From positions 64,001 through 128,000 of the forward strand of contig CAWFQB010000009.1 in the NCBI GenBank assembly GCA_963817895.1: a stretch of 64,000 bases of DNA, written 5' to 3'. Below are positions 1-64,000 of this stretch, piece by piece. How positions within the stretch are numbered: position 1 is the first letter of the stretch; each line of letters starts with the position of its first letter. Made by a program: the position numbers and the translations under genes. The notes under the pieces were generated by a model, which was given only the letters and a program-made list of their open reading frames with translations, searched no databases and had not been told where the DNA came from. The stretch is from an uncultured Chthonomonadaceae bacterium. GTDB lineage: Bacteria > Armatimonadota > Chthonomonadetes > Chthonomonadales > Chthonomonadaceae.

Positions 1-521
1 GCGTATACTTTCGGGAAGCGGCGGGCAAGTTCCGCCTCATCTTCATCTGTGTCTTCAGACCAGCGTTGTCCCGTCGGCTCTGACGGATGTTTCCTCCCCG
101 TCGCAGGAATTTCCTGCCCGGTTTTCGCCTCGTATACTTCTCCCGCCACATAGCCGAACTCTTCAAAATCCGTAATCTCCAAATCGGGGCTTGTAAACAC
201 ATCTACCAGCGCATCGGCATCTGCCATGCCCCTGTCGTACACGTCTTTGCCCATCGAAATCAGCCAGTCGCGAAAATAGTGGAAGCCATCGTCGGAACAG
301 CCGCCATTTACCAGATACGCGACCGCCCATAAATCCCAATGGTACGCCGCGACGTGGAACTGCGCGTACCATTTTTTGAACGCTACAATGTCTTCGGGCG
401 TGAGCCGGGACAGCAGTATTTGCAGGCGGTCCAGTTGCCGATCCATGTTGCCTGTGGTCAGTTGCGGGTTCCATTCGGAACGCGAGTCCGTGATAATGTT
501 CCAGAATTCCTGTTCGGTCAT
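1..521 (-). CDS. DUF4240-like protein (3' end runs off the window)
   Basis: Not in the ORF track; read manually from ATG 521 after AGGAG RBS: MTEQEFWNII...LWAVAYLVNGGCSDDGFHYFRDWLISMG, matching the GGCSDDGF-x-YFR-x-WLI signature. Confidence 0.8.
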   Translation of the reverse strand, partial: MTEQEFWNIITDSRSEWNPQLTTGNMDRQLDRLQILLSRLTPEDIVAFKKWYAQFHVAAYHWDLWAVAYLVNGGCSDDGFHYFRDWLISMGKDVYDRGMADADALVDVFTSPDLEITDFEEFGYVAGEVYEAKTGQEIPATGRKHPSEPTGQRWSEDTDEDEAELARRFPKVY

Positions 522-584
522 GGTGTCTCCTGTGTAAAAAGCGATGATTAATAGGTGGCGAGAGAGATAGGTTTTCGGTGGGCA

Positions 585-830
585 AGTCGGTTCGCGGTTC
601 GTCCGTACCCCTTAACCCTTATCACTTGTTCAGGGCCGGCGCATCTTAACTGACGAGAACTTGCTCTAAATAGGGGTTGTCCCATCCGGCTTTCTTCTGC
701 CGCGCCTTGATGCCGCGCTCACAGGTCTTCTCCTGCCGGATCAGGTTTAGATGCGCCGGCCCTGGGGCCACCTCCTATTTTACTCTGCCCTGAACAGCGT
801 AGTCCGGCTTCGCGGGAACAGCCGAGCTAC
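585..830. ncRNA. Candidate structured non-coding RNA, family unknown
   Basis: Perfect 16-bp inverted repeat CAGGGCCGGCGCATCT (631-646) / AGATGCGCCGGCCCTG (749-764) enclosing an inner ATCCGGC/GCCGGAT stem; no credible ORF. Confidence 0.35.
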
Positions 831-946
831 TATCCGCGTATAAAAGCAGGAGAGCCTGCTTGCTCTCCTGTCTGGCGCAACCTCTCGCGCGCTTTTGCGC
901 CTCACTTTGCCAGACTGCCAGCATACAAACAAGAAGGAGCGCGTTC

Positions 947-1207
947 ATGAACACAGCCTATCGCGGGCGGGCGACGGCGTTACTTTTCGGAGTGGCGTCT
1001 GTTGTGGGGGCGTGTAGTTTTGCCCAGGCTCAGGACAAGCCGCACAAGAGCCTGATCAAGCGCCATCCAACGGCCTCGGCAGCGGTGGCGGGCGTGGCGG
1101 CGCATCACATTGCCAAACGACACGGGCATGGCATTATGCACCGGCATCCGGTCGCGACCGGAGTGGCGGCGGCAGCGGTGACGCATCACATGGCGAAGAA
1201 GAAGTAG
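947..1207 (+). CDS. Small secreted His/Ala-rich repeat protein
   Basis: AAGGAG RBS, signal peptide ending AQA, two HP-x-A-x-x-VAxxA-x-HH-x-AK-like repeats; paralog at 55443. Confidence 0.75.
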   Translation: MNTAYRGRATALLFGVASVVGACSFAQAQDKPHKSLIKRHPTASAAVAGVAAHHIAKRHGHGIMHRHPVATGVAAAAVTHHMAKKK

Positions 1208-1232
1208 CGTATCGCGGAACCTTCTGTTCTGT

Positions 1233-1275
1233 CAACAGGCGCGACGATAAAGAAATCGTCGCGCCTGTTGTGTTG
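1233..1275 (+). terminator. Intrinsic terminator
   Basis: 16-bp stem CAACAGGCGCGACGAT / ATCGTCGCGCCTGTTG followed by a T-rich tail. Confidence 0.7.
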
Positions 1276-1379
1276 TCTCTGATACCGTCCTGATGCCTGC
1301 ATCCTTTTCCAATTCATTGAGTGAAAGAGTGGGCGTTGCGGCAGTCCTGCGAACAGGGCGGAAAAAGGGTATGTAGAGA

Positions 1380-1405
1380 CAGCGTCGAAATATTGGCAAT
1401 GCAGC
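1380..1405. repeat. 26-bp dispersed repeat, copy 1
   Basis: CAGCGTCGAAATATTGGCAATGCAGC, identical to 14508-14533. Confidence 0.8.
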
Positions 1406-1802
1406 GCTTCCAGCCCGGTGTCTCGTTGTGTCAAATTTTTTCTAAAGAGGCGTCGTGACCTCATGCGCGTCAGGGCGAACGAGAAGTATGTACAGGCATC
1501 TTCCAGCGCCTCCCCTTCCAGATTAGATTGTTGAGAGTGCAGAGAAACTCCGCTCTTGCAACGTCCCGCCGCCTGTCTAATTGACAGACATTTGTACCAG
1601 TAGACAGGAGGATTCGTGCAGAAGTTTCATGTTTTTGCTGATTTTTTGTAGGATTACAGACATTTTTCCTGATGGGGATTTCCGGTTTTTGAAGCAGCCA
1701 GCGAGTTAGCAAGGAGGAGAACGCTTTCGGGACACCAACTCCCGTGAACAGAAAACTCCCGGCATATCTATTCTGCTTTTTCGCGCATCAGGAGGAACCC
1801 CT

Positions 1803-2168
1803 ATGAACCGCATCGTTCACTTCGAGTTGCCGGTATCCAACCCGGAAGCTTCCATCCAGTTCTACTCCGACGTTTTCGGCTGGAAGTTCCAGAAATGGGA
1901 CGGGCCGATGGATTACTGGATGATTAGTACGGGCGAAGGCGAGCCGGGAATCAACGGCGGGCTGAAGCGCCGTAATTTCCCGGCCCAACCGGTCGCCTGC
2001 ACGGTGGAAGTGGAGAATGTGGATGCCATCTGCGCGGCCATTGAAGCGGCGGGCGGAACGATTTTGCTGCCCAAAATGGCGGTTCCGGGCATCGGCTGGC
2101 TGGCCTACTTCAGTGACCCGGATGGCCTGATTACCGGCGTCATGCAAAACGATCCTACTGCCGGATAG
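1803..2168 (+). CDS. VOC (glyoxalase/bleomycin resistance) family protein
   Basis: IVHFELP...FYSDVFGWKF...GINGGL...AYFSDPDG motifs; GGAGG RBS. Confidence 0.9.
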   Translation: MNRIVHFELPVSNPEASIQFYSDVFGWKFQKWDGPMDYWMISTGEGEPGINGGLKRRNFPAQPVACTVEVENVDAICAAIEAAGGTILLPKMAVPGIGWLAYFSDPDGLITGVMQNDPTAG

Positions 2169-2249
2169 TAGAGCGCGGGCGCAATAACCAAAAGCCGTCT
2201 TGGAACTCTATCTGAATTTCGAGACGGCTTATACCTCAGAAACAACCAT

Positions 2250-2318
2250 GTAGGGACACAACTTGTTGTGTCCTCCACCGGTAAAATGGAGGGCAGACAC
2301 AACAAGTTGTGTCCCTAC
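2250..2318. repeat. GTAG-type REP doublet (REPIN-like)
   Basis: GTAGGGACACAACTTGTTGTGTCC followed by an inverted copy ending GTGTCCCTAC. Confidence 0.75.
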
Positions 2319-2621
2319 GAATGTTTCTTGAACAGTACTGCGGTCAAGAATAAGTCTCGATTTTAAGTTCGGCGGAATTCAAGGAATAGAGCGTAATTCA
2401 AGCAAACAACGATAACAGGCCGTTCGCCGTAACACGCAGGTATACTCTGTATCATCCAAGTTCAAATAATTCAACTTATGGACAAACCAGATAAAGATTG
2501 TACTATGGCGGGGTTCCGGGTGTTGAAAACACCCGTCTGAGTGGCGTTCCGCCAAGCGTCCTACGGACGCGGGATTGTACAATGTTCAAGTGGTTTGTCC
2601 ATTAGAGGGTGGAAATTGAGT

Positions 2622-3257
2622 ATGACCCTGCAAGTTCAACATCCAGAGCGCACACGCCTCTGTTTTCGGGAACCCGTACCTGAGATTGCTGATGCAGCGC
2701 GCTACTTAGATGAGGCGGTGTCTGCTCATCTTGCAGGGCGGACGGACTTGGCTGAACAATTGATACAACGCGCCGATATGCCTGCGATTCGAGAATGGAC
2801 AGAGTTTATTTGGGGCGGCAAAAGTCCTTACAAACAATCCCGATTCGTATTGGATGCGCCTCCTGTATTTTCAAAAGATGAGCGTGAAACGCGAAAACCA
2901 ACATCCTCTCAGCAAAAACTGCTGCTCTTGCGAGATGGCTACCATTGCCGTTTCTGCGGAATACCTCTGATCCGAGCGGAAATTCGTAAACGGATTAGAG
3001 AATTCTATCCGCGCGCATTGGTATGGGGAAAACCAAACATAGAACAACACGCCGCGTTTCAAGCCATGTGGGTACAATATGACCATGTTTTGCCTCATTC
3101 CAGAGGTGGAAGCAGCGACATAGAGAATCTTGTGATTACCTGCGGCCCGTGTAATTTTGGACGTATGGAGTCTACTTTGGAGGAGGTCGGCTTGATTGAT
3201 CCGCGAACACGCGAACCTGTCCGCTCGGCATGGGATGGACTGGAACGCTTCAAATAA
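2622..3257 (+). CDS. HNH endonuclease
   Basis: RDGYHCRFCG ... DHVLPHSRGG ... NLVITCGPCN. Confidence 0.85.
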   Translation: MTLQVQHPERTRLCFREPVPEIADAARYLDEAVSAHLAGRTDLAEQLIQRADMPAIREWTEFIWGGKSPYKQSRFVLDAPPVFSKDERETRKPTSSQQKLLLLRDGYHCRFCGIPLIRAEIRKRIREFYPRALVWGKPNIEQHAAFQAMWVQYDHVLPHSRGGSSDIENLVITCGPCNFGRMESTLEEVGLIDPRTREPVRSAWDGLERFK

Positions 3258-3297
3258 AATTTTCTTCGGAAATGTTCCAGTCGGGTAAACTGAAGGC

Positions 3298-6200
3298 ATG
3301 AATTTTTTATGCCGACTCCGTTTTCGACAGCGTTTCACCTGCCGCCATTTTGCGCCCCTGTTTCTGACAGGCGCGTTTGTATCTGTAATAGCGCCTTTCG
3401 CCCTTGCCGCGCCGCCTGTTCCCTACCCTTTCACGGCACAGGCGGGAACGCCTGCTGAACAGAATTTGATTATCAAGAATGTGGGTTCTGCCATGCAGGG
3501 CGAGTTGCGCCACGCGGATAAGGGACAGTTCTGGATATACGGCTTTCCTGTCGCGCCCGGTTCGCGCTGTACCCTCGCGCTGACGCTGGACACTGCGGCA
3601 GACACCACGCCGCCAATCGCAGCCGTATTGGGCGCGGACAACAAGCCGCTTGCCATCCACACCGAAACCGCGCAGAATACGTTTCTCATCGTCTGGACGG
3701 TTCCGGTCAAGTGGTCGGTTGGCAATCGCATTTCCGTGATGTTGAGCGCGAAAAACGGGGCAGTGGCAGTAAAAAGCCTGCAATTGGCGCAGGCGTTGCC
3801 GGACAGCAATGGCGACGGCGTACCGGACGTGGTTCGGCAATTGCTGACGGCTGGCTTGCCTTCCGGTTCGCGTATCAGTGTGGTTCGTCCGCCCGCGCAG
3901 CCGTTTACCGTGACGGCAAGCGACCAAACCCTGACGCCCGCATTGGACACGCAGACCGACGCCATTTTTGCCGACACGACAGACCCGGCGGTTATCAACG
4001 GCTGGAAAACGCGCGGCTATACGGTGTGGAGTTTTGGCAGCAGCAGAGTGAGCGATACATTCGCGCAGCAGAATCGCGATGCGGTACAAACCGGGCGCGA
4101 CGGCAAGCCGGTTGCGGGCAAGCCTGTCAGCGGCAAATCCCTTTCCACTTCAGAGCAGACGTGGGTATCCGCCGCGCCATCTGTGCTGGCGCGGGATCGC
4201 GGTTTGTTCGACGACGCGCTGCGGGCGGGCAGCGACGGCGCGTGTTTTCTGGAACCGGAGTATCTGGCGGCAGCCGGGTACGAACCCGCGTTCAAGCAGG
4301 CGTGGCAGAACGAGTACCGCGCGGCGTGGCTTGACCCGGTTTCCGGCATTGACGCCCGGTATCGCGCCAGTCGGCTGATGGCGCAGGGCGTGGCGGCGCG
4401 AACGCAATCCGCCATGCAGGGCATAGCGGCGAACAAGCCGAACGCGCGGCGGATGGTGGCCGCGCAAAGTCTGTTCAACGGGGCCGAGCGCGGCTTCATC
4501 AGCCCCGTAGCCCGCATTGTCGGCCTGAACGAAGTGACCGATATTTTGGCGGATGTGGATACCAGTACCACGTCCGCGCCGATGCGCTATGCCGGACTGC
4601 GGCAGGCCATGACCTTCGACCGCGCCTATCTGGAATACTCCTCCATTTATCATGCCGCAAGGGGCGCGAACAAGCGCGTCTGGTTTCAGGTCAACCCGGT
4701 TGCGGGCGATGCGCCGGACACCCCCGACCTGCGCGCGAATTTTGAGCAATCTTTAACTGCCGCCCTGCTTCTCCCGGACGTAAACGCCTATCAACTAACG
4801 CTGCCCTTGCAGACGCTGACTTCCTCCGCGCCCCCGGACGAACAAATACGGCTGCACAGCCTGTTGAGCGCGTTGGAAGATATGCACAATCAAACCGCGA
4901 TTTCCGGCAATGCGGATAAGGACGACGATATTGGCGTGCTGGTGAGCGATTCCATTCAATGGCAGCGCGAAGGGCCCAGTTCAAGCGATCTCGACGGCCT
5001 GTACGGATTGGCCCTGCCCCTGCTACAGCGCGGTATTCCCGTTCAGATGGTATCGCTTGACCGCGCAGCCGACCCCGGCTATCTGAACGGCTTCAAAACC
5101 CTGCTCGTCTCGTATGATTTCCAGAAGCCGTTGGGAACGCGGACACAACAGGCGCTTGTGGAGTGGGTTCGGCGCGGCGGCAGCCTGATCTACGTGGGCG
5201 GGACCGACGCTTATAACGGCGTGACCGACTCGTGGTGGCAGCAGGCCGCTCTTGTCGCGCCGCAAATGGATTTGTGGAAGCAGTTCGGCCTGAATCTGGG
5301 CGCTCCAACCCCGCGCATGGCCCCCGCCGAAGACAGCAACCGCTACACTACTGTTTTGACTTCCAACAATCAGGCCGACACTTCCCGCCAATCGCGAACG
5401 ATTGATCTCACTCGCTTTGCGGCGGCTACCGGCAGCGTCGCCATCCGTTTTTCCGCCCGAAACGCGGATTCGGCCAACGGGGTTTCGGTGTCTTTCGGGG
5501 AGTTGAGCGTGGGCGGCAAGACGGCAGCCTCGTTCACAACCGGTTCGGAAATCGAAAACCGCTTTCTGGTGTACGACAACAACAGCAGTTACAGCCCGAA
5601 TGGTCGCCTTGCCACAGGAGGCGCGTCGTGGACGTATCAGTTCGATAACCTGCCGGTCGATGTTCCCGTCACGCTTACCTTAGATATGGCGGGCAGTTTC
5701 AGCATCGGCGCGGCCTCTGCTCGTCCCGATTTCGGCCACACTCTGCTAAACACCGGCGCGAACGTCCCGCTTTCCAAAGCCTTTCCCCGCCTGCGAATCG
5801 GGGCATCATATCCCGCTACGCTGTATGAGGAAGGGAAAAGGGAAGAGGGAGCAGAAGAAAAGGAGAAGAGGAGAAAAGGAGAAGAGGAGAAGGGGAATAT
5901 TCCACCGGCTATGGGTTCCCTTTCAACTCTCAACTCTCAACTCTCAACTCTATACACCCTGCGGGCCGGGGGAGCGCCGATATGGACGCAGAACGTGGGA
6001 CGCGGGTTGGTATTGAATGTGGGGGTCGCGCCGGGTTTCTTTACGGCAAGCGAGCGGAGCGCGGGACTGCTGCGCGCGCTGGCGCGGTTTGCCCATCAGC
6101 GAGCCGGAGGAACGTACCGTGAACCCGGTTTTCTCCGCATAAAACGGGGCCGCTATACCATTGTTCACACCTTTTCCGAGCCGCTGACAGTGGAAGGGCG

Positions 6201-6561
6201 CATGATAGACGTGCTTTCTCCCACGCTCAATACCGCCGATGACCGTGTTATTCCCCCCGGTTCTTCGGCGCTGCTATACGATCTTGGCAGCCCCGAATCC
6301 GGGCCGCACATCGGTTTTGTATCGGGACGCTTGCAGGCGCGGGTAGAAACCGCTACAACAACCGGCTTCTTTGTCAGAGGCGCGGCAGGCACAACGGGAA
6401 TGGCGCGTCTGCACCGGGGCAATCGCCGCCTGATTGGAGCGCGTGGCACGGATTGGCTGGGGCGTCCCGTTCCCGTACAGGCGCAGGAGGACGGCGGAAC
6501 GCTGCTGCTGCGCTATCCCAACCACCCTGACGGCGTTATCATTCGCGTCGGCTGGCAATAA
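3298..6561 (+). CDS. Large secreted hypothetical protein (possible glycoside-hydrolase-like and class I GATase-like domains)
   Basis: Signal peptide; 'LVEWVRRGGSLIYVGG' resembles GH42 trimerisation/GATase-like domains; low-complexity insert near 5828-5950. Confidence 0.65.
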   Translation: MNFLCRLRFRQRFTCRHFAPLFLTGAFVSVIAPFALAAPPVPYPFTAQAGTPAEQNLIIKNVGSAMQGELRHADKGQFWIYGFPVAPGSRCTLALTLDTAADTTPPIAAVLGADNKPLAIHTETAQNTFLIVWTVPVKWSVGNRISVMLSAKNGAVAVKSLQLAQALPDSNGDGVPDVVRQLLTAGLPSGSRISVVRPPAQPFTVTASDQTLTPALDTQTDAIFADTTDPAVINGWKTRGYTVWSFGSSRVSDTFAQQNRDAVQTGRDGKPVAGKPVSGKSLSTSEQTWVSAAPSVLARDRGLFDDALRAGSDGACFLEPEYLAAAGYEPAFKQAWQNEYRAAWLDPVSGIDARYRASRLMAQGVAARTQSAMQGIAANKPNARRMVAAQSLFNGAERGFISPVARIVGLNEVTDILADVDTSTTSAPMRYAGLRQAMTFDRAYLEYSSIYHAARGANKRVWFQVNPVAGDAPDTPDLRANFEQSLTAALLLPDVNAYQLTLPLQTLTSSAPPDEQIRLHSLLSALEDMHNQTAISGNADKDDDIGVLVSDSIQWQREGPSSSDLDGLYGLALPLLQRGIPVQMVSLDRAADPGYLNGFKTLLVSYDFQKPLGTRTQQALVEWVRRGGSLIYVGGTDAYNGVTDSWWQQAALVAPQMDLWKQFGLNLGAPTPRMAPAEDSNRYTTVLTSNNQADTSRQSRTIDLTRFAAATGSVAIRFSARNADSANGVSVSFGELSVGGKTAASFTTGSEIENRFLVYDNNSSYSPNGRLATGGASWTYQFDNLPVDVPVTLTLDMAGSFSIGAASARPDFGHTLLNTGANVPLSKAFPRLRIGASYPATLYEEGKREEGAEEKEKRRKGEEEKGNIPPAMGSLSTLNSQLSTLYTLRAGGAPIWTQNVGRGLVLNVGVAPGFFTASERSAGLLRALARFAHQRAGGTYREPGFLRIKRGRYTIVHTFSEPLTVEGRMIDVLSPTLNTADDRVIPPGSSALLYDLGSPESGPHIGFVSGRLQARVETATTTGFFVRGAAGTTGMARLHRGNRRLIGARGTDWLGRPVPVQAQEDGGTLLLRYPNHPDGVIIRVGWQ

Positions 6562-6695
6562 CGGGAGGGGATTGTCACGCATAGCAGAGGTTTCCGTGTT
6601 CTATTTATGGCAAACTGAAACCGGCTACAGGACGATTCGCGTAGACAGAGTGTAACCGGCTGGCGCGAACGCGCGCAGAACTTGTACTCTGCCTC

Positions 6696-6724
6696 TTGAC
6701 AGGAATACACTTGTCGGTTACACT
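6696..6724 (+). promoter_or_regulatory. sigma70-type promoter upstream of prkA
   Basis: TTGACA-17 nt-TACACT. Confidence 0.65.
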
Positions 6725-6855
6725 GTTTATGGAGAGTTGTTCGCATCGCGCTTTGCCTGTGGTTGCGCCATTGCTGCCAGCCACCGGCTCCTGCTTCGGC
6801 AGTACAATTGAAATCGTTCGCAATGTTCTTTGAAAGCCCGCGACGGTGTTGTCGC

Positions 6856-6890
6856 ATCCCCGGAATGTTTGTTTCCGCCGGGGATTTTTG
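6856..6890 (+). terminator. Terminator-like hairpin in the prkA leader
   Basis: ATCCCCGG...CCGGGGAT followed by TTTT. Confidence 0.5.
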
Positions 6891-7120
6891 CGTTTGGGGT
6901 GATTTGTGAGTACGGAGCGCATACAAGGAACAGTACGCGCAGGGTGAATCGCGGAGAGTTATTGTCCGCTTGAAAGCGGAGTTCGATTACGCTGGATAGG
7001 CCGTGAGCAAGCGCCGCATTGCCGTTCATTTGTATCAGCCATTTTGAGTTTCGGACTTATCCATTCAGGGGCGGGTACTGAAGTGAGCGCGTTTCGTGGT
7101 TGCGGGAGGACAAGAGTAAC

Positions 7121-9073
7121 ATGGGAGCGTTCAACGCATCGGAGTTTTTGAAGCAGGTGGAAGAGCAGCGCGCGCAGGACCGTTCGCTGGCATGGGAAGG
7201 CACATTTTCCGATTATCTGGAACTGATTACCAAAGAGGCGCACATTGCGGACCTTGCCCATGCCCGCCTGTACCACATGATTGTGGCGGCAGGCATTACC
7301 GACACAGACGACGGCTTGAACCGTAAGTACAAGTTTTTCGAGGAAGACTTGTACGGGGTCGAGCGCACGTTACAACAACTGGTAGAGGAATACCTTAACC
7401 CGGCAAGCCGCCGACTGGATATTCGCAAGCGTATCCTGATGCTCGTCGGGCCGGTCGGGGGCGGTAAATCCACGCTTGTCACCATTATCAAGCGCGGGCT
7501 GGAAAAGTACAGCAAGACCGAACAGGGCGCGGCGTATGCCATCAAAGGCTGCCCCATGCACGAGGACCCGTTGCACTTAATACCCGAAGATTTGCGGGGC
7601 GAATTCAAGCGCAGTCTGGGCGTGTACATTGAGGGCGACCTTTGCCCCGTCTGCCAGTACCGGCTTGACCACGAATGGGGCAGCAATATCCATAACGTGC
7701 CTGTGCATCGTATCGCGCTTTCGGAGCGGACGCGCATTGGAATCGGAACCTTCAAGCCCGCCGACCCGAAATCGCAGGATGTGGCGGAACTGACGGGTAG
7801 CGTCAACATTCAGGCATTGACCGAGTACGGACAGGAATCCGATCCGCGCGCTTACAACTTCGATGGGGAACTCAACATCGCCAACCGGGGCGTGATGGAG
7901 TTCATCGAAATGCTCAAAGCCGAAAAGCGGTTCTTGTACGAACTGAATACGGTTGCGGGCGAGCAGACGATTAAAGCAAGCCGGTTCGCGCTCATCTATT
8001 GCGACGTGGCTGTCATCGCGCACACCAACGAATACGAGTACAATAGCTACTTCTCGTCCAAAGAGAACGAGGCCATGATTGACCGTATCTTCGTGGTCAA
8101 AGTGCCGTACAACCTGCGCGTATCGGAAGAGGTTCGCATCTATGAAAAACTCATCGGGCAGTCGGATGTCAACGACAAAACCATCGGCTCGGAACTGGAC
8201 CTGTCGCGTATCCACATCGCGCCCTATACCCTGCGCGTGGCCGCCATGTTCGCCATTCTGACGCGCCTGAAAGCGTCGAAAAAAGCCGGCCTGAGCCTGC
8301 TGACCAAGATGAAACTCTACGACGGCGAACGGCAAGTCGGCGATTGGGATCAGCGCAATTTGAAGGAACTGCACGACGAGTTTCAGGATGAGGGCATGAA
8401 CGGGCTTTCGCCGCGCTTCATCATCAACCGCATATCGTCCGCGCTGGTCAAAGGCGGCAAAATGTACGTGACGCCCATTGACGTGATGCGCTCTCTCCTC
8501 GATGGCATCACGGAACTGACGGGCAGCGAGGAAGACCGCAACCGCTATCGGGGCTTGATTACCGATGTGCGTAAGGAGTTCGACGAGGCGGCCAAGAAGG
8601 AGGTGCAGCGCGCGTTCGTGTACTCCTATGAGGAGTCGGCCAAAACCCTGATGGACAACTACATTGACAACGTGGAAGCGTTCTGCAACCGCGAAAAAGT
8701 GAAGCATCCCATCACGGGCGATGACGTAGAGCCGGATGAGCGGCTGATGCGTTCGATTGAGGAGCAGATCAGCGTCACGGAAAACCAGAAGCGCGAGTTC
8801 CGCGAAGGCATCATGCGTTCGGTAGCCAGCCTGATGCGGCGCGGGCAGAACTTCTCGCCTTCGAGCGACGAGCGGCTGAAAGAAGCGATTGAGAAGAAAC
8901 TGTTCACGGACTTGAAGGACGTGGTGAAAATCACGACAAGCACCAAGACGCCCGACTCCGACCAGTTGAAGAAGGTCAACGAAGTCGTGGATCGCATGTG
9001 CAAGGAGCAGGGCTACATTCCCGAAAGCGCCAACGAACTCCTGCGCTACGTTGGAACCCTGCTCAACCGCTAA
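7121..9073 (+). CDS. prkA: PrkA/YeaG family AAA+ serine protein kinase
   Basis: GPVGGGKS Walker A, GCPMHEDPL, SDPRAYNFDGELNIANRG, EFIEMLK. Confidence 0.95.
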   Translation: MGAFNASEFLKQVEEQRAQDRSLAWEGTFSDYLELITKEAHIADLAHARLYHMIVAAGITDTDDGLNRKYKFFEEDLYGVERTLQQLVEEYLNPASRRLDIRKRILMLVGPVGGGKSTLVTIIKRGLEKYSKTEQGAAYAIKGCPMHEDPLHLIPEDLRGEFKRSLGVYIEGDLCPVCQYRLDHEWGSNIHNVPVHRIALSERTRIGIGTFKPADPKSQDVAELTGSVNIQALTEYGQESDPRAYNFDGELNIANRGVMEFIEMLKAEKRFLYELNTVAGEQTIKASRFALIYCDVAVIAHTNEYEYNSYFSSKENEAMIDRIFVVKVPYNLRVSEEVRIYEKLIGQSDVNDKTIGSELDLSRIHIAPYTLRVAAMFAILTRLKASKKAGLSLLTKMKLYDGERQVGDWDQRNLKELHDEFQDEGMNGLSPRFIINRISSALVKGGKMYVTPIDVMRSLLDGITELTGSEEDRNRYRGLITDVRKEFDEAAKKEVQRAFVYSYEESAKTLMDNYIDNVEAFCNREKVKHPITGDDVEPDERLMRSIEEQISVTENQKREFREGIMRSVASLMRRGQNFSPSSDERLKEAIEKKLFTDLKDVVKITTSTKTPDSDQLKKVNEVVDRMCKEQGYIPESANELLRYVGTLLNR

Positions 9074-9157
9074 CCAAATACAGGACGCGGAAGCAGCAAA
9101 CCGTCCTGCTTCCGCAACCCTTGACGAAGTTACTGTTGTTACCAAGTTGGAGAGTGC

Positions 9158-10036
9158 ATGCTGACGTGTTTGTTCTGGAATGTGAACGGCGTGGCGCAAA
9201 GCGGCAACCGCCCGCTTGCCCCGTCTGAACCGCGCTATCAGCGGCTTTCCTCTCTGCTCGTGGCGGAGTCAGTACAAACAGCATTGCATCCGTCGCTCGA
9301 CATTGTGATACTGGCAGAGTCGCCTTTCGATAGCAACCTGCCTTTGTCCGGGATGGCAGCGGCGAATACGCTTCTGCCACCAAATACAAAAACAGACTGC
9401 CAACTGGAAATCTATTATCGAGAAAGCGCTGTTGATCTGACTGCGCTGCAAAGTATCAGGGGACGCGCAACAGCACAAATATTGAAGCGTAAACAGTCTG
9501 CAAATGCAATTACCCTTGTCGCTGCGCACTTAGAAAGTCCGCAGAGAGTCAGACGCGAAGAAAATCGTAAGGAGGATGTTCGCCTCCTATCGCTCAATAT
9601 TTTAGACATTGAGCAGATGCAGCAAAACCGGCGTACTCTGCTTGTGGGAGATTTGAACTACGATCCTTATGATTTGCCTTTGTATGGAGCAAACTATCTT
9701 CACGCTGTACCCACAAAAACGCTGGCAAACCAAAAACAACGCACTGTAGACGGAGTGGAACGACCGTATTTCTACAATCCAATGTGGGGGCATTTTGGAG
9801 ACAAAGACGGTTCACCGGCAGGAACCTACTACAAACGCGCGGCTGATCTGGATTGTCGTTTCTGGCACATTCCCGACCAATTGTTGCTGCGCCCCGACCT
9901 GCTGAAATACTGGCAAGATGACTATCTTGCTGTACTGACACGTATTGGCGGACAAGACCTAATCAAAGGCGACGGCACACCGGATGCAGCATCGGTTTCC
10001 GATCATCTGCCGCTTCTGTTCTGTCTGAACCTGTAG
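9158..10036 (+). CDS. Endonuclease/exonuclease/phosphatase (EEP) family protein
   Basis: FWNVN, ILAES, AAHL, VGDLN, FYNPMW, DQLL, SDHLP. Confidence 0.85.
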   Translation: MLTCLFWNVNGVAQSGNRPLAPSEPRYQRLSSLLVAESVQTALHPSLDIVILAESPFDSNLPLSGMAAANTLLPPNTKTDCQLEIYYRESAVDLTALQSIRGRATAQILKRKQSANAITLVAAHLESPQRVRREENRKEDVRLLSLNILDIEQMQQNRRTLLVGDLNYDPYDLPLYGANYLHAVPTKTLANQKQRTVDGVERPYFYNPMWGHFGDKDGSPAGTYYKRAADLDCRFWHIPDQLLLRPDLLKYWQDDYLAVLTRIGGQDLIKGDGTPDAASVSDHLPLLFCLNL

Positions 10037-10048
10037 AGAGGTACGCTC

Positions 10049-10441
10049 ATGGCTGTTGAAGAGAAAATCAAACGCAACTGGCAGATCGAAGACGAATTTT
10101 CCGAGCCGGCGAGACTGCTTCAAGAGCAGGCAAAAACGATCCGCGAAGAAACAGACGGCGTTCTTTATGGCATCGTGAAAAAAGACATTCTTCCTCCGGT
10201 CAACGGGGTTGGATATCATCTCGACGTTGGCATTGAAGGAAATGTTTTTCGTTCTTCCTCCATTTCCATACGTCACAAGCGAGATGCAGAGTACCCGGTT
10301 ATCGTTACCAACATGCTTGAAGGCGACGGTATGAAGGTAGCCGACGCCGAGGCTTTCAAGCAGCGCGTCTGCGATATTTTGCACGATTCAACCACGCTTG
10401 CGCAGTATAAGCGCATGATAGAATACGCAAAGAAGCCTTAA
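10049..10441 (+). CDS. Hypothetical protein, probable partner of the EEP gene
   Basis: Starts 12 nt after the EEP stop with GAGG RBS; N-terminal W...P-x-x-LL-x-EQA...T-x-G-x-L motif. Confidence 0.7.
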   Translation: MAVEEKIKRNWQIEDEFSEPARLLQEQAKTIREETDGVLYGIVKKDILPPVNGVGYHLDVGIEGNVFRSSSISIRHKRDAEYPVIVTNMLEGDGMKVADAEAFKQRVCDILHDSTTLAQYKRMIEYAKKP

Positions 10442-10458
10442 TCGGTAAGAAGGATTCT

Positions 10459-10794
10459 ATGGCAGCCAGCGAAAAACGGGTTCAGTTACAAATTGGAATC
10501 ATAGCCATTGTCTCTACACAAGATGACATGGATTGCGTTGAATTGTGTACCACGCCAGACGAACAGGAAGTGAGGGGTTTCAACACAAAGGGCTTTCTGT
10601 TGAAATATGGCTTGGAAGAGCATAAGGGCTTTCACCTTTTGCTCAAGCAACTCGAGGCGACTATCAGCTTGGGGATTGATCGTCAGACTTATTGCATGAA
10701 AACAGGTCAAACTGACGATTTCTTAAAAACGGTTGACCTGTTAATAGCCGACTATTTCTCTTATGCTTGTACTCGCGGCGATGCTTCATTCTGA
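10459..10794 (+). CDS. Hypothetical protein
   Basis: AAGGA RBS, operon spacing, 111 aa. Confidence 0.5.
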   Translation: MAASEKRVQLQIGIIAIVSTQDDMDCVELCTTPDEQEVRGFNTKGFLLKYGLEEHKGFHLLLKQLEATISLGIDRQTYCMKTGQTDDFLKTVDLLIADYFSYACTRGDASF

Positions 10795-10880
10795 CAATTC
10801 AAGATTGCCTGTTAGAGGTGAGTGGGCGTACCATTCAACAAATTTTTCTCATTCAGCAAGTCATTCTAAAGGCGAATGCT

Positions 10881-11717
10881 ATGCGGCCTATATGGATAAT
10901 TGAAGCGGGCGTGTTCGGGCAGAACGCGGAACGGCTACGGGCGGAAGTGGAGCGGCAGGGCATGGAATGCTGGTCGGTACGACAGTACGCGCTTGCCGAC
11001 GATTCGATGGCGTCCCTGCGCGGCGAACCGCTGGCGCCTGACGATTGCGTGATTTGCTACAGCACGTTTCCGTTTGCTCAAGATGTGGAGGCGCGAGGAT
11101 GGAAATCGGGAGCGTGGTGCAGTTTCGATAATCTGGCATGTTCGATGTACTACGCTTATTTTGGGCGTTATCTGCTCAATCAGCAGTATACGCTGCTTCC
11201 CAGCCTTGAGGCCATGCGGCAACGGGAGTTTCTGTATCAGACATTTGGACGGAACGGACAGGTGTTCGCGCGTCCCAACGGCGTGGAGAAACTGTTTACG
11301 GGGCGGTGTGTTGCCGAAGAAGATTTTGCGGTTGCGCTTGCCCCGGCCCGCTATAACCCGACAACACAGGTTGTGATCGCCGCGCCGCAAACTATTGGGC
11401 GCGAGTGGCGGCTGGTGGTTGCGGAACACGCCATTGTTGCGGCAAGTCAGTACATGGAGCAGGGAAAGTTTGCCGTCGCGCCCGGTTGTCCCAAAAGCGT
11501 CCGCGAATTTGTACAAAACATGCTCAACGAAGTTCAATGGCGTCCCGACCCGATATTTATGGTGGATGTATGCGAGTCGAACGGAAATCTATATCTGCTG
11601 GAATTGAACAGTTTCAGTTGTTCAGGATTGTATCAGTGCGACATGGCCGAAGTCGTTGCCGCAGCAAGCGACATAGCCCAACAAACGCGCGTATCGAACT
11701 TTGTAGCATCCGCGTAA
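10881..11717 (+). CDS. ATP-grasp domain protein (DUF4343/R2K-like)
   Basis: VFARP...KLFTG, REWRLVV, SQY, MVDVCES...LLELNSFSCSGLY. Confidence 0.8.
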   Translation: MRPIWIIEAGVFGQNAERLRAEVERQGMECWSVRQYALADDSMASLRGEPLAPDDCVICYSTFPFAQDVEARGWKSGAWCSFDNLACSMYYAYFGRYLLNQQYTLLPSLEAMRQREFLYQTFGRNGQVFARPNGVEKLFTGRCVAEEDFAVALAPARYNPTTQVVIAAPQTIGREWRLVVAEHAIVAASQYMEQGKFAVAPGCPKSVREFVQNMLNEVQWRPDPIFMVDVCESNGNLYLLELNSFSCSGLYQCDMAEVVAAASDIAQQTRVSNFVASA

Positions 11718-11836
11718 TCTATGGATTGTTCTTTGCCTTTCTTCTGCTTTCTTTGCGGTCTTTGCGCCTTTGCGGTTTGCATCTGAATGTTTTCGTCTTA
11801 TTTTGCTTCTTTCGCGGTTAATTCAGGGAGAACTAC

Positions 11837-13001
11837 ATGCCGGAATTTTCTTTAAGTACCGATAACTGGGATTTGCATCAGCGCGCGGAACGGGACCGCC
11901 AGCGCCACAACGACAAGGTGAAAGAGGTCATCAAGCAGAATCTTGGCGACATCATCAGCCAGCAGGACATCATCACGGCGGATCAGGGCAAGATCGTCAA
12001 AATTCCCGTGCGCGGCCTGGAACTGCCCCGCATCCGCTTCGACAACGACGAGCGCGAACGGGTCGGGCAGGGCGGCGGCGGTTCCAAACCCGGCGACATC
12101 ATTGCCCGCGCCCCTTCGGATGAGGAGGGACAGGGGACGGGCAAGCAGGCGGGACAGGAACCGGGGACAGACTTTTACGAGGCCGAACTGACGCTGGAAG
12201 AGCTGACCAGCCTTGTGTTTGAAGACCTGCACCTGCCCAATCTGGAAGAGCGCGGCGTCAAGCAGATCATGTCGGAACACGCCGACTTCAACAGCATCAG
12301 CAAGCGCGGCATCACCAGCAATCTGGATCGCAAGCGGACGCTGCTGGAAGCCTATAAGCGCAATGCCCGCGAGGGCAAACCCGGCTGGACGGTGAAGAAC
12401 GAGGACCGCCGCTATAAAACGTGGGAAGTGGTGACGGAGCCGCAGCGCAACGCGGTTATCTTCGCCATGCGCGACGTGTCCGGCTCGATGGGCGAATTTG
12501 AAGCGTATATCTGCCGCTCGTTCTACTTCTGGATGCTGCGCTTCCTGCGCAAAAAATATTCCAGCGCGGAAATCGTGTTCATTACCTGCCACACGGAAGC
12601 CAAAGAGGTGGATGAAAACGCCTTTTTCGGACTGGGCGATTCGGGCGGCACGAAAATGAGCGAGGCGTACAAGCTCGCCATGCGGATCATTGACAAGCGC
12701 TACAATCCGCGCGAGTGGAACATCTACCCGTTCCTGTTTTCCGACGGCTACAACTGGGGCGATCAGGAATGCGTGGAGCTGATGAGGAAAATGGTGGAAA
12801 TCTCCAACCTCATCGGGTACGGCGAAATCGCCAACGACATCTGGAGCCAGTCGCCCTCTTTCGCGCCGCTCGGACAGGCGTATGAGGAGGCGTTCGCCGA
12901 ACGAACCGCGCGTCTGCCTGGTCAAAATCAACAACAAGGAAGACGTCTGGCCCGCCCTGCAAAAGTTCTTCAGCAAGCACCCGGAATTGCAGACTGCGTA
13001 A
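11837..13001 (+). CDS. yeaH: YeaH/YhbH (DUF444) protein, frameshift near 12900
   Basis: AMRDVSGSMG, SGGT, WNIYPFLFSDGYNW; C-terminus ...INNKEDVWPALQKFF... lies in a shifted frame ending at TAA 13001. Confidence 0.9.
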
Positions 13002-13017
13002 GGAGACCGGTTCAGCC

Positions 13018-14471
13018 ATGAACCATAAAGACCGCGAGGAACTGGAAAAGTGGATTGACATTATCACGGAAAAGGCGGCGGAGTACGGGCTGGACTGCTA
13101 CCCGACGCACTTTGAAGTGGTTCCCGACCACGTTATCTACGAACTCGGCAGCTACAGCCTGCCCGCCCGCTTTTCGCACTGGACGTTCGGGCGCGATTAT
13201 CACCGCCAGAAGACCATGTACGATTACGGCATGGCGAAAATCTACGAGATCGTCTTCAATACCGATCCGTGCCAGGCGTTTCTGATGGACAGCAACAGCA
13301 TGCTGTCGCATAAGTTCGTCGTGGCGCATGTTTTGGGACACAACGACTTTTTCAAGAACAACAGTCTATTTCGAGCATACCGACCGGCGCATGATCGAAA
13401 AAGTCCGGCTGCACGGCAACCGTATCCGCAAGTACGAAGAAGAGTACGGCCCGATGGCAATCGAGGAGTTTCTGGATGAGGTAATCTCCATCGAGGAACA
13501 CTTCGATACCGGCCTGACAACCTCGTTCCGCCGCAAAACGCCCGAACAGCACGAAGCGGAACGCCTGAAGCCCTCCAAACCGACAACCGAATACGATGAC
13601 CTGTGGAACCTGTCCCAAACCCAGAGCGGGCCGGAGCAAACCGAAAGCGCGTAAGTTCCCGCCCGAACCCGACAAAGACCTGCTCGGTTTTTTGCGCGAC
13701 CACGCTCCCGAACTGGAAAAATGGCAGCGCGACATCCTCAACATGATCCGCGAGGAGATGATTTATTTCATCCCGCAAATGCGTACGAAGATAATTAACG
13801 AGGGTTGCGCCTCATTTTGGCATGAACGAATCATGACGAATCTGGATTTAACGCCGCAAGAGCATCTGGAATTTCGCCGCCTGCATGCGTCCGTGCTGTC
13901 GCCGGGTTCGCCCATGTCTATCAATCCGTACTATGTCGGCTATAACATTTTCCGCGACATCGAGCGGCGGTGGAATGGCGAAGAAGATAAAGAATTTCCT
14001 GAGAGCGACTGGCGGGGCGAGGAACTGCATCGTCCGAGCGGCGAAGGTATCAAGAAAATCTTTGAAGTGCGGCGGGATGAGGCCGACGTGACGTTCCTGC
14101 GCAAGTACCTGACGCAGGGATTGGTCAACAGGCTGGACATGTACACCTACAAGCAGGAAGAAGTGAACGGCGAAAACATGTGGGTGGTGCAGGAAACCGA
14201 CTGGCGCAAAGTGCGCGATACGCTTCTGGACGGCATGACCAACTTCGGTATTCCGGTCATTTATGTGGAGGACGCGGATTACAACCGGCATGGCGAATTG
14301 CTGCTGCGCCACGCTTATGACGGCAAACCCTTAGACCGGGATTACACCGCCCGCACCATGAAACACATCTTCAACATCTGGAAGCGGCCCGTACATTTGC
14401 AAACGGAATACGACGATGAAACGGTTTTGTTGTCGCACGATGGCGAGGATTTCACAGAAGAAATTCTTTAG
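13018..14471 (+). CDS. spoVR: SpoVR family protein (frameshifts near 13365 and 13620)
   Basis: LPARFSHWTFG, KIYEIV, AHVLGHNDFFKNN, TKIINEG-x-ASFWH, NPYYVG, GELLLRH. Confidence 0.9.
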
Positions 14472-14507
14472 GGTATAGCCCAAAATCAGGGAAAGCGATG
14501 TGGGAGG

Positions 14508-14533
14508 CAGCGTCGAAATATTGGCAATGCAGC
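14508..14533. repeat. 26-bp dispersed repeat, copy 2
   Basis: Identical to 1380-1405. Confidence 0.8.
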
Positions 14534-14589
14534 TTTGCCACTATTTCGGTTGGAGTAGCAAGCCCTGTGGCTCACGCCGCGAGTGTTAC

Positions 14590-14628
14590 GCCTGTCAGGA
14601 CAGCCGACTGTCCTGACAGGCTGTTTTG
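14590..14628. terminator. Terminator between convergent genes
   Basis: 14-bp stem GCCTGTCAGGACAG / CTGTCCTGACAGGC. Confidence 0.7.
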
Positions 14629-14632
14629 GTTT

Positions 14633-15832
14633 CTAGCGCAGCGGGTGGTGAATATTCGCTTTTCGCGGCGTGGGTTTCACGGGTATGGGCATGGTCAGCG
14701 CTTTGAGATGCTTTGCCAGCGCGGACGCAGTTGCCAACGGACTGCCGATGCCTTCACTGGCGGGACGCCCGTTTTCTGCCGGGTACAGGTATTTGCCCTG
14801 CTCCGCGCCCGTCTTCTCCGTCTCCACGACAAGGGGATGAGCGCGGGCATACGCATCCTGCCGCGTTCCCGTCACCTGCCACGATACTTCCATGCCCGCC
14901 TTGCCGCCCGCGATCTCGAACCGGTTGCTCCGCATCTTCTGCGCCACAAACAGAGCCGGAGCCGCTTCGCCGATGGCGGTCAGCTGGTAGTGGAAGCGGG
15001 TGTTTTCCGCCTCGAACCAGTCGGGCATCTGCACGGTCGCCCGTCCGTCGCTGTCGAGGATTGTGTCGCCCGTATACAGGTTGAGTTGTTCGCTGCTTTC
15101 GATGCAGCTATGCGTGAGGTACTTGTGGGCGGGATCGAGCGGATGATCTATCTTGAAGTTCTTGGAGCCTGCGCTGAGAGTGCCGATCACCTGCACATTG
15201 CCCTGAAAGTATCCGCCGAAGCCCCCTCTGGAAGCCGTCTCGCCATATACGCCGACGCGCCCGTACCCCGCCGTTCCGAAGCCCGCATTACAATGCCCTT
15301 CCATCCCGACCGCATTGTAAAACGCGTTGTTGTTGAAGAAGTAGCCGGTGGGACTGACGTTGGAGTCGCCGATGCCGATGATGGCTGCGCCGCCGTTCGT
15401 GTTGGTTCCATACAAGCCTGCCCCGCTGCTGCCCGCGCTCGTGGTTCCATACACGCCGATGCCGCTGACGGACGCGCCGTACACGCCCGAACCGCTGGAA
15501 CCATCCCCAAACCCGTACACGCCCGTTGTGGTCGCTCCCGCATTGGCATAGCCGTACACGCCCGAACCGCCCGTGCTGGTGGCGTACAAGCCCACGCTGG
15601 CCGGATCCATACTGGCGGTACTGGCGAACACGCCATCGCTGACGTTGCCCGTGGTGGCGTCATTGGAAAACGCCGCGACAGCGCTGTTGACCGCCTCCGC
15701 ATCTCCGGCATACGGCAGGCTAAACCCGGTAGACTGGCTGATGGCGGGCTGATACGCCACGACCACACTCAGCAACGCCACACTCCCCGCCCACCGCAGC
15801 GGCAGGGGGCATTTTCGTATCCATGTCTTCAT
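14633..15832 (-). CDS. Secreted Gly-rich (GVYG repeat) fibre-like protein with a C-terminal chaperone-like domain
   Basis: AAGGAG RBS, signal peptide, repeated GVYG, C-terminal KNFKIDHPLDP...LTH...ES...YQLTAIG. Confidence 0.75.
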   Translation of the reverse strand: MKTWIRKCPLPLRWAGSVALLSVVVAYQPAISQSTGFSLPYAGDAEAVNSAVAAFSNDATTGNVSDGVFASTASMDPASVGLYATSTGGSGVYGYANAGATTTGVYGFGDGSSGSGVYGASVSGIGVYGTTSAGSSGAGLYGTNTNGGAAIIGIGDSNVSPTGYFFNNNAFYNAVGMEGHCNAGFGTAGYGRVGVYGETASRGGFGGYFQGNVQVIGTLSAGSKNFKIDHPLDPAHKYLTHSCIESSEQLNLYTGDTILDSDGRATVQMPDWFEAENTRFHYQLTAIGEAAPALFVAQKMRSNRFEIAGGKAGMEVSWQVTGTRQDAYARAHPLVVETEKTGAEQGKYLYPAENGRPASEGIGSPLATASALAKHLKALTMPIPVKPTPRKANIHHPLR

Positions 15833-15935
15833 CGCGCACTCTCCTTTTGGCAACGGCAGTAGCAAAGTAACTCGTCTGCGATAGCAGAGTAACCCATCAG
15901 AAATCATTGCCCGCTCAGGCAACACCTCCTGAACA

Positions 15936-15969
15936 CAGTATAACCGATGTTTCGTTACTACAGCGTTAC
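15936..15969 (-). promoter_or_regulatory. GTAACG-repeat promoter, site A
   Basis: Minus strand GTAACGC-TGTA-GTAACGA-AACATCGGT-TATACT. Confidence 0.75.
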
Positions 15970-16008
15970 AGAATATCCGTCCAGCGCGGATACGGGTCGC
16001 GCGGTTTT

Positions 16009-16063
16009 GTAACGTAATTGATGCATTTGGTAACGCTGTAGTAACGGAACCTCGGTTATACTG
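16009..16063 (+). promoter_or_regulatory. GTAACG-repeat promoter, site B
   Basis: GTAACG at 16009, then GTAACGC-TGTA-GTAACGG-AACCTCGGT-TATACT. Confidence 0.75.
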
Positions 16064-16168
16064 TGCCTGACGCGGGAAGCGCGCCGAAGCGGAAGATTTG
16101 CCGCTTCCTGCGAACGCGCCCTGCGTCCCGATATGACAACAGATTATCCATATAAGGAGAACTCGATC

Positions 16169-18656
16169 ATGCGCGCCTTTTCTCGTATTCCCCTGCGCTC
16201 ACGCAGGCCTATTTCCCGTTGGCTCGTTTCCCTGTTGGGACTGCTGCTGTTCAGTCTGGCATGTGCCGCCTCACGAGCGAATACCTTCACCGTGACAACC
16301 CTCAACGACAGCGGCATGGGTTCGCTGCGGCAGGCGATTACCGATGCCAACGCCAATGCGGGAGCCGACAGCATTGTATTTGCCAGCGGGTTGACAGGAA
16401 CCATCGCGCTCACGTCTGCCCTGCCCAACCTGACGGATGATGTTACGCTGAACGGGCCGGGAGCCAAACTGCTGACGATTGCCCGCAGTTCGGCGTCGGG
16501 AACCCCGGCGTTCCGCATCTTCACCATTGACGCGGACACAGCTACGCCCCCGACAGTCAGTATCTCCGGCCTTACGTTGAGCAACGGCTTGATACAATAC
16601 ACAACAGGCGGCGAGAAATACTATGGTGGCGCGGTGCTGAGTAACAAAGCCAATGTGACGTTTACCGACTGCGCCCTCTCCGGCAACAGCATCTACTTGC
16701 CTTTCGCGCTTAATTATGGAACGAACCCTCCCGTTCCTCTCGGCTTCGGCGGCGGCGTCTACAACTATCAGGGAGCGATGACTCTGACGCGCTGCACAGT
16801 CAGCAACAATGTAGTCACCTCGTATGGCGGTCAGGCCAACGGCGGCGGCCTGTTCAACGATGCGGGAACGCTGACCCTGACCAACTGCACCCTCAGCGGC
16901 AATCAAGCCGTCAGTCAAGCTATCCTGATTCTAATACGCTGGTCATACCCCATGATTATGAACGGCAGCGCGTATGCTGGCGGTATCTGGAACGGCGGCG
17001 CGCTGACCCTGACCAACTGCACTTTCGCCGGTAACAGCGCTATCAACCACTGTTTGGGTTATGGCTGGGATGGATGGTTTTTTATTCCGTATGATACTGC
17101 GGGCAGCGGCAGTAGCGTGTACAATGCCGGCACAAGCGGCAGTACGCAAGTCACCCTCTACCAGACCATTCTGGCAAGCGGCAGCGCGGCAGGCGGCCAG
17201 AACGTTGTCAACGCGGCGGGCATCGTCCTCACCTCACTCGGCTACAACCTGAGCAATGACGCCACCGGCCCCAACGACGGCGCAACGGATCGTCTCAACA
17301 TGGATGCGAAACTCAGCCCGCTGAACTACTACGGCGGCCCAACGCCTACCTGCGTTCCGCTGTTGGGCAGTCCGGCTATTGACGCGGGCGACCTCAACTT
17401 CAATAACACTCCTCCCGCAACGGATCAGCGCGGCCAGCCTCGCGTTGTCAACGGACGGGTAGACATCGGCGCTGTGGAGCGTCAGGCAGGCGAGTTGGTT
17501 GCCCTCAACGATGCGTACTCCGTCAAGCATGACCATACGTCGCGAGTTGCCGCGTCCGGTGTGCTGACAAACGACACGGGAGTGGCTCCCCTGTCCGCCG
17601 TTCTCGTCGCGTCCGCCGCGCATGGCACCCTCCTGCTCAATGCCGACGGCTCGTTCGTGTACACGCCCAACGCCGGGTACGCATTAACCAGCAGCAGCAC
17701 AGACAGCTTCACCTACGCGGTACAGGACGGCATCGGCAGGACAAGCAACGTCGCCACTGTAACCATTACCATCATTGCCGACAATGCGCCTGTGTTGACC
17801 AACAGCCTGAGCGCCACCACAATGCCGGGGCAGGCGTGGAACTTCACGGCAACGGCAACGGACGCCGATCTGCCCGACGACGCGCTCACCTTTGCCCTTG
17901 TCAATGCCCCCTCCGGCATGACCATCAACGCGGCAACCGGCGCAATCGCGTGGACGCCACAGGCAGAAAACACAACAACGTTTAGCATCAAAGTCACGGA
18001 TCGTTATGGACTGAGCGCCCAGGCAGACGTTCACGCTCACCGTGTACGACAACCCGCCCGCGCTGACCAACAGCCTGAGCGCAACAGCAACGGCAGGGCA
18101 AGTCTGGAACCTCACGGCAACGGCAACGGACGCCGACCTGCCCAACGACGCGCTGACGTTTGCCCTTGTCAACGCCCCGGCTGGCATGACCATCAACGCG
18201 GCAACCGGCGTGATCGCGTGGACACACCGAACAGAAGGCGTGTTTACATTTGACATCAAGGTCACGGATCGGTTCGGCAAAAGCGACCAGAAGACGTTCA
18301 CGCTCACGGTACAAACCGACCCGAACGGCTCTGTCAGTCTAAGCATTACGAATGTCACGCTGCAACGCGGCGCGTACTACCCAAATACGGTGCTAGTCTT
18401 GTTCGATGTGGTCAACAACGGCACAGGGAGGGCGACAAACCTTGTCATTTCGCGCGCCACACTCGGCTCCGGGTTGTGCGTTCTCAACTCCACGCCGGTC
18501 AGTTTGGGGGCAGGAGGCAAGCAGACGTACGGGCTCACGTTCTTAGGGGTCGTGTGCCTGCCGAAAGTGGTATATCCGCTGCAAATACGCGGAACCTACC
18601 AGGCGCAGAATACCACGCAATCCCTGTTTTATGGCGGCGGCGTGATTGTGCCATAA
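16169..18656 (+). CDS. Secreted adhesin-like protein: beta-helix/choice-of-anchor Q, Ig-like and two putative Ig domains (frameshift near 18025)
   Basis: VTTLNDSGMGSLRQAI, GGPTPT...SPAIDAG...DQRG...DIGAVE, GTLLLNADGSFVYTP, duplicated ATDADLP...GMTINAATG domain. Confidence 0.85.
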
Positions 18657-18749
18657 TCGCTTGCAGGCTTTTACTGCCGGATTCGCGTCACCGCAGCAGG
18701 ACGCGACTCAGCGTTATCGTGACGAACATCGCGTCAATCTAAATTTTTA

Positions 18750-18783
18750 GTAACGCAACGGTAACGCAAATCCGGTTATACTA
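18750..18783 (+). promoter_or_regulatory. GTAACG-repeat promoter, site C
   Basis: GTAACGC-AACG-GTAACGC-AAATCCGGT-TATACT. Confidence 0.75.
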
Positions 18784-18913
18784 TGCTCACGGGGCAAGCG
18801 CGCAGAGTCCGGATGCTCTGCCGCTTCCCCTGTCTCCTGCTGGTTATGCCCGTCAACGATGTCAGGAACTATCAACTATCAACCCTCAACTCTCAACTTC
18901 GACAGGAAGCCGG

Positions 18914-21900
18914 ATGGACGACCGCTTTTATATCACCGGGGGTACGCTGCCCCTGGACGCCGATTCGTATGTGACCCGCCGCGCCGATACGGAACTCTTC
19001 GAGTATCTGCGGCGGGGCGAGTTTTGCTACGTTCTCAACACGCGGCAGGTGGGCAAATCCTCGCTCATGGTGCGCGTGGCCCAGGCGCTGCGAACCGAGG
19101 GCGTTCGCGTCGTCCTGCTGGACCCGACCGCGATTGGCGTAAACGTCACCGTCGAGGAGTGGTACGACGGCCTGCTTACCATCATTGCGGAGCAACTGAG
19201 TCTGCGGCGGGAACTGGAAGACTTCTGGCTGGAGCATCCCCGTTTGGGGCCGATGCAGCGGTGGATGCAGGCGCTGGAACATGTCGCGCTGGCAGGTTCG
19301 CCGGAACCCCTGTGCATCTTCGTGGACGAGATCGACTCGGTGCAAAGCCTGCCGTTTTCCGCCGATGAGTTTTTCGGAGGCATCCGCGAGTGTTATAATC
19401 GCCGCGCCTACAATCCGGCCTTCCGGCGTCTCACCTTCTGCCTGCTCGGAGTCGCCGCGCCCGTTGACCTGATCGCCGACCCGCGCATCACGCCGTTCAA
19501 TATCGGCAGGCGCATTGAACTAACGGACTTCACGCCGGACGAAGCCGCGCCACTCGCAAGCGGATTAAACCACGGGGAACACGGGGAACACGGGGGAGGA
19601 GAGGGGGAGAAAGGAAGGGGGGAACAAAATCCCTATTCATCCTTCATCCTTCATCCTTCATCCTTTGCTTCTCTTCTCAACCGTATACTTTATTGGACAG
19701 GTGGGCATCCGTATTTGACGCAGAAATTGTGCAGCGCGTTGGCGCAAAGAAACGGGGTTCCGACAAATGCCGACGTGGATGCGGTTTGTGAGGAACTGTT
19801 TTTGAGTTGGCGGGCGCAGAAGACGGACGACAATCTCGTTTTTGCCCGCAGCCGCCTGCTGTATGAGGAAGCCAATCGCGCCGCGCTGCTGGATATGTAT
19901 GTGGGTATTCTGGACGGGCGGAAAATTCGGGACGATGCCACCAATCCCCTCCACAGCGTTTTGCGTTTGTCCGGCATTGCGCAGGCCGAGAATGGACTGC
20001 TGACGGTTCGCAACCGAATCTATGCCCATGTGTTCAACAAGCAATGGGCGCGCGACAACATGCCGGGCGAGGAACTGCGGCGGCAAAAACGCGCCTATCG
20101 CCTGGGCGTCTTGCGGACGGCGTTCGTCGCCGCCCTGCTGCTGGCCGTGATTTCTGGTTTTGGCGCGCGAGCTTACTTTGCGGAGCAAAACGCGCGGACA
20201 TCCGCAAAGGCGGCACGAACCTCCGAAAAGGCTGCTCAGACGGCGCAAGAACTGGCGCAAAAGGAGGCAGAAAATTCCAATCGGCTGCTGTATGCTACCC
20301 ATATGAACCTGCTGCAGCGCGCGTATCAGGACGAGGACATTGGACGCGCCAGAGACCTGCTGGCGGAAACAGAGGCATCGCCCTATCGCGGCTTTGAATG
20401 GAACTACTGGAACCGCCTGCTCAAGCGCGAACGCCTTGCCCTTCCCATCGCGGAGCCACAAAGCCTGCTCGTCTGGTCACGAGACGGGCGCTGGATCGTG
20501 ACACAAACGCAGTCCACACAGAATACGCCCCACCTCTCCCTCTGGGACGCCTGGACGGGAAAGCATGTTCGAACGCTTGCGGGGCGCGCGGATACTTTGC
20601 TCGGCGTAGCCTCGCCCATTGCGGCCAACTGTGTCGCGCTCGTGGATGCGCCGCAGGGGAAAACGGGAACCGTCCGTCTGGTCAACCCCGCGACGGGCGA
20701 AACTCGGCATATTCTGCCTGTTCGCGCCGGGGGAGCGACGCTGTCCGAGGATGGCAGGCGCGTGTTTACGCTGGAACCGCAGTCGGACAACTGCACTCTG
20801 TTCAAGGCATGGGATGTGGAGCGCGGAACGCTGTTGCTAACCACGACGGTTAGCGGCGTACAGCTTTTTGGGGCGTGGACACAAACGCCCACGATCCAGT
20901 CCACCCGCGACTCGCGCCTGCTGTGTTTCGGCAGCGCGATAACGCGCGAGAACAGTCCTTTCACGTTGCTGAACACGCAGACCGGCGAACGTCAGTGGAC
21001 GCCGCCGGGAGCCTACAACCGTTACGCTCTTTCTCCCACCGGGCGCTTTCTCGTGGCAACAGAACAGGATGGCTTTGCGGCTGGCGCGTTTCAACTGTGG
21101 GACTTGCAGGCAAAGCGGCAGGTCGCCACCCTGCGGGGCAAACAAGCGAATGCGCCCGCCCTGCGCCCGCTTCCTACATGCTGTTCACGCTTGGTTTCTC
21201 CCCGAACGAACGCTGGATAGTGGGCGCGGGAGAGGATACGGCGTTCAACGGTTGCGTCTGGATTTGGGAGCGGGCGACGGGCAGGGAAAAGCGCGTCCTG
21301 ACCGGGCAGCGGCGAACGTGGGAAGCGAAGTTTTCTTCCGATGGCCGCGTGCTGTTTTCCGCTTCGAGAGACAACCGCCTATTCACCTGGAACACGGCAA
21401 CGTGGCAAAAAACCGGCGTGTATTCCAATGACGGCACGAATTCGCCTGTTCTGTCTCCCGATGGCAACGAGTTTCTGACGGTAGACCATCGCGGCGCTGT
21501 CCTACCCCCTGCAAGCCCGCCGGATGGCGGACAAACTTGAGATCGCTCCATCGCTCAAGGCGTCCGTTATAAGATACCAGGGTTTTCAGCGTGACGAGAG
21601 GCATTTGCGATTTCGTGGCGCAAATACGACCCGGGGACAACCGGCAGCACCGCATCTACGATATGCAAACAGGAATGCAGCATCTTCTGCCCTTTGATCA
21701 CACGGCGTCTGCCATTACTGTGGGAAACGACGCGTACGCCGCCGCCGCCAAAAATTTTGAAAAGGAAACATGGGTGGAAATACGGGACGGATTCTACAGG
21801 CAAGTTCATCCGTTTGCTGCATGACCCCCTGCTCTACTGGTGGATACGCGCCGACGGACCGTGGTGGGCGGCAATCCTCTACGAGGGCAAAATCAGCCCC

Positions 21901-22651
21901 ATGAGGGAAAGCGCGTTCGCCGGTCTTGGCAAGCATCATCCGCAGACGGTCTTGTGGAATGTCGAAACCGGAAAAGAGGTCGTTCGCCTTGCTCATCTGC
22001 GTTACACGCCCTGGCAGGTCTGGCCCAAATGCGGGACGCGCAAACTGATCCTCGTAGACACCGAGAATATTGCCCACTTTTGGAACGTCAGCCCCTTGCG
22101 GGAGACTCTTTCAGGTGCCAATGGGATCGGAAACACAGATAAAACTGGAAAATTTCAGCGTTTCGCCGGACGGCAAATACGTCAGCGTTCTCATCGCAGA
22201 AAACCATTTCGACGGGCGGATTGAAGTCCATGATTTCGAGACGGGCCAACTCTGCGCGCAAGATGAACACGCCTTTTATTATCAGCCGAGCAACGCCTTT
22301 TCGCCGGATGGAAAGGTTCGCGTCTGGGTGGACACGCAGCAGAACGCGCATCTCATGGAGGGGGCGACGGGCAAAGAAGTGGGGCTGTTGAAATCTATCG
22401 GCGGAGATTTTTCGTATCTGGCCTTTTCGCCGGATGGAGCGCGCATCGTTACGGGCACAACCGTCGGAACGCTCAAGCTGTGGGATGTCAGGACGGGAGC
22501 GGAACTGATGGTTGCCCGGTTGCCCGGCGAATTGGGTCCGTTGTCCTTTTCACCGGATGGAACGCATCTGGGAGTGAACGCCTGGACCAGCGGAAAAATA
22601 CGCGCGTTCGTCTGGGAGGCTCCCCTGCCTGCCGCCGTCAAGAGCCAGTGA
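18914..22651 (+). CDS. AAA_35 (AAA-like NTPase) - transmembrane helix - WD40 protein (several frameshifts 21170-22140)
   Basis: RQVGKSSL, IFVDEID, TPFNIG, WTGGHPYLTQ; TM VLRTAFVAALLLAVISGFG; RGFEWNYW; repeated FSPDG..LWD units spread over ORF fragments. Confidence 0.8.
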
Positions 22652-22718
22652 AGACTACAGCGGAGTTCCCGACAGCGCGTTCCGTTGCGCGTACAACAAC
22701 GCGCAGCCAGGTGGGAGC

Positions 22719-23571
22719 CTAATGCAAGTCCCAGAGATACTTGTCCCTGTCGGTAATGCTGCCTCTCCACCCGTCCTTCACATCGCAGCCTGCGGCCAGC
22801 GCGCTCATGGTCAGAGCTTTCACGTGCCCGTCGCAGAACGCGACTGTGGCAAACTCGCCATGCCAGGGCCAGACAGCGCCATAGACGTTTGGGGCCGTCC
22901 GGCTGGCCGGGGTTCCAGCCGCCAACCCATGTACGCCAGTTTTCGCTATAGGGAACATCGTCCGTCCAGCATGGCATATCCACTACCAGGGTGCCTCCGC
23001 CGTAAGGCGCGCCATCAACCTTCCTGAACCATCGGGAATCCACCGCGAGAACAGTTTGGGCAGACGAGGTGATCCTGGCGATTGGCGTCGGCCTGCTGGA
23101 ATACACATCCGCATCATCCAGTATGATAGGACTGAGATACTGAAAGTTGAAACCGAAGTTGGTCTTAATTCCCAGATTGAAGTCCCGCTGCTGCGGCGTC
23201 GTGGGCGGCGGTAAGTCGCTGGCAGCGCGCTGCTCCTCGCTGTCAGGATCAGAGGGACAGGAATACACCTGCCTGTTCTTGAGGTAATCGCGCAGGGCCT
23301 GCCACATGATCATAGTAGGTGGACTATCAAAGGAGACATAGCCGCTGGCATCTAACGGGCGGGGGCTGGTATACAAAAGCGGCATCAACTCGTCGTTGTC
23401 CTGCTGATACTGCATAATGGCGAACGCCTGCTGCTTGAAATTGGACGCGCACGTCGTCTGACGCGCTTTGTCGCGCGACTGGGCAAAGACAGGAAAAAGC
23501 AGGGCCGCCAGAATAGAGATAATGGCGATAACAACGAGCAGTTCGATCAAAGTAAAGGCGCGCGGCTGCAT
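22719..23571 (-). CDS. Prepilin-type N-terminal cleavage/methylation protein with H-X9-DG (DUF1559), frameshift near 22895
   Basis: [35 protein letters not shown]-terminal HGEFATVAFCDGHVK in the second frame. Confidence 0.85.
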
Positions 23572-23842
23572 AAATTATCCATTGAGGATGGTTCAGGCCA
23601 GCGTCAATGGATTACTCATTGGAACAAAGCGCACCTGTCCTCGTTTTTATTTCCTTTGTTTTTGCCCACTATTCTTAGTATACCTACCAACGCTCAATTC
23701 ACATTGCATCTTCACAGAAAATTTTTTGGAAAAGACAGAAAAACAGCCCGCGCATTTCCTCCGGTGTAAAGAACAAGTCGGTTCTTCTGTATACGCCTGT
23801 CCTGGAAATCAAAGTATATGCCGGCGTATAGAGGTTTCATTT

Positions 23843-24529
23843 TCACGGCCCAGGCAGGTACGTGATTTTGGAAAGGTTTTCCAGTCTTGTCCATTTGACA
23901 TGTGAGTTGAAGAATGCCATTTCGATGCCGCCGTTGTGACGGTTGATGCACAGCCTGCCCGAATCCAACTGACTAAATGGTCTTTCTACGCCAGAGGTAT
24001 TGCTACCGGTTTGCGTGTTGATGAAGCCGGGGCAGGCATTATTGCCATTGGGGATCCACGCGTCAATCCAGATGGCGTCGGCAAGGAGCATCGTTACGGA
24101 GGGTTGCGGCACCTGCGCGAGTGTGCAGACACCTTCCGGGCGCGCGCTACAATATAGCCAGCCGTTATAGGCGTAACTGCCGGAATAGCGAAAGCCATTC
24201 CATGCCTGCGACGCGCTCCCCATTTGTGGATCGTTGGAACGGGGTGGAGCATCAGGGCAAAGATGGACTTGCTTGTTTTTGATATAAGCCTCAAACGCGA
24301 CATTCCACAAATAGAGTTCGTTGATGACGCGATAATCCAGCAGTTGTTCGTCGTAGTCCTGCGAGTACATCGTTGCGCCGTAGGATAGTTGTTTGAGGTT
24401 GCTGGCGCAGCTAGTCTGCCTGGCTTTCTCGCGCGCTTGCGCAAAGACCGGGAACAAAATGGCTGCGAGTATCGCAATGATGGCGATGACGACGAGCAGT
24501 TCAATCAAGGTAAATCCGGCGCGTTTCAT
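23843..24529 (-). CDS. Prepilin-type N-terminal cleavage/methylation protein (DUF1559)
   Basis: [58 protein letters not shown]. Confidence 0.9.
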
Positions 24530-24656
24530 GACAATCCTCCTTTGCAAAGCAGGAATTGAAATACACAGCGGCGAACTGTGCGTTATACCGGGTTGAGGTC
24601 CGCAGAAATCATGCGACTTCTGCGGACCTCTCACTGTCAGCAAGAAAAGACAGCGT

Positions 24657-25670
24657 TTAGCAAGCCCGGACTTTGCGCGTTTTGCGGCGCAGAAAGCCCG
24701 CTCCCGCCACGCTCAGGCCGACAAGCAGGGCGACGCTGCCGGGTTCGGGAACGACCGTCACCATAAATGCGTGAACATATCCGTCCGCGCCGAGGTAGCT
24801 TCCCACAACCTGATTGCTTTCACTGACCCCGAATCCCATTAGAAGATTACGGTTATCGGGCGCATCAATCGGGGTAAAAACGCTGTTCTGGTAAAAGAAG
24901 GCATAGTCGCGATTGCCCAGAGTATATTCGCCGAGAACAAGGCCGCTGGAATTAACGCCGAAATAGGAGGGGTCCGCGCCGCCGGGTATATCGGGAATCT
25001 CGGAATATATCCCGCTGCTGGCGTTATAAATGGCCCCGTGCCGCGCGTTGTTCTGGTCGCGATAGTTGACAAGGACATCGCCATTGGGCGCGAAATTGCG
25101 AGCGACGGTGTTGTAGCCGAGAACCTTGCTGGGCAAATCGGTAAAGGTTTGCGTGGCGGGATCATAAACGGACGCGAAACCAAGATTGTTGGAGTCCTGC
25201 CATGCCACCGCGAATTTGCCATTGTCCCCAATGCCGTTGTAACTTGTGGAAATAGAATTCGGATGTTGCGGCAGCAGGCTTCTCACGCCGCCGCTTGTGT
25301 GCACAAAAGGCTCATCCGTTGTGAAGGTGCTGTTGAAGTACTCCCCGTAGTAGGCGCCGCTGCTGTTGACCGGCCCGATGTAATTGTAAAAGCCGGAAGC
25401 GGTTCTCGGATCATCATGTCGCGTATAAACGCCATTGGACAAAATGTAGCCGTGTTGGATGTCCGTCGAGTAAACATACTGGCTGAGGGAGATATTTGCG
25501 CCCGACGAACTGATGCCATTTCCGTAAATGTCGTTTGGATCGTTCGGATCGTGGAGAACATCAATGTTGGTGTAAGACAAAGACAACTGCGCGTCGGCGG
25601 GACGGGCGGCAAACAGGGCAAGCACCGACAGGGCGATCAGGCCGGCTTGCAGGAAACGAGTGCGAGGCAT
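24657..25670 (-). CDS. PEP-CTERM sorting domain protein
   Basis: Signal peptide; C-terminal [27 protein letters not shown]. Confidence 0.9.
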
Positions 25671-25749
25671 GGTGTTCTCCTTTTGATTTGGGTGTGCAGG
25701 TGTTCGGGTGTTCAGGTGTTCAGGCGGGACACTTTACTTTTCCCTGATG

Positions 25750-25803
25750 CAGTATAGGTAATTTTGCGTTACCGTTGCATTACTTGCGTTACCGTTGCGT
25801 TAC
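25750..25803 (-). promoter_or_regulatory. GTAACG-repeat promoter, site D (four repeats)
   Basis: Minus strand GTAACGC-AACG-GTAACGC-AA-GTAATGC-AACG-GTAACGC-AAAATTACC-TATACT. Confidence 0.75.
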
Positions 25804-25850
25804 CAATTCTGGTGTTTGTACTGGCAATCGTCTATTTTTGTTGTAAGGAA

Positions 25851-27509
25851 ATGCTTTTGGCTTCTACTGTTCTTACCTTACGCCTGTTTGGGAATTGGGA
25901 GGCGCGTCTTGGGAACGCGCCGATTGTGGGATTGCATCTGCGCGAAGGCGAGCGCCTGCTGGCATACCTGACCCTGCATCACGACGCGATTGTCTCGTAC
26001 AGGGAGTTGGCGCAACAGTTCTGGCCTGCCGAAGCCACCGTTCACCCGGAATGGGCAGGCGGCAGTTTCCCCTCCACGCGGCAGGCTATTTATGCCCTGC
26101 GCCGCGCCCTGGGCGAACACGCGCCCCGCCTTGTCAGCGTCGGAAAAGGCATGATCCGCTTTGATCTGGAAGGCGCGGATGTAGACTACGCCGCCTTTCA
26201 GGAATTGATCGCGCAGGATAACCGCGAAGCGTGGAGGCAAGCGCAGGCCCTGTATCGCGGCCCTTTGCTGGAAGGCTGGACAGAAAAATGGGCGCAGGAA
26301 GCCCGCGTTCGCTGCCAGCGTTCCTATGAGCGCATAGTCGCGGCTCTGGCGGCTGCGCCGATTGAGCGGGAAGAAAAGGAGAAAAGGAGAAAAGGAGAAG
26401 AGGAGAGGGAAGATACAAGATACAAGATACAAGATACAAGACCGAACACCGAACACCGAACGCCAACCACCAGCCACCAACCACCAACCACCCTCCTCGA
26501 ATCCAACGGCGGCGCGGTTCCGCTGGATTTGCCGTTTTACATTGCGCGGGAAACGGATGGAGGATTTCAGCAGGCGATCCAACGACGCGACAGCATCGTT
26601 CTGGTCAAGGGGACGCGGCAGATCGGCAAAACATCGCTTCTGGCGCGGGGATTGCAGGGGGCGAGACAGGATGGGGCGCGAGTGATATTCACGGATTTTT
26701 CCAGTTTGCCCTCCGAGTTGCTGACATCGCTGGACGCGCTGTATCGCATACTGGCGCAGGACATCGCCTATCAGTTGGATTTGGAGGCCGACCCGGAAGC
26801 GGATTGGAATACGCGCCGCAGTCCCAATCGTAATTTGGAGCGGTTTATCAGCGATATGGCGCTGCCGGAAGTCGGGGCGTCGCTGGTGTGGGGCATGGAT
26901 GAAGTGGATACGCTGTTCCAGTTTCCATTCGGAACCGAAGTCTTTCGCCTGTTCCGCTCGTGGCACAACCGCCGCGCCCTAGACCCGCGTGGCTCCTGGT
27001 CACGGCTCACGCTGGTAATGGCGTATGCGACGGAAGCGCATCTGTTCATTCAGGACGTCAATCAATCGCCCTTCAACGTGGGAACCCGTTTGGCGCTAGA
27101 GGACTTTACGTTCGCGCAGGTAACTGAACTCAACGTTCGCTATGGCAAGCCCCTGCCGGACGATGCTGCTGTACAGCGATTGTACGCGCTGCTCAACGGG
27201 CATCCGTACCTCACCCGCCGCGCCCTCTCGGAGATGCAGTCACGTCCTGTAACCATAGACACGCTGGAAGCGCAGGCGGGGCGCAACGAAGGCGTTTTCG
27301 GCGATCATCTGCGCCGCCTGTTCACGTCCCTCACTCAGAACTCGGAACTTACCGACGTGGTTCGCGGTTTCCTGACAGGACCGTTCTGCGCGTCCGAAGA
27401 CGCTTTTTACCGACTGCGCAGCGCGGGGCTGCTCGCGGGCGAAATGCCGGAAGAGTGCCATTGGCGCTGTCCCCTCTACGCCGCGTACTTCAAGCGATAT
27501 TTGAAGTGA
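25851..27509 (+). CDS. SARP-like (winged HTH/BTAD) transcriptional regulator fused to an AAA_35 NTPase
   Basis: LRLFG...LLAYL...LAQQFWP...LRRAL...VDY..F...ALYRGPLLEGW...W; then RQIGKTSL, MDEVD, SPFNVG, NGHPYLT. Confidence 0.85.
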   Translation: MLLASTVLTLRLFGNWEARLGNAPIVGLHLREGERLLAYLTLHHDAIVSYRELAQQFWPAEATVHPEWAGGSFPSTRQAIYALRRALGEHAPRLVSVGKGMIRFDLEGADVDYAAFQELIAQDNREAWRQAQALYRGPLLEGWTEKWAQEARVRCQRSYERIVAALAAAPIEREEKEKRRKGEEEREDTRYKIQDTRPNTEHRTPTTSHQPPTTLLESNGGAVPLDLPFYIARETDGGFQQAIQRRDSIVLVKGTRQIGKTSLLARGLQGARQDGARVIFTDFSSLPSELLTSLDALYRILAQDIAYQLDLEADPEADWNTRRSPNRNLERFISDMALPEVGASLVWGMDEVDTLFQFPFGTEVFRLFRSWHNRRALDPRGSWSRLTLVMAYATEAHLFIQDVNQSPFNVGTRLALEDFTFAQVTELNVRYGKPLPDDAAVQRLYALLNGHPYLTRRALSEMQSRPVTIDTLEAQAGRNEGVFGDHLRRLFTSLTQNSELTDVVRGFLTGPFCASEDAFYRLRSAGLLAGEMPEECHWRCPLYAAYFKRYLK

Positions 27510-27512
27510 ATT

Positions 27513-27666
27513 GTAACTATTCACCACCAAGACACGAAGAACACCAAGAAGAACGCGAGGAAAGCAATTGTGATATTGCAGGAGAAAACGAAATTGTCTC
27601 CGGCTCTGTGCCTTTTCGGTTGCTTTTTCTCTTGGTGTTCTTCGTGTCTTGGTGGTGAATAGTTAC
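27513..27666. repeat. Large palindromic element between convergent genes
   Basis: 36-bp perfect inverted repeat GTAACTATTCACCACCAAGACACGAAGAACACCAAG (27513-27548 / 27631-27666). Confidence 0.85.
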
Positions 27667-27668
27667 CG

Positions 27669-29655
27669 TTACTGCCTTTTCATAACTGAACGCCAGTTTT
27701 CGTCAAAGAAACCGGCGAGTTCCACATCTTTGGCTCGGTCGTCGTTGAAGGCAGCAGGGTCCATGCGGATAACGGCATAGTCGGGAAGGTGCGGGTATTG
27801 CAGGGCGTTGCTGCCGTTCCAGTCGGCGCGGCTGAAGGTGAAGCCGGTGTTCAGAACGACATAGCGTTTCGGATTTTCGGGGTTGGGGAAGATGAGCAGG
27901 GGCAGGTGGTCGCTTGCGGTGAAGGATTTCCCCGCTATGGTGATGGTATCTTTTGTCCATTTCAGCGGCAGCTTCGACAGCAGGCGGCGTAAAAAGCTGT
28001 TAGAACCCGGATCGCCAAATAAGTAGAGATTATGGTTGGCAATATCGGCTGCGCTCAGTTTCGTATCGGTCGTTTCCGGCAGTGTGGCGCGGCAATACAT
28101 CCCCCACCCCTCCCGAAAACGTTCCATTTCCTGTTTGCTCCACCCCTCCGCGCTCGCGTTCCATGCTGTTCCCGTTCCCGCCACCGCCAGAACCGGGCCG
28201 AACAGGGCGTCGTCTATCGGGACCGGACAGGCCGGGCGCTTTGCGCAGGCCCTTCGGTTCGCCCCATTTCCAATACGCGCCCGTTTTCATCAAATCAAGC
28301 GCGGCAAGCGTTGCTTTCGGAGTTTTCAGCGTTTCGCCGTCCACGACAACAACCCCGTTCGCTTTCCAGTCGGCGGGTGTCAAACGTAATGCGCTGACGT
28401 TGCGCGTGGTCACGTCCAGATGATCGGGCGCGGTTCGTTTCGCGTGGACTTCCGCCCGCTCCCAGTGCCGCTCCAAGCCCTCTAAATGTACCCATTTACA
28501 TTCCGGCCAGCGCAGGGTATACGTGACGAAATCCACATCGGGCGCGTCCGGTTCGCGGCGAACGGGCGCAAACGCGGCCAGCATGCTTTGCAGGGTGTGC
28601 TTCTCATAGGCATGGCCGGTTTTCGGGCCGAGGAAATCCTGATACGGCGCGTTCTCCTGCTTTAAGGCTTCATACATCAGCAGGTGCTGCGCGTGAAACG
28701 TGTCGGTTTCCCCCACATACGGCAGCAGTGGCAGGTTTTTGGCGTTCGCGGCGTAATCAATGGGATCGTACAGGCAGAGCAATCGCGTTTGCCAATCGGG
28801 CAGGGTTCGGGTGGTTTTGGTATAGCGGATGGTTTCCACAAACCCCGCGCCCGGACTCATCGCCGCCCACATACCGGGATGTTGTAGCCCGATATGCCAC
28901 GCGCCATGCCCGCCCATCGAAAAACCGCGCAACGCAACCCGGTTCTCATCAACCGGAAAACGCCTTTTGCAATCCGCGAGGGCCTCGAACACATCCTGCT
29001 CGCCCGCGAACCGCCAGCCGTTGTTGCCGCGCCCGTAGGGGTACAGCGCGAGGTTGGCGAGCGGTTCCGCGCCGAAATTACCCCTTACCCATCCCTTGCC
29101 GCCAATGAAACTCAGTTCGTTGAGATTGCCGCCCCTGCCGTGCAGAAATATGTCAAGCCGCATGGGTTTCGGCGCGGCAAAATCGTACCCGGCGGGAATA
29201 AACGCCTGATACGGCTGAACCGAGCCATCCACCTGCGAACGATAGCCAAGAACGACCACACCCGCCTGCCGCATCCAGGGCGCTTTGCCTTCACGCAGGG
29301 CCGCCAATCGGCTTTCTCCCTCGCTTAAACACGTTCTCGCCTGCGCCACGTTTTGTTTGGAAAAGAAAAGGTCTTGCCGCAGATTACGGTCAACAGCGTC
29401 CAGAAAAATCTCCACATTCGGCAGCATCTGTTTGGTAAGTTTGTCCGCCGCGCCCTTTTGCGCCCGCAAACTTGTTATGCCCTGCCGCAAATGGTCGCGC
29501 CCCTGCGCCAGTTCCTGCCGCTCCTCCGCCGTCAGCGTAACCCGCTCCTTTTGAAACTGCGCGTTCGCGGGCAACCCTGCCATTGTTCCCATTACGATGG
29601 CAAACACGGCTACTATTCTCAATGCGGGTTTGGTTCGCAACGTTTTCTCCTTCAA
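27669..29655 (-). CDS. Secreted alpha/beta hydrolase (esterase / S9-like), frameshift near 28220
   Basis: IFLHGRG, GFSMGG nucleophile elbow; C-terminal LYLFGDPGSN...FPNPENPKRYVV...LPDYAV. Confidence 0.8.
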
Positions 29656-29663
29656 ACAACACT

Positions 29664-29764
29664 GTAGGGGCGCCGCTTGCTACGCCTGACACGACGGTAT
29701 ATACAAGACACGACGGTATATACAAGACACGACGGTATATACAAGACTTGGGCTCAGCAAGCAG
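29664..29764. repeat. GTAG REP arm plus 3x19-bp tandem repeat; the second arm is split by the IS
   Basis: GTAGGGGCGCCGCTTGCTACGCC; (GACACGACGGTATATACAA)x3 at 29688-29744; the other arm resumes at 31096-31114. Confidence 0.75.
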
Positions 29765-31095
29765 CATAAGTGTCGAAAGCCCGCCTGCTTGCCTTATTTT
29801 GGCTAATCATCGGGTACAAATGGCGTTGCGCACAGCACCTGGCGCGTCCATACACGGCAGTCTTCGGCCAACCAGAACTTGACGGAACGCCAACCCCGAT
29901 CAATGCCCGTCTGCTGTTTGTACCAGATCAGCAGCAAGGCGGCAATCAGGCTCATATAGATCATGATGGTGATGCCGTTCTCGTTGCGACTGAGCAGGTG
30001 ACTATACGAGAGGTGTTGCTTGACAAACTTGAAGAACACCTCGATGTCCCAACGGGAACGGTACAGGGCCGGGATTTCAGCAAAAGTATACAGACCTGCG
30101 TGTTGCCCGTCCTCAGACACGGGCAAGTTGGTCATCAACACGAGCGGCAGCCACAGGTTGCGCCGTTTGTCAAAGCGCAGACCGTGTACCAGCACCAGCG
30201 GCATCCTGTCCCAACGCGCTTGTTCCTCCTGCGTTTCTTGATTGTTGCCAAACACCGCCTGCTGCACCTGTACCAGCACAAAGTCCGGTTCCTGCGCTTG
30301 GGGCGCTTGTGTGGGCAGACACTGTGGGGCGGCTTGCCACAGCGTTTGCACTTGCTGAAAGGCTTGTTGGCTGTGCGGCGTCAGCCAGAAACTGCCCGCC
30401 TGATGCAGCCGCGGCAAACGGGAGCGGTCATGGCAGCCTTTGTCGAATATCCAGAAATCGCCGGGTTGGGTATGCGCCAGCATGGTATTGCCCAGCGCCA
30501 CACAATCGCTCTTGTCGGACTTGGATTTGCACACCTTGAGTAACTGTGGCAGGCCCTCCTGGGAGAGTTCCACGACGCTCTTGACATGGCGCAGCGTCTT
30601 GTCAGGATTGGTCGTCTGATTGGACAAACCAAACGTCAGGAGCTTGGCCGACAGCGTGACCGTGGTGGCGTCAATGCGGCGCAAACGCAACGTCTGTGCC
30701 GTTGCCGGGGTGATCTTGGGAGACAACTTGGCGTACAGGTCGCCAAACAGGTCGCCAAAATAGGCCGGAGGCAACTTTGCCAGACACTTGCCCCAACTGC
30801 TATGGTCGCTACGACTGCTATGGTCGCTACGACAGCCCGTTTGCTGCTGATACGTTTCCTCCAGCACCCGCTGGCTCAACTCAGGATGGTTGAGCAGCCC
30901 ATTGAGCAGGCACAAGAATACGACGGGGCCGGGCAACCGTACATTAGGGTGTACATCTATTTCATAGTGACACGCCAGTTGTTCCAAGCGTGTCAGGGGT
31001 ACAAAGTCAAAGAGTTTTTTCAGAGCAATCATGCTCTGATTTTACAACCAACGGGGCGTACTCGCAAGTGAACGAGCGGGCTTTCGACACTTATG
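29765..31095 (-). mobile_element. IS4-family insertion sequence, 1331 bp
   Basis: 20-bp perfect TIR CATAAGTGTCGAAAGCCCGC; 10-bp TSD CAGCAAGCAG (29755-29764, 31096-31105). Confidence 0.9.
29803..31032 (-). CDS. IS4-family DDE transposase
   Basis: IDATT, IFDKG, LYRSRWDIEVFFKFVKQHL (Y-x2-R-x3-E-x6-K signature). Confidence 0.9.
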   Translation of the reverse strand: MIALKKLFDFVPLTRLEQLACHYEIDVHPNVRLPGPVVFLCLLNGLLNHPELSQRVLEETYQQQTGCRSDHSSRSDHSSWGKCLAKLPPAYFGDLFGDLYAKLSPKITPATAQTLRLRRIDATTVTLSAKLLTFGLSNQTTNPDKTLRHVKSVVELSQEGLPQLLKVCKSKSDKSDCVALGNTMLAHTQPGDFWIFDKGCHDRSRLPRLHQAGSFWLTPHSQQAFQQVQTLWQAAPQCLPTQAPQAQEPDFVLVQVQQAVFGNNQETQEEQARWDRMPLVLVHGLRFDKRRNLWLPLVLMTNLPVSEDGQHAGLYTFAEIPALYRSRWDIEVFFKFVKQHLSYSHLLSRNENGITIMIYMSLIAALLLIWYKQQTGIDRGWRSVKFWLAEDCRVWTRQVLCATPFVPDD

Positions 31096-31150
31096 CAGCA
31101 AGCAGCGCCCCTACAACGTACCCTGTCATTCTGCATTGACGCCACGCTAA

Positions 31151-32451
31151 GGGACTCTCAAGAATTAAACTGTTCCATTGGCAACGGTGTCGGGTCGTAT
31201 CTCGACGAACCACTTGTCCAAGCCGGGTAGTCGGCGTACCTGTGTCTCGACAGCCTTCATGGCTTTCTGGCTCAACTTGACCCCGATGGCGTAGGTCGTT
31301 TCCAGCAACTCCACGCTCGGATGCTTTCCCTTCCAGGTCATGGAGCGGGCAAAGTTGACCACGGCGTCTACACTGTCGAGCAAGTCGCCATTCCAATGGT
31401 TCTCCAGAACGCCCCAACAGCGTTCGATGGGATTGTACTTGCTGTGGTAAGGCGGATAGTACGCCAACTGGATGCTCAGCCCGGTTTCGGCGACAAACTG
31501 CACCAGCCGATGCAGGAACTGCGTACGTCGGCTGTGACACTCCGGGCCGTTGTCGAGGTTGAGGTGCAGCGTCTTGATATGGGCGAAGCGGACACGATTG
31601 GCTTCCCACCAATGCTGCACAATGTCGGCCAGACAGTCACTCGTCACCTTGGAGGTCACCGCATACAAGGCGAGTTCGTCTAAAGACGGCAACAGCAAGC
31701 CCGACCGGCGTCACCTGGGCGTCGGGATGAAAGTCATGGTCGGCGGCATGGACCTGCACCCGGTTCTTGCCACCACGGGAATACTCGCCTACCTTGACGG
31801 TCGCCTTGGCATCCAGCGAGACCCGCAAGTCATCGGTTCGGCGTCGGCTTGCGGGTTGACCTGGCTCAAGTGGTCAAAGATGGCGTCGGTTTCGGCGATC
31901 TTTTTTTGGGTTGGCTCTTCTGCACCTTCTTGGGATGGTAGCCCAAGAAGGTTGAGCTTGTCGCCGAATGGTCTCCTCACAGGGCAGTTCGGCGTCCGTA
32001 TAGCCTTTTTGCGCAATCAATTGACGCCGCACTTCGGCAGCCGTCAAGCGGGTATAAAGCCGGTTGTTACGAAACTGCGGGTCGGTCTGGCTTTGCCCAT
32101 CGACAAGGGCACGGATGTCGTCAAGCAGATGCGGCAAATGCGCTTCGGCAGGTTTGCGTCCGCGCAGAGCGAAACGCATCGACACAGGTGAAGCCGCTAC
32201 GCAGTTCATGGGTGCCTTTGCGAATGGTATCGCGGTTCCAGCCGAGTTCGCGTTGGGCGAGGCGCTGCCCGCCTGCGCCGAGTTCTGCGACGATGCGTGC
32301 CATGAACAGGCGGCGGGCACTGCCTTTGAGCGTCTGGGCGGTTTCTCTGAACACGGACTTGAGACTATCCGTAAGTTCCACTGAGCCACTCCTGCGTTAT
32401 ATTAGCAGGTTCTTCCATATTTAGTGGCATACTTTAATCTTTGAGAGTCCC
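31151..32451 (-). mobile_element. ISAzo13-family insertion sequence with a frameshifted transposase (31165-32381)
   Basis: TIRs GGGACTCTCAAGAATTAAA / TTTAATCTTTGAGAGTCCC, TAA direct repeats; motifs SLDAKA, DNGPE, YYPPYHSKYNPIERCWG. Confidence 0.85.
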
Positions 32452-33216
32452 TAAATGCGCCCTCCGTTCACGCGCACCCATTGCCCGGTGACAAACCCCG
32501 ACAGGTCGCTGGCGAAAAACAGCGCGACATTCGCCACATCCTGCGCGGTTCCCAATCGCCGCAGCGCGGTTGTATCGGCAATGTTGCGCTGTCCCTCGGT
32601 ATACGCGGCGGGGTTTTTGTTCGGGTCTGTGCCATCCTTGTGGGTGTGGCCGGGACTGACGACGTTGACGCGAACGCCTTTCGGCCCGATCTCCTGCGCC
32701 AAAATGCCTGCGAGATGATTGACCGCCGCCTTGCTCGCGCCATACGCCGATAAGCCTTCCAGATAATCGTGTCCCGCGCCCGACGACAGAAAAATAATAC
32801 TGCCGCCCGGTCGCATTGCATTCGCCGCCGCCCGCACCACATAAAACGCGCCATGCACATTGACCTCGAACGGCTTCTTCCAATCCTCCGTCGTCATGCC
32901 CATCAATGGCCCTCCCGCGCCCGCAGCGGCATCCAAAACGAGAATATCCAGCGCGTTGTCAAACTTATCCAACGCCTGCTGCACGGCACCGAACGCCTGC
33001 GCTTCGTCCGCAATGTCGGCTTGCAGCGTAAAGTGTTTCGGGCGTATCGGGCAGGGCGCGGAGTTCGGCAAGCGTTTGTTCCGCCGTCTGCGCGTCACTA
33101 CGATAAATCGCGCCAACCCGCGCCCCCGCCTGCGCCAGAGTCAGACTAATCGCCTTCCCAATGCCTCTCGTTCCACCCGTAATCAGCGCGTTTTTGCCTG
33201 TCAAATTAATGTTCAT
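32451..33216 (-). CDS. SDR family oxidoreductase (FabG-like), frameshift near 33045
   Basis: TGGTRGIG, YGASK, VRVNVVSPG, FVTGQ-x-VRVNGG. Confidence 0.85.
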
Positions 33217-33233
33217 TTTGGCTTAACCTTGTT

Positions 33234-33542
33234 CTACAGTGAGCGTTCCTGCCTTCGGAGTTGTTCTTCCGACGAAATTTCTCGCCAATTTCGCTCTTTA
33301 CGTTCCCACAGTTTGTGACACGTACCGCAGCGAAACTCATCAATGCCGATAGGCCATGATAAAACAGGCGGGAAGACAATGCTGGCTTCTCCGTGGGCCT
33401 GACATTCGGGACACCGGGTAAGTTTTCGCGCTAGGAAAATAATCAGCATTAACAAACCGATGCCGATTACAGCCGGAAGCAGCCAACATAATACAAGACA
33501 ACCGCCAATGTTGTGAAAAAGCATACGTATTTTGAACACCAT
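33234..33542 (-). CDS. Small membrane protein with a Zn-ribbon-like CxxC pair
   Basis: Hydrophobic stretch followed by CPEC ... CGTC. Confidence 0.45.
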   Translation of the reverse strand: MVFKIRMLFHNIGGCLVLCWLLPAVIGIGLLMLIIFLARKLTRCPECQAHGEASIVFPPVLSWPIGIDEFRCGTCHKLWERKERNWREISSEEQLRRQERSL

Positions 33543-33657
33543 ACCGCGATTATGATCCTGTAATTAGAACGGTCCGCAAAATCTACTGTGGCAGTCGGAT
33601 AAATCCTCAATGGGGCGTCCAGTAGCAGCGTCGAATAGTACGTGGCGCGCTCTTCAC

Positions 33658-34461
33658 CTACTGGCCGCGCAATTTGTCGCGCATCTCTGCCAATTTCTCT
33701 GTTGCGTGTGTGTTGTACGGGTTTAACCGCACTGCCAGCGTGTACTCCTGTTGTGCCTTTGGCAAGTCGCCGCGCACCTCTGCTATATCACCGATATCCA
33801 TGTGCGCTTCTGCCTGTGTCGTTACGTCCGCTCGGTCACGCGCAGCCTCTAAGAAGTAGCCTTCGGCCTTATCATAGTGCTTCTTCTCTGCGGCGAGCGC
33901 TCCCAGAGAGAGCGAGACGAACCCCTGTTTGGGGTCCAGAGCAAGGCTTTGTTTATATGCGGTCTCCGCCTGATCATAGTGCTTCATACCCCACTCACAG
34001 TTCCCCATTTCCCGGTACGCTACGCTCGCTATCATAGGCTGCATTTTGACCATAGGAGGAATGTGCCCGAACGCCTCTACTGCTTCGGTGAGCCGACCAC
34101 ATCCCATAAGGCTGTATCCCAGGTATCGGTACACCTGCCATTGTCCCAGGTGCAGATGCAGTCCCGTGTGGAAGGCATCAACAGCATCCGTGTACCGCTT
34201 GTCACGGAAGTAGGCCACGCCGAGCGTGAAGTACGCACTCGCGTCCGAGGGGCGGGCGCGTACTTTTGCCAGCGCGTTGCTTACTGTTGGTATCTTGGAA
34301 GGCACGTACACTCGGTCGGCAATCAGGGGATATGACTTCATCGGGGCGGGGGCGTTCTGCGTCGCCATGCCACTCTCTCGTTTCCCGCAACCCAAGCCAG
34401 ACAATACCAAAGCGCAGGCGCAAGTGGCAATCATTCCCTGTGGTGTAAGTCGCATATCCAT
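33658..34461 (-). CDS. TPR-repeat lipoprotein
   Basis: Lipobox-like LSGLGC; TPR units AYFTLGVAY, AYREMGNC, LALDP, VRLNP. Confidence 0.8.
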   Translation of the reverse strand: MDMRLTPQGMIATCACALVLSGLGCGKRESGMATQNAPAPMKSYPLIADRVYVPSKIPTVSNALAKVRARPSDASAYFTLGVAYFRDKRYTDAVDAFHTGLHLHLGQWQVYRYLGYSLMGCGRLTEAVEAFGHIPPMVKMQPMIASVAYREMGNCEWGMKHYDQAETAYKQSLALDPKQGFVSLSLGALAAEKKHYDKAEGYFLEAARDRADVTTQAEAHMDIGDIAEVRGDLPKAQQEYTLAVRLNPYNTHATEKLAEMRDKLRGQ

Positions 34462-34511
34462 CTCTCCCATGTACGGCGTCCAGAGGGCGTCCGTGTCCAT
34501 CCATACGGACA

Positions 34512-34614
34512 ACCCAAGTTGCTACCTTGATTTCTGAATTTGAAGCTATCAGGCGCAAAGTGCTACTTTTGGTATACTACTATCTCAAACACGGTTTAAG
34601 GTAGCAACTTGGGT
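34512..34614. mobile_element. MITE-like element, 103 bp
   Basis: TIR ACCCAAGTTGCTACCTT / AAGGTAGCAACTTGGGT; flanks TACGGACA / TACGGATA resemble an 8-bp TSD. Confidence 0.7.
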
Positions 34615-34752
34615 TACGGATAATATTTTACATTCGTTAAATTGTATACTCACATGTGGATTGCCATTTGTCGGGAAAGTAGGCAACGGCTTTATTGAGA
34701 ATACCGTACTAAAATTACATCAGCAGCAGAATGTTTCAGGAAGAGGTTTCGT

Positions 34753-35424
34753 GTGGCAGACAAAAACGTATCTGTAGCCAACATCAGCCAATTAACAGTC
34801 CCATTCGTTGGGTTGGGGGCAAGTCGCGCCTGCGCAAGCAGATTATTCCCTTACTGCCTCCGCATACCTGCTATGTGGAACCCTTTGCCGGGGGCGCGTG
34901 GGTGCTATTCGGCAAGCCGTCGAGTCCTGTGGAAGTTCTCAACGACGTAGATCAGGAACTCATCAACTTTTTCCGCGTCGTGAAGAACTGCCCTGAAAAG
35001 TTAATCCAATCCTTTGAATGGGAACTGGTTGCCCGCGCCGAATTTCAGCGACTTGCCGGTCTTGATCCCGCCGAACTTGATGAAGTGCAGCGCGCCCACC
35101 GCTTCTATTACCTCATTATGGCGGGATGGGGCGGGGAATTGGACTACCCGCGCTTTCAAACCAGTATCACGGATGGCGGCGGCGGCAATCGTCTTATCGG
35201 CGCGTTAAAGACGCTGCAAGAGCGTTTGAAACCGGTGCATGACCGTCTGCGCTCCGTCATTATCGAATGTCTGGATTGGCAGCAGTGCCTCGACCGCTAT
35301 GACCGACGGAAATACGCGCGTCCTCAATCGCGAAGTGTTGATTGCCAACTTCAACCTGCGCGAACAGAAACCCTCCATGGACGAAGAGAAATCGCAGGCC
35401 ATTCTCACTCTGGATGCGGCGTAG
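34753..35424 (+). pseudogene. Dam-like (D12 class) DNA adenine methyltransferase with an internal deletion
   Basis: WVGGKSRL, YVEPFAGG, EVLND present; the sequence jumps from CLDRYD to the C-terminal NREVLIANF with no DPPY. Confidence 0.7.
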
Positions 35425-35542
35425 CAGGCAAACCGCTTAAACACAGCACAATCCCACGTCCGAAGGACGTTTAGCGGAACGCTACACAGACGGGTACGTT
35501 CTCTGTACCCGAAACGCATGGCTCCTCCTTCATCCTTCGCTA

Positions 35543-36805
35543 TCACGCATCCAAAATCAATATCCAATCCGGGCCACTCGGAACCGGGGGCGTGAATTCA
35601 TGCGTGGTATTGGGATAATCGCCGCCGGGTGTTACTTTGCCGCTGCGCGGATCGTACCATGAGGCGCGGAGGGAGTTGCCCGCCAGTCTGCTCAGGTCAA
35701 TGCCTGCGGTCTTGTGCAGGGGGAAATACACAAAAGCGTAATGGCCGTGTTCGTCCCGCGTGGCCTGCAAATGCTCCATGCCCTCGCCCTGCCCGGACGC
35801 AATCAAACTCTGGTCGGGAATACGGGACAGAAACGGACGCGACTCCAGCAGATGCCGAACATGAAGCATCTGGTTCGCGCCCGGCAATACTAAAGCGTCC
35901 TTCCAATCGGTACGCGCCGAAGAAACCGCCGGGAAATCCGCCGCGCCCAAAAACTGCCAGATGTCGTGACAGCCATACGTGTGCCCGCAGGCTCCCGCGA
36001 ACAGGTCCCAGTACGCGAATTTGCGAACGTCGTGGGCGTCCAGAAAGCCGTTCTTCGGATCGAAGCTGCTCGGATGGTCTTCGTAGCCGGGTTCCGCGTC
36101 CAGACACGGCTTTGTGGGCGACAGCGCGTAATCGTGAGCAATCGAGTTGTAGCAGTCCCGGTTACGAACATGCCCCGTCTGGTACATGTTGAAGTCCAGC
36201 CAGTCGGCATGATGAAAATATTGCGACGAGGTTTGCTGCCCCTGCGGATGAAATGTTTGCAGATGCGCCCCGCCGTCGCCCGCCTTCAACCCCGCCGCCA
36301 TGTTCCGAATAATGGCTGTATGCGTCTCGGTTTCAACCGGACGGTCCCCGCCAAGTATCCAGATAATGGGTTTGTCGCGATAACGTTTGCCCAAAAACTC
36401 GCCCCACCCGAAAGCGTTTTCGGGCGTGAACAACTCCGGCCCTGCGCCCCACTTTTTGTTCCACTTGTCGCCCCACGTCGGCAGCATCCCCGTCCATATC
36501 TTATGCGAGGCGGCTTTATCTACAATATAATCCACATGCTGAAAGTACGCTTCCACAGGCTGCTTGACATCGTTGTTGACCAGCGGCAGATGCCCGTACG
36601 GATTGGGCTTATCGAAGCCATGTTCAGCAAGAACAACGGCCTGAATCACGGTAAAGCCCTGCTTCGCCCGCGTCTGTAGATAGTGATCGGCCTGTTCGCG
36701 GTTCAGCCGGTGAAACAGTTCCCATGCGGTATCGCCCAGATAAAAGAACGGCGTCTGGTTCTCATACACCAGAAAACGCTTGTTGTCGCTCACGCGCAGT
36801 CGCAT
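35543..36805 (-). CDS. DUF4038 / GH140 apiosidase-like protein with a C-terminal putative collagen-binding domain
   Basis: PFFYLGDTAW, QGFTVIQAV, IIWILGGD, KPCLDAEPGYE, GHTYG, WYDPRSG. Confidence 0.85.
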   Translation of the reverse strand: MRLRVSDNKRFLVYENQTPFFYLGDTAWELFHRLNREQADHYLQTRAKQGFTVIQAVVLAEHGFDKPNPYGHLPLVNNDVKQPVEAYFQHVDYIVDKAASHKIWTGMLPTWGDKWNKKWGAGPELFTPENAFGWGEFLGKRYRDKPIIWILGGDRPVETETHTAIIRNMAAGLKAGDGGAHLQTFHPQGQQTSSQYFHHADWLDFNMYQTGHVRNRDCYNSIAHDYALSPTKPCLDAEPGYEDHPSSFDPKNGFLDAHDVRKFAYWDLFAGACGHTYGCHDIWQFLGAADFPAVSSARTDWKDALVLPGANQMLHVRHLLESRPFLSRIPDQSLIASGQGEGMEHLQATRDEHGHYAFVYFPLHKTAGIDLSRLAGNSLRASWYDPRSGKVTPGGDYPNTTHEFTPPVPSGPDWILILDA

Positions 36806-36880
36806 CGTTGCTCCCTCATCAGGTTGTTAGTTGTTAGTTGTTAGGTCAATGCGGGTACGCGGCGTTGGGGAAGGCTGTTC

Positions 36881-38083
36881 TTATGGTTCGCTGATAACGC
36901 CAAGGAACAGCAGCGCATCGGAATCGGAATTTACAATCGCGCAAACAAACGGGCGGTCTGCGACAAAATTAAAGCGCGGCGCTTCGACATAGGCGCAGCC
37001 GGCAGTCATTTCGATTGCGGTAACAGCCGCCGCCTCTGTGCCTTTCTCATTAACTTCGACAAAGGCGCGATGTTTGACGCCGGTGAGGAAGAACTCCTTT
37101 GCCAATCGCTCAAAATCTGCCTGCGGCCACTCAAACGCTATGCCCATTCCCATGTTTGCAAGAGGCTCACGTAGTTCTACCGCGTAATCAAGGCGGAAAC
37201 GCGGCAGGGCGATGTCGCCCTCACACTCCTGCATCTGCGTTCGATAGTTATTCCAATTTTCCGGCGTGAGTTGGGTCAAAAACCTGTCCATGCGGGTTTT
37301 AGGGTCCGGCAGCAGTATCCGCATGTGAAACCGTTCGCCTTTGTAGGGCAATTGAACGGCCTGAAAGTTTTTACCCTGATGATACAAGTACGCGCCGCCC
37401 TGACGCATTTGCGGACACGTTAGTTTTCTGCCGTCTTCACAGGCGAACAGACAGTAGCGCGTCAATCCTTTCTCAAATGGATCACGCCACAGGCCTTTGA
37501 AATAGATCGCGTTGAGCAGAATGGCATCGGTATCCGCCATGTCCTCATCCCTGACAATGGAGGGTATTTTGCCGTTCGTCGCCTGCGAAACCCACTGGTT
37601 GATAGACGCTGCGGTTTCCGGCAACACGCCGACTTCCGCGCGATAAATCTCCTTCAAACCGCTCACCACTTCCGGGTTGAACACGAACGGCTTGCGGACA
37701 AACAGAGCGTTCGCGATACGCGCCTGAACGCCCTCCTGCGTCGCGTCGAAACTTTGCAGCAGTTTGGCATTGAATTGGTTCAGGGCTTCCAAAGTAGTGT
37801 CGCCAAGTTGAAGCGCCTGCGCCATTGCCTGCCGCGTTGTGCCGCCCGCGCCGTTGTACACCATTTGCAGCGCGAGCGCAATGCTGACGGGCGAGAAAAA
37901 TACGCTCTTGCCCTGCTGTTGTTTGCGCAGTTGGGCAAGCAGAGCGAATCCGAAAGCATTATTGGCGGCTGTCAATTGCGCGTCACCATCCAACAAATCA
38001 GTAGTACCTTCCTGATTGGAGGATTGCTGAGAATCTTGCTGCTCGTGCCAGGGCCAAAATCGTGTCCTTGAATGGTCAGCCAT
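36881..38083 (-). CDS. Serpin family protein
   Basis: FFSPVSI, LNAIYFKGLW, EVNEKGTEAAAVT, FVADRPF, LLFLG. Confidence 0.95.
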   Translation of the reverse strand: MADHSRTRFWPWHEQQDSQQSSNQEGTTDLLDGDAQLTAANNAFGFALLAQLRKQQQGKSVFFSPVSIALALQMVYNGAGGTTRQAMAQALQLGDTTLEALNQFNAKLLQSFDATQEGVQARIANALFVRKPFVFNPEVVSGLKEIYRAEVGVLPETAASINQWVSQATNGKIPSIVRDEDMADTDAILLNAIYFKGLWRDPFEKGLTRYCLFACEDGRKLTCPQMRQGGAYLYHQGKNFQAVQLPYKGERFHMRILLPDPKTRMDRFLTQLTPENWNNYRTQMQECEGDIALPRFRLDYAVELREPLANMGMGIAFEWPQADFERLAKEFFLTGVKHRAFVEVNEKGTEAAAVTAIEMTAGCAYVEAPRFNFVADRPFVCAIVNSDSDALLFLGVISEP

Positions 38084-38180
38084 GTTCGTTTCGCCTCCCT
38101 GATATGGATATGCGACGTACTGGAAACGCGCGTTTGTTCGCCAACCGGCAAAACTAACGACCAGCCACTAACCACCCACT

Positions 38181-39104
38181 TCACGCTTCCAGATAGCGAA
38201 TATCCTCTTCGGTCAGCGTGACGCCGATGGCGGGCAGGCTGGATTCCAGTTCCTCCACTGTGCGCGGGCCGAACAGGGCGAAGACCGGAAACGGCTGATG
38301 CAGCACATACGCGAGGGCGATGTTGTTGGCCGTCGCGCCGTGTTTTGCGCCGATCTCCTGCGCGCGTTTCAGGCGTTCCCAGTTCTGGTCGCTGTAAAAG
38401 ATGCGCTCCACATCCGCGTTGGTATGTACATCCGGCGTATAGCGTCCTGTGAAAAAGCCGCTGGCCTGCGCCGACCAGGGAAAGAGGGGGAACTGGTGTT
38501 CCTTATGCCACGCTTTGCCCGCCTCATCCAGTGTCACGCAACCCGCCCACATCGGGCCGGAGGGGACGGCAAAACTCAGGTGTGGACTGCTGGCGACGAA
38601 GGGCTTCAAGCCGTACATTCCGGCGTAGTTATTCGCTTCCTGTATGCGTTTGGTTGTCCAGTTGCTGCCGCCGAACGCCCGAATTTTGCCCAACCGGCAC
38701 TGCTCATTCAAACACTCCACAATCGGGCCGACAGGAACGTTCGGATCGTCGCGGTGCAGCAGGTACAGGTCAATGGTTTCGATTTGCAGCCGATTCAGGC
38801 TTTCGGTCAAATCGGCCAGTATCGCTTCCGGGTTGACGCGCGAACCATTGCTGTCGTGGTGCGCTCCCTTGTCCAGAACAACCATCTTCTCGCGGTTATT
38901 GTCCCGGTTGAGCCAGTTGCCGACTGCCCGCTCGCTTTTGCCGCTCCCATAAATATGCGCCGTATCCAGGCACGTTCCGCCCGCCGCCACAAACGCATCC
39001 AGCAGGGCGTTCGTCACGTCCTGATTGTCCGGCGAACACGCCATTGTGCCAAGTACCAGTTCCGAAATCGGCTGTTCCAGACCGTCTACGCTGCCGTGCT
39101 TCAT
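38181..39104 (-). CDS. Aldo/keto reductase
   Basis: LVLGT, DTAHIYG, SLNRLQIETIDLYLLHRD, GKIRAFGGSNW. Confidence 0.9.
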   Translation of the reverse strand: MKHGSVDGLEQPISELVLGTMACSPDNQDVTNALLDAFVAAGGTCLDTAHIYGSGKSERAVGNWLNRDNNREKMVVLDKGAHHDSNGSRVNPEAILADLTESLNRLQIETIDLYLLHRDDPNVPVGPIVECLNEQCRLGKIRAFGGSNWTTKRIQEANNYAGMYGLKPFVASSPHLSFAVPSGPMWAGCVTLDEAGKAWHKEHQFPLFPWSAQASGFFTGRYTPDVHTNADVERIFYSDQNWERLKRAQEIGAKHGATANNIALAYVLHQPFPVFALFGPRTVEELESSLPAIGVTLTEEDIRYLEA

Positions 39105-39241
39105 TTGAACTCCTTATGGTAAACTTACGGAAGATTTGATTTTCATTATGGCACGATTTTGGGCGTTGCAAGTGAAGGAGGCAACAAGCAATCAGAATAA
39201 GGCTACGAAGGGTTGTCGCTAAACAGGCGCGGAAATGGGAT

Positions 39242-40060
39242 ATGGCACGAAGTATGAGCATACGAAATAGTACGACAATGCGGGTAGCGGTCACTCTGGC
39301 GCTGACAACGCTGACGGCAGGAGGCATTATTCGGCTGCGCTTGCCGGTCGGAGTGAACGCGCAGCAGCAAGCGAAAGAGCGCGCGCTGACGCCGCCGGGC
39401 ATGGTGTACGTGCCGGGTGGCGAGTGTCTGCTCGGCAGCGATGACCCGGACAAGGACGAGGATATTGCGCCGCTGCACCGCGAGAACGTGCCCTCGTTTT
39501 ATATGGATCGGACGGAAGTGACCAATGCGGAGTACAAGCGCGTCGTGCCGTCTCACGAGTTTCCGCTTGGGGAAGCCAATCTGCCGGTCACGAACGTAAT
39601 CTATGCGGAAGCCGAGGCATACGCGAAAAAGGTGGGCAAGCGGTTGCCAACGGAAGCGGAGTGGGAAAAGGCGGCGCGTGGCACGGACGGCAGGAAGTTT
39701 CCGTGGGGAAACGACTTTGATGCCAATCGAGTTGCAAGCCGCGCCCACCCCGGCAAAACCCTGACTTCGCGCCCGTCCATGGTGAAAAAGCCCGGACAGT
39801 GCGCTATCGGCACATCGCGGGTTCGCCCGGTGGGAAGCGTCCCGTCCGGCGTCAGTCCCTACGGCTGCGTGGATATGGCGGGCAATGCGTGGGAGTGGGT
39901 ACAGGGCTTCAATCAGGGGAACCAGCAGCAACGTTTGTTACGGGGCGGGGCTGTCGGCTACGGTCAGCGCGACCTGCGCACGTATTCTCACGCCATCGAA
40001 GGCGCGGAAGCAACGTGACGCGACACCGGATTTCGCTGCGCGAAATCAATCAACAACTGA
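39242..40060 (+). CDS. FGE-sulfatase (SUMF1/EgtB/PvdO) domain protein, probably read through UGA 40016-40018 (candidate selenoprotein)
   Basis: EVTNAEY, RLPTEAEWEKAARG, DMAGNAWEW, RGG; in-frame continuation after the TGA is RDTGFRCAKSINN-stop. Confidence 0.8.
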
Positions 40061-40109
40061 ACCTACAAAGTTGGTACAGATGTTCTTTCCATCAATCCTG
40101 ACACGGGAA

Positions 40110-40140
40110 AAGCCGCTTGAAGCACTGGCTTCAAGCGGCT
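40110..40140. terminator. Terminator hairpin between the FGE gene and the tRNAs
   Basis: AGCCGCTTGAAGC / GCTTCAAGCGGCT stem. Confidence 0.65.
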
Positions 40141-40159
40141 GTTTCAACTACAAACAAAG

Positions 40160-40234
40160 GGCGACTTACCGGATTTGAACCGGTGACCTCCTGCTCCACA
40201 AACAGGCGTTCTAACCAACTGAACTAAAATCGCC
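40160..40234 (-). tRNA. tRNA-His (GTG)
   Basis: Cloverleaf with G-1:C73, anticodon loop TT-GTG-GA, T loop TTCAAAT; CCA not encoded; own TTGACA-17-CATACT promoter at 40246-40274. Confidence 0.9.
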
Positions 40235-40286
40235 ATAACACCTCAAGTATGCCATACTACCGAATATCTGTCAAGAAAAATCTCAA

Positions 40287-40361
40287 TACGCCCGGAGGGA
40301 CTCGAACCCCCGACCTTGAAGGTAGAAGCTTCTTGCTCTGATCCAACTGAGCTACGGGCGC
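40287..40361 (-). tRNA. tRNA-Arg (TCT)
   Basis: GCGCCCG/CGGGCGT acceptor stem, anticodon loop CT-TCT-AC, T loop TTCGAGT. Confidence 0.9.
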
Positions 40362-40395
40362 GTAAAAACAGAAGTAAATAAATTTACCATAATTA

Positions 40396-40467
40396 AGCGG
40401 GAGACGGGAATCGGACTCGCGGCAATTTGCTTGGAAGGCAAGGCACTTACCATTGAGTTACTCCCGC
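40396..40467 (-). tRNA. Degenerate tRNA-Gly (TCC), possible pseudo-tRNA
   Basis: GCGGGAG/CTCCCGC acceptor stem and CT-TCC-AA loop, but T loop TCCGATT and mismatched D, anticodon and T stems; TTGACG-17-TATATT promoter at 40484-40512. Confidence 0.7.
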
Positions 40468-40640
40468 AAATGTATTATCTTATAATATAGCACGGAACCG
40501 GCTCTACGTCAAGCGTTTTGTGAAATCCGCGCGTTTTGTTCCGGCAGAGCGCGCGTCTTCATTTCGTTTGACAGGAACCGGTTCCGTATAGTTGCGCCAC
40601 AGTCCAACTATTTTCACCCTCAACTATCAACTGTCATCTA

Positions 40641-40992
40641 TCAACTCCTCAAGCGGCTTTGGCGGCGCGTTTGCGGGCGCGGGGGCGAGACGGGTTCCGC
40701 CGCCAGCACGGGAACCAACTCGGTCGGGCCAACCGGCGTCAGTTCCGACAGGCAGCGATCCACGCACAAAATCTGGCGCGTCACCGTAAAGTCGTGTTCC
40801 AGCGTGTGCAGGGGCAGGCCATGCAATGCGTCGCGGAACCGCTCATATTCCAGCGAGGCCGTTTGGTACAAGCGCAGGGCTTCGGCGCGTTCGCCCATCA
40901 ATGCCCGCGTCCGCGCAGTCCGCGACCTGTTCGCAAAGATTATCGTAAACATCCCCAAGCGTCAGTTCCGTTGTGAATTCTTCTTCGTTCAT
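40641..40992 (-). CDS. Hypothetical protein (one frameshift)
   Basis: MNEEEFTTELTLGDVYDNLCEQ... continues in a shifted frame as ERAEALRLYQTASLEYERF. Confidence 0.5.
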
Positions 40993-41352
40993 GGTTGCTG
41001 TCCCCATTCCAGACCCTGCTTCCCAACGGAAACAGGGCTGCAAAACCCTTCGCAAACGCCATTTCGCGCTGCTGCAATCGGCAGGAATTTTACTCACATT
41101 TACAGAACTACAAGCCGGAACCAAAAACCGGAAAACAAAAATTTCAGCATACAAAAATCAACGAAAATCTTGCAAGTCAGGGTACAATAACGCGGCAAGC
41201 GGGTTCCCTATTTGCCCCTGCCCAACCAGTATTCTCTTATTGTATTATCCTAGATGGCCGGTGAAAACGCAATTTTTCTCCCGCGTTTTACGTGATAGCA
41301 GGGTCGGGCTGGCCTTCCAAAAGGACGCCCTGAACTTCCGGCGGAGTAGATC

Positions 41353-42113
41353 ATGTCCGAGCAGGCATTACCAGAAGCGAGTTCCCCATTGGGGCTGGCC
41401 GGGTTCCAAACCGAGGGGCGAACGCGCGAACCGCAAGTCGAAGCGCAGGTGCAGCGCCTGCTGCATACGCCGCAACACCGCGTTCTGGCGCGAAGCCCGG
41501 CAAGCGGATCGCAAATCCTCCGAATGGGTGCAGGAAGAGACGCTCGTTTGTATGCTGCGCATCTGGAACCGGAGTCGCGAACCGAGCGGATAAGGAAAAT
41601 GCGTGGCATATAGCCGACCTGCTTCTGGAACGCAGCGCGCGGTTCGTGCATCAGCATGTCAGCTGCTGGAAACTGTCGCCCCAACACGTAGACGACTGCA
41701 AGCGCGACATTCAGGTGCAGATGCTGCAAGACCTGTTTAATGACAGCCGGGGTTGTGAGTTCTGGGAAGTGCGCTTCTGGCTGTGTCTGAAACGGCGATT
41801 GCTCAACATCGTGCAGAAATACCGGGGCATGGCGCAGGCCGAATTCGCGCCCGCGCCCCTCGAAGATGAAGAGGGACACGCGACTGACTATTTTGAGCGC
41901 GTGGCCGATGGCGAAACCCTGTCGGCGCACGAGCGCGTGGAGGTGCGCGAAGCCCTGCGCGTCCTGCCCGAACAGGAACGCAAAGCCTTCGTCCTCTACC
42001 ACTACGAAGACTGGTCACAGGAACAAATCGCGGAAACCCTACAGGTCACGGATAGAACCGTCCGCAACCTGCTGTCACGCGCGCAAAAACGACTGGAAGA
42101 ATGGCGGACGTAG
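41353..42113 (+). CDS. ECF-type sigma-70 factor (frameshifted N-terminal half)
   Basis: Region 4 LPEQERKAFVLYHYEDWSQEQIAETLQVTDRTVRNLLSRAQKRL; region-2-like FWLCLKRRLLN. Confidence 0.8.
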
Positions 42114-42319
42114 AGGAAGAGAGAGAAAAGGCGACAAGTTGAAGAGGCGATTTTTACCATCTGTTCTTTATCTCTTTCTTGGCTGTTCTCCTTTTCGTCC
42201 TTGGTGGTGAAAATTTTATGTCACCTTTCCGGTTTCGTTTCACGCGGCATAGTAGCCCTATCAGCAAGCCGCAATGCGCGGTTTAGAATTTTAATTGAGC
42301 AAGACAAACGGGTGATCCA

Positions 42320-42974
42320 ATGAACCAGTATCAATACCGCCGACACAGAGCGGCAGCAGAACGAAAAAGACATAATTTTTGCCGATTGGAGCGAAGACCG
42401 GCAGAGCGCCACGCCGCAGACCTTGCGCGACATGGCTGAACCGATATCCGCAGTATGCCGATGAATTGATTGGCTGGGCGGCGGACGCGCCCACACTGGA
42501 ATGCGCGCTGGAAAATGCTGACGCCGGATTTAGCGGGCGGAAGCGCATACGCTGGCAATCGGGCGCAATGTTCTGGCGGAAATGCGAACGCGCTATTTTG
42601 CCGCGCTGGAAACCGCGCCGCAAGCCCGCCATCGAAGATCTGATTCAGGCCGCAAAAGCGCAGGGATTGACGCCCAAAACGCTTGCCGCGCAAATCGGCG
42701 TGGGCTTGCCGCTTAATCGCCAAATTGCAGCAGCGATTGATTCGCCTGTCCACCATACCCGAAGAACTGGTAAACCGGCTGGCGCAGGCGCTGGATACGG
42801 GCGCGGAACAGGTACGCGCGTATCTTGGCGCGTCCCACCACGCTGGCGGCGGGAGCGAGCTACAAGTCCGATGGCGTCCCGCAGGCGGCGCAGGCGGAAG
42901 ATTTTGACGCGGCGGTTCGCGCCTGCACGGATATGAACGCGGAACAAAAACAGTTCTGGCTGGAACAAAAGTAG
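42320..42974 (+). CDS. XRE-like HTH protein / possible anti-sigma factor (several frameshifts)
   Basis: Fragments join as ...LNRYPQYADELIGW...AAKAQGLTPKTLAAQIGVGLPLIAKLQQRLIRLSTIPEELVNRLAQAL...QKQFWLEQK. Confidence 0.6.
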
Positions 42975-43129
42975 AGCGAGACCAAAGGCAGTTCGGTAAC
43001 TAAAGAAGTTCTCGCAACTTTAGGAGAAAGGAAGACGGAGGTTGGGGGCTATTCGGGTAAAATATGATATACTCTGCGTGTCTGAAACGGTCTCTGCACG
43101 TTTGTTTAAATTTGGTTTTCAGGAATGTC

Positions 43130-46100
43130 ATGCCCGATTGGAACGCCCTGCGCCGCCGCGCTTACGAACAGCATTTGCAGTTGCGCGTCTTTCTGCCCCA
43201 AGACGCGCCCCTTCTGCCGCCCGCCGAAAGCCTGCTGGAAGCGGCGGAAACAGCGACGGATGTAAGCCGCGTGGCCGTGCCGCCCGGAGATGGCCTGCTG
43301 GCGGGCGCTCATGCCGTGCTGGATTGCGACATTCCGGGCATCTGGTACGCGAGTGGGCCGTCCGTCAGCCGTTCGCGGCAGTTGTTCGCGCAGGCGCACG
43401 AGTTTGCGCATTTCTGGCTGCATCCCGAAATCGGACACGACCAGTGCTTTGCCGATGATACGCCCGACGCTTTTGCCCCGCCCTCCTTCCGCCTGCCCAA
43501 CTCCCAACTTGCCGAAGGGTACAGCCACAAAGAGCGCCGCGAATCCGAAGCCAATCTCTTCGCGGCGGAACTGCTGCTGCCCGGCCCCATTCTGCGCCAA
43601 CTGTTCCTCGAACACGGCTGGAAAGCCAGCCGCATCGCCGCCCACTCCGGCCTGTCTCTCTCCTGCGTCCTCACGCAACTGGCAAGCGCGTTGCTGTTAG
43701 GGGAAGAAAAGGAGAAGAGGAGACAAGGACAGGGAACAGGGAAAAGCAGCAATTCGACAATCCACAATCCACAATCCACAATCAATTCATCCTTCAATCC
43801 TTCAATCCCTCATCCTCGACTTGACACAGCCAACGCGCCGCCGCGCATGTCGAACACGGGCCGGTTCTGGTGGATGCGGGGCCGGGAACGGGCAAAACGC
43901 GGACATTGATTGCGCGTATTTTGTTTTTGCTGACGGAGCGGAATGTTGCGCCGGAAAACATTCTCGCGCTGACGTTTTCCAACAAAGCGGCGGAAGAGAT
44001 GCACACGCGGCTGCGGCAGGCGGTGGGCGATCTGGCGGACCGGGTCTGGATCGGCACATTCCATGCGTTCGGCACGGGAACTGCTGCGCAAAGAGGGAAC
44101 CCGCATTGGCCTGCCTCCCGCGCCCGAACTGCTGGACACGCCGGACGCCATCAAACTGCTTCAGGACAATCTGGATCGGCTGCATCTGCATCATCTGGAA
44201 TACCTCAGTTTTCCCATTCTGCCCTTTCCCGACATTCTGAATTGCATTTCCCGCGCCAAAGACGAACTGAAAACGCCGCAGGATTATGCCCTTGCCGCGC
44301 AGCAGCAACAGATCGCGGTAGACCCACACGCGAAAAAAGCGGAGTTGGAAAAGCATCTGGAAAACGCCGCTAAATCGCAGGAGGTGGCGCATGTCTATGC
44401 CGTGTATCAGGAGTTGCTGAAGCGGGAGGGCAAACTGGATTTTGGCGACCTGATTATGCGGAGCGTGGAACTGCTGGATACGTGCCCCGACGTTCGGGAG
44501 CGATGGCAGGCGCAGTACCCGCATATTCTGGCGGACGAGTATCAGGACATCAACCGGGCAAGCGCGCAATTGGTGCAGCGATTGGCGGGAGACGGGAAAG
44601 GGATTGTGGGCGGTCGGGGATTTGCGGCAGGCGATCTATCGGTTTCCGGGGCGCGTCGTCCGCGAACGTGCGCAAGTTCCACGAGGATTTTCCGGGCGGG
44701 CAGCGTATTCAGCTGGAACGCAATTATCGTTCCCGGCCTCGCTTGTCGCCATGTTCGGCGCGTATGCGAGTGGCATGGCAGGCACAACCGCAACGTTTTC
44801 CGACTGGCAGCCGCAGCGTGAATCAGCAGCGATCTAACGGAGAAAATCCCGCTGTACTGGTTGCGGTTGCCGACAATGAGGACGCGCAGGCGGCGGGATT
44901 GGCAGATGCATATTCGGCAGGCGGAAGCAGGCGGCGTTCCGCTGCGCGATCAGGTGATTTTGTGCCAGACACATCGGCAGGCGGCGGGATTGGCCGAACT
45001 GCTCGGCGCGAACGGGATAGAAACGCAACACGCAAGCGGGTTGTTCGAGCGCGAAGAAACCAAAGACCTGCTGGCGTGGCTTGCGCTTGCCTGTGAGCCG
45101 GAGGGCAGCACACTGGCGCGAGTGGCGCGTTTTGCCGAGTACGATGTGCCGCAATCCGATGTGTTGACGTTGCTTGCCAGCGGCGCGCGACGCGGCGTAA
45201 GCAGTTTCCCGCCGCGCTGCTAATGGCAAACGAATTAGCGGAAGTGTCGGAACAGGGGCGGCAGGGCTTTGCGCGGATGTGGCGGCATCTGGAACCGTAT
45301 CTGTATCATGGCACGGCGTGGACACTGCTGGCGGGCTATCTATTTGAGGCAAGCGATTACCTGCTTCCCCTCCTGCGCGACGAATCTGTAGCGGGACGGC
45401 AAAAACTGCTTGCCGTTCACGAACTGCTGGTCGTTGCGCTGCGACTGGCAAAACGTTTTGAAGTGGAAGAGAATCAGCAGGCGGCTTTGCTGAAACATCT
45501 GCGCTTTCTGCGGACATGCGGGCAGGAAAAAGCCCTGCGCGTATCAGGGGATGACGCGGAACTGGACGGCGTTCGCCTGATGACCGTTCACCGAAGCAAG
45601 GGACTGGAATTCCCGATTGTGTATCTGCCTAATCTGGTAAAAGGGCAGTTTCCGCCGAAGAAGCAGGGGCGCATGGTGTCGCCGCCCGCCGCGATGGCTG
45701 AACGAGTCGACCGTAGAAGACGGCGAAGAGGAGAACAGCGAAGCGGAGTGCCTGTTCTTTGTCGCCCTGTCCCGCGCTCGCGACATGCTGGTGTTGTCGC
45801 GCCCCCTGACATGGAACGGCAAACCCGCGCAGCCAAGCCCCCTTCTCACGGATTGCGAGGCCGCGCTACGCGCCTGTGACGCGCAAAATATGCGTATGGG
45901 AAACTAGCCCTCAACCCCCAACCCTTCTCCCAAAAAGCGTGGGAGAAGGGGAGTGCGTCAGTGGACGGTGAGACGCTGCCTCAAGTGCAGCTGTTGTTAC
46001 CTTACGCAAGACGCGGAGTCCAATGCGAATGGAGAGCTTAATGCGAACGTGATAAATCACGCGCCTACGAATGAGGTTGCGCATATGTTGCGGAAGCGAC

Positions 46101-46832
46101 TCTGAGGATGTGTCACCTTTGCAAGCGAACCTTTGACGCTTTCCGCTTCGGCGGTGGAGCAGTATCGCAGGTGTCCGCGCCAGTATTATTATCAGCGGGT
46201 GTTGAAGCTGCCGCAGAGCGGGGAGGAGGGGGCGTACCTGACGTTTCACAACAGCCTGCAAGAAACCGTCGGCTGGCTGCAAGCCGAACGCGCCGAGGGT
46301 CGGACGCCAACCGAACAGGACGCGCAGGACAGGCTTCACGACAGTTTGGAACGGAAAACGCGATGCGCCCAACACGGCCCATGCGCGGGTGCTGAAGGAG
46401 AAGGCATTGGGACTGTTGGCAGCCGCGCACGACAGCGTGCCGGGCGTCTCCGAAGCAGGCCGGGGCGTGGAACTGACGGCGCAACTGGAGCATGGCGCGG
46501 TAAAAGTGCGCGTGGATTCGGCGGAACAGGACGCGAACGGCGAATGGCGGCTCACAACCTACAAAGCGCAGCGGGACAAGGACGACCACACGAACCCGCG
46601 TTTGTCGCTCGCCCGCCACGCCGCCCGCCAACAATCCGACCGTCCCGTACAGATCGTCTTAGGATACATGGACAATGGCGAACAGCGCGAAATCGAGGAA
46701 AAGCCGCGCTACGAACCCGACCGTATCGCCAAGTACAATGAAGCGCTGAAGGCCATCCGCGAAGAACGGTTTGAACCCAGTCCCTCGCAGGAGTGCAATT
46801 CCTGCCCCTTCTTCCTAATCTGCCCATTATAA
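43130..46832 (+). CDS. ImmA/IrrE metallopeptidase - UvrD/PcrA SF1 helicase - PD-(D/E)XK nuclease fusion (many frameshifts)
   Basis: AHEFAH + EANLFAAELLLP; AGPGTGKT, TFSNKAA, DEYQD, GDLRQAIYRF, NYRS, MTVHRSKGLEF; SASAVEQYRRCPRQYYY ... ECNSCPFFLICP. Confidence 0.75.
45908..45953. repeat. REP-like CCCTCAACCCCCAACCCTTCTCCC...GGGAGAAGGGGAG element (second copy at about 53265-53311)
   Basis: Near-identical hairpin-forming element present twice in the window. Confidence 0.7.
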
Positions 46833-46841
46833 GCGAAGCGT

Positions 46842-47267
46842 TCAGGAAGCCTCTGCTGTTGGGGAGTTTTGCCGCCACTGTATCAGGGTTTCCCCTGCAA
46901 CGCCTGCGCCAATTCCAACCGCGTAACAAACCATATCGCCCCACGCAAACCCGGAACCCAACACCAGATGCCCAAGAGGAACCGCGCGTATCGCGTCTAT
47001 CCAATCCGCATGGTACAACTGACTGAACTCAATCAACACGCTGAACGTCAGCGCGAACGTTGCCGTCCATAACGTACTTTTGCGCGGAAACAGCAGCCCG
47101 CCCAGCACGAACACCATCAGCGCCCACAACGCATCGCCCGCGCTTTTCCGCAACAGGAGCGGCAAAACGTGGGCATACCGTCGCGACGCCAACCCCAACA
47201 GCATCACGCCTGCCGCGGCCATACTATACGTCATCCGGTTGCGCTGCTGAGTCACAATACCATTCAA
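46842..47267 (-). CDS. DUF2809 membrane protein
   Basis: GDALWA, IEFSQLY, LVLGSGF-x-WGD-x-x-CY. Confidence 0.85.
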   Translation of the reverse strand: MNGIVTQQRNRMTYSMAAAGVMLLGLASRRYAHVLPLLLRKSAGDALWALMVFVLGGLLFPRKSTLWTATFALTFSVLIEFSQLYHADWIDAIRAVPLGHLVLGSGFAWGDMVCYAVGIGAGVAGETLIQWRQNSPTAEAS

Positions 47268-47387
47268 AAATTCACCACCTGCCGCGCTGGTAATAAGATT
47301 GCTGGACTGCGACCACTATCTGACTATCAATTCCGTGCCGGCTGTTCTCACGCATGTTATAATGTCGGCTTTTTTCGCGCGCGACAA

Positions 47388-48029
47388 TTATCGACACATG
47401 CGTTTACGGCGAGAGAGAAAGCCTGCACCCATAAATCCCATGCTGGCAAGCAGCGCCATAGCGCCGGGTTCAGGAGTTAAGGCCGGACTGACAAAGGTAA
47501 GAGCGATGTTATCTACACCAAAATCGTTGTCCGTGCCATTGCGTTCGGCAGCCAGCGAAATCGTGACAGAAGCAGCGGCAGCGACGAAATCAACAGAAAA
47601 GTGGTTAAAGGCGGTATTCGGAACGCCGGGACTTTCAAACACAAACGCGCCGTCTACCGCCGCGCCAAAAGATTGAGTCGCGCCGGTGTTCTGCCCGACG
47701 TACACCGTGCGATAATCGCCGGACAAGTTGTACGTGCTTCCTACAGATAGGCCGGAGACGACCTGCGAGATCGTTGAATCTGTGGCCGCGTTTCCGTTGT
47801 CATTCAGAATGAAAAAATTGTCCGGGTTGCCGCCCGAGGTACGGTGACCACCTGCGCCATCAATGTGAATGGAAGTCCACCCGCCACCTGTTCCATTACT
47901 TGGCACGAAAGTGTTGAAGTCTCCATTTACAATCATCTGAGCGTGGGTGGGCGCGGCAAAGCTGACAGCGGTTGCCGCGCTCAAACCAATGAGCAGCAGG
48001 GGTTTGCCGCGAGAAATATTGTGAATCAT
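47388..48029 (-). CDS. PEP-CTERM sorting domain protein
   Basis: Signal peptide; TPEPGAMALLASMGFMGAGFLSRRKR. Confidence 0.9.
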   Translation of the reverse strand: MIHNISRGKPLLLIGLSAATAVSFAAPTHAQMIVNGDFNTFVPSNGTGGGWTSIHIDGAGGHRTSGGNPDNFFILNDNGNAATDSTISQVVSGLSVGSTYNLSGDYRTVYVGQNTGATQSFGAAVDGAFVFESPGVPNTAFNHFSVDFVAAAASVTISLAAERNGTDNDFGVDNIALTFVSPALTPEPGAMALLASMGFMGAGFLSRRKRMCR

Positions 48030-48152
48030 CAGGAGTTCCTTCGGCGCGTCAGGTCATGATAGAGAAATCCTATCGAGATATTAGCGGAGCAAGCAAAGCG
48101 ATTGCCGCAATGTATTCGGGGCGCGGGTTCGCTTCTACCTTACTGGAGTTAT

Positions 48153-48168
48153 TGCAAGAATCATGCCA
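48153..48168 (-). promoter_or_regulatory. sigma54 (-24/-12) promoter of the PEP-CTERM gene
   Basis: TGGCATG-ATTC-TTGCA, correctly oriented about 125 nt upstream of the ATG. Confidence 0.65.
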
Positions 48169-48376
48169 CAATGCGCTGTTTGGATGAAAAAATAATAATT
48201 TTTTACAAATAAGGACAAGAATGTTTTTTCGAAATAAAATTATGTGATAGTGTCATCCACAAAGCAAAATGAGTTGTTTTGAATGTAGTTGGCACATTCT
48301 TAAAGCGGAGTGGAAGAGGGCCTTCAAATGGATTGTTTCGGATATGAAAGCCCTTTTACGCTATACGCTTTTTCCT

Positions 48377-49543
48377 TTAGTGTTCCGGCGCGGCCCACTG
48401 GCGGCTGGCGGCGGATTTTTCTACCGCGTCGAGTACGGCCTGGTTGCGGTAGCCGTCGCCGAAGTCGGGCGTGAAGGGCGTGTTGTTGCCGATGGCTTCC
48501 ATCAGGTTTTTGATCATGTTGATGAAGGTATGCTCGTAGCCGATGATGTGCGCGACTGGCCAGTAGGCGTCCATGTAGGGGAAAAAGTTCTCGGTGGCCT
48601 GAATGGTGTGGAAGCCCTGCAAGCCCTGCGGATCGTCCACCAGATAGATTTCGATCTCGTTCAGGCGTTCCAGATTGAATAAGATGGAACCCTTTTCGCC
48701 GTTAATTTCCCACCGTTTGTAGTTTTTGCGGCCCGGAGCCAGTCGCGTGGACTCGAATGTGCCGGTCGCGCCGTTTTCAAAGCGGGCAAGGAACGCGGTA
48801 ATGTCGTCAACCGTCACATCGCCCATCTCCTCAGACGATTTGAAGCCGGAAAGCCCGCCCTCGGTATCCGCCAGCAGGGGACGCTTCTTGATGTAGGTTT
48901 CGCTCATGCCGCACACATCCGCGAACTCGGTTCCCATCACCCATCGGGCGGTGTCAATCAGGTGCGCGTTCAGGTCGCCGTGGGAGCCGCTGCCCGCGAT
49001 GTTCTTATCCAGCCGCCAGACCAGCGGAACGGCGGGGTCCAGTATCCAGTCCTGCAAATAGGTGCCTCGGAAATGGCGGATTTTTCCCAGTTTGCCGTCC
49101 GCAATCAATTGGCGGGCAAACGCGATGGCAGGCGCGAAGCGGTAGTTGTGGCAGATGCCGTTGATGAGATGCGTTTCCTGCGCGATTTGATAGGAGGCGC
49201 GGGCGTCATCCAGACTGGTGGCAAGCGGCTTTTCGCACAGAACGTGCTTGCCCGCTTTGAGCGCGGCCTGCGAAATCAGAGCGTGGCTGTCGTTGGGCGT
49301 CCCGATGTCAATCAGGTCAATGTCGTCGCGGGCGATCACGTCTTGCCAATTGGTCGCGGATTCCTGCCAGCCGTAAAGTTCGGCTGCGGCTTTCACTTTA
49401 TGTTCGCTGCGTCCTACCAGCACTTTCATCACGGGTTCGACGGGCAGATCGAAGAACCGGCCCACCTGCCGGTACGCGTTGCTGTGCGCCTTGCCCATGA
49501 ATTGATAGCCGATCAAGGCGACGTTGACCTGTTTTTTTGCCAT
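48377..49543 (-). CDS. Gfo/Idh/MocA family oxidoreductase
   Basis: IGYQFMGKAH, TPNDSH, GKHVLCEKP, GDLNAHLID. Confidence 0.9.
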   Translation of the reverse strand: MAKKQVNVALIGYQFMGKAHSNAYRQVGRFFDLPVEPVMKVLVGRSEHKVKAAAELYGWQESATNWQDVIARDDIDLIDIGTPNDSHALISQAALKAGKHVLCEKPLATSLDDARASYQIAQETHLINGICHNYRFAPAIAFARQLIADGKLGKIRHFRGTYLQDWILDPAVPLVWRLDKNIAGSGSHGDLNAHLIDTARWVMGTEFADVCGMSETYIKKRPLLADTEGGLSGFKSSEEMGDVTVDDITAFLARFENGATGTFESTRLAPGRKNYKRWEINGEKGSILFNLERLNEIEIYLVDDPQGLQGFHTIQATENFFPYMDAYWPVAHIIGYEHTFINMIKNLMEAIGNNTPFTPDFGDGYRNQAVLDAVEKSAASRQWAAPEH

Positions 49544-49779
49544 TGAATTTTCTCCTGTGTTCTGAAATCCACTTGCGAATGTGGTACTGCTGCAAAATAT
49601 GCGGAAAAGGTTGTTTGTTCTTGCTGAAGAGACAACGAATTTGTAGCCGTTGCCGTACATACATTCGACATTTGAGCGGCAAATCCTGCAAAGATTAGTG
49701 GTATAAATAAAGCGAACGGGAATTTGATTGGCAAAGGAAGGGATATGTGTAACGTCAGGAGCATGGGAGAGAGGAGCAG

Positions 49780-50607
49780 CTATTGCCGGGATAACTTGCG
49801 ATACGCAGCCGGGGAGATGCTCCGATGTTGCGCGAAAACCCGCGAAAAGTAGAAGCGGTTGCTGAAGCCGGAACGCGCCGCAATCTGGTCAATGCCCGCG
49901 TCCGTAAAGGCGAGGCATTGCGCGGCAAAGGTCAGGCGACGTTCCAATACGTACTGTGCAGGCGTTTGCCCGACACACTCCCGAAAGCGGCGCAGAAAAT
50001 GATTGGCGCTGAACCCGCAGCAGTTCGCCAGTTGCTCATTGGAAAGATCGCTGGCAAGGTTGTCTTCAATGGCCTGTAACGCGGCGGCAATGGGTTCCAG
50101 CGCGGTCAGCGACTGTTCGGCTAAAAGCGCCTGTTCGGGCGGCATAGCCTCGAACACCAACGCCAAACTCTGGCAGAGCAGGGCTTTTATCCGGTATTGC
50201 AGCGGCAAACCGATAGGTTCTTCCCGGCGCAAAATAACGCCGAGCGCGTCCAGGGCAGATTCCATACCTTCGGCAACAGGAATGGGAACCACGCCGCAAA
50301 ACGAGCGTCGCAGCAGGAGGGGCGGCAATCCAACAGGGACGAAGTGAACATAAAGGTGTTCAACGGGCTGTGTCAGGCGGGCATTGAAGCGAGCGCCGGC
50401 AGGCACAAAGTAGCACCGTCCCGCTTCCAATTCAAGCGTTCGGTCCTCTAACTCCAGATAGGCCCCCGCCCGGTCGTTGCGATAAAATCGCCAGTACGTG
50501 TCCTCCAAACCGTCGTAGCGCCATTTTTCTAACCACATGGCGCGGGCTTCAAACAGGCGCACTTCGCACCGATCCTGTATCCGCGTATTGTCTCGCCTTT
50601 TTTGCAT
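49780..50607 (-). CDS. AraC family transcriptional regulator
   Basis: C-terminal double HTH ending GFSNRFYFSRVF...SPAAYR. Confidence 0.9.
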   Translation of the reverse strand: MQKRRDNTRIQDRCEVRLFEARAMWLEKWRYDGLEDTYWRFYRNDRAGAYLELEDRTLELEAGRCYFVPAGARFNARLTQPVEHLYVHFVPVGLPPLLLRRSFCGVVPIPVAEGMESALDALGVILRREEPIGLPLQYRIKALLCQSLALVFEAMPPEQALLAEQSLTALEPIAAALQAIEDNLASDLSNEQLANCCGFSANHFLRRFRECVGQTPAQYVLERRLTFAAQCLAFTDAGIDQIAARSGFSNRFYFSRVFAQHRSISPAAYRKLSRQ

Positions 50608-50821
50608 GGTCCTATCCTTTTCCTACACTTTTCGTATCCTTTGTCGGGTTGCCTGTCCTGTCTCCTACTCCCTCTCCCCTGCGTTCGCCTCCTTAAATTT
50701 TTCCTGATCGTACAATTCTATACAAATGTGCCGGTTTACTGCATTGAATTTGGACAATTTGCTCTGTATACTGAATTCAGCGATGGCAATGGATTAAAAA
50801 CTCAGGAAAAAGGAGAAGAGC

Positions 50822-52631
50822 ATGAAACGCGGGCTACATTTATCGGGAACGGCGGGGCTGCCCATAGCGGCAGGCGCGTTGTTTATGGCGCTTGTGGCGG
50901 CAGTTCCGCATCCGGCCAGAACTGCGCCTGTTTCCCCAACCCTGTGCGCTGTGGACGCGAACACTGTGGAGCAAACCCTGTTCGTTGCGCCGAATGGCAA
51001 TGACGCCAATTCAGGAGATCAATCGCGATAAGCCGTTGCGAACCATTCAAAAAGCGGTTGATGCGGCGGCAGGCAAAAACACGCGCATAATTCTTGCCGA
51101 TGGCGATTACCGCGAGTACGCTACGGTGGGAGCCGGAACAAATCTGCTCATCGTGCAGGCGCAAAACATCGGCAAAGCCGTAGTTTCCGGTTCAGATGTG
51201 TTCACCGGCTGGAAGAAAGAGGCCGACCGGTATACGCATGAGTGGCCGAACAACTGGGGCGTCGGCCCGACCGGGTTCTTCGGCATAGACTTCAACGTAC
51301 ACGTTCTGGAACGCCGGCGCGAAAACATCTGGATCAATGGCGTTCGGATGCAGCAGGTTCTCAGCCCGTCAGAGTTGGGGCCGGGAAAGTTCCACGTCGT
51401 GGATAACACGGCGAACAATGGCAGGCTGACGCTGGTTCCTCCGGTTGGCGCGGACATGGCGACGGCAAAGATCGAAGTGGCGGTTCGGGGCGCGTTCCCG
51501 GCTGGTGGGCAGTACAACGAGGGCAAATCCCTGTTCGCCGTGAAAGATCACGGCAATCTTCAAATCAAAGGGCTGGTGTTCCAGCACTCGGCAAACTACT
51601 GGAATGCCAGTCCCGCGCTGTCCATTGAGGGTACTTCGCGCGACCCCAAAAACTTTCCAGGCGACATTCTGGTGGAAGACTGCGTGATGACCCAAAACAA
51701 CAGCGTGGGCTTCAGCGCGGGTTTCGTATCGAATCTCATAGCGCGGCGAATCCGGTGCAATGACAACGGCGAACGGGGCGCGGGCAGCAGCGTGTTCCGC
51801 AACTGGCGCTTCGAGGATTGCGAGTTCAGCCGCAACAACTGGCGCTTTGGCGCGATTATGTACGGACACGACGCGGCGGGCTACAAAACATTCGAGGGCG
51901 GCTACTTCGGCGTCCCCTATCTGTCCACCGGGCTGACATTCGCGCGCTGCAAATTCGTGGACAACAACAGCGTGGGCTTCTGGACGGATTATGGCGGACG
52001 CAATTTCACGTTCGACCGTTGCCTGTTCGCGGGCAATCAGCATGGCGCGATTGCGAGTGAAATGACGTATGGGCCGTTGACCGTGAAGAACAGCCTGCTG
52101 AAGAACAATCGCGGGGCCGCAATCATGGCGTACAACGCGCAGAACATCCGCATTGAAAACAGCGTGTTGTACGGCAGTTACAAAGGGCCGATGTGGGGGG
52201 AAGACGCTGCGCTACTGTGCTTCCATTCCGACCTGCGCAACGACGAGGGCGGCAAAGACACGGTGGAAGCGGACGAGCCGGACAAATTTACCGGCTTTCA
52301 AATTTCCGGCTCAACCCTGATCGCCAACCGTCCCGACTGCGAGTTGTTTCTGGAGGGCAAGGAAGCCACGTCGCGCTTCGCCAAACAAACGTTCGTAACA
52401 AACGTGAAATCCGATCATAACCGCTGGTTCCGGCGCAGGGGCGCGAATGACCCCGCGAATGACAAAGCGTTCTTCAGCACAATGCTGTTCAACAACTATC
52501 TGGACAACCACCCGGACATCACGTTCCGCCAGTGGCAAATGCTGACCGGGCAGGATATGGCTTCAATTTACGCCGATGTATCCGACGCGGAACTCGACGC
52601 TTCCCCTGTGCTGACCAAACCCGCGCCCTAA
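50822..52631 (+). CDS. Secreted right-handed parallel beta-helix protein (frameshift near 51015)
   Basis: LFVAPNGNDANSG / KPLRTIQKA, LADGDYRE, repeated beta-helix N/G motifs, GFWTD. Confidence 0.8.
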
Positions 52632-53221
52632 CCTGCGATTGGACGCGCGGCCTCCCGCTTTGCCTGCTCCTGCTCCTGTGGGGATTGGATGCGGCGTATC
52701 AGGCGGGCGGGAACGCCGCCCACAAGAGTATATGGTTCCACATCGCGAGTTACCACTGCGCCCGCCGCGACGACCGCGCCGCGCCCAATCGTCACGCCCT
52801 TCAAGATCGTGACCCGAACGGCCAGCCAGACATCCTCCTCGATACGCACGGGCTTTGCATCCGGCCATTCCGTATGGTTGCCAACGTCGTGAAAGTCCGT
52901 GTCCATAATCAGGGTGTAGTTACCAATCAGGCAGTTCGCGCCAATCGTAACGGATTCCTGCGCGCAAATAGATGTGCCGCCATTGATGAACACGTTGTCG
53001 CCAATAGTCAGTACGCCATTCGGCAAGGATACCAGTTCTACAGGCACATGCGTCCCTTTGAGGCGGACGCGATTGCCTATATACATTTTGCCGTGATTCT
53101 CCACGAGGATACGGCCATAGATTTGCGTGAGTTTGCCAAGCGAGGTACAACCGCGCAACGCATATCTGGCCCGAAGAACCGCCTTGATTTTGTAGTATTT
53201 GTCGCGAATTGTTGCCAGCAT
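52628..53221 (-). CDS. Hexapeptide-repeat O-acyltransferase
   Basis: IGDNVFIN, DTDFH, GVTIGRGAVVAAGAVVT, VGGVPAR. Confidence 0.9.
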   Translation of the reverse strand: MLATIRDKYYKIKAVLRARYALRGCTSLGKLTQIYGRILVENHGKMYIGNRVRLKGTHVPVELVSLPNGVLTIGDNVFINGGTSICAQESVTIGANCLIGNYTLIMDTDFHDVGNHTEWPDAKPVRIEEDVWLAVRVTILKGVTIGRGAVVAAGAVVTRDVEPYTLVGGVPARLIRRIQSPQEQEQAKREAARPIAG

Positions 53222-53430
53222 ATCTTGTTACGTAATTCTAATTTCCTTCGCCTGCTGAAAATAGCCCTCAACCCCCAACCCCTTCTCCCAAAAGAGCCTG
53301 GGAGAAGGGGAGTCGCTCGTGTTCATGCTCTCAGGCGAACGGAACTCATGAGGACTAACCTGCATTTTAACCGTACCCATACCTGACCTGCCGGAATGTC
53401 ATTCGCGTTTATTCGCGTTCATTCGCGGCT

Positions 53431-54531
53431 CTACTGACTCAACGCCGTGATGACAGCCTCGCCCATTGCCTTCGTTCCCAATATCGGCGTTCCGGGCGCG
53501 GCAATGTCGGCGGTGCGGTGTCCCGCGTTGAGCGTATTCGCCACTGCGGTTTCTATTTGCGCGGCGGCGGCTTCCTGTCCGAGCGAATGGCGCAACAGCA
53601 GGGCTGTGGAAAGAATCGTCGCAAGCGGATTGGCGATATTTTGTCCCGCAATCGTGGGCGCGGAACCGTGTATCGGCTCATACAGGCCGAACGTGCCGGC
53701 CCCGTCCGCTGTAGGCGTCGCGCCCAGACTGGCGGAGGGCAGCATCCCCAAACTGCCCGTCAGCATAGCCGCTTCATCGCTCAGAATATCGCCGAACATG
53801 TTTTCGGTGACGATCACATCGAACTGGCGCGGGTCGCGCACAAGCTGCATGGCGCAGGTATCCACGAGCATGTGCGACAGTTCCACATCCGCATACTCCC
53901 CGCCGATCTCGGTACAAACTTCCCGCCACAATCGCGACGTTTCCAGCACGTTCGCCTTGTCTACGGAACACAGCCGCTTGCCCCGCTTTCGCGCCGCCTC
54001 GAAGCCGATGCGGACAATGCGCTCAATTTCGGGGCGCGTGTATACGCAGGTATCAATGGCTCTGTTGCCGCCGTCCTCGCGTCCCTTCGGCTGCCCGAAA
54101 TAGATGCCGCCCGTCAGTTCCCGCACAACCAGAATATCCAGTCCGCCGCTGACCAGATCGGGGCGCAGGGACGACACGCCTGCCAGCGCGGGAAACAGGG
54201 TCGCGGGGCGCAGGTTGGCGAACAAACCCAATTCTTTCCGCAAGGGCAGCAGCGCGCCCACTTCCGGGCGCAATGTGGGCGGCTGTATGGCGTCGTACTT
54301 CGGTCCGCCCACCGCGCCCAGCAGCACGGCGTCGCTTTGACGGCACAATTCCAGCGTTTCGGGCGGCAGGGGGTGTCCCGTCGCGTCATACGCCGCGCCG
54401 CCGACAAGCGCTTCCGTAAATGCCAGCGTAAACCCATGCTGCCCGGAAACTGCCTGCAACACCTTCACCGCTTCAGTGACAATCTCCGGCCCGATACCAT
54501 CTCCGGCCAATACCGCAATTCGATACGTCAT
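53431..54531 (-). CDS. leuB: 3-isopropylmalate dehydrogenase
   Basis: [50 protein letters not shown]. Confidence 0.97.
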
Positions 54532-54588
54532 GTTGTTGTCTCTTCTCAGTTTTCATTATCGGCATTTCGCCGTATATCACAAGTATCG

Positions 54589-55068
54589 TCACAGGTCTAA
54601 ATGTACCAGTTTGAGGAACGGCGCGAGGCCCATGGACTGCCAGAACGCGAGGGCGGCAGGATTGTTTTCCGCGATATACAGTTCAATCGCGGTCGCTTTG
54701 CGCGACACGCACCAGAGCCGCATCTCCTCAAAGAGCGCGGTGGCGACGCCCTTCTGACGCCACTCCTCACACACATACACATCGGAAATAAATCCATACA
54801 GGCCCGGAGAGGCTTTGGGCGGACGCTGCTGCACTTCCCCCAGCACATACCCGGCGAGTTCTCCTGTGAGCGTGGCTTCGGCAACCAGCACCATGCCGTC
54901 CCGTGAGCGCAGAACCTCCTGCACATGGCGGGCGTACTTTTGCTGCGCGTCCGGGGCAAGGGTGAACCGCGAATCGAGCGCCTGATGCAGGCGCATCAAC
55001 TCCAACCACAACTCGGCAATGACAAACCGCTCTGCCAGCCGCGCTTTTCGGATGTGAAAGCCGCTCAT
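54589..55068 (-). CDS. GNAT family N-acetyltransferase
   Basis: YVCEEWRQKGVATAL, NPAALAFWQSMG. Confidence 0.85.
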   Translation of the reverse strand: MSGFHIRKARLAERFVIAELWLELMRLHQALDSRFTLAPDAQQKYARHVQEVLRSRDGMVLVAEATLTGELAGYVLGEVQQRPPKASPGLYGFISDVYVCEEWRQKGVATALFEEMRLWCVSRKATAIELYIAENNPAALAFWQSMGLAPFLKLVHLDL

Positions 55069-55442
55069 GTTCACCCCCACGTCGTTCACAGGCCGGGAAC
55101 CCGCTCCCCGCTTTTTGTTTGCAGGCATTTATTCTCTTTTCTCGCCACTTCCTCCTGCAATCGAACGCGAATTTCCTTTTTCGCGCCGATGTTGTCACAT
55201 TTGTCGTCGTGGTTAGTTGATTAGTACAGTGGGTAAGCAGGGTATAAGCGCAGTTGTTGCCGCGCGGAGTTTTAACCACCCCGTTACCCGGGAAACATTT
55301 GGAACATTCTCGTCCGGTTCTTACGTCCCTTAGATGAGAAACGATGCAATGTGTTTTCCGGTTCGGACGTTCTGGAACTGCTGAAAACGCTTTGGCGTTG
55401 TTCGCGTCCAGACAGAGAAATGTTGCATAGAGGAGAACGAAT

Positions 55443-55736
55443 ATGTTACGCACAGCAAACGGCATTCAGAAAATAGCACTGGCAGCGGGCGCGATGTTCG
55501 CCATTGGCGGCGCGTTGCCCCTCGCGGCCTCCGCGCAGACGCACCACAGTTTCCTTCACCGCCACTCGAAAGCGGCGGGCGCTGTCGGCGGTTATGCAGC
55601 CTATCGCGCGGCCAAAAATTCGGGACGCAGCCGCATGGCGTCAGGTCGGCATCGCAACGTGTTTCAGCGACATCCGATGGCGACAGGCGTCGGCGCGGCG
55701 GTTCTGACCCATCATTTCGCCAAAAAACATAACTAA
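55443..55736 (+). CDS. Small secreted His/Ala-rich repeat protein (paralog of 947-1207)
   Basis: AGGAG RBS, signal peptide ending ASA, C-terminal RHPMATGVGAAVLTHHFAKK. Confidence 0.75.
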   Translation: MLRTANGIQKIALAAGAMFAIGGALPLAASAQTHHSFLHRHSKAAGAVGGYAAYRAAKNSGRSRMASGRHRNVFQRHPMATGVGAAVLTHHFAKKHN

Positions 55737-55775
55737 GGCGTGAGCGTGGTTTATCCGCGCCATCATCAGTCAAAT

Positions 55776-55859
55776 CAGGGGCAATGCAGAAATCTGCATT
55801 GCCCCTGTTTCTTGCCAGCCTGCCATACAATAAAACGCCGCTCGATTGAGCGGCGTTTT
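55776..55859. terminator. Two tandem terminator hairpins between convergent genes
   Basis: CAGGGGCAATGCAGA/TCTGCATTGCCCCTG and AAAACGCCGCTC/GAGCGGCGTTTT. Confidence 0.7.
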
Positions 55860-55880
55860 GTCTGAAATCAACGCTGGTTT

Positions 55881-56420
55881 TTAATCTAACGGCGCGCCGA
55901 ACATCGTGCGGACTCCGGCGCGGAACGAAACCGCGTTCGCGCTGTCGGGCATCTCTACCTTGAAGGGCGCGGACTGACCAGAGGGAAGCGGGTCGAAAGC
56001 GATCAGCGCGGACTCGACCTGAACCGCGCGGTTATGGCTGTCCAGCAGTTCTATGACGGCTTCGACATTGGAAAATTTCTGGTGGCTGCGGTTGAATACG
56101 CTGCCAGTCACGGTGACAAACCCCAATCGGCGCTCCACATTGGCGTTAGCAATTAAAACCCTGCCATTGGCGTTGGGCGTGGATACCATGCGCAGGAAGG
56201 AAGTGGCTGCCGCGTTCGCGCTGCCGATGCGAACGCCCAGCGCGGTGCAGGCGCTCATGGTCAGACATAATGCGCTCATGATCGCAATCGCGCGCAGGGG
56301 CTTCGTTCGTCGCCGCGTTCGGCGCTGCGGCGAAAGGGCGGGCGTGGAAACCGGCTCCTGAAATTCTACTGGTTCTTGCCAACGTAATGGAACGCTCATG
56401 CTTGTTACCTCATCCTCCAA
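55881..56420 (-). CDS. FxLYD-like domain membrane-anchored protein
   Basis: TM helix followed by VTGSVFNRS...IELLD...LPSGQSAPFKV. Confidence 0.65.
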   Translation of the reverse strand: MEDEVTSMSVPLRWQEPVEFQEPVSTPALSPQRRTRRRTKPLRAIAIMSALCLTMSACTALGVRIGSANAAATSFLRMVSTPNANGRVLIANANVERRLGFVTVTGSVFNRSHQKFSNVEAVIELLDSHNRAVQVESALIAFDPLPSGQSAPFKVEMPDSANAVSFRAGVRTMFGAPLD

Positions 56421-56727
56421 GTAGTCGCGGAAGCGGCGTCAACTGCAACACAGCCCTCAAGAACCCCGGTTGCAAAGATAGTGTATCAAATAACACGCAT
56501 ACTTGTCAACCCTTTTTTGTCCTGAAAGCGCCTACTCTTATCTGCAAGACGCTTCAATTTCGTTTCAAGTTCCGACAAGTATGGTATTGTTACTCTACGG
56601 GTAGTCCCATTACAGGAAAGCGTTCGTACAATTAGTATGACATTTTTTCTACAGTCGAGTCGAATCTCAGAAAAAGATTCTTTTTCGCGTGTTTCTCTGG
56701 CGGTGTAATTCGACGAGGAGTTTGATT

Positions 56728-56808
56728 ATGCCGCGTAAAGATACTATTTACGAAGCCGTTAAGAACGCCCTTGTCAAAGATGGCTGAACAACCACGCGCA
56801 ATCCGTGT
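56728..56808 (+). pseudogene. xisH: XisH-like N-terminal remnant
   Basis: AGGAG RBS + MPRKDTIYEAVKNALVKDG-stop-TTTRNP, matching the XisH start with the Trp codon changed to TGA. Confidence 0.6.
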
Positions 56809-56809
56809 A

Positions 56810-57046
56810 TTATTTCGTTTCTTTATCGGCAGTCAAATAGCCGACAAAGAGGCTCAGGAGAAAAGCACAGAAGAGTCCAATGTTTGACAACGCAACGTGA
56901 GAACTGTAGTTTGTAGTGGCTGGCGCAATGAGCAGCAGGGAGATTACGAGCATTCCAATGCCCTGCATTTGAACGTTCTTTTGCATCATAACCCGCACAA
57001 TTGGTATGTTTTTGAGGCGCCTAATGCGAATTCCAATTTTATCCAT
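56810..57046 (-). CDS. Small two-TM hypothetical protein
   Basis: GGAG RBS, two hydrophobic segments. Confidence 0.4.
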   Translation of the reverse strand: MDKIGIRIRRLKNIPIVRVMMQKNVQMQGIGMLVISLLLIAPATTNYSSHVALSNIGLFCAFLLSLFVGYLTADKETK

Positions 57047-57142
57047 GCTACTCCAACTAACCTCTCATACCCTTGATGTTTACAAATCGCACTTCGGTTC
57101 AAGGCTGCGCGGTATCATTGACTAATTCACTGTCGCACATTT

Positions 57143-57664
57143 CTACAGTTCCAAATTTCCCAATGCAGACTGTACCTGTGGATTTTCGTAACCTTCATCT
57201 ATAGGCAAGTCTTTGCCGCGCATAGCCTTCCCGGAGAGGCAGTCACAACATTCGTTTTCGGCAATGCCTGCGTGTCCTTTTACCCATTCAAAGGTTACTT
57301 TTTGCCTTGCGCACAGATCGAGAAGACACGCCCACAGGTCGGGATTTACCGCCGCATCCTTTTTGTTCCGCATCCAGTTATTCCTGCGCCAGCGTTCCGC
57401 CCAGCCGAGCATAATGGTATCCGCGAGGTATTTTAAATCAGTGTAAATAGTGACGGCGCAACGATAACGCAGGGCTTCCAGACCGGCAATAGCCGCCATG
57501 ATCTCCATGCGGTTGTTAGTCGTTCGCCGAAACCCGCCTGACAGTTCCCGCCGCTTCTCGCCGTACAGCAGAACCACGCCATACCCGCCCGGTCCGGGGT
57601 TGTCCATGCAGCCGCCATCCGTGTACATCGTGACCTGCTTGAGTTCGCTGTCGCCGTCCGCCAA
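57143..57664 (-). CDS. rnhA: Ribonuclease HI
   Basis: YTDG...NPGPGG, TTNNRME, NPDLW, WVKGHAG; TTG start after GGAGG. Confidence 0.9.
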   Translation of the reverse strand: MADGDSELKQVTMYTDGGCMDNPGPGGYGVVLLYGEKRRELSGGFRRTTNNRMEIMAAIAGLEALRYRCAVTIYTDLKYLADTIMLGWAERWRRNNWMRNKKDAAVNPDLWACLLDLCARQKVTFEWVKGHAGIAENECCDCLSGKAMRGKDLPIDEGYENPQVQSALGNLEL

Positions 57665-57747
57665 TTCACAGCCTCCAACACTGGAAAATACTTCCCATCC
57701 GCGCCATACAGCCCCCACAATCTATGACTGCGCATATTCATCTGGAA

Positions 57748-58434
57748 TCACTTTTCCATTTTCAACGGCAATCGGGGAACAGAGTTGAGCGTTTCAAACA
57801 GCAGAACTACCGGTTCCCCGCTTTTCCTTCTCCCCTTTTTGATTGTTGGTGGGACGAATCCTGCTTCCATACTCTGCACCCAACGGACCAGTTTTCGCGC
57901 GTCGAAATGCAGCCCGCTTAGGAGAGAGGAATCGGGGCTAAAGGAGAGTTCCAATCCTGTCTCTTCCGTTTCCATTTCGCTCCGGAAAGGGGCTAACGGT
58001 TCACCACAACGATACTCCTGAATCCAGCAGGCTCCCTCGTGGAAGTTACGGACACAAAAACATTCACTGAGGGCATTTACAACCGTTACCCCTATCCCGC
58101 AGCATGACCGCTTGAGGCGAGGATTTGCTTTATTGTTGCGGCAGGCGTATAATTTCGTGAATTGCGCTTCCGCAGGTATATACCCGGCGGCAGTCGGCGT
58201 CATGGAAAGCCCGCGTCCGTTATGGCGGACGGTAACGCTGCAATCAGGCGAAACGGATACTCGGACTTGTGCGCAGTAGCCACTCACGGCTTCGTCAATG
58301 GCAAGGCACAACGCTTCCTGAATCAAACGGTTGAGTAGCGCAGGGTCATCAAGTTTGCCCACGTACATCTCAGGCCGACGGCGGATTGCCTCCTGTGTAG
58401 ATAAAACTTTGATTTCATAATCTATGTAATACAT
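57748..58434 (-). CDS. Stand-alone GyrB/ParE N-terminal GHKL ATPase-like domain, degenerate
   Basis: IKVL...EAIRRRPEMYVG, IDEA, HNGRG, GIGVTVVNALSE, GLELSFSPD; only 228 aa. Confidence 0.8.
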   Translation of the reverse strand: MYYIDYEIKVLSTQEAIRRRPEMYVGKLDDPALLNRLIQEALCLAIDEAVSGYCAQVRVSVSPDCSVTVRHNGRGLSMTPTAAGYIPAEAQFTKLYACRNNKANPRLKRSCCGIGVTVVNALSECFCVRNFHEGACWIQEYRCGEPLAPFRSEMETEETGLELSFSPDSSLLSGLHFDARKLVRWVQSMEAGFVPPTIKKGRRKSGEPVVLLFETLNSVPRLPLKMEK

Positions 58435-58486
58435 TACATCCTATTCTTTATCGTTGTGAGTTGTGGTGTGTTGGCGGGGTGTCAGG

Positions 58487-59254
58487 TCAGGAAGGCGATT
58501 GGGAAATCAGGGTGAAAATTCGATGCAGAATACTCATATCGGGGTTGGGAAAGCGGGTTTGAAGCAGCGCCTGCAATTCTGCATCAAACACGGCGACTTG
58601 CTCCGGGGACAAACTCGCGCTGATTCCCACGCTGGCGCGAATACGGCCCCGCCAACTCTCATGCGTGTAGGGTACGGGAACATCATAGGTGAAACTTTCA
58701 ATGTTGGTAAATCCCGCTTCAGCGACATCCCGAAACCACTGTTCATAAATGCCACAGCCACCGCCCAAGTTCCAACTGGGATTGTGCGCCATAATCAGAT
58801 TTTCGGTCAATTCTACAACATTGTCTTTCAGCGGCAGCCAATCCAGATGCGCAATGACGAGCAGGCCGCCGGGTTTGAGGATACGCTTCACTTCTTCCGC
58901 CGCAACGGGGCGGTTGAACCAGTGCCAGCATTGTCCGGCAGTCACCACATCCGCCTCATTGTCCGGCAAACTCGCTGCTTCAGCAGTGGCGTTTCGATAT
59001 TCGACCTGAACATTGACTTGCTCGTCCAGACGGCGAGCGGCTTCCAGCATGGGCTGCGCGGGATCAATGCCGATCACGCGACAGCCCTGACCGGCAAAAC
59101 TCCGCGCCAACGTGCCGGTTCCCGTTCCTAAATCCACAATGCGCTGGCCCACACTTCCGATACCAAATGTGGCTAAACGCGCAAACAAGGAAGGCGGAAA
59201 CCCGGCGCGAAACTGCGCGTAATCCTTTGCGGTCTTGCCAAAATCAGCCTGCAT
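58487..59254 (-). CDS. Class I SAM-dependent methyltransferase
   Basis: VDLGTGTG, GIDP, VTAGQCWHWF, LKPGG. Confidence 0.9.
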   Translation of the reverse strand: MQADFGKTAKDYAQFRAGFPPSLFARLATFGIGSVGQRIVDLGTGTGTLARSFAGQGCRVIGIDPAQPMLEAARRLDEQVNVQVEYRNATAEAASLPDNEADVVTAGQCWHWFNRPVAAEEVKRILKPGGLLVIAHLDWLPLKDNVVELTENLIMAHNPSWNLGGGCGIYEQWFRDVAEAGFTNIESFTYDVPVPYTHESWRGRIRASVGISASLSPEQVAVFDAELQALLQTRFPNPDMSILHRIFTLISQSPS

Positions 59255-59358
59255 AAAATTCTTCCTTCCCACTGAGTAATTTGCCTGCCAAGCGCCTGTT
59301 CCTATGTTCCCCGCGCCATTCTGGTATACTTTACGTAACAAAAAGAGACACGTTATAA

Positions 59359-63291
<3,933 letters not shown>

Positions 63292-63310
63292 CCAAATCAA
63301 AGCAATGGCG

Positions 63311-63355
63311 AAAAGAAGGAACTGCCTCTAAATATGAGAGGCAGTTCCTTCTTTC
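63311..63355. terminator. Bidirectional intrinsic terminator
   Basis: AAAGAAGGAACTGCCTCT / AGAGGCAGTTCCTTCTTT. Confidence 0.8.
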
Positions 63356-63454
63356 TATGTTAAGCGTCATCGTCTCACCTTCAACCCGCCCGAAGCGCGC
63401 CACCTTACCGAATTCGCCGTCTCATAACGAACGTGACAACCTGTTTGGTGGATT

Positions 63455-63883
63455 TCAGATAGACCAATCCTTGAATTTAAGGTTAGGAACACGGGAGAAA
63501 TGTTGTGTATTTCTCGTCAAAACCGTTGCGTCGTTGGCAAGGGCAATTGCGGCGATTTTGAGGTCTTGCGTGCCGATGCGGATGCGTTGGCTCTTGAGGT
63601 CATCGAAATGCGCTGCCGCCTGCGCATCAAAAGGAAGCACGGTCATAGCGCAATAAATGGCGAGAGTAGTCGCAAGAGAATTGTAAGGCGCGATAAATCC
63701 CGTTCCGGTCTGCATACGCGCGATTTCTGCCATCCAGCCGCGCATTTGTTCCTCATAAACGACAACACAGGTGACGACACTCTCTTCGGGAACGGCGCTG
63801 AGACGCAACTCCAAACGCAGGGCATTCGCGCCGCCACGCCGTAAGAGACTCATATGATCCGTGTCGAGGAGATATAGATTCAA
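63455..63883 (-). CDS. vapC: VapC-type PIN domain toxin
   Basis: YLLDTD, EEQMRG, IGTQDLKIAAIAL, TRN-x-x-HF. Confidence 0.9.
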   Translation of the reverse strand: MNLYLLDTDHMSLLRRGGANALRLELRLSAVPEESVVTCVVVYEEQMRGWMAEIARMQTGTGFIAPYNSLATTLAIYCAMTVLPFDAQAAAHFDDLKSQRIRIGTQDLKIAAIALANDATVLTRNTQHFSRVPNLKFKDWSI

Positions 63884-64000
63884 TTACTCGTTTCCCTCAT
63901 CATCGGCGGGACGGTCAGCGTTGCGCCACTCCTGACCAAGCCGAACCGCCTCATCAAAATGGGGGTTGTTGGCGTCAATTCCGACAAACCATCGCCAGCC
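63884..64000 (-). CDS. Putative antitoxin upstream of vapC (5' end off the window)
   Basis: GWRWFVGIDANNPHFDEAVRLGQEWR...stop, abutting the vapC start codon. Confidence 0.6.
   Translation of the reverse strand, partial: GWRWFVGIDANNPHFDEAVRLGQEWRNADRPADDEGNE

Follow-up and report, generated by a model that had tools for sequence, protein, structure and literature searches.

An AAA_35 membrane receptor and a separate SARP activator probably pass an outside signal to four nearby surface-gene promoters in a Chthonomonadaceae bacterium

The locus described here lies at 14633..27509 of a 64,000-nucleotide stretch of DNA (the window) from the metagenome-assembled genome of a Chthonomonadaceae bacterium (Armatimonadota). 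It holds two genes for AAA_35 NTPases, hereafter the sensor (or receptor) and the regulator, among genes for surface-type proteins, together with four copies of a putative operator (Table 1).

Table 1. Features of the locus in window coordinates.
Feature	Position	Strand	Remarks
Secreted Gly-repeat fibre-like protein	14633..15832	-	GGAGAG precedes the likely start, ATG 15832; probable target
Box 1	15937..15969	-	GTAACG-N5-GTAACG-N10-TATACT, toward fibre-like gene
Box 2	16030..16062	+	Toward adhesin gene; third half-site at 16009
Choice-of-anchor Q / beta-helix / Big_9 / He_PIG adhesin-like protein	16169..18656	+	Pfam; probable target
Box 3	18750..18782	+	Upstream of sensor gene (autoregulatory link)
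Sensor	18914..22651	+	~1,246 aa: N-type AAA_35, TM, helical linker, WD40 propellers
Sensor, N-type AAA_35 STAND NTPase	~18914-20083	+	
Sensor, TM helix	20102-20158	+	Residues 397-415
Sensor, helical linker with LY..RGFEWxYW	After TM, to ~20411	+	
Prepilin-like DUF1559 protein with H-X9-DG motif	22721..23571	-	Assembly frameshift near 22899
Second prepilin-like DUF1559 protein	23843..24529	-	127 nt downstream of PEP-CTERM gene
PEP-CTERM surface protein	24657..25670	-	Divergent from regulator; probable target
Box 4	25751..25803	-	Four half-sites (spacing 11, 9, 11) and TATACT, toward PEP-CTERM gene
Regulator	25851..27509	+	SARP, low-complexity linker, C-terminal C-type AAA_35 STAND NTPase
Regulator, SARP part	To ~26360	+	OmpR-type wHTH and first three BTAD helices

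The AAA_35 domains that a preliminary description had seen in both genes are borne out by Pfam, where PF14516 matches residues 10-216 of the sensor (E 5.5e-23) and residues 250-577 of the regulator ORF (E 1.5e-73); the two domains share 28% identity (E 1e-25). The sensor keeps RQxGKS of Walker A, FVDE and GHP, and its loss of the first Gly of Walker A makes the nucleotide cycle of the N-type domain uncertain, a point against the relay proposed below. The layout anticipated for this protein is also recovered: a TM helix with a mean hydropathy of 2.07 comes after a basic stretch (topology from hydropathy only) and leads into a helix rich in Ala, Lys and Glu and then the LY..RGFEWxYW segment, and Pfam WD40 matches fall in the downstream frame pieces. 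The likeness of that segment to kinase-WD40 receptors holds too, with 13 of 15 matches carrying PF00069 and 10 of 15 the FEW motif. Codon usage places five frame switches in the sensor gene. A near-identical short-read contig (20046-24500, 125 substitutions) is free of them, and its indels relative to the window (21154, 21489, 21611, 21795 and 22108) sum to a net +3, so that the sensor is a single continuous frame in the contig strain, a correction that depends on this one contig at a depth of 2.7. We therefore read the five as assembly frameshifts and rejected the sensor as a pseudogene.

In the regulator both Walker motifs are intact (GTRQIGKT, WGMDE) and the GxP motif is GHP. Its N-terminus is an AfsR/EmbR-type SARP, wHTH of OmpR type and then BTAD, fused to AAA_35: the profile matches are AfsR (E 1.9e-13) and EmbR (E 4.3e-12), and the best six Foldseek matches of its AF2 model (pLDDT 93) are EmbR/AfsR. 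The wHTH and SARP part of the earlier SARP-like wHTH/BTAD assignment thus stands, whereas the BTAD is incomplete; it spans Pfam model positions 25-71 of 146, is cut after helix 3, and in the AF2 model leaves three helices after the wHTH where a complete BTAD has seven. In AfsR these same helices 1-3 pack on the wHTH. In favour of the relay, conserved residues of the regulator line up with the backbone contacts R87/R94/K95 and W74 of AfsR. The protein ends with its C-type NTPase and bears no sensor repeats of its own. A TTG start at 25764 was rejected, as it runs through box 4 and homologs start near 25851.

An AF2 model of AAA_35 (pLDDT 91.8) comprises a P-loop NBD, a helical domain and a WHD, and matches best the MNS-clade STAND ATPases 2QEN (PabY2304; Z 21.9, rmsd 3.7 over 307 residues) and 2FNA (SSO1545; Z 20.7), with CED-4 (Z 18.1) a further match. 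The modelled fold is MNS-like STAND, and the motifs agree in form (GxxxxGK[ST], hhhhDE and GxP, the sensor's Walker A wanting its first Gly). Against PDB sequences the AAA_35 profile returned only P-loop-level KaiC matches and no solved relative. The classical tripartite STAND arrangement is absent, effector and sensor being on separate genes.

The earlier claim that four promoters in the block share one motif is upheld genome-wide: GTAACG-N5-GTAACG occurs four times in 7.48 Mb (0.4 expected), always within this block, and at one mismatch or fewer the window holds five matches against 0.27 expected (0/100 shuffles). The boxes stand in afs-box geometry before the fibre, adhesin, sensor and PEP-CTERM genes, and as in SARP target promoters they form 11-bp direct repeats over the -35 at a fixed distance to the -10; no boxed promoter of the locus has a consensus -35. 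The conserved T of the box precedes the -10 hexamer by 15 and 26 nt, the distances given by T-27 and T-38 of the afs box in the available text of PMC10936776, if the -10 starts at -12. The regulator begins 48 nt downstream of box 4. Paralogous and related loci bear variant boxes, such as GTCACG at L004 and L007, and the placement before the sensor gene recurs at L007, L116 and L117. Against the relay, the box is present at only 5 of 25 SARP-AAA_35 loci of other genomes; in a generic scan, 11-bp repeats were not enriched at 24 wHTH-only loci (5 matches vs 2.7 expected) or at 50 kinase/TIR/cyclase loci (2 vs 6.7). GTCATG repeats at L006 failed a stricter scan and were discarded. This kind of box is not peculiar to AAA_35 regulators but a wider SARP box of Armatimonadota, a related GTCACG box adjoining SARPs that lack AAA_35 at 5 of 13 sites examined. 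As the host genome also holds 32 SARP-like ORF matches, another SARP could act on the boxed promoters.

Most of the neighbouring surface proteins keep the names first given to them. The choice-of-anchor Q/Ig adhesin is supported by Pfam (Big_9/He_PIG) and NCBIfam (NF041518, E 9e-19), and its gene has one frameshift near 18020-18040, outside long-contig coverage. The PEP-CTERM match is weak (Pfam, E 0.0034), and the protein is 30% identical to the product of the same-position gene at the paralogous locus L004. Both prepilin-like genes have N_methyl/DUF1559 matches (Pfam), and the short-read contig shows a single indel inside each (22899 and 24218). Neither has a GTAACG box of its own; they are indirect regulon members at best, the second possibly co-transcribed with the PEP-CTERM gene. 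The fibre-like gene returned no Pfam or NCBIfam match, and in Atlas its protein falls with unnamed clusters (0.95-0.97), the nearest named ones, PTL_trimer/collagen (0.81-0.82), being a lead only; the fibre label is thus a tentative one drawn from Gly repeats and these weak leads. IS elements lie ~2.3 kb downstream of the locus.

Co-occurrence of the two architectures in other genomes was confirmed by a neighbourhood survey in GTDB, in which 68 of 79 loci carry both genes (60 adjacent, eight more within the locus) across Acidobacteriota, Verrucomicrobiota, Heliobacteriaceae and Armatimonadota. Cyanobacteria carry tandem AAA_35 pairs, as the preliminary description had held; Synechocystis Slr0143 (Hat), a candidate for such a receptor, could not be confirmed as one. 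In a quick tree, the C and N NTPase types form two separate clades (SH-aLRT 100) joined by a very long branch, and the Lys of Walker A and the DE of Walker B persist in both types. The identity matrices of the 68 pairs correlate (r 0.86, a figure inflated by kin), and in both subtrees the paralogues from the window and from L004 pair as sisters though their genes lie ~3 kb apart, a co-divergence also expected from simple linkage. One natural N+C fusion, P0153, occurs among 150 proteins; P0126 was rejected as another, having a different NTPase and no TM after it. In 78 of 87 local proteins and in 130 of 150 representatives the N domain runs directly into a TM, with Lys/Arg more numerous before the helix than after it in 70 of the 78, and PEGA/CarboxypepD_reg, which are usually extracytoplasmic, account for 13 of 41 scanned post-TM regions. 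Outputs (SARP, wHTH, kinase, cyclase, TIR) and sensors (WD40, PEGA, TPR) are swapped across pairs. Pfam places neither a kinase domain, histidine kinases included, nor a receiver in the sensor or regulator gene, so that the term kinase-free, first applied to the module, fits the locus variant; it does not extend to the family: of the 81 soluble partners in the GTDB loci, 37 have a Ser/Thr kinase as output. Nor is pairing strictly one-to-one, as three receptor genes of the host genome (L008-L010) have no partner within ~10 kb; 5 of the 79 loci are partnerless despite long flanks. A search with the receptor-domain profile (E<=1e-30) gives 5,743 representatives at 50% identity, both types probably included. 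AAA_35-pair signalling, kinase-free at this locus, appears from sequence to be a widespread bacterial design. We give about even chances to the broader reading that the N/C pairs are a general transmembrane signalling class, in which a receptor STAND activates its cognate soluble STAND by hetero-oligomerisation, sensors and outputs plug in, and paralogues are insulated by partner and operator specificity.

For the locus itself, the best explanation is a split, membrane-spanning STAND signalling system with transcriptional output, which we hold with somewhat better than even confidence. The domains, motifs, operator, gene pairing and co-divergence on which it builds are direct observations. The WD40 propellers of the receptor, outside the inner membrane, would bind a ligand; the change would travel through the helical linker and the TM helix to the cytoplasmic N-type NTPase. 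In the key step, the activated N-type NTPase may bind its C-type counterpart in the soluble regulator and drive that protein's ADP-to-ATP switch, or nucleate a hetero-oligomer, as when a sensor NLR engages a helper NLR. The freed SARP domain would then, very probably, sit as a side-by-side dimer on the 11-bp GTAACG repeats over the -35 and recruit RNA polymerase; the fibre, adhesin, PEP-CTERM and sensor genes would be turned on, remodelling the surface and amplifying the receptor. We infer the NTPase contact, the signal and the sign of the feedback at the sensor gene; a complex predicted for the two NTPase domains with ATP/Mg reached 0.23 where the mark is 0.32, no controls having been folded, and is not counted for or against the contact.

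The feedback would instead be negative if the receptor NTPase kept the regulator off at the membrane and released it on signal, in the manner of an anti-sigma factor or of MalK-MalT. Activators commonly induce their own inhibitor, the sensor-gene box is conserved at four loci, and a Walker A degenerate at its first Gly fits a scaffold; we nonetheless judge this arrangement unlikely, given that the receptor's Walker A Lys and Walker B DEID are retained in 83-86 of 88 proteins, that activation by oligomerisation suits the enzymatic outputs (kinase, cyclase, TIR), and that the AfsR NOD alone already represses its SARP, so that a regulator without its sensor should default to off and need an activator. 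It is quite improbable that the regulator acts alone or through another input (nucleotide state, a kinase), with the sensor a surface-related target signalling elsewhere and the linkage left by an old tandem duplication. The orphan receptors, the partnerless loci and the switching of AfsR by ATP without a partner are consistent with such independence, but the pair persists through exchange of outputs and sensors, including outputs other than transcription factors, the two clades stay linked despite the branch that separates them, and one protein fuses them. A role in anti-phage defence or conflict, as a system like Avs/nSTAND2 whose SARP arm induces protective surface proteins, is very unlikely: a STAND fold with a WD40 sensor, the frequency of TIR as N-terminal domain in the family, the downstream IS elements (a weak point) and the proposal of two-STAND (nSTAND2) operons as counter-invader systems in the available text of PMC8195603 all accord with it, but ten window proteins, both NTPase genes included, have no PADLOC match, 50,697 phage records yield no family match, no toxic effector lies at the locus, and a TM before the sensor, which is predicted to face outward, and a SARP output depart from Avs/bNACHT antiviral STANDs.

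The split STAND system shares features with several known ones. Two-component systems also join a receptor to a soluble regulator, often in one operon and with an OmpR-type wHTH output, but histidine kinase and receiver are absent here (Pfam); Ser/Thr kinase-TM-WD40 receptors share the post-TM LY..FEW segment, their kinase domain being absent from the locus genes. Paired NLRs, namely NAIP-NLRC4 and plant sensor/helper pairs, likewise split the sensing from the executing STAND, yet they are cytoplasmic, eukaryotic and immune, whereas the AAA_35 pair would cross a membrane and end in transcription. AfsR-type large SARPs and EmbR have the same SARP fold with a STAND switch after it, and AfsR the same two 11-bp direct repeats over the -35 at equal distance to the -10 (available text of PMC10936776). 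AfsR is SARP-NOD-TPR, its NOD inhibiting the SARP until ATP binding, whereas the regulator has no TPR sensor, keeps BTAD helices 1-3 only and carries an AAA_35 NTPase, sensing having shifted to a second, membrane-spanning STAND protein. The nSTAND2 systems, in the available text of PMC8195603, also consist of two adjacent STAND genes, predicted to hetero-multimerise and one with a variable effector; there, however, the effector-fused copy is inactive, effectors are GT4/HEPN and no TM receptor is described, whereas both NTPases of the locus keep Walker motifs and neither has an nSTAND2 Pfam match. In the same text an 'Npun2340/2341 family' is credited to Leipe et al. 2004. Its name suggests two adjacent genes, so that the pairing may have been in print since 2004; AAA_35 may belong to this family, in keeping with the cyanobacterial pairs. 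The literature searched yielded no SARP output, operator, regulon or mechanism for AAA_35/Npun2340/2341-type pairs and no paper naming PF14516, and the supplements of PMC13581612, whose 589 STAND clades may still include this family, have no AAA_35, PF14516, Npun, MNS, Chthonomonas or Armatimonas entry; the locus adds a putative operator and regulon to the AAA_35 pair system.

If the contact model is true, a STAND-to-STAND relay across a membrane would join the phosphorelay and anti-sigma release among the routes by which bacteria convert external cues into transcription, and if the general-class reading is true, AAA_35 pairs would stand beside two-component and ECF systems as the bacterial, membrane-spanning counterpart of paired NLRs. 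The family is large and spans several soil-dwelling phyla, and tests of signal and mechanism need a read-out, which this locus supplies in a short, genome-unique putative operator and four probable target promoters. The paralogous modules, with a one-base variant box, suit tests of cross-talk.

The module is real and probably intact. It is a new variant of STAND signaling in which the receptor sits in the membrane and the activator is a separate, soluble protein. The anatomy proposed in the preliminary description was borne out: the AAA_35 domain (PF14516) is present in sensor and regulator alike (28% identity), the former carrying a TM helix and WD40 repeats, the latter being of SARP type. 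The sensor NTPase is followed by a hydrophobic helix (residues 397-415) with a basic stretch ahead of it, then by a helical linker bearing LY..RGFEWxYW, and finally by the WD40 repeats. Codon usage indicates five frame switches in the sensor (21150-22100), and frameshifts split many genes, such as SpoVR. A 4.5-kb short-read contig from a close strain contains indels matching all five places (net +3), which suggests that the gene is probably intact at ~1,246 codons, support for this frame being that single low-depth contig. Regulator residues 1-170 match AfsR and EmbR, both by profile and by fold, and its BTAD ends after three helices; the same three helices pack against the DNA-binding domain in AfsR, according to PMC10936776. 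The NTPase forms the C-terminal end of the regulator, sensor repeats being absent, and its model best fits archaeal MNS-type STAND ATPases (2QEN, Z 21.9; 2FNA, Z 20.7), followed by CED-4 and plant NLRs. Named homologs of the regulator come from Chthonomonadaceae, Chthonomonadales, Capsulimonas and Armatimonas, which points to a member of the Chthonomonadaceae (Armatimonadota) as the most likely host. Short dispersed repeats lie in frame within the sensor NTPase, as a 26-residue insert missing from the consensus, and within the regulator linker.

The operator GTAACG-N5-GTAACG occurs four times genome-wide, every copy inside the module block; ~0.4 GTAACG pairs at this fixed spacing are expected in the genome, and other spacings yield 0-2. 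The boxes are oriented toward the fibre-like, adhesin, sensor and PEP-CTERM genes, the last with one mismatch in its proximal repeat pair. At each boxed promoter TATACT lies 10 nt beyond the last repeat, and a consensus -35 is absent at all four. Known SARP targets have direct repeats spaced 11 or 22 bp across the -35 region. Here the conserved T of the repeats lies 15 and 26 nt ahead of the -10 hexamer, corresponding, if the -10 starts at -12 (numbering aligned here), to the T-27 and T-38 that R92 of AfsR contacts (PMC10936776). Relative to AfsR, the regulator recognition helix keeps the backbone-binding residues, whereas both base-reading residues are changed. Neither prepilin-like gene has a box of its own; the one that follows the PEP-CTERM gene at a distance of 127 nt may be co-transcribed with it.

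Analysis of these components favors, with some reservation, a relay between the two NTPases as the most likely mechanism. Binding of an outside ligand would activate the receptor NTPase, which would then bind the regulator NTPase and switch it on, freeing the SARP to activate the four promoters. Comparison systems for such a relay are NAIP-NLRC4 and paired plant NLRs. As the regulator lacks sensor repeats it needs another trigger, for which its conserved partner is the obvious candidate, and AfsR offers a precedent in which the SARP is repressed by the NOD until ATP binding. Against the relay stand the receptor Walker A, which lacks its first Gly, the 32 ORFs matching the SARP N-terminal profile in the genome, and the occurrence of orphan receptors. 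The receptor might instead sequester the regulator, on the lines of MalK-MalT and with negative feedback, which we consider unlikely; that the two proteins act independently is less probable again, and a defence system is the most doubtful reading.

The genome (7.48 Mb, 14 contigs, 81% complete), of which the window covers positions 64001-128000 of contig C9, has 25 AAA_35 matches. SARP-AAA_35 and AAA_35-TM-WD40 genes are paired at five loci (the window and L004-L007), other loci have TIR, cyclase or cyclase-TIR outputs, and the three receptor genes of L008-L010, like the broken SARP gene of L011, are unpaired. A relaxed box consensus matches 12 sites across the genome, nine of them at SARP-AAA_35 loci, one beside an AfsR-like SARP and one before a prepilin-like gene; non-SARP loci of this genome lack the box (0/6). 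The box variant at L004 and L007 is GTCACG, and a box directly upstream of the sensor gene is seen again at L007, L116 and L117. Homology between the window and L004 copies of the PEP-CTERM gene opposite the regulator (E 6e-36) argues that the whole unit was duplicated. The lone prepilin-like gene of L132 is possibly a distant target of a paralogous regulator. In other genomes, 5 of 25 SARP-AAA_35 loci have the box. Across 41 genomes the pattern has 26 matches, vs 2 for a reversed control. Of these matches, 18 fall outside this genome: 5 belong to SARP-AAA_35 loci, and 5 of the remaining 13 have another SARP-like gene next to them. The box type is thus spread more widely among SARPs of Armatimonadota, its GTAACG variant being the mark of the module in this genome. 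AAA_35 is patchy, occurring in 27 of 151 Armatimonadota genomes. SARP genes are also greatly expanded in this genome, which lies outside Actinomycetota, and a GT[AC]ACG 11-bp box is common to several loci.

GTDB genomes were scanned with six regulator peptides, and the best 80 of 104 relatives gave 79 loci, a sample therefore biased to close relatives of the C-type (the NTPase of the soluble, output-bearing partner). An N-type (receptor-side) AAA_35 gene is directly next in 60 of the 79 and elsewhere in the locus in 8; 6 others end at a contig edge, and 5 lack an N-type gene. Outputs of 81 C-type proteins comprise kinase with or without TIR (37), OmpR-type wHTH alone (24), cyclase-TIR (8), TIR (7) and SARP (5), such that the earlier label 'kinase-free' suits the window variant but not the family. 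In 41 post-TM regions not previously called WD40, a domain scan found PEGA/CarboxypepD_reg (13), TPR (9), WD40 (7), Sel1 (1) and caspase (1); 10, several of them incomplete, had no domain match. C- and N-type NTPases form separate clades, co-diverging with r 0.86 over 68 pairs, a figure inflated by linkage and kinship. Both types are fused in one protein (P0153), and N-type domains stand in tandem in ~20 of 150 proteins; P0136-P0151 have two or three. Pairs also occur on cyanobacterial and Chloroflexota plasmids, and downstream of the Chlorohelix pair comes a choice-of-anchor Q gene. PMC8195603 names a 'Npun2340/2341 family' within the MNS clade, as well as nSTAND2, a system of two genes; the AAA_35 pair may correspond to the Npun2340/2341 family, and its pairing may for that reason already be known. 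We found no description of an AAA_35 N/C system in the literature searched, most subscription papers being outside its scope. What the present locus adds is an operator found nowhere else in the genome, together with a defined set of predicted target genes; these make the family testable. Further features of the window and of compared loci are collected in the table.

Coordinates of module genes, neighboring features and selected compared loci
Feature	Position	Strand	Remarks
prkA-yeaH(DUF444)-spoVR operon	window 7100-14471		spoVR frameshift-split; exo/endo-phosphatase gene, unknown ORF and R2K ATP-grasp gene inserted after prkA
Dispersed repeat	window 18855-18905		29 genome BLAST matches
Sensor	window 18914-22651	+	AAA_35-TM-WD40
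Dispersed repeat	window 19570-19680		258 genome BLAST matches
Prepilin-like gene	window 22721-23571	-	DUF1559
Prepilin-like gene	window 23843-24529	-	DUF1559
Regulator	window 25851-27509	+	SARP-AAA_35
Dispersed repeat	window 26370-26495		484 genome BLAST matches
Inverted repeat	window 27513-27666		perfect, 37 nt, directly 3' of regulator stop; ~105 genome matches, REP-like
Two transposases	window 29803-32389		DDE_Tnp_1 and ISAzo13-type; ~2.3 kb downstream of module
Bacterial serpin gene	window 36881-38083		PF00079, E 1e-96
Lone prepilin-like gene	L132:7438-8500		GTCACG-type box ahead; no SARP nearby
Receptor-type protein	L095:4002-7445		caspase-like domain beyond TM helix
Three-gene locus	L001:8256-13002		TIR-AAA_35 (C-type; N-terminus matches PADLOC PDC-S60), soluble N-type AAA_35, two-TM N-type AAA_35 with no large sensor

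Follow-up and report, generated by a model that had tools for sequence, protein, structure and literature searches.

SARPs are reported to have been found exclusively in actinomycetes (PMC7040171), and it is from actinomycetes that SARP operators have been described. Such an operator consists of direct repeats at an 11- or 22-bp period, with the 3' repeat 8 bp from the -10 box, over the position of a poor -35 box (PMC10936776). In the afsS promoter, which is bound by AfsR of Streptomyces coelicolor, the arrangement is GTTCAG-N5-GTTTAT-N10-CACTGT (supplement of PMC11301090), and PhoP shares the AfsR site (PMC10972967). The AfsR helices that contact sigma4 and alphaCTD are needed for activation (PMC10936776). 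Paired STAND genes, of the Npun2340/2341 type (MNS clade), have also been named (PMC8195603). Our literature search, which ran outside most subscription journals, found nothing on SARP transcriptional regulators in Armatimonadetes, and nothing joining an AAA-like domain, STAND, WD40, cyanobacteria and TIR, nor did it turn up the present system.

Here we describe a locus in a 64,000-nt stretch of DNA from an uncultured Chthonomonadaceae bacterium (Armatimonadota), called the window below, in which four predicted promoters carry a SARP-like repeat motif. The features are, in window positions:

14633-15832 (-), gene A: 399-aa glycine-rich protein with a hydrophobic N-terminus, predicted exported
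15861-15893 (+), pair AGCA(A/G)AGTAAC with a 22-bp period: present, probably outside the operator
15937-15969 (-), site A: GTAACG-N5-GTAACG-N10-TATACT, -10 box at 15937-15942, facing gene A
16009-16062 (+), site B: GTAACG at 16009, 16030 and 16041, TATACT at 16057-16062
16169-18656 (+), gene B: predicted exported choice-of-anchor-Q / beta-helix / Ig-repeat protein
18719-18782 (+), site C: repeat pair at 18750 and 18761, GTGACG farther upstream at 18719, TATACT at 18777-18782, facing the sensor gene
18914-22350 (+), sensor gene: predicted membrane AAA_35-TM-WD40 protein, with its end beyond 22350
23843-24529 (-), DUF1559 prepilin-type gene, directly downstream of gene D
24657-25670 (-), gene D: PEP-CTERM protein of 337 aa, scoring over the TIGR02595 cut-off, with a signal-peptide-like N-terminus
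25751-25803 (-), site D: four half-sites, one of them GTAATG, TATACT at 25751-25756, facing the PEP-CTERM gene
25851-27509 (+), regulator: 552 aa, SARP-type head and AAA_35 STAND-like ATPase

Repeat motif and promoters

The pattern GTAACG-N5-GTAACG-N10-TATACT is common to the four sites without a single mismatch, at 15937-15969(-), 16030-16062(+), 18750-18782(+) and 25751-25783(-); the earlier note had seen it correctly, with ends 1 nt too wide. None of 100 dinucleotide shuffles contained a match, even when 2 mismatches were allowed. A whole-genome scan, which that note had set as a check, returned with up to 2 mismatches the four window sites and one GTCACG site beside a paralogous regulator (7.48 Mb searched, 81% complete). 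The genome holds four exact GTAACG-N5-GTAACG pairs, all inside this 10 kb, where 0.4 would be expected. When genome matches were sorted by the spacer between repeat and -10 box, 11 fell at 10 nt, against between 0 and 4 for any other length in the 6-15 nt range, and three SARP-AAA_35 loci account for site D and for all 7 perfect matches with the 10-nt spacer.

Each site points at a gene, as had been claimed, the start with its RBS lying 80-131 nt downstream. It also holds that there is no recognisable -35 box: the best match to TTGACA, searched at 15-20 nt, was 0-3 of 6 positions, and a sigma70 consensus scan listed none of the four sites. All four have an 11-bp direct-repeat pair, and the spacing hexamer-N5-hexamer-N10-(-10) is that of the AfsR-bound afsS promoter, with the distance from the 3' repeat to the -10 box equal within 1 nt, depending on register. 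The proposed SARP-type geometry is thereby supported, with a half-site that reads GT(A/C)ACG here as compared to GTT(C/T)AT in the afs box.

Sites A and B are divergent and near-identical even at spacer positions, and sites C and D have the same 5-nt spacer, which makes recent copying within the locus likely. Extra half-sites lie upstream in helical phase. At site B the third GTAACG is 48 nt before the -10 box, and at site C the extra GTGACG is 58 nt before it. Of 45 extra exact half-sites counted in 34 promoters, 38 fall at distances of 36-38, 46-48, 58-59 or 67-69 nt upstream of the -10 box, in bins set after seeing the data and with two sites used in selection removed. Site D does have four repeats, and its array ends 47 nt before the regulator ATG at 25851, as first reported, although the period is not uniformly 11 bp (11, 9, 11). 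Its -10 box faces the gene at 25670, the direction opposite to the regulator, so that positive autoregulation through this site is unsupported. The array may instead overlap the regulator's own promoter and repress it.

The 22-bp-period pair at 15861-15893 had been regarded as related. It is present, reading GTAACT/GTAACC, and we rejected it as a part of the operator: it is antisense within the leader of gene A, it has no TAnnnT 10 nt downstream, and such a repeat was found in 169 of 3000 random 100-nt genome windows, so the pair is probably unrelated to the motif.

Predicted target genes

The putative targets of the regulator are likely to be three predicted exported proteins and the AAA_35-TM-WD40 sensor. 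Gene A had no match in Pfam or NCBIfam, and the tail of gene B continues in another frame after about 18040. The sensor gene is broken by frameshifts in this assembly, and its protein has AAA_35 at residues 10-216+, a basic patch and one hydrophobic helix (residues ~397-415) followed by WD40 repeats. The DUF1559 gene is presumably co-transcribed with gene D. No receiver or kinase domain was found in the 13 ORFs scanned (13.6-29.7 kb), which sets the locus apart from a two-component system with receiver and histidine kinase. Rfam (E up to 1) gave no matches over 14000-28000. A hairpin is shared by the leaders of B and C, and no common leader fold was found across 28 promoters folded. The partner sensor as a target, and the truncated BTAD of the regulator, had both been missed by the earlier reading.

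Regulator protein

For the regulator, a TTG start at 25857 suits the RBS better than the ATG at 25851. Residues 6-175 correspond to AfsR 23-196, that is, an OmpR-type winged helix and the first three BTAD helices; a low-confidence linker follows, and then AAA_35 at residues 221-548 with intact Walker A/B. The head model (pLDDT 90.7) aligns to the heads of AfsR, EmbR and PhoB, and its best structural matches, over 160 residues, are EmbR (Z 15.8, 162 residues) and AfsR (Z 14.9), with OmpR-family domains at Z 10.4 or less. Against PDB sequences the head as a single sequence gave 0 matches, and a profile was needed, which found AfsR at E 3.9e-4 and EmbR at 1.5e-3. Pfam Trans_reg_C scored 18.9 bits, under the cut-off of 26.2, and Pfam BTAD matched at positions 25-78 of 146, also under the cut-off. 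A metagenome scan with the head gave 1 weak short match, which was set aside.

By its model the regulator is without BTAD helices 4-7, where AfsR makes its sigma4 and alphaCTD contacts. In place of a complete seven-helix BTAD there are three helices (residues 112-168), ending at the equivalent of AfsR residue 196/270, and AAA_35 begins about 45 residues after the BTAD match ends. The AfsR residues contacting sigma4 (L211, E213, L243, E246, L247, V249, R252) and alphaCTD (R240, D245, E246, D250, L263) have no counterpart in the regulator, so activation is not guaranteed. The short form was seen in 25 of the 48 homologues that could be scored; 57 had been found, and 2 borderline cases were set aside.

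Like AfsR, the regulator has a STAND-type ATPase behind its head. In keeping with the P-loop domain of STAND NTPases, which has Walker A/B, a GxP motif and helical domains, GTRQIGKT, MDEVD and GHPY are present and conserved in the alignment (A2), and the ATPase model matches archaeal STAND-like ATPases and CED-4 and also ORC/Cdc6, so the fold alone leaves the clade unfixed. Unlike AfsR, the regulator has AAA_35 (E 1e-73), which runs to the C-terminus, and Pfam found neither NB-ARC nor TPR; it thus differs from large SARPs, which have NB-ARC and a C-terminal TPR sensor in the same chain. Its predicted targets, surface proteins and a membrane sensor, and its host, an armatimonadotal bacterium, are also different. 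EmbR of Mycobacterium tuberculosis (SARP-FHA; PDB 2FEZ, 2FF4) differs in that its BTAD is complete and in an FHA domain that the regulator does not have. With the OmpR/PhoB family it shares the winged-helix fold and, putatively, side-by-side binding on direct repeats, while it differs in having BTAD helices and no receiver domain.

Distribution of the box

The box was found at 15 of 22 homologous regulator loci chosen by protein homology, mostly as GTCACG, and at 1 of 77 AAA_35 loci without a SARP head (1.24 Mb, one weak match; control loci mostly from other phyla), which makes it likely that the box is the operator of the regulator. Of the seven homologous loci where the strict box is missing, L165 and L166 have a 21-bp-period variant, L168 and L170 score 10/12, and no box was found at L167, L202 and L206. 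Neither was a box found at four more divergent SARP-AAA_35 genes (L039, L064, C1:698551, C5:152488). Among the 31 SARP-like genes of the genome the three best head-profile scorers are the three with the box, a ranking that is partly by construction as the profile includes those genes. In 60 relatives, for 13 of 24 strict matches neither a SARP nor an AAA_35 gene lay within 1.5 kb, nor was a link to one known, and a reversed control pattern gave 6 matches.

Regulator-type and sensor-type AAA_35 genes are adjacent at 60 of 79 loci. Eight loci have the box in front of the sensor gene (window, C10, L171, L172, L173, L201, L203, L204). We take the STAND domain of the Npun2340/2341 type to be AAA_35, and in that type, too, related STAND-like ATPases are adjacent, one with an N-terminal output and the other with C-terminal repeats. 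In contrast, the output here is a DNA-binding head with a putative operator, and 7 kb separate the sensor gene from the regulator gene. A complex prediction of the two AAA_35 domains scored 0.28 (mark 0.32), which we count neither for nor against their interaction.

The third base of the half-site may be read by one residue of the recognition helix. Residue and operator base agree in 3 of 3 independent pairs, with labels assigned by the analyst (sign test p 0.25, not significant), and in AfsR the residue at this position, S91, is in contact with phosphate and not with a base. We hypothesize that Tyr81 moves the preferred base from C to A, which would insulate the regulon from two GTCACG paralogues of this genome.

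Discussion

Judged by sequence, the four sites are likely the operator of the adjacent SARP-AAA_35 protein. This part of the earlier proposal is supported by the SARP fold, the geometry and the co-occurrence of box and regulator; positive autoregulation through site D is unsupported, and the 22-bp pair is probably no part of the operator. We give a probability of about 0.7 to the reading that the protein activates otherwise weak sigma70 promoters. It would bind the GTAACG repeats in place of a -35 box, with two winged-helix heads next to each other on the 11-bp pair that recruit RNA polymerase as in AfsR. In the absence of BTAD helices 4-7, the polymerase would be recruited through contacts of the head to sigma4 and the beta flap, and ATP-driven AAA_35 oligomerisation over the helically phased upstream half-sites would reinforce this. 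The predicted membrane sensor may switch the regulator by way of its own AAA_35 domain, and with the box at its gene it would close a positive feedback loop.

The missing helices, with the sigma4 pocket and the alphaCTD surface, would also suit a repressor acting from the same operator, where the truncated SARP, for as long as the sensor leaves it in place, would block the -35 region or be in competition with a full-length paralogue. Such positions are usually repressor-occupied (PMC11301090), and the genome has a paralogue on C10 with a full BTAD and a similar box. We still consider repression unlikely, as the predicted promoters have no -35 box to protect and the 10-nt spacing, needed by activators and not by repressors, is fixed in short-BTAD and full-BTAD loci alike. 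Furthermore, the AfsR head-to-sigma4 and helix-6-to-beta-flap contacts map to parts that the regulator keeps.

It is less probable still that another winged-helix protein reads the box, either one of the two paralogous SARP-AAA_35 proteins or a response regulator of the OmpR/PhoB type whose gene lies elsewhere. Binding of 11-bp repeats is also a trait of OmpR/PhoB proteins, the genome encodes 7 regulators of the OmpR family, and two close SARP-AAA_35 paralogues have promoters with occasional GTAACG half-sites. Yet GTAACG pairs are confined to this locus, none of the 7 OmpR-family genes is on the box-bearing contigs C9, C5 and C10, this contig included, and across genomes the box tracks the SARP head. 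The near-identity of A and B and the common spacer of C and D could also mean a promoter for an alternative sigma factor, or the relic of a local promoter duplication without selection. This is very improbable: half-sites, 11-bp period and 10-nt gap are kept across genomes while the spacer letters vary, the -10 box is a standard TAnnnT, and no sigma factor is among the 13 ORFs scanned.

Activation by the adjacent protein, the preferred reading, can be extended to a half-BTAD SARP activator with AAA_35 oligomerisation on a half-site array, a membrane AAA_35-WD40 trigger and a one-residue base-3 code (Tyr/Phe vs Arg/His/Ser/Ala). We offer this extension tentatively and regard it as rather doubtful in its entirety. 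Loss of the sigma4 pocket and alphaCTD surface would be offset by AAA_35-driven oligomerisation, the receptor gene would itself be activated by the regulator, and the residue code would separate paralogous circuits.

With this locus a SARP-type protein of Armatimonadota has a putative operator and regulon. The truncation of the regulator amounts to a natural deletion experiment that asks which BTAD surfaces are required for activation, and the output of the paired AAA_35 ATPases, which are widespread and uncharacterised, would be measurable with one reporter promoter. The candidate one-residue specificity code could permit prediction of the regulons of the genome's 31 SARP-like genes.

The proposed operator box and its promoters

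The four predicted promoters share a box of two half-sites at an 11-bp period and a 10-nt gap to the -10, GTAACG-N5-GTAACG-N10-TATACT, one half-site at site D being GTAATG. The pattern described in the earlier note was found exactly at all four sites and never in 100 shuffles, and the observation that no -35 is recognisable also holds, as only 0-3 of 6 positions are identical to TTGACA at sites A-D.

Exact pattern matches and their target genes
15937-15969 (-): site A; 399-aa glycine-rich protein, hydrophobic N-terminus, no family match
16030-16062 (+): site B; choice-of-anchor-Q / Ig-repeat protein
18750-18782 (+): site C; AAA_35 protein carrying a single predicted membrane helix plus WD40 repeats (the predicted sensor)
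25751-25783 (-): site D; PEP-CTERM protein, then a DUF1559 prepilin-type gene

Site D does have four half-sites, but their periods are 11, 9 and 11 instead of a regular 11 bp. The -10 of this site is oriented toward the gene at 25670 and away from the regulator (25851-27509, +). The AGCA(A/G)AGTAAC pair at a 22-bp period (15861-15893, +), previously listed as a related element, is probably not part of the operator: it has neither the ACG end nor a -10, and a repeat of this kind was also present in 169 of 3000 random windows.

In the accessible part of the supplement of PMC11301090 the afsS promoter reads GTTCAG-N5-GTTTAT-N10-CACTGT. The spacing of our box is identical, or 1 nt off when the TCA cores are aligned, which bears out the proposed SARP-type geometry. 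All DNA features that could be checked agree, and the sites appear to work like an AfsR-type SARP operator. Heptamer repeats are given as the SARP norm in the accessible text of PMC10972967.

The leaders behind B (16064-16125) and C (18783-18835) have a strong hairpin in common, with similar ends, GG(G/A)(C/A)AGCGCG ... CCGCTTCC, and no match in Rfam. Short tandem heptamer/octamer runs (26370-26465, 19590-19670, 18860-18900 and 25690-25730) sit in the linkers of regulator and sensor and in leaders; their read depth is very high, and they are therefore dispersed repeats, translated in frame. Several genes of the locus contain frameshifts. A close-strain contig (4456 nt, 125 differing letters) has indels at 21154, 21489, 21611, 21795, 22108, 22899 and 24218, and since the first five coincide with frame changes of the WD40-like reading, the interruptions of the sensor gene probably stem from mistakes in the present assembly, judging from this one contig at depth 2.7. 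Window positions 7100-14471 hold a SpoVR gene (Pfam) among unrelated interrupting genes and frameshifts, with two further genes that from their translations we take to be a PrkA-like ATPase and YeaH-like, and a 409-aa ORF at 29803-31032 (-) is presumably an IS4-family transposase.

The regulator

AAA_35 covers residues 221-548 of the regulator (Pfam, E 1e-73), and we take the Npun2340/2341 STAND family to be the same domain. The Pfam scores of the head were under the cut-off. When PDB sequences were searched with a profile from 20 homologous heads, AfsR and EmbR were the sole matches, and the head model (pLDDT 90.7) gave Z 15.8 with EmbR, 14.9 with AfsR residues 23-196 and at most 10.4 with OmpR-family domains. 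Behind the head, the model shows a BTAD of three helices, a low-confidence linker and then AAA_35. According to the available part of PMC10936776, the AfsR SARP domain ends at residue 270 and its BTAD has seven helices; the part missing from the regulator is the one that in AfsR contains the sigma4 pocket and the alphaCTD contacts. AfsR's head-to-sigma4 and helix-6-to-beta-flap contacts, as described in the available part of PMC11301090, fall in parts that the regulator retains. Unlike AfsR, the regulator has an incomplete BTAD, the complete domain being a defining SARP feature, and it does not have the NB-ARC plus TPR architecture. The short form is no assembly artefact: of 57 homologues, 9 could not be scored, and 25 of the other 48 carry it, two borderline cases not being counted. 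No precomputed BTAD match exists for any of these 25. The homologues are labelled Chthonomonadales and Capsulimonas, which points to a host in the Armatimonadota. At four loci in other genomes (L163, L164, L165 and L166) the regulators are of the form SARP-BTAD-TIR-AAA_35, about 770 aa, with repeats at a 21-bp period and a further array preceding the promoter of the regulator itself.

Distribution of the box

The genome-wide scan that the earlier note called for (7.48 Mb assembly, 81% complete, window at C9:64001-128000) showed that the motif is not scattered: all four exact GTAACG-N5-GTAACG pairs lie in the same 10 kb of the window, with 0.4 expected, one being the upstream pair of site D. 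With a relaxed GTNACG box, 11 matches were separated from the -10 by 10 nt, and any other spacing between 6 and 15 nt gave 0-4. The seven perfect boxes and site D are confined to three SARP-AAA_35 loci, with GTAACG half-sites in the window and GTCACG at C5:510920 and C10:71274. When any hexamer-N5-same hexamer-N10-TATA(A/C)T was allowed, 8 of 12 matches had a SARP-like gene (31 in all) no more than 10 kb away, a neighbourhood that makes up 8% of the genome, three of the eight being the window's own and one also adjoining an OmpR gene.

A second box, GTAGGAG-TTTT-GTAGGAG followed after 9 nt by TATA(A/C)T, has three copies (C5:644710, C3:143436 and C6:348477), one 43 nt from the SARP gene C5:644667 and two distant from any SARP, which suggests a dispersed SARP regulon. 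Repeat-plus--10 sites divergent from SARP genes also occur at C14:400052 and C4:748821, one a GTTCGG pair (10-nt gap), the other a GTCACG pair (9-nt gap).

The box was present at 15 of 22 loci chosen by protein homology, as compared to one weak match in 77 AAA_35 loci that lack the head (1.24 Mb in total, for the most part from other phyla), under a rule that also accepted 21-22-bp periods, added after inspection of L163 and L164. Of the loci without a match, L165 and L166 carry a (C/T)TGACG variant whose period is 21 bp and which keeps the 10-nt gap, L168 and L170 score 10/12, and no box was found at L167, L202 and L206, several of them on short contigs. No box of this kind was seen at four SARP-AAA_35 genes that are more divergent, and five of nine short-BTAD loci had one. 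The strict pattern matched 24 times in 60 relatives, as compared to 6 with a reversed control; a SARP or AAA_35 gene lay within 1.5 kb of 10 matches, at 2.4 kb of one more and near none of the other 13. Because three matches (L174, L176 and L177) adjoin SARPs without AAA_35, GTCACG appears to be a wider Armatimonadota SARP box. At L174:8262 (-), in genome G001, the box is divergent from a large SARP and faces a gene whose N-terminus looks nicotinamidase/isochorismatase-like.

At eight loci, including the window (Y81), Tyr or Phe stands four residues past the recognition helix's conserved Arg, and base 3 of the proximal half-site is then A, G or T; where the residue is Arg, His, Ser or Ala, that base is C, with one exception (L203). 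In a tree of 28 heads, which excludes the truncated L173, the aromatic state requires five changes, at least three forced by supported branches, and 3 of 3 independent head-box pairs agreed (p 0.25). We hypothesise that this residue is linked to operator base 3. By alignment its counterpart is AfsR S91, which contacts phosphate according to the accessible part of PMC10936776.

Function of the box

Across 34 promoters, four of them in the window and six at motif-picked loci, 38 of 45 extra exact half-sites fall into bins set after the fact, at distances of 36-38, 46-48, 58-59 and 67-69 nt ahead of the -10. These positions share one helix face, in agreement with a bound complex larger than a dimer. 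In the usual arrangement the box points away from the regulator start. Of the autoregulation suggested earlier, a positive form is unsupported, because no box in the window faces the regulator; array D ends 47 nt before the regulator start, and could therefore occlude the regulator's own promoter.

The motif is real, and its spacing, the fold and truncation of the regulator and the co-occurrence of box and regulator are results of the analysis. That the four sites are the operator through which the adjacent SARP-AAA_35 protein activates has, in our estimate, a probability of about 0.7. It is unlikely that this protein represses instead. A different binder is still less probable, and least probable is a relic or a sigma promoter.

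SARPs are called exclusive to actinomycetes in the available part of PMC7040171, and the Npun2340/2341 STAND family is named in that of PMC8195603. Nothing on a SARP-AAA_35 or AAA_35-WD40 system was found in the accessible parts of PMC11119718 and PMC13581612, or in a search of mostly open-access literature.

If the adjacent protein activates, then by analogy with AfsR the heads would sit side by side at -35 in place of sigma4 and recruit the polymerase. ATP-dependent oligomerisation driven by AAA_35 along the phased array may offset the short BTAD. The pairing of regulator-type and sensor-type AAA_35 genes, adjacent in 60 of 79 loci, points to the membrane AAA_35-WD40 protein as the input, and the box that precedes the sensor gene in eight loci would give positive feedback.

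Follow-up and report, generated by a model that had tools for sequence, protein, structure and literature searches.

We describe a gene of an uncultured Chthonomonadaceae bacterium that almost certainly encodes a selenoprotein built on the fold of the formylglycine-generating enzyme (FGE). Judged from sequence and its conservation, the in-frame UGA at codon 259 would be decoded as selenocysteine (Sec) by way of an in-frame bacterial SECIS element (bSECIS) and the genome's SelA/SelB/SelD/tRNA-Sec system. Decoding would complete the last core strand of an FGE-fold domain, probably membrane-anchored and facing the periplasm, and would place a selenol on the wall of what in FGE is the peptide-binding groove. 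We propose that the protein would be a redox enzyme working outside the cytoplasm, with Sec259 as its reactive nucleophile. This residue would attack an oxidised substrate (a peroxide, disulfide or sulfoxide), Cys187 would resolve the oxidised Sec259 to a selenenylsulfide, and a periplasmic thiol system would reduce the latter again. For this proposal as a whole, from Sec decoding to extracytoplasmic redox turnover with Cys187 as the resolver, we estimate a probability of roughly 0.48.

The features concerned lie in the window, that is, the whole 64,000-nucleotide stretch of DNA that was analysed:

39242..40060, + strand: full selenoprotein gene, 272 aa with Sec259, from the reading frame and its PF03781 match
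39257 and 39278, + strand: alternative ATG starts of the gene
39284..39334, + strand: N-terminal hydrophobic stretch after basic residues, a probable signal or membrane anchor, from hydropathy windows
39392..40045, + strand: FGE-sulfatase domain PF03781 of the FGE-type C-type-lectin fold, from the HMM, an AF2 model (pLDDT 92.2) and structural matches
39443..39463, + strand: acidic loop D68-x-D70-x-D72-x-D74, with Asp or Glu in 127/130, 130/131, 123/130 and 127/131 alignment rows
39800..39802, + strand: Cys187 in a variable insert, candidate Sec partner, Cys in 129/129 of the alignment rows that have a residue here
39959..39961, + strand: Tyr240, invariant (131/131), aligned with the catalytic Cys336 of human FGE (1y1e)
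39998..40015, + strand: E253-G-A-E-A-T258, putative groove wall before Sec, its Glu and Thr invariant (131/131 each)
40016..40018, + strand: in-frame TGA decoded as Sec259, with no codon but TGA or Cys in homologs, at the human FGE Ala358 column by alignment
40029..40047, + strand: bSECIS with 8-bp stem and 3-nt loop within the GFRCAKS codons, loop G at +23 (U of UGA = +1)
40058..40060, + strand: true stop codon TGA

From the ATG at 39242, the frame runs through 258 codons to the TGA at 40016-40018, continues with RDTGFRCAKSINN and ends at the TGA at 40058-40060; homologs terminate (TAA, TAG or TGA) a few codons past the GFRC motif. A preliminary description of this DNA had read the ORF as a candidate selenoprotein, and its coordinates for the ORF, the TGA, the stem and the loop were all reproduced on re-reading the sequence.

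The codon at the Sec column was compared across a sample of 401 genomes from the phylum Armatimonadota, 63 of which matched at E 1e-30 or better. Thirty-five make up the subfamily (the 34 best, at E 2.5e-49 or better, and one partial gene at 64% identity), and the remaining 28 matches, scoring lower, were taken for ordinary FGE-domain paralogs and left out. Within the subfamily, the column is TGA in 26 genomes (families f1, f2, f8 and f14) and TGC or TGT in 8; in the last one, a contig end cuts it off. Metagenomes were searched with a pattern in which the neighbouring residues were fixed and the column was left free. The 85 hits, which carry no taxonomy, comprise 51 unrelated sequences and 34 FGE-like ones (near-duplicates included, three judged by eye), the latter with TGA in 23, Cys in 11 and no other codon. 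Across these hits and the subfamily genomes in which the column can be read, neither Trp nor variable residues occur there; it is TGA or Cys only.

Ordinary relatives differ. The matches listed from GTDB cover 80 loci with 83 FGE-like domains, three of which are subfamily members (2 TGA, 1 Cys); the other 80, used as an outgroup, have 17 different residues at the column and Cys in none. Relative to these 80 listed domains, the sulfur or selenium atom is therefore specific to the subfamily. In the phylum of the Verrucomicrobiota member no Sec form was found, as 2 of 301 genomes matched the pattern and both have TGC. A profile search of the whole library returned 202,257 hits, mostly multi-domain FGE proteins, and ESM Atlas gave generic PF03781 clusters only. 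As a separate observation, 36 of the 85 metagenome hits (e.g. L132, L137, L143) are one near-identical string, non-coding in the matched frame and with rearranged flanks, that recurs in many unrelated JGI metagenomes; it is possibly a spike-in or a small contaminant element.

The Sec machinery, whose presence would bear directly on the reading, was found in the genome (7.48 Mb, 81% complete): selA (517.7 bits), selD (364.2 bits, with an in-frame TGA of its own), tRNA-Sec (63.9 bits, anticodon TCA) and, in frameshifted pieces, selB, the best piece of which scores 222.5 bits vs a cut-off of 242.25. Because the assembly has other frameshifted genes, the split of selB is likely an assembly indel error. 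No other tRNA with a TCA anticodon was called in the genome. Loci outside the window are:

C3:161301-162242: selD with in-frame TGA
G000:C14:204962-206852: selB in pieces across reading frames (L002, L005, L008)
G000:C4, TGA at about 511540, + strand: fdhA-like selenoprotein gene, SECIS loop region G22-G23-U24

ARAGORN also called a tRNA-Cys with anticodon ACA (G000:C1:603139-603212) and a 72-nt tRNA with anticodon CTA labelled Pyl (C11:90528-90599), which may be errors, pseudogenes or unusual decoders.

Across the sample, selA was detected in 25 of the 26 TGA genomes and 1 of the 8 Cys genomes, and in 215 of all 401. The remaining TGA genome, G374 (86% complete), gave no selA hit and has a tRNA-Sec. 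Since six of the nine genomes without TGA belong to one family, the selA contrast stems from a few changes rather than from 34 independent cases; relatedness among the genomes means that both this contrast and that of the SECIS rest on few evolutionary events. The explanation that G036 has the Cys form because its selA is broken was rejected, the flagged TAG being the normal stop of that gene. Four genomes with no selA hit contain genes of 95-97 nt (L240-L243, at G176:C109, G250:C243, G158:C387 and G397:C123) that score 59-63 bits on the tRNA-Sec model but whose anticodon is GCA (Cys). Cys tRNAs resembling tRNA-Sec in this way are known from earlier work; here they co-occur with the Cys form of the selenoprotein gene.

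The hairpin begins 10 nt past the TGA, with arms at 40029-40036 and 40040-40047, and its TGC loop (40037-40039), 18 nt past the TGA, has G at position 2, just as first described. In PMC13188914, the bSECIS model has a loop of 3-9 nt, a stem of 4-16 bp, a spacing of 16-37 nt, G in loop position 1-2 and an MFE of at most -7.5; the present hairpin falls within it, as its loop is 3 nt long with G among the first two positions, its stem 8 bp, its spacing 18 nt and its MFE below -7.5. The common loops in that source are of the GG or GU type, whereas the loop here is UGC. Taken alone, the hairpin is only modestly unusual, with a folding energy of -9.5 kcal/mol (z -2.07) that 8 of 200 shuffles equal. 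Because it overlaps the GFRCAKS codons, we asked whether the peptide forces the hairpin; random synonymous recoding at genome codon usage gave all 8 pairs in 2.5% of cases and all 8 as Watson-Crick pairs in 0.5%. Only 17 of the 3,991 TGA-ended frames of at least 200 codons in the genome passed the hairpin filter, the selenoprotein gene and the fdhA-like gene among them. The SECIS of the latter has a G at +23, the same position as in the selenoprotein gene. In E. coli fdhF, G23 is a SelB contact.

Pairing was counted over distinct 39-base stretches beginning at the TGA/Cys column. All 8 pairs are present in 34 of 39 TGA forms, and at least 7 in 37; among the 15 Cys forms, none has 8 pairs and one has 7. 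Stem cells are paired at 97.8% in TGA forms, a value as high being reached in 0/500 shuffles, vs 62.5% in Cys forms (275/500). One pair is compensatory, A-U in 20 and U-A in 13 of the TGA forms, with changes on both sides; this switch may amount to a few events only. It couples Gly GGA to Ser (20 times) and Gly GGT to Thr (13 times) six residues on, and so offers an example of a SECIS overlaid on a conserved protein motif, where RNA pairing ties a Gly codon to the choice of Ser or Thr. Phe is encoded by TTT in 37/39 TGA forms and 6/15 Cys forms, the genome-wide share being 44%. From the UGA to the stem, codons vary in the manner of coding sequence, with Asp as GAC 29 times and as GAT 10 times. 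The SECIS proposed in the preliminary description is thus borne out, in that the hairpin is kept in TGA forms and not in Cys forms and its geometry lies within the bSECIS model.

These observations largely refute the reading in which the TGA would be a genuine stop or a Trp codon, or else the product of a sequencing error or of pseudogene decay. In its favour, the assembly does contain frameshifted genes, selB included, and G374 gave no selA hit in spite of its TGA. However, the same TGA recurs in 26 genomes of at least four families and in 23 metagenome contigs, and it swaps only with Cys; the codons past it vary as coding sequence; the one TCA-anticodon tRNA called is tRNA-Sec, which G374 has too; and a stop here would delete terminal core strands of the predicted structure. 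Reading of the UGA as Trp was rejected on the Cys swap, the SECIS and the lack of a matching tRNA. Sec insertion has therefore passed the tests run on it, namely a column with TGA or Cys only, the presence of the machinery, and a hairpin kept only in TGA forms.

A tree was computed on the domain up to but excluding the Sec column, with 53 subfamily rows and 8 outgroup rows. All 39 Sec rows fall into one branch (97/92) with two Cys rows nested within, and 12 Cys rows are its sister (100/98), such that two changes at the column suffice. This topology, whose root is set by long-branch outgroups, is consistent with Sec having arisen once and having reverted to Cys at least once. A locus named as Armatimonas groups in the tree with genomes of the sampled phylum, in keeping with its being Armatimonadota. 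A Cys form outside the tree (L146) keeps 7 of the 8 stem pairs, which would fit a recent reversion.

Read through, the protein matches PF03781 over residues 51-268 (E 9.7e-45, 153.6 bits vs a cut-off of 23.3) and reaches the last of the 255 model positions. AF2 model 1 covers residues 41-272 (pLDDT 92.2); model 2 is that of a Cys form, L044. Structural matches of model 1 (Foldseek, VIA) are CalU17, FGE, TvpA and pFGE at Z 24-26, the VIA Z being 26.3 to CalU17 and 24.9 to T. curvata FGE. Ending the chain at T258 would cost the model its last two strands, and the C-terminal strand in this fold is a core element paired with the first strand (PMC6328139). Among the best 120 database proteins of those listed (the present one included), 112 stop at the Thr before the column and 8 go on with Cys. 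Gene callers have cut these 112 at the Sec codon, a systematic annotation error that costs the last core strand and that the present reading corrects.

The best 13-residue hydropathy window scores 1.69 and starts at residue 15. Because such a window is found in 100 of 105 scorable homologs and a lipobox-like LxGC is seen by eye in some members (L038-L042), the domain is probably outside the cytoplasm, membrane-anchored and facing the periplasm, in line with the export suggested earlier. The acidic loop, conserved as listed above, is a possible cation site.

Alignment to human FGE places Tyr240 at Cys336 and Ala237 (131/131) at Ser333, and keeps Trp299 as W217 (131/131). Leu245 aligns (HMMER) with Cys341, gap placement being uncertain, and this column is Cys in 93/131 members. 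The FGE CxxxxC pair is missing, as had been noted at the outset, with Tyr240 and Leu245 in its columns; by alignment, then, the protein belongs to PF03781 but is not an FGE, as the copper-binding pair is absent. T258, U259 and D261 correspond to Ser357, Ala358 and Asn360 of human FGE (numbers counted from Cys336). In a docking study (PMC9241360), Ala358 and Asn360 are named as active-site contacts; Ser290 of T. curvata FGE hydrogen-bonds the substrate Arg (PMC6676471), and its equivalent would be T258, going by the numbering offset. Because its column aligns with Ala358 and contact residues are adjacent, Sec259 is predicted to sit on the wall of the FGE substrate groove. The residues W217, Y240, E253, T258 and D261 around it are invariant in the 131-row alignment.

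A groove so equipped might instead hold a soft metal or metalloid (Cu(I), Hg, Ag or As(III)), with Sec259, Cys187 and, in many members, Cys245 as ligands: the FGE-like thiolate metal site would have been rebuilt at another place on the groove, with a role in oxidative catalysis, in metal handling or in sensing. We hold this to be a serious if rather doubtful alternative. In FGE, Cu(I) is held by two Cys together with the Cys of the substrate, according to PMC6676471; the equivalent of its Trp, W217, is invariant; and the Cys341 column is Cys in the 93 members just mentioned. Yet that column is Leu in the present protein and variable elsewhere, the first copper ligand is replaced by Tyr in 131/131, and genes for metal resistance or copper do not recur among the neighbours scanned.

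On the redox proposal, the partner of Sec259 would be Cys187. The preliminary description had pointed to a lone Cys in an insert, which might pair with Sec in a redox or metal enzyme. The insert Cys is indeed Cys187, but it is not alone, for Cys62, Cys209 and Cys266 are also in the protein. It is present in 40/40 Sec forms and 9/14 Cys forms; the other five are distant forms with a short insert, which keep the column Cys without any insert Cys, so that not every form has a resolving Cys. Model 1 shows isolated beta-bridge marks at its positions 146 and 218, which directly precede Cys187 and Sec259, respectively. In model 2, where the insert is of low confidence, neither of these marks is seen, whereas the other five isolated ones are there again. 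Because the two appear and vanish together across models, we presume that they are paired, which suggests that the chalcogens are brought close; this is read off the secondary-structure string of one model. The claimed pair thus fares unevenly: Cys187 is kept in every Sec form, whereas 5/14 Cys forms lack it and the bridge pattern occurs in one of two models. The Sec-Cys187 pairing is, in sum, weakly suggested by the models.

Two further readings accept Sec insertion and dispense with redox turnover. In the first, which we think quite unlikely, an Se-S bond between Sec259 and Cys187 would have a structural role, or Sec259 would act as a redox switch of a lectin-like surface that binds a ligand. 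Many matches to the FGE fold are non-catalytic or binding proteins (pFGE, PorK/GldK, TvpA, Mtd), and the compartment is probably oxidising. Upkeep of Sec and a SECIS across several families would, however, seem costly where a disulfide would do, the column Cys persists in forms without the insert Cys, and the invariant Y240, E253, T258 and D261 around Sec look like an active site. In the second, Sec259 would act as a nucleophile in covalent catalysis of a non-redox kind (hydrolysis or group transfer). The existence of Cys forms without a second conserved Cys would suit this, as would the invariant Tyr, Glu and Asp around the column; but Cys187 is kept in 40/40 Sec forms, and Sec is rare in non-redox enzymes, which makes it very improbable. 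For the redox proposal we note that most uncharacterised selenoproteins are likely redox proteins according to PMC13188914.

The gene stands alone, divergent from an aldo-keto reductase gene and convergent with tRNA-His and tRNA-Arg. Upstream on the - strand (window 35543-39104) are genes for the aldo-keto reductase, a serpin and an apiosidase-like glycoside hydrolase. Between the gene and the convergent tRNA-His, at 40111-40140, lies a perfect 13-bp inverted repeat with a 4-nt loop that is terminator-like by eye; it is absent from the output of the promoter and terminator scan, the matches of which are at chance level. Farther along (window 41646-46832) are an ECF sigma factor, an ORF with an IrrE/M78 domain and then, by eye, UvrD-like helicase fragments in shifting frames, a region that looks like one long gene broken by indels. 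Transposase-like ORFs, part of them in pieces by eye, occupy 29803-32389.

When the loci of 54 family members were clustered in search of a conserved operon, neighbours proved to be kept only within genera or families. The one neighbourhood that recurs across genera is that of a single clade (L028, L031, L035, L130, L149, L165, L173, L185, L198), where a PspA/IM30 gene and one for a DnaJ-domain protein are oriented divergently to the selenoprotein gene. The neighbour scan covered 120 ORFs, comprising every one of the 100 selected around Sec forms and 20 of the 68 selected around Cys forms. Among these 120 there was no sulfatase, no recurring redox gene and no recurring metal-resistance or copper gene. 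With neighbours kept only at such close range and no sulfatase nearby, context gives no substrate. Against a redox pair, too, the 120 ORFs include no conserved neighbour or redox partner, save for a redoxin-like gene upstream at L224. That gene (L224:9852-11201, in G012) is AhpC/redoxin-like, split in two ORFs and directly upstream of a Sec-form gene; it may itself be a selenoprotein.

The neighbourhood also bears on whether the protein is an alternative FGE that matures sulfatases with a selenium-containing copper site, which we regard as highly improbable. Its fold and groove are those of FGE, and the genome has four sulfatase-family matches while CxxxxC is found in 0/5 of the other PF03781 matches in the stretches read. 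Nevertheless, both CxxxxC and the Ser333 equivalent are missing, no sulfatase is among the 120 neighbouring ORFs, and the protein looks exported, unlike bacterial FGEs, which act in the cytoplasm, before export. Moreover, the genome is 81% complete, and the count of candidate maturation enzymes covers PF03781 matches, not radical-SAM maturases.

The family is absent from the catalogues compared, PMC13188914 (as far as its text was available) and NCBIfam. Table 1 of the former, a 2026 review, lists 119 families with no row naming PF03781, FGE or SUMF1, and these words are absent from its text as searched; the families of Haft and Tolstoy 2025 were covered through the rows of this table, and the groundwater candidate list (its ref. 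66) lay outside the comparison. No NCBIfam model (June 2026) was passed by the protein, all scoring far below their cut-offs (the EgtB/SenA/OvoA/PvdO/GldJ/GldK equivalogs at 19-79 bits vs 350-544). The main text of the BSepDB paper (PMC13326102) has no FGE-fold family; its family list, Table S2, lay outside the comparison and bears on the claim of novelty. Literature searches, with subscription journals mostly outside their coverage, listed no article that describes a selenoprotein of this fold.

The selenoproteins characterised so far are mostly thioredoxin-like according to PMC13188914, whose catalogue as compared has no FGE-fold family, and the present protein would add a new fold to the bacterial selenoproteome. 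It would also mark the catalytic atom in one of the very many FGE-like proteins whose function is to be found, with natural Sec/Cys pairs for comparison, and makes function testable at a defined atom, Sec259. More speculatively, and in our view improbably, a lineage of the FGE/C-type-lectin fold may have built a sulfur/selenium site on the groove, with Cys first and Sec once, within Armatimonadota, via a SECIS in the GFRC motif; with Cys187 it would form a selenolate-thiolate copper site or a redox pair, a periplasmic chemistry new both for the fold and for selenoproteins. If true, the protein would in effect be the selenium counterpart of FGE.

Like bacterial selenoproteins with an in-ORF bSECIS (e.g. 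FdhA, SelD), the family has an in-frame UGA aligned to Cys, a model-fitting hairpin and co-occurrence with selA; unlike them, it has neither CxxU nor UxxC, the candidate partner Cys being 72 residues upstream. It resembles FGE itself (human SUMF1 1Y1E; T. curvata 5NYY/6S07; S. coelicolor 2Q17) in fold, with about 200 residues superposed at an rmsd near 2 A (Z 23-25), in its GNxWEW and GFRC motifs, and in a reactive sulfur or selenium atom predicted on the substrate groove. It differs in that Cys336 is replaced by Tyr, Cys341 by Leu (Cys in 93/131) and Ser333 by Ala, in having Sec at the Ala358 column, and in its probable N-terminal anchor and the lack of sulfatases among the neighbours scanned. 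CalU17 (6VQP), pFGE/SUMF2 (1Y4J), PvdO (5HHA), GldK/PorK and TvpA (2Y3C) are, like the present protein, single FGE-type domains without the FGE catalytic pair, and the structure matched best of all is that of CalU17, at Z 26.3 and with 34% of the aligned residues identical; at the Sec column, however, pFGE has Ser and CalU17 has no Cys. The sulfoxide and selenoxide synthases EgtB, OvoA, SenA and OvsA are two-domain iron enzymes of about 400-470 aa. They use selenium substrates and are not listed as selenoproteins, whereas the present protein is single-domain and scores 62-67 bits against their cut-offs of 360-420; what they have in common with it is an FGE-like domain, through which SenA and OvsA link the fold to selenium chemistry.
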